Below are positions 1 through 20,000 of a DNA stretch of 20,000 nt, piece by piece. Below the pieces are notes generated by a model that ran no database searches, was not told where the DNA came from, and was given only the letters and a program-made list of their open reading frames with translations. The DNA lies in the IMG/VR virus record IMGVR_UViG_2888703769_000002; one strand, 5' to 3'. The translations under genes and the position numbers were made by a program. The stretch's first letter is position 1; each line of letters starts with the position of its first letter. This stretch comes from an uncultured virus (IMG/VR IMGVR_UViG_2888703769_000002). Its lineage: Duplodnaviria > Heunggongvirae > Uroviricota > Caudoviricetes.

Positions 1-1109
1 TCATGGAACGGCGTCAACTCTGCGACTAATTCCTTACGCAACTCTTCCGCGCGCTTATGAAGCTTTTCTCCGTATTCTTTCGCAAAATCCAAGTCGAGAA
101 TATAGCCATTAGCTTCTAAGTCGACGATTACGTACAGTAACGGAATTTCAACGGTTTGATAATAGTCCAAAATCGTCGGTATTTTCGCCATGTGATAACG
201 CTGAAATTCGTACAGCTTCCACGTTAATTCCGTATCCTTCGCGGCGTAAACTAGCGCTATGTCTAACGGAACTTCTTTAAATTGCGCATTCCTGCCGAAC
301 AAAGCATCGAAAGTGTCTGCCGGTGTTTTTAAATATTTAGGCGCTAAGTCTTTGAGCTTGAACGAACCGGCTCCACCTAATGCCCGGTCACTCTCGTTTT
401 CGTTCAGAAGGTGCATCGCGGTCATCGTATCCCAAGCGACGCCTTTCAAATCGAATCCGTGCCGCCTAAGCATCGCAATATCGAATATCGCGTTGTGTAA
501 AACCTTGCCGATTGATTCGTCGTTAAATACAGGCGCCAGACCTTCGAGTACATATGCGCGACTTAACTGCTCGCAATCAACGTGCTCCACCGGTATATAA
601 ACGTGCCAGTCAGCGTTTGGCAATGTTAGCGAAAGCCCAACGATTACGTCCGTATAAACATCTACGCCAGTCGTCTCGGTATCAACTGCGATAATTTCTT
701 CGTTATTTAATGCATCGATCAGCGCCTGAAATCGTTCCTCAGTCGTAATTAATTCGTAATTATTCGGCGTATTCTCGACCATCTGCCGCAAGGTTTCTTC
801 GCGCTGCGCCTCCTGAAGCGTCTTCCATAACCGGAGCGCCTCCGCCTTGCTGAACGCTTTAGGGTTGCCGGCCTTATTAACGCAGTCAGCCGGATCACGC
901 GCCAGCTTGCCCGCATCCATGGCCGCCTTGACTTCCGTTACCCTTTTGCGATCGGCATCCGATAGCTTCATCGCGAATATCTTGCGCCAGCTTTCCTCAA
1001 TCGGCTCGGCGGTTTTGGCTTTCGCCTTCCGCTTGGCCGTCGCCTCTACTGCGTCAGATTTCGGCGCCGCCGGCTTCAGCGCGTTCAAGTTTAACCGTAA
1101 GCCTTCCAT
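1..1109 (-). CDS. polA: Phage family A DNA polymerase, N-terminal part with 3'-5' exonuclease domain; runs off the window edge
   Basis: Absent from the ORF track because there is no stop in the window. Hand translation from ATG 1109 (SD AAGGAGG): MEGLRLNLNALKPAAPK... with ExoI IAVDTETTGVDVYTDVIVGLSL, ExoII KVLHNAIFDIAML, ExoIII LVYAAKDTELTWKLY, then DLEANGYILD at the start of the PolA polymerase domain. Confidence 0.9.
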   Translation of the reverse strand, partial: MEGLRLNLNALKPAAPKSDAVEATAKRKAKAKTAEPIEESWRKIFAMKLSDADRKRVTEVKAAMDAGKLARDPADCVNKAGNPKAFSKAEALRLWKTLQEAQREETLRQMVENTPNNYELITTEERFQALIDALNNEEIIAVDTETTGVDVYTDVIVGLSLTLPNADWHVYIPVEHVDCEQLSRAYVLEGLAPVFNDESIGKVLHNAIFDIAMLRRHGFDLKGVAWDTMTAMHLLNENESDRALGGAGSFKLKDLAPKYLKTPADTFDALFGRNAQFKEVPLDIALVYAAKDTELTWKLYEFQRYHMAKIPTILDYYQTVEIPLLYVIVDLEANGYILDLDFAKEYGEKLHKRAEELRKELVAELTPFH

Positions 1110-1143
1110 CCGTCGTCCTCCTTCCTCGCGAAGTAATTGCGGG

Positions 1144-1308
1144 TTACTTTTCGATTGTATCTGCTACGGTCATAATACCGAACGCAATGACAGCGATAGC
1201 CGCGATAGGCAACGTTGCCCAAGGCGATTCATTTGCGCCATGACCCGCTGAGAATGCGACTGATATCCCGAGCGCATAAGATAGCGCGCGTTCTTTTTTC
1301 CGATTCAT
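1144..1308 (-). CDS. Small hypothetical membrane protein (54 aa)
   Basis: MNRKKERALSYALGISVAFSAG...WATLPIAAIAVIAFGIM has two hydrophobic segments. Its ATG overlaps the upstream TGA (ATGA coupling at 1305-1308). Confidence 0.7.
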   Translation of the reverse strand: MNRKKERALSYALGISVAFSAGHGANESPWATLPIAAIAVIAFGIMTVADTIEK

Positions 1309-1484
1309 AAATCGACCGCCCCCGTCCATCTTCGTTTATATTCCGCTTCGTTCTCCGCATACCACTCCGACCAGCAAGACGTCCCGCACGCATAAACCTC
1401 GAAGAGCGAATCGTAAATTGCGGATCGCCCTTCGTAAAGGTTAGCGTTACATGCGGCGCAGACGGAGGCCGGCTTAGCGGTCAA
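1305..1484 (-). CDS. Small putative zinc-binding protein (59 aa)
   Basis: TTG 1484 follows GAGG. MTAKPASVCAACNANLY...YACGTSCW carries a CxxC...CxxxC pattern. It overlaps both neighbouring genes as expected in an operon. Confidence 0.65.
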   Translation of the reverse strand: MTAKPASVCAACNANLYEGRSAIYDSLFEVYACGTSCWSEWYAENEAEYKRRWTGAVDL

Positions 1485-2736
1485 AGCGCGCCTCGACTGG
1501 CGTAATGAGTTCGACTTTAAGAAAATATCCATGCACTGTATCCACGATGGACCCACCAGATGCTTGTTTGAGGACTTCGATAATATCCCCGTTTGCCACA
1601 CGTCCAGCACACTGATTGTCTACTACTCTCGCGATATCACCTTTCTTATACTCGCCAACCTTGCGTCCGATCTTCGCCCACTTCGCTTCTTCGACTTGCT
1701 GGCGTTCGATCTCGGCGACTTCCTCTTCGGATAAAATTTCGAGCTGATCCGGCGTTGCATAGCCGAAGCGCTCGGCATCGCCCACGATTCGAATACGTTT
1801 ACCCTCAGGATGATCGAAGTTATTATATCCAACCTCGTAAATCTTACCGTTCTCAAACCCGCGTAAAGGGTACGGTCCGCCGCCTGAAAGCAACCGCACT
1901 TTAGCGCCTCTTTTGAATTTAGCGCGTGCTGCTGCGTCTTTAGCTTCGGCAACTTCTTCGTCAGTGGCGCGTACAACTTCCGATGCAGCGACGTACCAAA
2001 CTTCTCCGTCTAAGAGACGTCGCGCTTCAAAATTCGGGTTGTTTCCCGCCTCAATTAACTCGATTATGTCATCGGTATCAAACAGGTGGCCGAATTCCTC
2101 ACGGACCACCTTCGCATAATCACCGACCTTCAGGCGCTCAGGCTTCGGCTCAGCTTCTGCGGTTACGGCGCTTACTTTGCGGTAGAATACGAAGTCACGG
2201 TTACTAGCGTCATACTCGTCTCCATCATCGTCAGTGATCCAAGGATCTCTATAACTATCGAATCGAACAATTTCGTAATATTCCTCATCGGTTAAGTAGT
2301 CCGGAGGATCATCGAACTTAACGTAATCGCCCACATTCGCCTCATCTGCGTCAATCCGTACGTACCCCGCTTCACCCTTCAACTTAGCCACGTCGGATTT
2401 TAACGATTCGATTTCGCCTTCCGCGGAGCTGACGCGTTCTTCTAAGGACGGATCGGTGCTAGCGGATACTTTGCAGAAGAGTACGTAATCGTCGTCATCT
2501 CTAAACCGCTCATCATCCACGTCGTCCAAGAATCTAACGTCGTCCGCATGGTCGGCATCCTCCGTAATTTTGTAGAAAGCGCCATAGGTAATGTCGTAAC
2601 CGCCTTTGTCGGCCAGTACCAAATCGCCCATCTTCGGTAAACCTTCCGCCTTCACATATTCCGCACCGCCATACGAAACCTTCGTAATTTCACCGTTCAC
2701 CATATCGAGTGTCTTAACGCCGTTTAATTTCGCCAT
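1474..2736 (-). CDS. Hypothetical modular phage protein (420 aa) with repeated beta-rich SH3/KOW-like segments
   Basis: Long ORF with SD GGAGG. Repeated motifs KMGDLV, NVGDYVK, KVGDYAKV, KRGAKVR and KKGDIARV. Confidence 0.75.
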   Translation of the reverse strand: MAKLNGVKTLDMVNGEITKVSYGGAEYVKAEGLPKMGDLVLADKGGYDITYGAFYKITEDADHADDVRFLDDVDDERFRDDDDYVLFCKVSASTDPSLEERVSSAEGEIESLKSDVAKLKGEAGYVRIDADEANVGDYVKFDDPPDYLTDEEYYEIVRFDSYRDPWITDDDGDEYDASNRDFVFYRKVSAVTAEAEPKPERLKVGDYAKVVREEFGHLFDTDDIIELIEAGNNPNFEARRLLDGEVWYVAASEVVRATDEEVAEAKDAAARAKFKRGAKVRLLSGGGPYPLRGFENGKIYEVGYNNFDHPEGKRIRIVGDAERFGYATPDQLEILSEEEVAEIERQQVEEAKWAKIGRKVGEYKKGDIARVVDNQCAGRVANGDIIEVLKQASGGSIVDTVHGYFLKVELITPVEARFDR

Positions 2737-3171
2737 TTATACCGCCTCCGATTCGTTAATTTTCGTAAGATCTACGTCTTCACGTCGAAAGTTCAAATCC
2801 ATCCGTACCCACCGCTTGCCGTCCTTCGACTGCGGCCCCCAATACTCGGTAAGCTCGCGATTCTCGAACATCCACACGGTAGGTACCGGACCACGGCCGA
2901 TAAGCACGCCGATAAAGTAATCGACTTCATCGAGCTTATATGGTGTCCGGTCGCTTTTCCGCGCCTGAACGATGAGGCTGCCGCGCTTCTTTCGATCATA
3001 AATCGTCTTCACCTGAAACGTTTTCCACTCGCCACTCAACGGACACTTTGCGCTAATATCGAACGCTTCTTCCGTTTCGGACGTACTGACCGCCTGCCAG
3101 CCGCTAGCCAGCAGCGCAGCACGTGCGATCAGTTCCGAATACTTGCCGGTATCTTCTGCTTTATGCGCCAT
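2737..3171 (-). CDS. PD-(D/E)XK-family nuclease (Holliday-junction resolvase-like or PDDEXK_5-like)
   Basis: ATG 3171 follows AAGGAGG. Motifs GKYSELIARAALLASGW, AFDIS, FQVKT and YKLDEVDYFIGV. It lies directly downstream of the SSB gene. Confidence 0.7.
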   Translation of the reverse strand: MAHKAEDTGKYSELIARAALLASGWQAVSTSETEEAFDISAKCPLSGEWKTFQVKTIYDRKKRGSLIVQARKSDRTPYKLDEVDYFIGVLIGRGPVPTVWMFENRELTEYWGPQSKDGKRWVRMDLNFRREDVDLTKINESEAV

Positions 3172-3205
3172 ATAAGCGCCTCCTTTTCGTTTGGTTGGTA
3201 CGTGA

Positions 3206-3976
3206 TTAGAACGGTAATTCTTCGTCGCTAGGCTTCCAAGGCTCAGGTTCGTTAGAGTCTGTCGCACTGCCGCCCTCTAACGGAGGCAATACAGATTTCT
3301 TAACACCGTCTTTCGCTTCGTGTAGCAGCTTAACAATGTCGCTTTCTTCACGAAAGTTTGCGAGCTCTTCGTACTTGTAATCGATGCCGATAAATGCTTT
3401 TGCTTCTTCAATGACTTCGTCAGGGAGATCACCCGTTTCCAACGAGTACGTTTTATCTGCCTGTTTAAAGTGAACCGCCTGACCTACGAGTGTGTAATCC
3501 GGAAGGATCTTCTTCGCAGGTTTCTCGGCCTTGTCATAGTCGTCGATTAAATTGTTCGCGTGGAACTCAGCGATATCAATTACGCGATAGGTTTTATATT
3601 TCGGATCGTAGACCGGAATCATAAAAAACATCTTACGTTGCGCTCCAGCTTTGCACGAAATGCATTCATCCTTACCGGGACGGAAATACTGCTGTAATTC
3701 TTCCGTGCCTACTTTATCGTGTGGAGAGTGCAGGCATGTGTGTTTGCGGAATTTGTGATCATAACCTTTCCCCGTGTATTCTTTATTTTCGTGAACAAAG
3801 TAGATGTACCAATCGTCAGGCTGCGCGAGAATGACTAAGTTGCGGCCGTCTTTGTTGATTTCTCCATAGCTTCCAACGCGAACATATCGCGTAACACCTT
3901 CCGGGAATTCACTTTCGCCACTTGACGCTTTATCCCGTTCCTCTTCACGTTTCTTTAAGATATCTCGAATGCTCAT
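3206..3976 (-). CDS. Single-stranded DNA-binding protein, T4 gp32-like
   Basis: Start reassigned to ATG 3976 (SD AGGGGG; MSIRDILKK). His/Cys ligands (FVH...HTC...CISC) and an acidic tail ending SDEELPF, which is typical of SSBs. Replication-module context. Confidence 0.75.
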   Translation of the reverse strand: MSIRDILKKREEERDKASSGESEFPEGVTRYVRVGSYGEINKDGRNLVILAQPDDWYIYFVHENKEYTGKGYDHKFRKHTCLHSPHDKVGTEELQQYFRPGKDECISCKAGAQRKMFFMIPVYDPKYKTYRVIDIAEFHANNLIDDYDKAEKPAKKILPDYTLVGQAVHFKQADKTYSLETGDLPDEVIEEAKAFIGIDYKYEELANFREESDIVKLLHEAKDGVKKSVLPPLEGGSATDSNEPEPWKPSDEELPF

Positions 3977-4012
3977 TCGTTTTCCCCCTACGTTTTTATT
4001 AAGGCTTTTCGC

Positions 4013-4111
4013 CCTCGCAAAATGCCGGTATCTGCGCCCGAAACGCCGCCAGCGCTTGGCAGTAGCGACGCGACACGGATTACCTAACGGCCGCCCCGGC
4101 ATTCTCCGAGG
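4013..4111 (-). ncRNA. Putative structured RNA element in the SSB 5' leader
   Basis: Non-coding GC-rich stretch. Minus-strand CCUCGGAGAAUGCCGG pairs with CCGGCAUUUUGCGAGG and encloses an inner GCGUCGCUA/UGGCGGCGU stem. Confidence 0.45.
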
Positions 4112-4122
4112 ACGCGACGCGC

Positions 4123-4221
4123 CTAGCATGCGTCGTCTTCGCCAATTTGCGTCCACATGCCGAAAAGTATTAATCCGATGATGACGGCGGCAATCGGTCC
4201 CACCCACGAAAGATCAGACAT
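4123..4221 (-). CDS. Unannotated 32-aa single-pass membrane peptide
   Basis: SD GAAAGGAG at 4231-4238 and ATG 4221. MSDLSWVGPIAAVIIGLILFGMWTQIGEDDAC*. Overlaps the stop of the upstream gene. Confidence 0.65.
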   Translation of the reverse strand: MSDLSWVGPIAAVIIGLILFGMWTQIGEDDAC

Positions 4222-4732
4222 ACGCCGCAACTCCTTTCGCCGCTTTTGTAAGCCTGCGTTTTAATTCGAAGGATTCAGCGGGTAATTCGTCAATCCGCAT
4301 CTGAACCGCATTGATTCGCGCTTGGTACGCCATCTTCTTCGCTTTTGAACGCGTTCGTTTAAGCTCGGCCGTCAGGTGCGCTATTTCTTCGTGAAGTTCC
4401 GCGGCATAATTTTCGTTATTTTGAACCGCAGCCTCTACGCTTTGTTTCATCGTGTAATACGCTTCGTTGATAAATCGGATCGCCGTATTCTTTTCGGAAG
4501 GATGAACGGTCAGTACATGATCGCTATTCAGCGCGAAGAGTATAATGACTCCTTTTCCGCCGTACATTCGCGCTTCCTTACCGTTAGAATCTACGGTGAT
4601 CCCGAGATACTTTACGTGCTGAAGCTTTTGCGCAATCCATTTACGCGCTACGTGTAAATTCGTAATATTGTAACGTTCCTTCAGGCGCTTGCGTGCGTGG
4701 TGCGAAAACTTGACCTGACCGGCGGTAATCAT
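4214..4732 (-). CDS. Hypothetical protein with a DUF4258/RelE-like N-terminus and a coiled-coil C-terminus
   Basis: VKFSHHARKRLKERY resembles the 'HA..R..ER' start of DUF4258/RelE-fold proteins. The C-terminus is helical. ATGA coupling with the upstream ORF. Confidence 0.6.
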   Translation of the reverse strand: MITAGQVKFSHHARKRLKERYNITNLHVARKWIAQKLQHVKYLGITVDSNGKEARMYGGKGVIILFALNSDHVLTVHPSEKNTAIRFINEAYYTMKQSVEAAVQNNENYAAELHEEIAHLTAELKRTRSKAKKMAYQARINAVQMRIDELPAESFELKRRLTKAAKGVAAYV

Positions 4733-4890
4733 CCGACGCGCACCGCCTTAATCGATGTAGCCGGGAAATAGTCGGCCGGATCTTCGTCGTGCGGCCATGC
4801 GCCTTGGTAAATGAAATCGGTTAGTTTGCGCTCATCTAGCGCTAAAAGCGTTTGAGATTCGTTAAATGTGGGTAAATTCGATGTATGCAT
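4729..4890 (-). CDS. Unannotated hypothetical protein (53 aa)
   Basis: SD GGAGG at 4901-4905 and ATG 4890. MHTSNLPTFNESQTLLALDERKLTDFIYQGAWPHDEDPADYFPATSIKAVRVG*. Its stop overlaps the next ATG. Confidence 0.65.
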   Translation of the reverse strand: MHTSNLPTFNESQTLLALDERKLTDFIYQGAWPHDEDPADYFPATSIKAVRVG

Positions 4891-4921
4891 AGTACGTTAG
4901 CCTCCGTTATTTTAAGGATAA

Positions 4922-5024
4922 TCGCACTAGGCCGAGGACATGTTCGCATAATTGTTCTCTTGAATTCGTTGACAATATGCAATACAATGAGGACGTAGCG
5001 AAAGTCCTTCGGGCCTAGCTGCGA
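4922..5024 (-). ncRNA. Putative structured RNA or processing element downstream of the sigma-like gene
   Basis: Outer arms UCGCAGCUAGGCC / GGCCUAGUGCGA enclose hairpins AGGAC/GUCCU and GCAUAUUGU/ACAAUUAUGC. Confidence 0.45.
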
Positions 5025-5032
5025 CAGAAATA

Positions 5033-5560
5033 TTAAGCTGTTAATTCGCGTTGACAGTTTGATCGGAATCGTTGGATAAACTTTCGATGGGACGGAGCAT
5101 TTCCTCCAAAACGTTGCGCCAACAACGTGGAAACTTCCGTATCGTTTGTACATCCGCGAGTCCAAGTATCGAGAATAAGTTTTTTTCTTTCGTCGTCCTG
5201 CGCCAACAGGGCGACTTTTTCTTTAAGCAAAACCGCGTCCTCAACACTCGCCAAAGTGTCTTCCGGCTCCCAAACGGTTCCTTCTTCGTTAATTGCTTCG
5301 ATTGCGATTTCGTCCCTAGATCGTCTATTCTTCACAAATCTATGCCGGGTTTCGCGAATAATGCGCTGTATCAACGCCTTTTTTTCGCGTCCATTTTCCG
5401 CAAGATTTTCTAACGTCCTTCCGATCGCTTGATAGCACTCCTGCTCAAAGGAGGTAAAATCCGGAATTAGATGGGCGATTCGTTCCGCTTCCTTAGTTAC
5501 GTAGGGAATCGCACCACTGTCGGCTGCTAACTGAAGTCTATTAAATTGTTTTTGTTCCAA
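5033..5560 (-). CDS. Phage sigma-70/ECF-like RNA polymerase sigma factor or transcriptional activator (175 aa)
   Basis: Start reassigned to TTG 5560 (SD GAAAGGAG at 5569-5576). Region-2-like FEQECYQAIGRTL...LIQRIIRETRHRFVKNRR, linker EPEDTLASVEDAVL, and region-4-like DERKKLILDTWTRGCTNDTEVSTLLA...HRKFIQRFR. Confidence 0.55.
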   Translation of the reverse strand: MEQKQFNRLQLAADSGAIPYVTKEAERIAHLIPDFTSFEQECYQAIGRTLENLAENGREKKALIQRIIRETRHRFVKNRRSRDEIAIEAINEEGTVWEPEDTLASVEDAVLLKEKVALLAQDDERKKLILDTWTRGCTNDTEVSTLLAQRFGGNAPSHRKFIQRFRSNCQRELTA

Positions 5561-5576
5561 TTTGATATCTCCTTTC

Positions 5577-5622
5577 GCCTTACACTTATATAACGGGTAG
5601 GCAGTAAATGATTTTGCGACAT
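5577..5622 (-). promoter_or_regulatory. 46-bp conserved element, copy 1; putative phage-sigma promoter
   Basis: Minus strand ATGTCGCAAAAT-N8-GCCTACCCGTTATATAAGTGTAAGGC. Apart from the N8 spacer it differs from 17130-17175 at one base. It sits immediately upstream of the SD. Confidence 0.7.
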
Positions 5623-5693
5623 TTCTTTTTAAAAACTTTTTATTAATTTCTTCTATGACCATATCGTACCAAAAATTCGTTTGTTTTTTCGGA

Positions 5694-5731
5694 AAGTTGC
5701 GATATTTATATTATGGAAATTTAGTCAACTT
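5694..5731. promoter_or_regulatory. Candidate AimR operator (AAGTTG-N26-CAACTT)
   Basis: A 6-bp inverted repeat with a 26-bp spacer just downstream of aimP and its terminator. The geometry resembles the SPbeta AimR site (6-bp arms, about 25-bp spacer). An extended -10 TGGTACGAT follows on the minus strand at 5663-5671. Confidence 0.45.
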
Positions 5732-5741
5732 CTTGTATAGA

Positions 5742-5767
5742 CAAAAAGAAAAGAGCCCGAAGGCTCT
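5742..5767 (-). terminator. Rho-independent terminator after aimP
   Basis: AGAGCC-UUCG-GGCUCU followed by UUUCUUUUU on the minus strand. Confidence 0.85.
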
Positions 5768-5777
5768 GCTTGTATTA

Positions 5778-5906
5778 TCAACCTCCGGGGCGAAGTTCAG
5801 CTGTTCCGAAGGTCTTATCACTGCTTGCGTATTCAAACCCTTTAAGCTGTCCGGCTGCTGAAAAAAACGCTGCGATCACTAAAACACTCAATAAAATCTT
5901 CTTCAA
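5778..5906 (-). CDS. aimP: Arbitrium signalling pre-pro-peptide AimP (42 aa; predicted mature peptide ELRPGG)
   Basis: SD AAGGAG at 5917-5922 and TTG 5906. MKKILLSVLVIAAFFSAAGQLKGFEYASSDKTFGTA-ELRPGG* has a Sec signal peptide and a C-terminal hexapeptide after Ala. It lies directly after the aimR-like gene. Confidence 0.9.
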   Translation of the reverse strand: MKKILLSVLVIAAFFSAAGQLKGFEYASSDKTFGTAELRPGG

Positions 5907-7026
5907 AATAAAACATCTCCTTTTTGTTGTGTTTGTAACTACTCAATGTTTCTAATAAATAAGGGTGTATGCCTGTGGAGAGTAGATCTGAAGCTATAAG
6001 CGCTGAAATAAAGAAGTTTGACTTATATAAGAATTTACGATGGCCTTCAAGAAGATTATCAACACCCCCTTTTTCATAGATCTTTAAGCACTCATAAAAA
6101 CTGTCTCCTTCTTCTAAATAAACCACCTCCTCTAAAGTTTCAAGGTATTTACTTAACTTTTGTGTATCACTTCTATACTGATACGCTTTTGCCATTACTA
6201 AGTTATTATAAGAGTCATTTATGAGATAATCTACACCAGTTAGTCGCATTAGAGAATAACTTTTTTCAAAATATTTAATTGACTCGTCTGGATTATGAAG
6301 TAATTTGGTCATTCCTAGAAGATAGGTGGCATCTGCTTTTAATTTTGGAGATATATTAGCTTGTAGTATGATATTCGCGTAATGTGCCGCCCCTTTAAGA
6401 TTATTTAATTTGAGATATGTGGGAGCTATCATTTCCGCAAACCTATGAATATAACACTCCTTTATAAATAGCTCTCTTTTATCATTCATTTTATTTATGC
6501 TTCTTCCAATTTCCATCGCCTCAGAAATCACGAGGAAGTACTCCCCCAAACTGTAATTTCCATAACACTTGTAAATTCCAGCTAGTATGTGAAGCTCTTT
6601 ATCTTTTGAAGCCTTGAATTCGTTCATTTCTTGAATCATCTCTTTAATCGATATTTTCATATCCATATAATTTAATATAGTACGATACATAGAAACATAC
6701 GATTTTAGATGATATTTCCCCTTATGTTCATTAATTAAGTGTTCAAGTAGCTTAGTGTTTCTGGTTATCGCAGCATACTCAAATGCTTGTTTAACCATCT
6801 CTTTAGAGGTATCGTCTAACTGTATGCACCAGCTCGAAATCTTACTGTCTGGATCTTTTGGAAATAATAAGTGCGCCATAACTACTAATGCCCTAAAGCC
6901 GATCGTGCCATCTTTTTTAAATTTTGTCATCGATGATTTATCAACACGTAGTTCTTTTGCTATCTGAGAATACTTTATATCATGGTCCTCGATGAAGTCA
7001 CAAAGTTCTCGTCTTATCGCCTCCAA
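5842..7026 (-). CDS. aimR: Arbitrium receptor AimR (RRNPP family; HTH plus TPR)
   Basis: 394 aa with an N-terminal XRE-like HTH. WCIQLD...VKQAFEYA matches the AimR YCLNLD...ARSALEYA motif, and KFLYKSNFFISALIASDLLSTG..LLETL matches the AimR C-terminus. A secreted peptide gene follows. Confidence 0.9.
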   Translation of the reverse strand: MEAIRRELCDFIEDHDIKYSQIAKELRVDKSSMTKFKKDGTIGFRALVVMAHLLFPKDPDSKISSWCIQLDDTSKEMVKQAFEYAAITRNTKLLEHLINEHKGKYHLKSYVSMYRTILNYMDMKISIKEMIQEMNEFKASKDKELHILAGIYKCYGNYSLGEYFLVISEAMEIGRSINKMNDKRELFIKECYIHRFAEMIAPTYLKLNNLKGAAHYANIILQANISPKLKADATYLLGMTKLLHNPDESIKYFEKSYSLMRLTGVDYLINDSYNNLVMAKAYQYRSDTQKLSKYLETLEEVVYLEEGDSFYECLKIYEKGGVDNLLEGHRKFLYKSNFFISALIASDLLSTGIHPYLLETLSSYKHNKKEMFYFEEDFIECFSDRSVFFSSRTA

Positions 7027-7054
7027 TTTTGGAGAGCCCCCTTTCTGCCGTTTC

Positions 7055-7082
7055 TTGAATTATTTTCAATTTAGAGTATAAT
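7055..7082 (+). promoter_or_regulatory. Putative sigma-A promoter for the HTH gene pair
   Basis: TTGAAT (7055-7060), a 16-bp spacer and TATAAT (7077-7082), divergent from aimR. Confidence 0.55.
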
Positions 7083-7098
7083 TGAATCATACGATAAA

Positions 7099-7144
7099 TG
7101 TTCAGCAGTGTCTACATTTTTTGTTCAGTAGTGCCGACATTTTT
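7099..7144. repeat. Tandem 23-bp direct repeat; putative operator pair
   Basis: TGTTCAGCAGTGTCTACATTTTT / TGTTCAGTAGTGCCGACATTTTT (20 of 23 identical), between the divergent aimR and HTH genes. Confidence 0.75.
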
Positions 7145-7161
7145 TAAAAGGAGTATTTAAA

Positions 7162-7383
7162 ATGGTTGATTTTTCGCCCTTATACCAGACTTTAAAAGAA
7201 AGAGGACTAAAGCCTAGTCACCTAAGAAAATGCATTTCTCCTGACACACAGGCAAGTATTAAGAAGCAGCACATGACTAAAAACGCTACTATGTACATAG
7301 GTACGATCGATGTTATATGCCAATTTCTCGAGGTTCCTATCGAGAAGGTTGTTCGAATTGTACCTGACGATGTGGAAAATTAA
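7162..7383 (+). CDS. Cro/C1-type HTH transcriptional regulator (HTH_26-like)
   Basis: SD AAGGAG. MVDFSPLYQTLKERGLK...TIDVICQFLEVPIEKVV has the typical small Cro/C1 pattern. Confidence 0.8.
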   Translation: MVDFSPLYQTLKERGLKPSHLRKCISPDTQASIKKQHMTKNATMYIGTIDVICQFLEVPIEKVVRIVPDDVEN

Positions 7384-7436
7384 ACGGAAATAGTCTATAA
7401 TTTCCTCCGTGACACCTTATCTGATGTAGTACGGAG

Positions 7437-7676
7437 GTGTTTATTACGTTTAAGGTCGGCAAATGTCGGATACCCGAACTATGCAAGAAACGCGGAATCA
7501 GTCTCAGTCAACTCGCAGCAATGGTCGGAGTATCAAAAACGCAAATGTCCGATTACGTCAGCCTTCGGAACCTGCCGAGCATCGAACGAACCTACAATAT
7601 CGCAATGATGCTCGGTTGCGCGCCCGAAGATCTGTACGAATGGATTGAGGTATCCGACAGCAACACGGAGGGTTAA
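7437..7676 (+). CDS. XRE-family HTH transcriptional regulator (start codon uncertain)
   Basis: RGISLSQLAAMVGVSKTQMSDYVSLRNLPSIERTYNIAMMLGCAPEDLY is a canonical XRE HTH. Confidence 0.85.
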   Translation: MFITFKVGKCRIPELCKKRGISLSQLAAMVGVSKTQMSDYVSLRNLPSIERTYNIAMMLGCAPEDLYEWIEVSDSNTEG

Positions 7677-7692
7677 TACAACCTCCGCCGAC

Positions 7693-8688
7693 CTAAAGTA
7701 CGGGAATTCCCGAACATAAACGTAAAGTATTTCTTACGACCTCCGCACGATCATACACGTCTTGCAACGCTTCTGTACCGCGCTTTATAAGTAGTTCATC
7801 AGCGTCTTTCACCTCCGTAATATAACCGTGCGCAAGCCGCACCTTTCCGCTCAAATAACGCTCAATCTCCCGCCGTAACTTTTCGCCAGCTTTGTCGTTA
7901 TCTGTAACCACCGTTAAATATTCGATAGGTGACTGCGCAATTATGTCCGCCTTCTGTAAATTAAATGTGCTGCCTCCGGTTCCGATCGCCGGTACACCCG
8001 CAGACCGCCACGCCATGGCATCGATTTCCGCCTCGCATATCACCGCGCTTTTAATCCGCTGCGCATATACGAGATCCATTCCGTAAACTAAATACCGGAT
8101 AGGCAAGCCGCCTTTTACGTACCAGAACGCCTTCCCCTTCGTTGCCCTATACTTAACGTTTGCCAGCCGGCCGTTAGGAAGCCGCCAAGGGATCGCGACT
8201 GCGTTACCGGCAAGTGATACGCCGGCCTCTTCTTGTACTGCGGTCGCAATGCCCCGGCCCGTCAGGTAAGCGTTAGCCCCTGGCGCCGTGTCCGCGAGGA
8301 CCGATTCCGCTAAAGGCTCCGGCTTCGTGACGGCTTTTAATTTCGGGAGCCGCAGCGCCATACGTCCGCCTTCAGCCGCCGGTGCATACGTTTCCAATAA
8401 GTAATCGATTGCGTCGTCTTCGGTTTCGCCGCGCAGGAAAGCGAGCAGTTTAACGAACCCGCCCCGCGCAAACTCTTCGTCATAGGCGCCTGAGTCGCCC
8501 CAATAGCCGGCTTTTGCCGACACTGTGTCTTCGAGGTATACGTAAAAGCTCGGAGTCCGATCGTATCTGAATGGACTGGCGGCCAGCAGGCGTTCGCCGC
8601 CCCACGTCGGCCGGGTCCAGTCGAATTGTTCGAGTTCATACCGAATGTCGACGTCTACAGAACGTCCACCCAAATTTAATATCGGCAA
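7693..8688 (-). CDS. Phage DNA primase (TOPRIM)
   Basis: Degenerate Zn-ribbon SPFRYDRTPSF, YLTGRGI, VICEAEIDAMA and VTDNDKAGEK. Located next to the helicase. Confidence 0.88.
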   Translation of the reverse strand: MPILNLGGRSVDVDIRYELEQFDWTRPTWGGERLLAASPFRYDRTPSFYVYLEDTVSAKAGYWGDSGAYDEEFARGGFVKLLAFLRGETEDDAIDYLLETYAPAAEGGRMALRLPKLKAVTKPEPLAESVLADTAPGANAYLTGRGIATAVQEEAGVSLAGNAVAIPWRLPNGRLANVKYRATKGKAFWYVKGGLPIRYLVYGMDLVYAQRIKSAVICEAEIDAMAWRSAGVPAIGTGGSTFNLQKADIIAQSPIEYLTVVTDNDKAGEKLRREIERYLSGKVRLAHGYITEVKDADELLIKRGTEALQDVYDRAEVVRNTLRLCSGIPVL

Positions 8689-8822
8689 TTCGAGACACTT
8701 CCTTTCGAGACTTGTAAATTATATTACGACATTGTTACGAAAATTACAGTCGCAATTTGTCGAAACTATTCAAAAATTTAGATGTAATTGTTGACAATAT
8801 CATCCGGTAAATTCCAAACGAT

Positions 8823-10217
8823 CTAAAACTCGAACACGTCCGCAGCCCCGGCGCCCATTTCCGGCTGTTTTACTACGCCGATTTGCGGCAAATAGATGAT
8901 CTCTGCGACTTCCCCTTCGCCGCCGTCGCGCCCTTTGTTCAATCCGATCAAGCCGCGGCCTTCTTTCGCGTTCGTATCAACTGCGATCAATAACGCAGCA
9001 TCTTCGAGCAGGGCTTTCGTTTTCTTGACGTCCTTACGCTGCGGCAGCTTAAGCTCGCGCGCTCCGTCTTCCGTTTCTTTCTCGTCATCCTCATCTGCCT
9101 GTGTGAGCGCAAAGATCGTCGTTTTCGTATGCCCGGCCAGACGGCGCAGTTTTTGCGAAGTATTAGCCGCGTCTCCGCCTGCCGTCTTTGACGTATTGGC
9201 TTCGTAGTCGAGGTAATAAAACGGATCTACAAGCACGACGTCGGCTTTCGTTTCGATAATGTCCGATTTTAGATCGCGCAGGGTTCTTGAGCCGAAGTCT
9301 TCGTCGTCGACAGCTCGCACCGTAATGTTTCCCGGAATGATTTCGTTAAGACGATCAAGGAATTCCATAAAACCCGCCTCGAACTCGTCGGATAGTTTGC
9401 CCTGACGTACGTCGCGAGAATTGAAGCCGGCTTCCATATCGACGCCGTCCAAAGTCGCAGTCGTAACGCCCATGGTTCCGGAAATCGATACGTACAGACG
9501 CACCAACACTTCGTACCAGCCCATTTCCATCGACCAAATCAGAACGTTCGCCCCCTGCATCGCACAGTTAGTGACCTCTTCTAACGATACGGCCGATTTA
9601 CCCCGGCCCGACTTTCCGTAGATCACGTACACGTTCGACGAAACGTAGCCGCCCATTGCCTTATTAACAAAATCGAATTTGCTGCGCCAGATCCGAAAGG
9701 ACTCGCCGGCCTTACGGTTTTCATATTCCGCTTTAAACTTGTCGATGTCCCGTTTGATATCCGTCCCGACCGAATTTCGAACGCTTGTTCTCATTTTAAG
9801 ACTTTCGGCCTGCCCCGTCAACCACTCGAAGAATTTTCCCATATCTCCGCTTTTTTGCGCTTCAATAAATCGTTTTTCGAGCTGCGGCTCCTGAACTTGG
9901 CGATTGGTTTCCGGATCAATACGTCCGTTCATCAGCTCGATAAATTCGCGCTCGGCTGCCCGGTCCTTGAGGTTTTTCGCAAGGTAATCGTAACTGGCTT
10001 CGATATTAAAATCCGGCTGGAATTCCGGTACCTCATTCGCAACCATCTCGGCAGTCGGCGCTTGGCCTCGGTGTTTCTCCGCGTAATCCATAACGTACCG
10101 GAAGGCCTTGCGTTCGCCCTGCGTTTGGAAGTCGGCTTCGGAAACATTGAAGCGCAGAAGGGCGTTCGGATCGTTCGCTTCGATGGCTTTCGATATTAGC
10201 AAAGTTCCATACTGCAT
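8823..10217 (-). CDS. DnaB-like (SF4) replicative helicase
   Basis: Walker A GKSGRGKS, WSMEM, Walker B VLVDPFY, ALTQ, EDAA and NKGRDG. ATG 10217 follows GGAGGAG. Confidence 0.9.
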   Translation of the reverse strand: MQYGTLLISKAIEANDPNALLRFNVSEADFQTQGERKAFRYVMDYAEKHRGQAPTAEMVANEVPEFQPDFNIEASYDYLAKNLKDRAAEREFIELMNGRIDPETNRQVQEPQLEKRFIEAQKSGDMGKFFEWLTGQAESLKMRTSVRNSVGTDIKRDIDKFKAEYENRKAGESFRIWRSKFDFVNKAMGGYVSSNVYVIYGKSGRGKSAVSLEEVTNCAMQGANVLIWSMEMGWYEVLVRLYVSISGTMGVTTATLDGVDMEAGFNSRDVRQGKLSDEFEAGFMEFLDRLNEIIPGNITVRAVDDEDFGSRTLRDLKSDIIETKADVVLVDPFYYLDYEANTSKTAGGDAANTSQKLRRLAGHTKTTIFALTQADEDDEKETEDGARELKLPQRKDVKKTKALLEDAALLIAVDTNAKEGRGLIGLNKGRDGGEGEVAEIIYLPQIGVVKQPEMGAGAADVFEF

Positions 10218-10963
10218 CAAGATCTCCTCCGTTTCTTTTCTTGAATTTTGATGTTACGTTCATATACAAACTTTGGAAGCGGAAACAGAAGTCCTGTTCT
10301 TTCTCTCCACAGTTCAATAGAACTTCTCTGGTCAGCCTTACCCTCTACTAAATCCCTTGGGTTTTCATAGCACCACGTCACGTACTTTTCGAATTCACTA
10401 GGCGTTAAACCGTTTATTAATGCCAGATCACTGGCAACGTTATCGAATTTTTTCTGAGCCTCCTCACATAAAGATTTAGCCCACTCAAAAGGATTAATAG
10501 CGCCTTTATAACTATTAAGATCTCTGCTCAGAAAGACTAAATTTCCAACATACGTTCCACCGTGCCCCACGCCTATCGCGATGAAGTGATCTACGACAAC
10601 ATCTTCCTTAGTGCCGCTTATCTGACAGGATATAATTTTTTTCGATCTTTCTTCAAATGTTTTAACCCTAATCTTCATTGGCAGGGATCGCTCTAAGCCA
10701 TTTCTTATTTCTCTTTTTCGGGCTATCACATTCTTATTTCTTCTGTAATGATCTTTTCGGTAGTTTGGATTACGTTTATAAAAAGCTCTTGAGATAGGTT
10801 TAATACATTCTTTGCACCTAGAGACCCTGCCCATAAAACCGTTATTCTGACGCGAAAAAGATTCAAGAGACTTCATCTCTTTACATGCGTTGCAAATCCT
10901 ACAAACACAAGCGACTCCATCCGTGTCGACATAAATAATCACTTTAGGAGTCCTACCTCTCAT
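10217..10963 (-). CDS. Putative free-standing HNH homing endonuclease
   Basis: N-terminal CxxC clusters and an HNH core VDHFIAI..GHGGT..GNL......LNSYKG. Visibly AT-richer than its flanks and overlaps both neighbours. Confidence 0.75.
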   Translation of the reverse strand: MRGRTPKVIIYVDTDGVACVCRICNACKEMKSLESFSRQNNGFMGRVSRCKECIKPISRAFYKRNPNYRKDHYRRNKNVIARKREIRNGLERSLPMKIRVKTFEERSKKIISCQISGTKEDVVVDHFIAIGVGHGGTYVGNLVFLSRDLNSYKGAINPFEWAKSLCEEAQKKFDNVASDLALINGLTPSEFEKYVTWCYENPRDLVEGKADQRSSIELWRERTGLLFPLPKFVYERNIKIQEKKRRRS

Positions 10964-11487
10964 TCGCTCGCCTCCCGTCTCAATTTCGCCATTACACCGT
11001 CAGCCTTCGCTTTATACTCCACATCCCCAAACGTCTCGTATAGGCGCATGTTATCGTTGTATTCGTCCAGCAACTCGTCAGTCTTCCGTTTGCGTTTCGC
11101 AACTTCCTGCGCACTTAATACCCGCGCCGTCTTCGGCGTTTCCATCGGCCCTTTCGCCCTCCCAACCGCCTCCTTTTTCGCGTAGCCTATTCCGAAAGAA
11201 TAATCATCCGCAAAATGAAACGCCGCGCCCGACGGCTCCGGATAATTCGTCTCGTCGTACTCTAAAAGGTAATCTTCCGCGAACTGTTTCCGACATACTA
11301 GCCGCAGATCCGTTTCGAACGCGTCGAGGAATTCACCGTTTATGGCGTCGGTCAGCTCGAACTCGACGTATTCACTTACGCCCCACTCATCGGTTTCCTT
11401 TACTTCGCGCCAAGCCTCGACGTAGAATATCCGATTTTCGTACCCGGCAACCGAGACGATATCTCCGAAGGTGAATTCCGTTTTCAT
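10960..11487 (-). CDS. Hypothetical protein, YodN-like
   Basis: FTFGDIVSVAGYENRIF and DELLDEYNDNMRLYETFGDVEYK resemble Bacillus YodN-family motifs (recalled, not searched). Confidence 0.55.
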   Translation of the reverse strand: MKTEFTFGDIVSVAGYENRIFYVEAWREVKETDEWGVSEYVEFELTDAINGEFLDAFETDLRLVCRKQFAEDYLLEYDETNYPEPSGAAFHFADDYSFGIGYAKKEAVGRAKGPMETPKTARVLSAQEVAKRKRKTDELLDEYNDNMRLYETFGDVEYKAKADGVMAKLRREASE

Positions 11488-12263
11488 CTACGCATCCCCC
11501 TTTTCGATTCGCCTACGAATTCAATCTCGCGGCATAGGTCGCCCACCCGATCGGCAAGACGTCGCTCACCGAATACTTGCCAAAGCTGATCGAGCGCAAT
11601 GTTGCTCGTGTAGATCGTCGGTAGCTGATTCGTTATTCTTGCGTTAATAACGGTATGCAAATCGCCGCGGAAGCCGTCCGTTGCATCGCGTACCCCTATA
11701 TCGTCCAGCACGGCAAATGGCGCCTTCTTTGCGGCCTCAAGCGCGCGATAGTACCGGGCCGCCGCCGGCTCTGCGACTGAATCCGGAACACGCGGACGGT
11801 TGAATTCGTTATAGTCGTTCTGCCACGCATTTACGTCGAGGAAATACGCCGGCCGCTGCAACGGATCGAGGCCACGCCGCAGGGAGCCGCTATAATGGAC
11901 GCGCAGCCATTCGTTAAGAAGTGCGGCGGCCGTCGTCGTCTTTCCGGTGCCCGGCGATTCGCTGAACAGATATAGGTCTTTGATGCGGTCGGCCGGCGCA
12001 ACCGGTCCGCTCTGTTCGAACTGCCGCGCAAAGGATGCCGCATAAGCCTCGGCCGCCTTATAAGCTTCGGATTGGTCAGCGCGAGCCGGCGAATTCTTCA
12101 GCGTGACAAGCCGGTACTCTTTCGGAAGCCCTGCCGCCGCTGATCGTCCTCCTCCGCCCGATGCGCCGTGCATCGCGATAAAATGCGTACAGTGCCGCGT
12201 ACATGCGTCGGTCCCGGCCGCTTTACATCCGTCAGCGAGTACGCAAGTATTTTCGTTAGTCAT
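11484..12263 (-). CDS. DnaC/IstB-like AAA+ helicase loader
   Basis: ATG 12263 follows AAGGAGG. N-terminal Cys/His cluster, Walker A SPGTGKT, Walker B VLDDIG, PTIYTSN and RLADRV. Confidence 0.85.
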   Translation of the reverse strand: MTNENTCVLADGCKAAGTDACTRHCTHFIAMHGASGGGGRSAAAGLPKEYRLVTLKNSPARADQSEAYKAAEAYAASFARQFEQSGPVAPADRIKDLYLFSESPGTGKTTTAAALLNEWLRVHYSGSLRRGLDPLQRPAYFLDVNAWQNDYNEFNRPRVPDSVAEPAAARYYRALEAAKKAPFAVLDDIGVRDATDGFRGDLHTVINARITNQLPTIYTSNIALDQLWQVFGERRLADRVGDLCREIEFVGESKRGMRR

Positions 12264-12435
12264 ATTCGCGGACCTCCTTCCGATCAATTCGTTTTCTTAT
12301 CGTTCTCTCATGCTTCGAGCGCATCCGCTTATCTGCACCCTTTACCCGGGGTTCCGGATACATTGCGTCGTAAGTCCAATCGTACCCGCTATACTTTTTA
12401 AACACCGTTGTTTTCAAGCGTCTATGGTACGTCAC
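12256..12435 (-). CDS. Unannotated basic hypothetical protein (59 aa)
   Basis: SD AAGGAGG and GTG 12435. MTYHRRLKTTVFKKYSGYDWTYDAMYPEPRVKGADKRMRSKHERTIRKRIDRKEVREYD*. Confidence 0.6.
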   Translation of the reverse strand: MTYHRRLKTTVFKKYSGYDWTYDAMYPEPRVKGADKRMRSKHERTIRKRIDRKEVREYD

Positions 12436-12452
12436 TCACGCGCCTCCTTTCG

Positions 12453-12605
12453 TTAATTCTTTCGCAGGGTAAACTCCGCTCTAACCTTCTGATCCCACGA
12501 GTTACATATGAATTTTCCGCCAGTAGCCGTGTAACCCTTTCGATTTAACCACTCGACCATAGCTTCGACTATTTCCGCCTGACTCATCGTATATTTTACG
12601 TTCAT
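12453..12605 (-). CDS. Unannotated hypothetical protein (50 aa)
   Basis: ATGA overlap with the upstream stop and SD GAGGTG. MNVKYTMSQAEIVEAMVEWLNRKGYTATGGKFICNSWDQKVRAEFTLRKN*. Confidence 0.6.
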   Translation of the reverse strand: MNVKYTMSQAEIVEAMVEWLNRKGYTATGGKFICNSWDQKVRAEFTLRKN

Positions 12606-13636
12606 TCGCACACCTCTTCGCGTGAGTCGTCGATAATCGTTAGGTCAGCGTTATCTATAAAATCGTAACCTCCGCCGACATATCGGTATTTACCATCCGC
12701 AATTTCTCTAATCTTTGCTTCGTAACTGTCATCGCCGAGTTCGCCTTCACGGCATAACTGGTAGTAGTAATCCGCGTACTTGCCGCGAACAACGTCCCCC
12801 ACACGAACCTCAGTCGGCTGCGGAGCGTTCAAGTATTCGTCTGGCACCGTCAGGCCTAGCGCACGTCTTAGCGCGATCGCACGACCAATATGAACGTTGA
12901 AGCAGTCGGACGGTGCGGCTTTGGCGATTCCTCGCGCTACGATTTGACCATCCGCTATCCACCGTAAAATTGTGACTACGGTTCTTTTCTCGCAATTTAC
13001 GATAAATTCCGCTTTCGTATTCCGTCCATAAGCGTAGTAGTAACCGTATTTATTCGCCAGTTTCTCAACGTCCGCTTTCGCCTGCTCAACGATTTCATCA
13101 CGGCGTGCTTGGGTATTAATAGACGTCTTCATTTTCGCCAACTTTCGCTGAACTTGTTTAGCCGCTTGAAATCCTTCTTGAAATGTGCGCTTTTTAATCG
13201 CCTCCATTACCGCATCACCATGCGCTAGTAACTCATCGTATCCCATTGCGTTCAAATCGATTTTCATTTCGTCAGCCTCCTCGTTTTTAACTTCGCTATT
13301 GACGATGACTTCGTATTCTTTGTGCCATAGCGTCATAAATTCGTTTTCATCTACTCGTACGCCGGTTTCTCCGGATTCTCTTACGGTAAATACATCGCCC
13401 ACTAGATACTTACCTTTCGTATTAGTCGGTGCAGTTAATAGCACACGCTCACCAACCGCCGCCTTCCGCTTTTCTGTGACGATGAGTTCTGCGTCTTCTT
13501 TTAATACATTCACGGAATGTAAGATATACTCGTTTTCATTTTCGTCGATTACGGTAAACACTCTTCCGATATAGACAGAGTAAGCTAGATCGGAACTTTT
13601 CGCCTTCTTAATCCGCACATATTTTTTCGTTACCAT
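12602..13636 (-). CDS. Hypothetical modular phage protein (344 aa)
   Basis: SD GAGGAGG. Contains RGIAKAAPSDCFNVHIGRAIALRRA, a common phage domain motif, plus SH3-like segments. Confidence 0.75.
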   Translation of the reverse strand: MVTKKYVRIKKAKSSDLAYSVYIGRVFTVIDENENEYILHSVNVLKEDAELIVTEKRKAAVGERVLLTAPTNTKGKYLVGDVFTVRESGETGVRVDENEFMTLWHKEYEVIVNSEVKNEEADEMKIDLNAMGYDELLAHGDAVMEAIKKRTFQEGFQAAKQVQRKLAKMKTSINTQARRDEIVEQAKADVEKLANKYGYYYAYGRNTKAEFIVNCEKRTVVTILRWIADGQIVARGIAKAAPSDCFNVHIGRAIALRRALGLTVPDEYLNAPQPTEVRVGDVVRGKYADYYYQLCREGELGDDSYEAKIREIADGKYRYVGGGYDFIDNADLTIIDDSREEVCE

Positions 13637-13663
13637 TCCGCAATCCCTCCTCGTTAATTTACG

Positions 13664-14032
13664 TCAAAACCACGTATTATCTACGCCTTCATTGCGTTCG
13701 GCTCTTTGCTGTTCGGCTGCCAGACCGCTCGCCGCCCTCTGTAAATTTCGCCCCATGAACGTCTGCATAAATCCGAAGCTCAAGCCCGGATATTCAAGCG
13801 ACGGTTTATATTCCGCGAAGCACAGATCGATGAAGCGCTTCGTTAATTCCGGCCCATACACGCCTGGCTTGCGTTTAGTGCCGACCCATCGTCCGAGCAT
13901 GCCCGCTTCGGCTTGGTAGCCACGAAAAGGTACGTACGGGACACCGTAGAGCCGTTCGTGCTCCGCTTTGAGGTACGCCTGGAAATCGCGCGTGTTCCAC
14001 TTGGCGACCGGCTTTGATTCATACGTTGTCAT
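13664..14032 (-). CDS. Hypothetical phage protein (122 aa)
   Basis: ATG 14032 follows AAGGAAGTG (MTTYESKPVAKWNTRDFQAY...). Fits the operon packing. Confidence 0.7.
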   Translation of the reverse strand: MTTYESKPVAKWNTRDFQAYLKAEHERLYGVPYVPFRGYQAEAGMLGRWVGTKRKPGVYGPELTKRFIDLCFAEYKPSLEYPGLSFGFMQTFMGRNLQRAASGLAAEQQRAERNEGVDNTWF

Positions 14033-14402
14033 CTTCGTCACTTCCTTCGTACTTATATTCACGTAGTACATCCGTTAAGGAAATAGAACCTATCGAACCA
14101 CTTCCGATGAATCTTCGTAATTGTTCTTTTCGGTCGGCTTTCGGAGGAGCGTAACACGCGGCTTTTAATTCCGCCTCAAGCTCCGCAATGTGATCGAGTA
14201 GCGCTGGAATGTCTTGGCGTGCGTTTGCGATGAAGTCTGCGTATACATCTCCGCTAGTCATACAAACCGAATGAACTTCACAAGATCCCGGTGGATATTC
14301 GTAGGACACGTCTGTTCTATCCGAAACAAACCACCGCGCATCCCCAACCGCTTCCGCGCGCTTACGGATTTCTTCGAGCTGTTCCTTATTCAACCGATTC
14401 AT
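14019..14402 (-). CDS. Hypothetical phage protein
   Basis: MNRLNKEQLEEIRKRAEA...ADFIANARQDIPALLDHIAELE carries the widespread phage 'A.FIA.A...IP.LL' motif. Confidence 0.7.
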   Translation of the reverse strand: MNRLNKEQLEEIRKRAEAVGDARWFVSDRTDVSYEYPPGSCEVHSVCMTSGDVYADFIANARQDIPALLDHIAELEAELKAACYAPPKADRKEQLRRFIGSGSIGSISLTDVLREYKYEGSDEDDNV

Positions 14403-14634
14403 ACTTAACGCCAACCTTTCGTTTTATTTTCGTAAGATTTCCGCCCTTTACCGCAAATTTATAACGTCCGTGTCCGTGAACCTTAACGAAGTAATATCCG
14501 CTATTTAAGAATCTCCACGGCCTTGAATCTACACGTCCGTTTATTATTACGCCGCCCTTTGCGATTAACTCGGACGCTTCTTTATACGACGTACCGATCA
14601 ACCGGACAACGGCGCGATCCAGGCGGAGCATCAA
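14386..14634 (-). CDS. Stand-alone S4 RNA-binding domain protein
   Basis: RLDRAVVRLIGTSYKEASELIAKGGVIINGRV matches the S4 consensus RLD..L.....SR..A..LI..G.V.VNG. Confidence 0.7.
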   Translation of the reverse strand: MMLRLDRAVVRLIGTSYKEASELIAKGGVIINGRVDSRPWRFLNSGYYFVKVHGHGRYKFAVKGGNLTKIKRKVGVKYESVE

Positions 14635-14966
14635 TCGTTCACTCCTTCGATTTTGATTCCGAGAAGGTTTAACGTCTCTTTTACCGCAGCCCTTGCGGAT
14701 TCACATGCCACTTCGATAAACGGATCGTCTGAGTCGCAATAGTCCGACCACAGACTTTCGTAATACTCCCGCAACTTTTCCTCCGGCGTCTTTTTGACTT
14801 CGTATCCGTTGACCAATGCGGCCGCAAGCGTTAGAATGTCTAGTTTCGCAAGCTTACCGCCTATAACCTCGTCACAAGCCGCCTCAAGGATATGTATATC
14901 GAGATCGCCGGATCGACGATACGCTTCTAATTCCTTCGCCTGTTCCTTCGTGATTGTCGGCTTCAT
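14631..14966 (-). CDS. Hypothetical phage protein (DUF1642-like)
   Basis: SD AAGGAGG and the motif LAAALVNGYEVKK. Confidence 0.65.
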   Translation of the reverse strand: MKPTITKEQAKELEAYRRSGDLDIHILEAACDEVIGGKLAKLDILTLAAALVNGYEVKKTPEEKLREYYESLWSDYCDSDDPFIEVACESARAAVKETLNLLGIKIEGVND

Positions 14967-15145
14967 TTTAGCGCCTCCTTTGCGTGTAAATTAATTTCAT
15001 ATAACGCAGTAACCGGAACCAAATCGACGCTTTCTTCGGGCAACTGCGACTTTATTTCGATCACCCTCAACGCCGCCGTCAACCGCTCATTCTCGCCAAT
15101 CAAATCCGCCACAGCACAACGCAATCGTTTAACTTCTTCTGTCAT
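14963..15145 (-). CDS. Hypothetical protein (60 aa)
   Basis: SD GAGAGG, a coiled-coil-like N-terminus and ATGA overlap with the next gene. Confidence 0.65.
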   Translation of the reverse strand: MTEEVKRLRCAVADLIGENERLTAALRVIEIKSQLPEESVDLVPVTALYEINLHAKEALK

Positions 15146-15180
15146 GTTTTCGCCGCCTCTCCGCCGTTTTATCGTCTACC

Positions 15181-15504
15181 CTACCGAATACCCTCGACCG
15201 TCAGTAACGCCGCTAATTCGCCGCGGAATTCCCGTATTAATCGTGCTAATTCCGCCAGCGATGTCGCATCCGAAGACCTCAACCGTCGGTTCATTACGTC
15301 CATCAGCGCGCGTTCGACCGTCGAGTGAAACGCTACCTCGCGCCACTTTTCCTGCGGCGTTGGGTCGGCGTCCGGATTTTCGGCGAGTCGCTTCGCCCAG
15401 TTCGGCGCTTTCGTCGGGTCGCTGAAGTAGCGCTCCTTTACGATGATATTGCGTTCGTCTGACGTGAGTTGATAATCGGGTGATACCGGAATGTTAATCG
15501 TCAT
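15181..15504 (-). CDS. Hypothetical phage protein (107 aa)
   Basis: SD GAAAGGAG. YQLTSDERNIIV...WREVAFHSTVERAL. Confidence 0.7.
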   Translation of the reverse strand: MTINIPVSPDYQLTSDERNIIVKERYFSDPTKAPNWAKRLAENPDADPTPQEKWREVAFHSTVERALMDVMNRRLRSSDATSLAELARLIREFRGELAALLTVEGIR

Positions 15505-15519
15505 GGTTATCGTTACTCC

Positions 15520-15742
15520 TTTCGTTATTTAATAAGACATAGCAATCGTTCGCTTTCGCTCACTCTTGCAGATAATATTTATCGCGATAAGATTCTATTA
15601 ATTAATAAGTATCTGCGCGAAAGGTTTTTAATTGAGCGCTATTATTTATCTAGTTATTAATGGCTCTAGTTAAAAGATGGTTCTAGTTAGTGTAAAGTCG
15701 AGCCGTGTATGGGTCCGCCGTGTATGGCTCGGCGTCACATGG
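15520..15742. other. Probable phage origin of replication (iterons plus AT-rich region)
   Basis: Directly after the initiator gene. Minus-strand 15-bp-period repeats CCATGTGACGCCGAG / CCATACACGGCGGAC / CCATACACGGCTCGA, three AACTAGA copies, an AT-rich tract and the palindrome TTATCGCGATAA (15579-15590). Confidence 0.65.
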
Positions 15743-16162
15743 CTACGTAAGCTCCTCCGTATCTCCATCGAATATCGCGAGCTGGCTGATCGGCATGATC
15801 GTATATCTTGCGTTATCCCATCGCTGCGTCTTCGGGTCCCGCGCCTTCTGCTTTACGACTAACGGCCGCTCTTGCCACCGATATTCGCACAGCGCTTTGA
15901 TCCGCCTGTTCGCCGCAGCCCGACTGAGATTTAGCGCGCTGGCTATCTGATCTTGCGTCGGGTAACATTCGCCATTAGCGTTCATGAACGAAGACAGTAC
16001 GCAAAGAGTCTGCCAACGCTCCGCCCCGATATCCGCTATAAGGCCTTTCTTGACGGCGTCGACGTACATCTTAACGAAGATGCGCGTTTCGGCCTTGCCG
16101 GACGTGACGTTGTATTCCGATTGAGATTCGACGGATACGAGACGCTGATGTTCGTCGGTCAT
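15743..16162 (-). CDS. HTH_36-type phage replication initiator (short form)
   Basis: LCVLSSFMNANGECYPTQDQIASALNLSRAAANRRIKAL...NARYTI is the winged HTH of phage replication organisers. Iteron-like repeats follow. Confidence 0.75.
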   Translation of the reverse strand: MTDEHQRLVSVESQSEYNVTSGKAETRIFVKMYVDAVKKGLIADIGAERWQTLCVLSSFMNANGECYPTQDQIASALNLSRAAANRRIKALCEYRWQERPLVVKQKARDPKTQRWDNARYTIMPISQLAIFDGDTEELT

Positions 16163-16177
16163 TCGTAATCACCCCGT

Positions 16178-16627
16178 CTAGGATATTCTCTGCAGCGAAA
16201 ACAGTTTTTCTATGGCAGCTTTAATATCTGTAAAATCATTGAACAACCTCTCAGCATACCCGTTTCTGCATTTTCGCTTTTCAAAACGGAAAGTTATTTC
16301 TCGACTGACTTCGCCCGCAGGATAATAGGCTACCCTTCTCGTTTCCGGATCTGTAATCGCAAAAATGTCTACATCGTCTTTTGTATAGTGCAGTTTTTTA
16401 TATGGGTTACGTGGGCTTGCTGATTTTCTAATGTCCGCTACTAGAACCTTGTCATCTTTCCGCTTTCCTGTTTTAACCTGTATTTTGAAATTTTCGTTCC
16501 CAATTTGCGCAACCAAATCGTACTCTAAATCTGGCTGGCTTGGATTTAAAACGACAATCCCTTGGAAAAGAAGATCTGATTCAACTAGTCTTTCTGATGC
16601 GTACCCGATCATTCCTCTGCTATTCAT
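16178..16627 (-). CDS. PD-(D/E)XK endonuclease, PDDEXK_5 / I-Ssp6803I-like
   Basis: GYASE..V...L..G..V..P.....YDLV.......KIQVKT...YTKDDVDIFA. Confidence 0.8.
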   Translation of the reverse strand: MNSRGMIGYASERLVESDLLFQGIVVLNPSQPDLEYDLVAQIGNENFKIQVKTGKRKDDKVLVADIRKSASPRNPYKKLHYTKDDVDIFAITDPETRRVAYYPAGEVSREITFRFEKRKCRNGYAERLFNDFTDIKAAIEKLFSLQRIS

Positions 16628-17076
16628 GCGGATATCTCCTTCGATACACTTCGTATAATCTGTGGAAGCTCTCGATAATCATCAAAGAACAGCCGACCAT
16701 TTTCTCCAACGAATCCGTTTTTGCAGGGTGTATCTGTGTATCTCAACGTAATGCTTCGTTTGTGTGTAATACTCCGCCAATCAATATACGCGATCTTATT
16801 TGTTGCGAAATCATATAACGCTAAAACATCGAAATCGTCTTTTGTGTAGAAACGACAGGCTGCACTTGATCGCGTTAGATCGAATTTAACTTTTTCGAGG
16901 TCTTCGGAGCGAGCACTTTTCACTTGAATGCGCACAAGATTTCCGTTTTGAATTACCGCAATATCACACTCCGTATTGTCTATCTCCGGTTCAAATGGTA
17001 CGTAATTCTTCATAAGTAAATCACCCTTTACGAAAAGTTCGGCTGCGGCTCCGTTGATTCTCATTTGTGGTAACAT
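16624..17076 (-). CDS. PD-(D/E)XK endonuclease, PDDEXK_5 / I-Ssp6803I-like
   Basis: GAAAE..V...L....PF.P......CDIA.......RIQVKS...YTKDDFDVLALY. SD GAGGAG. Confidence 0.8.
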   Translation of the reverse strand: MLPQMRINGAAAELFVKGDLLMKNYVPFEPEIDNTECDIAVIQNGNLVRIQVKSARSEDLEKVKFDLTRSSAACRFYTKDDFDVLALYDFATNKIAYIDWRSITHKRSITLRYTDTPCKNGFVGENGRLFFDDYRELPQIIRSVSKEISA

Positions 17077-17129
17077 TCGAATTCCTCCTCTGTGTGTGTG
17101 TCGCTATCTCCCCGGCTTAACATCTGTTT

Positions 17130-17175
17130 GCCTTACACTTCTATAACGGGTAGGCTACCATCAATTTTGCGACAT
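17130..17175 (-). promoter_or_regulatory. 46-bp conserved element, copy 2; putative phage-sigma promoter of the replication operon
   Basis: Minus strand ATGTCGCAAAAT-N8-GCCTACCCGTTATAGAAGTGTAAGGC, matching 5577-5622. It lies between the int terminator and the first operon gene. Confidence 0.7.
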
Positions 17176-17234
17176 GTATTACGAAACTTTTTCGTCCGTC
17201 ATTTATAACTGCGAATCCTCTCCGGAAAATGGAC

Positions 17235-17265
17235 AAAAAAATAACCCCGCCTAAAAGACGAGGTT
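17235..17265 (-). terminator. Rho-independent terminator of the integrase gene
   Basis: AACCUCGUCU-UUU-AGGCGGGGUU followed by AUUUUUUU. It pairs fully, using G-U pairs, only on the minus strand. Confidence 0.8.
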
Positions 17266-18223
17266 AAAATAACTTTTCTACTGGACTGAATTTTTTATGC
17301 GCATCCATAACATCCCTGCTGAAAAGATTCACGTAATTCCGAACCATATCAAGACTTGAATGCCCAAGTACGGCTTGAAGTGCGAATACATCTGCGCCGT
17401 TTTGAACAGACATCTTTGCAAAGGTGTGTCGGAATGTATGTGGAGAACACCGAACATTCTTAATATTTGCCATACGGCCATACTTAGAAAGTCGATTCTG
17501 AACCTGTCGTGTTGTTAGTGGGGTATTGTCTATCGTAACAAATAAAGCGTCATTTGGTACATCTCCGCGTATCTGAACGTACTTTCTTAGCCGTGTTTTA
17601 ACAGTCGATTGAATCGGTACGAGACGTTCTTTATAACCCTTCCCATTAATCAATATTTGCGAATCCTCCCAACGGATATCTTTGACGCTTATATCAGTCA
17701 GTTCTCGTACACGCACACCAGTTTCGATGAGTAATAACATGATTGTATAATCACGAAAGCCTGTAAACGTTCCCTGATCCGGTTGCCGTAGAATATCTCG
17801 AAGTTGCTCACGGCTGAACGTCTCAATTACCTCTTTCTTCTGTTTAACCAACGAAAGTTCTTTCGCAGGATTATCGCCTATCATACGGTTCTTTTCGAGG
17901 AAATTAAAGAACGCCCTAATAGCGCGAAGCCTCGTATTGATCGAGGTCTCTTTCCTTCCTAGTTTATCCATCATGTACACAATAACGTTCTCTTTCAATA
18001 TCGGTAGCGTTATTTTTTCAGGTCTAGTCGATACGCCCTGCTGCTCGAGCATCGAGCGAAATGACAGTAGTTCGTTCCGGTAATACTTAAGCGTATGTTC
18101 CGAAAGATTCTTAATTTTACATTCTCGTATGAATGCGTTGTATGCCGTTTCAAAATCGGTTAGTTCAATTTCGGGCTTGTCCGTCTCCGGGACTGCCGCT
18201 ATTATATTTGACCGCCTAGCCAA
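17264..18223 (-). CDS. int: Tyrosine recombinase (prophage integrase)
   Basis: Catalytic residues R (GVRVRE), K (GKG), HTFRH, LGH and Y (VRNY), plus a SAM-like domain. TTG 18223 is 8 nt from GGAGG, whereas ATG 18229 is too close. Adjacent to the broken tRNA. Confidence 0.93.
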   Translation of the reverse strand: MARRSNIIAAVPETDKPEIELTDFETAYNAFIRECKIKNLSEHTLKYYRNELLSFRSMLEQQGVSTRPEKITLPILKENVIVYMMDKLGRKETSINTRLRAIRAFFNFLEKNRMIGDNPAKELSLVKQKKEVIETFSREQLRDILRQPDQGTFTGFRDYTIMLLLIETGVRVRELTDISVKDIRWEDSQILINGKGYKERLVPIQSTVKTRLRKYVQIRGDVPNDALFVTIDNTPLTTRQVQNRLSKYGRMANIKNVRCSPHTFRHTFAKMSVQNGADVFALQAVLGHSSLDMVRNYVNLFSRDVMDAHKKFSPVEKLF

Positions 18224-18276
18224 CCGCATCGCCTCCGTTTTGTGTTAAATAAACGTAATCGTACGAATGCGAACGC

Positions 18277-18305
18277 AAAAAAGCCACCTACATTGCGTAG
18301 ATCGC
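18277..18305 (-). terminator. Imperfect terminator between the att site and int
   Basis: GCGAUCUACG-CAA-UGUAGGUGGC (one mismatch) followed by UUUUUU. Confidence 0.55.
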
Positions 18306-18344
18306 CCGTCATATTAGCGTTTATGTCACCGGAATGTATCCGCG

Positions 18345-18385
18345 GATTTTGAGTCGTGCGCGTCTGCCAATTCCGCCACACCGGC
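18345..18385 (-). pseudogene. 5' fragment of tRNA-Leu(CAA) at the prophage attachment junction
   Basis: GCCGGTGTGGCGGAATTGGCAGACGCGCACGACTCAAAATC is followed by non-tRNA sequence (CGCGGATAC...). The anticodon stem cannot close, and there is no T-arm or acceptor 3' strand. Confidence 0.88.
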
Positions 18386-18415
18386 ATGTAATGTCGTGTT
18401 CAACCGACGTATATA

Positions 18416-18444
18416 AATATAACATGCATTTTATAAAGTGTCAA
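18416..18444 (-). promoter_or_regulatory. Host sigma-A promoter of the tRNA-Leu(CAA) gene
   Basis: TTGACA, a 17-bp spacer and TATATT, with an extended TG. Confidence 0.8.
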
Positions 18445-18627
18445 CGGTTTTAGTAAAGTTTTTTTGATGGTAATGCTGTATACACACGAAATAAGGAGAT
18501 ACCTATATTTATAGTCTTTACGTTTTTATTATAAAAAAAGTGATCTGCAATATGCAAATCACTCTCATATGTGTTTTATAATGTGAAGTTTGATGACCAA
18601 TTTAACATGATTCGTCCAAAGTTAAAT

Positions 18628-18716
18628 TGGTGCCGAGGGCCGGACTTGAACCGGCACGGTAGTCACCTACCGCAGGATTTTAAGTCCTGTGTGTCTGCCA
18701 ATTCCACCACCCCGGC
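18628..18716 (-). tRNA. tRNA-Leu(UAA)
   Basis: Cloverleaf with anticodon loop CUUAAAA, a long variable arm and encoded CCA. Confidence 0.95.
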
Positions 18717-18723
18717 AAAAGAA

Positions 18724-18794
<71 letters not shown>

Positions 18795-18800
18795 GTAATT

Positions 18801-18875
18801 TGGAGCGGAAGACGGGATTCGAACCCGCGACCCCCACCTTGGCAAGGTGATGTTCTACCACTGAACTACTTCCGC
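18801..18875 (-). tRNA. tRNA-Gly(GCC)
   Basis: GCGGAAGTAG...TTGCCAA...CCA. Confidence 0.95.
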
Positions 18876-18925
18876 AGTATACACAAGAACTCAATACATC
18901 TTATGCAGTTATTTAAAAAATGCAA

Positions 18926-18997
18926 CTGGGCTAGCTGGATTCGAACCAACGCATGACGGAGTCAAAGTCCGTTGCCTTACCGCTTGGCTATAGCCCA
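18926..18997 (-). tRNA. tRNA-Gln(UUG)
   Basis: TGGGCTATAGCC...CTTTGAC...; no encoded CCA. Confidence 0.95.
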
Positions 18998-19006
18998 ATG
19001 ATAATA

Positions 19007-19083
19007 TGGGGCGATTGATGGGAATCGAACCCACGAGTGCCAGAGCCACAATCTGGTGCGTTAACCACTTCGCCACAACCGCC
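19007..19083 (-). tRNA. tRNA-His(GUG), including G-1
   Basis: GGCGGTTGTGG...TTGTGGC...CCA. Confidence 0.95.
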
Positions 19084-19111
19084 ATAATCTGAAGATGAGT
19101 AAAAAATATAG

Positions 19112-19185
19112 TGGCAGGGGCAGTAGGAATCGAACCCACACCGGAGGTTTTGGAGACCTCTGTTCTACCGTTAAACTATGCCCCT
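19112..19185 (-). tRNA. tRNA-Trp(CCA)
   Basis: AGGGGCATAG...CTCCAAA...CCA. Confidence 0.95.
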
Positions 19186-19195
19186 ATTGATAAGA

Positions 19196-19280
19196 TGGTG
19201 GAGGGGGGCAGATTCGAACTGCCGAACCCTGAGGGAGCGGATTTACAGTCCGCCGCGTTTAGCCACTTCGCTACCCCTCC
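19196..19280 (-). tRNA. tRNA-Tyr(GUA)
   Basis: GGAGGGGTAGCG...CTGTAAA...CCA. Confidence 0.95.
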
Positions 19281-19291
19281 ATCATTTAGAG

Positions 19292-19364
<73 letters not shown>

Positions 19365-19367
19365 AAA

Positions 19368-19443
<76 letters not shown>

Positions 19444-19455
19444 TTTTTTTATAAA

Positions 19456-19532
19456 TGGCGGTCCGGACGGGACTCGAACCCGCGACCTCCTGCGTGACAG
19501 GCAGGCATTCTAACCAACTGAACTACCGGACC
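19456..19532 (-). tRNA. tRNA-Asp(GUC)
   Basis: GGTCCGGTAG...CTGTCAC...CCA. Confidence 0.95.
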
Positions 19533-19542
19533 ATTTTTATTT

Positions 19543-19620
<78 letters not shown>

Positions 19621-19627
19621 ATGATAA

Positions 19628-19703
19628 TGGTGGAGGATGACGGGCTCGAACCGCCGACCCTCTGCTTGTAAGGCAGATGCTCTCCCAGCTGAGCTAATCC
19701 TCC
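19628..19703 (-). tRNA. tRNA-Val(UAC)
   Basis: GGAGGATTAGC...CTTACAA...CCA. Confidence 0.95.
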
Positions 19704-19713
19704 ATCATATAAG

Positions 19714-19785
19714 TGACCCGTACGGGATTCGAACCCGTGTTACCGCCGTGAAAGGGCGGTGTCTTAACCGCTTGACCAACGGGCC
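19714..19785 (-). tRNA. tRNA-Glu(UUC)
   Basis: GGCCCGTTGG...CTTTCAC...; no encoded CCA. Confidence 0.95.
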
Positions 19786-19820
19786 CTGGTATTTTTCATT
19801 TGTTATGTATTAATAATTAG

Positions 19821-19911
19821 TGGCGGAGAGCAAGGGATTCGAACCCTTGAGACGGGGTTACCGCCTACACGATTTCCAATCGTGCTCCTTCGGCCACTCG
19901 GACAGCTCTCC
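19821..19911 (-). tRNA. tRNA-Ser(GGA)
   Basis: GGAGAGCTG...TTGGAAA..., a long variable arm and CCA. Confidence 0.95.
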
Positions 19912-19916
19912 ATAAA

Positions 19917-19991
19917 TGGCTCCGCAGGTAGGATTCGAACCTACGACCGATCGGTTAACAGCCGATAGCTCTACCACTGAGCTACTGCGGA
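19917..19991 (-). tRNA. tRNA-Asn(GUU)
   Basis: TCCGCAGTAGC...CTGTTAA...CCA. Confidence 0.95.
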
Positions 19992-20000
19992 ATGAAGTCT

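Follow-up and report, generated by a model that had tools for sequence, protein, structure and literature searches.

The arbitrium outputs described so far are a small RNA (SPbeta), a MazF-binding peptide (phi3T) and small antirepressors (extended systems), and about a fifth of arbitrium systems have no assigned output, according to the accessible part of the preprint by Kabel et al. (bioRxiv 10.1101/2025.11.23.689978). The locus analyzed here raises the question of what an arbitrium switch would control when the gene that follows aimP encodes a sigma-like protein. It lies within a window of 20,000 nt (the whole stretch of DNA that was analyzed), which contains the immunity region and early genes of a temperate siphovirus of Bacillus, ~64 kb in size and integrated next to a tRNA cluster. 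On the minus strand, aimR and aimP come first, then a terminator and an inverted repeat of the form 6-N26-6, and after these an extended -10, a copy of a repeated element, and finally a 175-aa ORF; the first-pass annotation had read this order from the sequence alone, and every item was found on that strand at the position it gave. The relevant features, with the basis of each assignment, are the following:

5842..7026, minus strand: aimR, arbitrium receptor gene, 394 aa (Pfam PF22871, phrog_1728)
5778..5906, minus strand: aimP, pre-pro-peptide gene, 42 aa, overlapping the end of aimR (read from the sequence)
5742..5767, minus strand: intrinsic terminator behind aimP (stem 5767-5752, T-run to 5742)
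5694..5731, minus strand: putative AimR box, AAGTTG-N26-CAACTT (direct reading; published design similar)
5663..5671, minus strand: extended -10, TGgTACGAT, without a -35 (direct reading; conserved TGnTAnnAT)
5574..5627, minus strand: bipartite early-operon motif, copy 1 (self-comparison, nhmmer)
5033..5560, minus strand: sigma-like gene, 175 aa, TTG start (phrog_24888, fold and profile comparisons)
17127..17180, minus strand: bipartite motif, copy 2, at the head of the early replication operon (self-comparison, nhmmer)
17076 down to 7693, minus strand: early replication operon, headed by motif copy 2
4960..4988, plus strand: sigma-A-type promoter, TTGAAT-17-TACAAT, aimed into the 3' end of the sigma-like gene (sequence, conservation)
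4994..5225, plus strand: candidate cis-antisense RNA (fold, covariation, RNA contigs)
7162..7676, plus strand: two small HTH genes, 73 and 79 aa, divergent from aimR (Pfam HTH_26, HTH_3)

The two small HTH genes are candidate lysogeny repressors, and the pair also adjoins the sigma-like gene in remote relatives. The genes located 3' of the sigma-like ORF correspond to phrog_30530, phrog_5083, a DNA-binding protein (same strand), and DNA polymerase I.

Judged from their sequences, aimR and aimP are a genuine arbitrium pair, as had been claimed. The aimR product matches the Pfam AimR family (PF22871, HTH plus TPR) with an E-value of 5.1e-20 (72.3 bits, for a cut-off of 26.7) and, among PHROG profiles, phrog_1728 (E 6.5e-58). 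Using tblastn, AimR matched 44 phage records, several of which carry an AimR annotation, and its identity to the AimR of B. subtilis phages is ~31%. The 42-aa AimP, whose ORF has the ribosome-binding site AAGGAG, shows a hydrophobic N-terminus and ends in AELRPGG; the C-termini in relatives are AEIKVGG, AGIKVGG, ADIRPGG, SAIKVGG, SEIKVGG, and AVPKPGG, that is, a pattern xxxVGG or xxxPGG.

The terminator behind aimP is made of a 6-bp stem with four GC pairs and the tail TTTCTTTTTG, and a hairpin followed by a T-run stands at the equivalent position in the relatives displayed. The half-sites of the putative AimR box, AAGTTG (5731-5726) and CAACTT (5699-5694), are separated by a 26-nt AT-rich spacer. 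When the 165-nt interval was shuffled 2000 times, a perfect 6-bp inverted repeat with a spacing of 22-28 appeared in 426 cases (a chance rate of 21%), so the box alone is weak. The published AimR box has the form ATCACT-25-AGTGAT, with an AT-rich 25-bp spacer, and lies downstream of aimP (accessible part of PMC9232636). Relatives that share 50% identity in AimR still have CAACTT as the right half-site, at an unchanged distance of 22 nt from the extended -10. The extended -10 itself combines TG (5671-5670) and TACGAT (5668-5663), and no -35 was found, in line with the earlier reading that a good one was missing. TGnTAnnAT occurs at the equivalent position in all 11 arbitrium-positive relatives displayed. 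Transcription is predicted to start at about 5656-5660, and the right edge of an RNA contig (X12, 5170-5661) coincides with this predicted start. Moreover, arbitrium cassettes with 28-50% identical AimR all join the sigma-like gene at one point, and the terminator, the box, and the extended -10 are retained at those junctions.

The proposal that AimR directly switches on the output gene stands only as one of two readings. In phi3T and SPbeta, AimR is described as an antiterminator of the aimP transcript and not as a classical activator (accessible part of PMC10769878), and the order aimP, terminator, box in the window is consistent with antitermination by AimR. On the other hand, the conserved -35-less extended -10 just beyond the box makes activation by AimR possible too.

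The reading frame of the sigma-like gene is open from ATG 5662, which would give a protein of 209 aa. Because phrog_24888 (E 6.6e-73) aligns full-length to residues 35-209 of this frame and most homologs are 175 aa long, the real start is TTG 5560, behind AAAGGAG, which upholds the 175-aa ORF proposed initially. Sequence comparisons and structure models suggest that its product is most likely a very divergent, ECF-like member of the sigma-70 family, made of sigma-2 plus sigma-4, a reading on which six lines agree, each of them weak. The 175-aa protein had no Pfam match at E-values up to 1 and did not pass the threshold of any curated sigma model (Sigma70_r2, Sigma70_r4, or Sigma70_ECF). Among 136 relatives, the Pfam scan returned sub-threshold matches to Sigma70_r2 in nine (best E 2.3e-4) and to Sigma70_ECF in one, as well as HTH_16 in 15. 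A Sigma70_r2 scan of a genome near-identical to the window (G001, 100% word match) matched 14 host genes, none of them inside the prophage.

The AlphaFold model built from 136 sequences (pLDDT 90.9) shows two helical domains and a linker; an earlier model from 36 sequences (pLDDT 75.7) gave similar structural matches, weaker ones. A search for sigma regions 2 and 4 with AlphaFold and Foldseek had been suggested by the first-pass annotation, and against the PDB, Foldseek placed sigma factors, most of them ECF and one an integrative model, at every rank from 1 to 13, at E-values of at least 0.081 (best match, probability 0.93). The best VIA-align match is sigma-70 region 2 (Z 7.7, rmsd 2.4 over 70 residues), and sigma factors make up about 29 of the 50 matches listed, with Z remaining below 8, a range that the tool describes as common for helical proteins. 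Searched against PDB sequences, the 136-sequence family profile found SigW (E 9.7e-4; query 6-168 aligned with chain 5-167) and AlgU (E 1.7e-3); these sigma matches near E 1e-3 are weak because designed helical repeat proteins fill the top three places, and no sigma factor appeared in PDB-sequence searches with the single sequence or with a 36-sequence profile. Comparison with five host ECF sigmas by hhalign gave a probability of 62% (E 7.4e-5) over 141 collinear columns, and 11 of the 30 nearest ESM Atlas clusters are Sigma70_r2 (score 0.96). The homolog in phage KLEB27-1, for which we found no literature, carries a sigma-factor annotation in GenBank. These fold and profile similarities to sigma-2 and sigma-4 agree with one another, yet no single one is decisive, and the matches to sigma families stay below both curated and conventional thresholds.

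A sigma factor of group 4 (ECF-like) would bind core RNA polymerase at the beta-prime clamp helices and the beta flap, and would have a cognate bipartite promoter before the genes that it regulates, often its own among them. The first-pass annotation had pointed to a 46-bp element that recurs before the replication operon, and the repeat was confirmed: 5627-5574 is found again at 17180-17127, with 80% identity over 54 nt. Copy 1 consists of two blocks (5622-5611 and 5602-5577) and ends 8 nt ahead of the ribosome-binding site of the sigma-like gene, while copy 2 has the integrase terminator on one side and the leading gene of the replication operon on the other. The window has exactly two occurrences of the core ATGTCGCAAAA-N10-CCTACCCGTTATA, and none of 200 shuffles yielded any. 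A third copy, outside the window, heads a nucleotide-metabolism operon (dUTPase/thymidylate synthase/kinase/methylase). In related phages too, the motif stands at the heads of three early operons (replication, sigma/DNA polymerase, and nucleotide metabolism), and nhmmer finds two or three significant copies per phage, on one strand and at operon heads; the E-values are 5.5e-11 (copy 2), 7.2e-12 (copy 1), and 6.6e-8 in G001, 3.1e-3, 4.3e-10, and 9.5e-6 in G006, and 6.5e-10 and 2.7e-9 in G004. Late genes have no copy in the genomes searched with nhmmer. The motif sequence follows the phage lineage, all copies within one genome sharing the lineage variant, for instance ATGTCCCGAT...CACATGCGACTGTA in B. 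pumilus-type phages.

The motif fits the 16-18-bp geometry of -35/-10 promoters poorly, and part of its downstream half forms a palindrome (CCTAC...GTAGG) of the kind found in operators. A sigma-A reading of the motif was rejected, as no hexamer with A2 and T6 is found at a fixed position across lineages. At the head of the replication operon, a search of 16900-17400 on both strands found no sigma-70-type promoter.

A natural replacement bears on the relation between motif and protein. The provirus G002 is 98-99% identical to the window over 756-5023 and 7433-13318, carries a different aimR and, where the sigma-like gene stands, a different HTH protein of ~200 aa, and has no copy of the window's motif. 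Its own motif, TGCGCGGTT-N9-GGTGCATAT, is located before this ~200-aa HTH gene and before the dUTPase operon, and adjoins a relic of the old upstream half-motif. In G002, motif and gene have been replaced jointly by another regulator and another motif. On this evidence, the repeated element appears to behave like the cognate promoter of the sigma-like protein.

The upstream switch is also exchanged among relatives. Synteny of aimR, aimP, and the sigma-like gene, which had been proposed as a check, holds for part of the family: aimR lies directly upstream of the sigma-like gene in 19 of 51 viral loci, and arbitrium is absent from the other 32. In arbitrium-less relatives, a divergent XRE repressor plus a Peptidase_M78 protein (ImmR/ImmA-type; L012 and L024) occupy the switch position. 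In all lineages the sigma-like gene comes after the switch module and, on this comparative evidence, it belongs to the core genes of this group of phages. Because other relatives have an ImmR/ImmA-type switch, the sigma-like gene appears as the conserved output and arbitrium as one exchangeable input.

The 3' end of the gene harbors a further candidate element. Of 36 distinct relatives, 35 have an inward-pointing promoter that matches in 9 or more of 12 positions, versus 7 of 36 for the sense strand. The candidate antisense RNA that it would produce overlaps the sigma-like ORF over its final ~190 nt, folds at -77.5 kcal/mol (z -3.79), and contains a hairpin at 5111-5128 and a terminator hairpin at 5192-5215 with a T-run to 5225. 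The loops of these two hairpins are identical (CGCCAA), and both hairpins show covariation: pairing in the terminator hairpin is 98.3% in the antisense reading versus 87.2% in the sense reading, and hairpin 2 has compensatory changes in six of six pairs. The antisense terminator lies within the KEKVALLAQDD codons of the sigma-like gene, and Rfam returned no family at 4000-8000 for E-values up to 1. Very deep RNA contigs, which are strandless, fall in the bin 4670-5336, with ends at 5122 and 5131. All adapter-bearing loose contig ends listed for X9, X11, and X12 (5122, 5122, 5131, 17303, and 17281) carry one common adapter which, with the integrase mRNA as a guide, hints at plus-strand RNA at the 3' end; we do not rely on this strand hint because the identity of the adapter is presumed and the library type is unrecorded. 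From its structure and conservation and from the deep contigs, we read 4994..5225 as a short abundant RNA that may act as a cis-antisense brake on the sigma-like gene.

The RNA contigs come from three runs of one study, whose conditions are unknown; a further run, X1, was left out as it shows many differences and is probably DNA from a related strain. Contigs cover 5145-5661, the 5' three quarters of the sigma-like gene, at a depth of 88-530, and the two HTH genes at 330-530. The replication operon (10.7-16.7 kb) and the genes 3' of the sigma-like gene (1-4669) have a depth of 0-2, which is a weak negative. The suggestion that the factor amplifies itself and transcribes the replication genes agrees with the motif lying before both, but RNA from the gene is present while the early operons are silent. 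Transcription of the sigma-like gene would not be the whole switch: either an antisense or other block is required, or the motif is not read by the 175-aa protein.

The latter possibility leads to other explanations of the locus. The C-terminal domain fits a generic winged or three-helix HTH as well as it fits sigma-4, and the 175-aa protein could be a two-domain HTH activator resembling those of early or late phage genes (RinA/ArpU/Alt type), fed by arbitrium, which binds the motif and recruits the sigma-A holoenzyme. VIA-align matches to PqqD (Z 7.5), a lasso-peptide RRE (Z 7.0), and small terminase (Z 6.9), a weak match to the "transcriptional activator" phrog_248 (E 5.4e-4), and HTH_16 in 15 of 136 relatives agree with such a protein, and a dimer could well bind the palindromic half of the motif. 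We nevertheless consider an activator of this type unlikely, given that the N-terminal domain specifically and repeatedly matches sigma region 2, that full-length collinear ECF sigma alignments exist, and that no sigma-A -35/-10 pair is found at or beside the motif. The silence of the early operons where the HTH genes are well covered by RNA contigs would also be explained if the two small HTH repressors used the motif as their operator, alone or combined with a promoter, to shut down the three early operons, with the sigma-like protein acting elsewhere, for instance on middle or late genes. The partly palindromic downstream half, the retention of the HTH pair beside the sigma-like gene in remote relatives, and the N-terminal HTH sequence shared by the XRE of arbitrium-less relatives are compatible with this distinctly improbable alternative. 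However, the palindrome arms are spaced by either 12 or 13 nt, and G002 retains the second HTH gene (7437-7676) as part of a 98-99% identical block, yet has all motifs swapped together with the sigma-like gene; the latter argument is incomplete because the first HTH gene (7162-7383) is within the swapped segment.

One may also suppose that the adjacency of arbitrium and the sigma-like gene has no functional meaning, the true output being encoded in the 5561-5777 leader as a small RNA or peptide, or AimR acting at the divergent HTH promoters, and the sigma-like gene being controlled separately. AimX products are small and hard to see (accessible part of Kabel et al.), the leader is ~95 nt long, and a 31-codon frame (5622-5527) begins inside the motif. 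This frame was discarded as an output ORF, as it has no ribosome-binding site and stops after four codons in the second motif copy. Against a fortuitous adjacency, which we judge very unlikely, the sole long frame of the leader shares the reading frame of the sigma ORF, and cassettes with 28-50% identical AimR share one junction, terminator, box, and extended -10.

The reading that we prefer, and hold to be probable if only just, is a cascade from arbitrium to the sigma-like factor and from there to three early operons, with an antisense brake. The findings above establish the anatomy and its conservation, the concerted exchange of gene and motif, and the cover by RNA contigs; the functional links that we infer would run as follows. 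The 175-aa ECF-like sigma, with host core RNA polymerase, would read the phage-specific bipartite promoter ATGTCGCAAAA-N10-CCTACCCGTTATAnAAGTG and act as the lytic master activator. Its co-oriented targets would be the genes for replication initiation, helicase, and primase, those for sigma itself, DNA polymerase, and recombination, and those for dUTPase, thymidylate synthase, kinase, and methylase; the motif before the sigma gene would create positive feedback. As its position and published work on SPbeta and phi3T suggest, peptide-free AimR would bind the box behind the aimP terminator, and bound AimR would permit aimP read-through and/or aid the -35-less extended -10, leading to transcription of the sigma gene. 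The peptide derived from AimP (...ELRPGG) would free AimR from the DNA, turning this transcription off. Conservation and RNA contigs further suggest that the inward promoter behind the stop codon is constitutive and produces an antisense RNA ending at the built-in terminator. Through its two CGCCAA hairpins, this RNA may pair with the 3' part of the sigma mRNA, and such pairing during lysogeny would block full-length sigma as well as read-through into the genes downstream.

In phage sigma cascades (SPO1 gp28 and gp33/34, T4 gp55, phage ECF-like sigmas), host RNA polymerase is redirected to phage-specific promoters that head gene blocks, and these factors are known to work in lytic programs following infection. 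In contrast, the factor described here stands at a temperate lysis-lysogeny switch, under a peptide-sensing receptor and a candidate antisense RNA. Among phage cis-antisense RNAs, lambda OOP RNA is a short constitutive antisense over the 3' end of the decision regulator cII; here, the target would favor lysis, and the terminator and hairpins, with identical loops, lie inside conserved target codons. In the ImmR/ImmA-type relatives, the sigma-like gene and motif are present too, immediately divergent from the switch, but the input would be repressor cleavage instead of peptide sensing.

The locus resembles the SPbeta/phi3T systems in its AimR/AimP pair, in the terminator right after aimP, in a putative box made of a 6-bp inverted repeat with a long AT-rich spacer, and in a same-strand output. 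It differs from them in that the output is a 175-aa sigma-like protein with a three-copy motif and not a 51-aa MazF-binding peptide or sRNA, in a spacer of 26 bp instead of 25, and in the conserved extended -10 behind the box; unlike in SPbeta, the profile assignments of the downstream genes reveal no yopM-R/sro-type operon. With the extended arbitrium systems, as presented in the accessible part of Kabel et al., it shares an immunity-region setting near small HTH regulators and replication genes, but there is no 29-80-aa aimX, no convergent aimC, and no aimL downstream, and the HTH pair is upstream of aimR on the opposite strand. The preprint names three AimX mechanisms and uses the word "sigma" zero times; by its classification, the locus would belong to the unexplained "RP/other" classes.

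A route from signal to lysis through a sigma-like output is undescribed in the literature searched. The output here would be a component of the transcription machinery with readable targets, and natural swaps (AimR clades, ImmR/ImmA, and the second regulator/motif pair in a 98-99% identical phage) provide specificity controls. In the antisense unit of the coding region, constraints on protein and on RNA would overlap compactly, and the unit may represent a lysogeny lock of a general kind. In a broader and more tentative view, which we regard as somewhat short of probable and which would make this a fourth arbitrium output class, operating through RNA polymerase reprogramming with an RNA brake, a family of temperate Firmicutes phages would use a private ECF-like sigma and its cognate promoters as an exchangeable cassette for lysis and lysogeny, to which upstream inputs (several arbitrium clades, other HTH-TPR receptors, ImmR/ImmA) could be plugged, under a conserved cis-antisense check with two identical kissing loops.

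The window represents a prophage end, and is laid out as follows:

18628-19991: 15 tRNA genes
18229-17264: integrase (phrog_1, E 1.6e-45), with a strong terminator at its end
17076 to 7693, minus strand: replication operon, with replication-initiation proteins, a DnaC-like loader, endonuclease VII, DnaB helicase and primase
7162-7676, plus strand: two small HTH genes
after the HTH pair, minus strand: aimR, aimP, the 175-aa ORF, phrog_30530, phrog_5083, a DNA-binding protein and the start of DNA polymerase I

Beyond the window, the phage can be followed in the near-identical genome G001, in which 100% of the sampled window words recur: exonuclease, RuvC, ribonucleotide reductase and a dUTPase/ThyA/kinase/methylase block come next, and the genes for terminase, head, tail and lysis after them. 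The large ribonucleotide reductase subunit of G001 (L083 12882-15937, outside the window) lies in two pieces around a homing-endonuclease ORF (phrog_314, E 6.4e-42), likely due to an intron or to an intein-free split. Also outside the window, about 2.7 kb ahead of the terminase genes, which carry no early motif, a 257-aa "transcriptional regulator" (L084 8372-9145; phrog_2657, weak ORF6N match) is a candidate late-gene regulator.

Alignment of the regions upstream of the 175-aa sigma-like gene (5033..5560) revealed a bipartite motif of fixed spacing. In each phage the profile of this motif has two or three significant matches, all on the gene strand. The first-pass annotation had noted an element shared by this gene and the replication operon. 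This element is real and highly non-random: the window contains exactly two instances of its core, and 0 of 200 shuffles gave any match. A profile copy precedes the replication operon in G001 and five other genomes. The other elements listed for the locus were likewise all found where that annotation had placed them.

Motif copies (E-values) ahead of the replication operon, the sigma-like gene and the dUTPase operon, in that order
G001: 5.5e-11; 7.2e-12; 6.6e-8
G006: 3.1e-3; 4.3e-10; 9.5e-6
W01 (phage KLEB27-1): 2e-3; 2.5e-10; 2.1
G004: 6.5e-10; 2.7e-9; none found
G003: 2.8e-6 (plus 0.09); 8.7e-11; none found
G005: 1.6e-4; 5.3e-4; none found

The third copy of G001 lies about 8.8 kb past the window's left end. 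Copies within one genome have lineage-specific letters in common, no copy was found at late genes, and no sigma-A-type promoter was seen at the replication operon head. Three paralogues of phrog_5018 (function unassigned) occur in the window: two start the replication operon directly behind motif copy 2 (16178-16627 and 16624-17076), and one lies within the sigma operon (2737-3267).

The strongest evidence for pairing of motif and regulator, drawn from sequence comparison, comes from the mosaic provirus G002, whose sequence matches the window at 98-99% identity across 756-5023 and 7433-13318. Opposite 5023-7433, G002 (loci L086-L089) carries another aimR (31% identity), an aimP with the end ADIRVGA and, in place of the sigma-like gene, a gene of another family, whose 202-aa product has a C-terminal HTH and is a homologue of phi18-2 GP52 (E 3e-19). 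The profile search found no window-type motif in G002; instead, a two-copy motif of its own, TGCGCGGTT-N9-GGTGCATAT, precedes both the 202-aa gene and the otherwise identical dUTPase operon, at whose head a remnant of the old (type-1) upstream half-motif persists. Regulator and motif have thus changed together, as predicted for a cognate factor-promoter pair.

The fold of the 175-aa protein had been expected to be that of a sigma factor. Its AlphaFold model, from an alignment of 136 family sequences (pLDDT 90.9), has helical domains at 1-80 and 106-175 joined by a linker. Sigma factors, including the ECF factors SigL, SigE, SigH and AlgU, occupy places 1-13 of a Foldseek search against the PDB, but the best E-value is only 0.081 (probability 0.93). 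VIA-align against 48,161 chains likewise ranks a sigma-70 region 2 on top (Z 7.7, rmsd 2.4, 70 residues), with about 29 sigma factors among the best 50 rows, but Z stays below 8 throughout, a range common for helical proteins, and Pfam matches neither this protein nor 36 close homologues. A Sigma70_r2 scan of G001 matched 14 host genes and none within the prophage. The family (199 clusters at 50% identity, E up to 1e-3) has a profile that matches Bacillus subtilis SigW (E 9.7e-4, nearly full length), AlgU and SigH, all ranked below three designed repeat proteins, which we took as spurious. Against five host ECF sigmas, hhalign gave a probability of 62% over 141 collinear columns. Sigma70_r2 touches 9 of the 136 relatives and Sigma70_ECF one, 11 of the 30 nearest ESM Atlas clusters are Sigma70_r2, and many BFVD matches are annotated as phage sigma factors. 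Several weak, independent lines thus agree, although no curated model identifies the protein as a sigma factor. We consider descent of the ORF from the sigma-70 family likely, and its working as a sigma less certain.

The sigma-like gene was recovered in 51 IMG/VR loci and four genome loci. The proposed aimR-aimP-sigma synteny holds for part of these: 19 of the 51 viral loci, and KLEB27-1 as well, have aimR directly upstream; it is missing from the 32 other viral loci, some of which have little upstream DNA (e.g., L036, L057), and from all four genome loci (tblastn, E up to 1e-3). Since AimR is only 27-50% identical to the window protein whereas the sigma-like protein is 52-66% identical, arbitrium cassettes of different clades must have been coupled to one and the same gene. 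The 11 junctions examined between aimR and the sigma-like gene all retain aimP and a terminator, along with a lineage-specific repeat and a TGnTAnnAT element. In B. licheniformis-type relatives (L012, L017-L025), arbitrium is replaced by a divergent XRE repressor and a Peptidase_M78 protein, an ImmR/ImmA-type pair; Brevibacillus-type loci have an upstream ORF of 441-462 aa (HTH_3 domain in L051, no Pfam match in L006), and in remote relatives the two small HTH genes still adjoin the sigma-like gene. The constant order is helicase, primase, switch module, sigma-like gene, phrog_5083, DNA-binding protein.

AimR may reach the sigma-like gene by antitermination or by promoter activation. According to PMC10769878, AimR of phi3T and SPbeta antiterminates the aimP transcript and requires that its box lie a fixed distance past the terminator, with no promoter after the box. 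The order aimP, terminator, box is alike in the window, which, unlike those phages, has a conserved extended -10 after the box. The inverted repeat proposed as this box is present as annotated but alone is not significant (21% of shuffles yield one); its right half-site centers near -40 relative to the predicted start. In RNA-seq run X12, a contig covering 5170-5661 ends at that start, and the aimR-aimP contig stops at 5823.

These contigs, without strand, come from three runs of one study (X9, X11 and X12; conditions unstated). Away from the tRNA region they agree with the window throughout; the sole differences are G>A at 18522 and two small deletions near 19.4-19.5 kb. Depth is 88-530 across 5145-7669 and 0-2 across 1-4669 and 10.7-16.7 kb. 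Over primase and DnaB (7700-10500), depth falls from about 180 to 18-72 and 0, the remaining operon being silent, which would fit plus-strand HTH transcripts reading through antisense to the replication operon end. At 18380-19992, contigs bridge tRNA genes over skipped stretches with differing letters, and probably stem from paralogous tRNA clusters at other places in the genome rather than from this locus.

Depth in bin 4670-5336 is 63,000-69,000 in X9 and X12 (153 in X11). Contig ends at 5122 and 5131 continue into adapter, a sign of a short RNA of very high abundance where the sigma-like ORF has its 3' end. Two plus-strand features frame a candidate cis-antisense RNA (4960-5225):

4960-4988, plus strand: sigma-A-type promoter TTGAAT-17-TACAAT, facing into the sigma-like gene
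5192-5215, T-run to 5225, plus strand: intrinsic terminator hairpin

For the 235-nt interval, the folding energy is -77.5 kcal/mol (z -3.79), and no Rfam family matches the site. The terminator codons encode KEKVALLAQDD, the most conserved peptide motif of the family. The inward promoter (at least 9 of 12 positions) recurs in 35 of 36 distinct loci versus 7 of 36 for the sense strand, and across 26 distinct sequences the terminator hairpin pairs in 98.3% of cells as antisense versus 87.2% as sense; both sides change in four of nine pairs, a score reached by 0 of 500 shuffles. A second hairpin (5111-5128, codons TLLAQR) has compensatory changes in six of six pairs among 23 sequences (L056 excluded) and is 89.1% paired versus 52% in shuffles, none of 500 being as high. 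Both loops read CGCCAA. The alternative to an antisense RNA is a structure internal to the mRNA. A long-range inverted repeat at 4905-5025, in relatives CTAGACCGGAAGG ... CCTTCCGGGCTAG with lineage-specific compensatory letters, flanks the inward promoter; it may form a large stem in the 3' UTR of the sense transcript or serve as a protein site.

Among the papers searched, titles and abstracts linking arbitrium or AimR to a sigma factor or phage-encoded sigma contain no such wiring. The preprint by Kabel et al. (bioRxiv 10.1101/2025.11.23.689978) describes three AimX mechanisms and lacks the term "sigma", and the passages found to pair arbitrium with sigma terms deal with SigY of the host, SP10 sigmas and the sigmas of sporulation. 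Because its input is known and its output class undescribed, we file the locus as an arbitrium variant, in which a conserved cis-antisense RNA would limit full-length sigma mRNA and read-through in lysogens.
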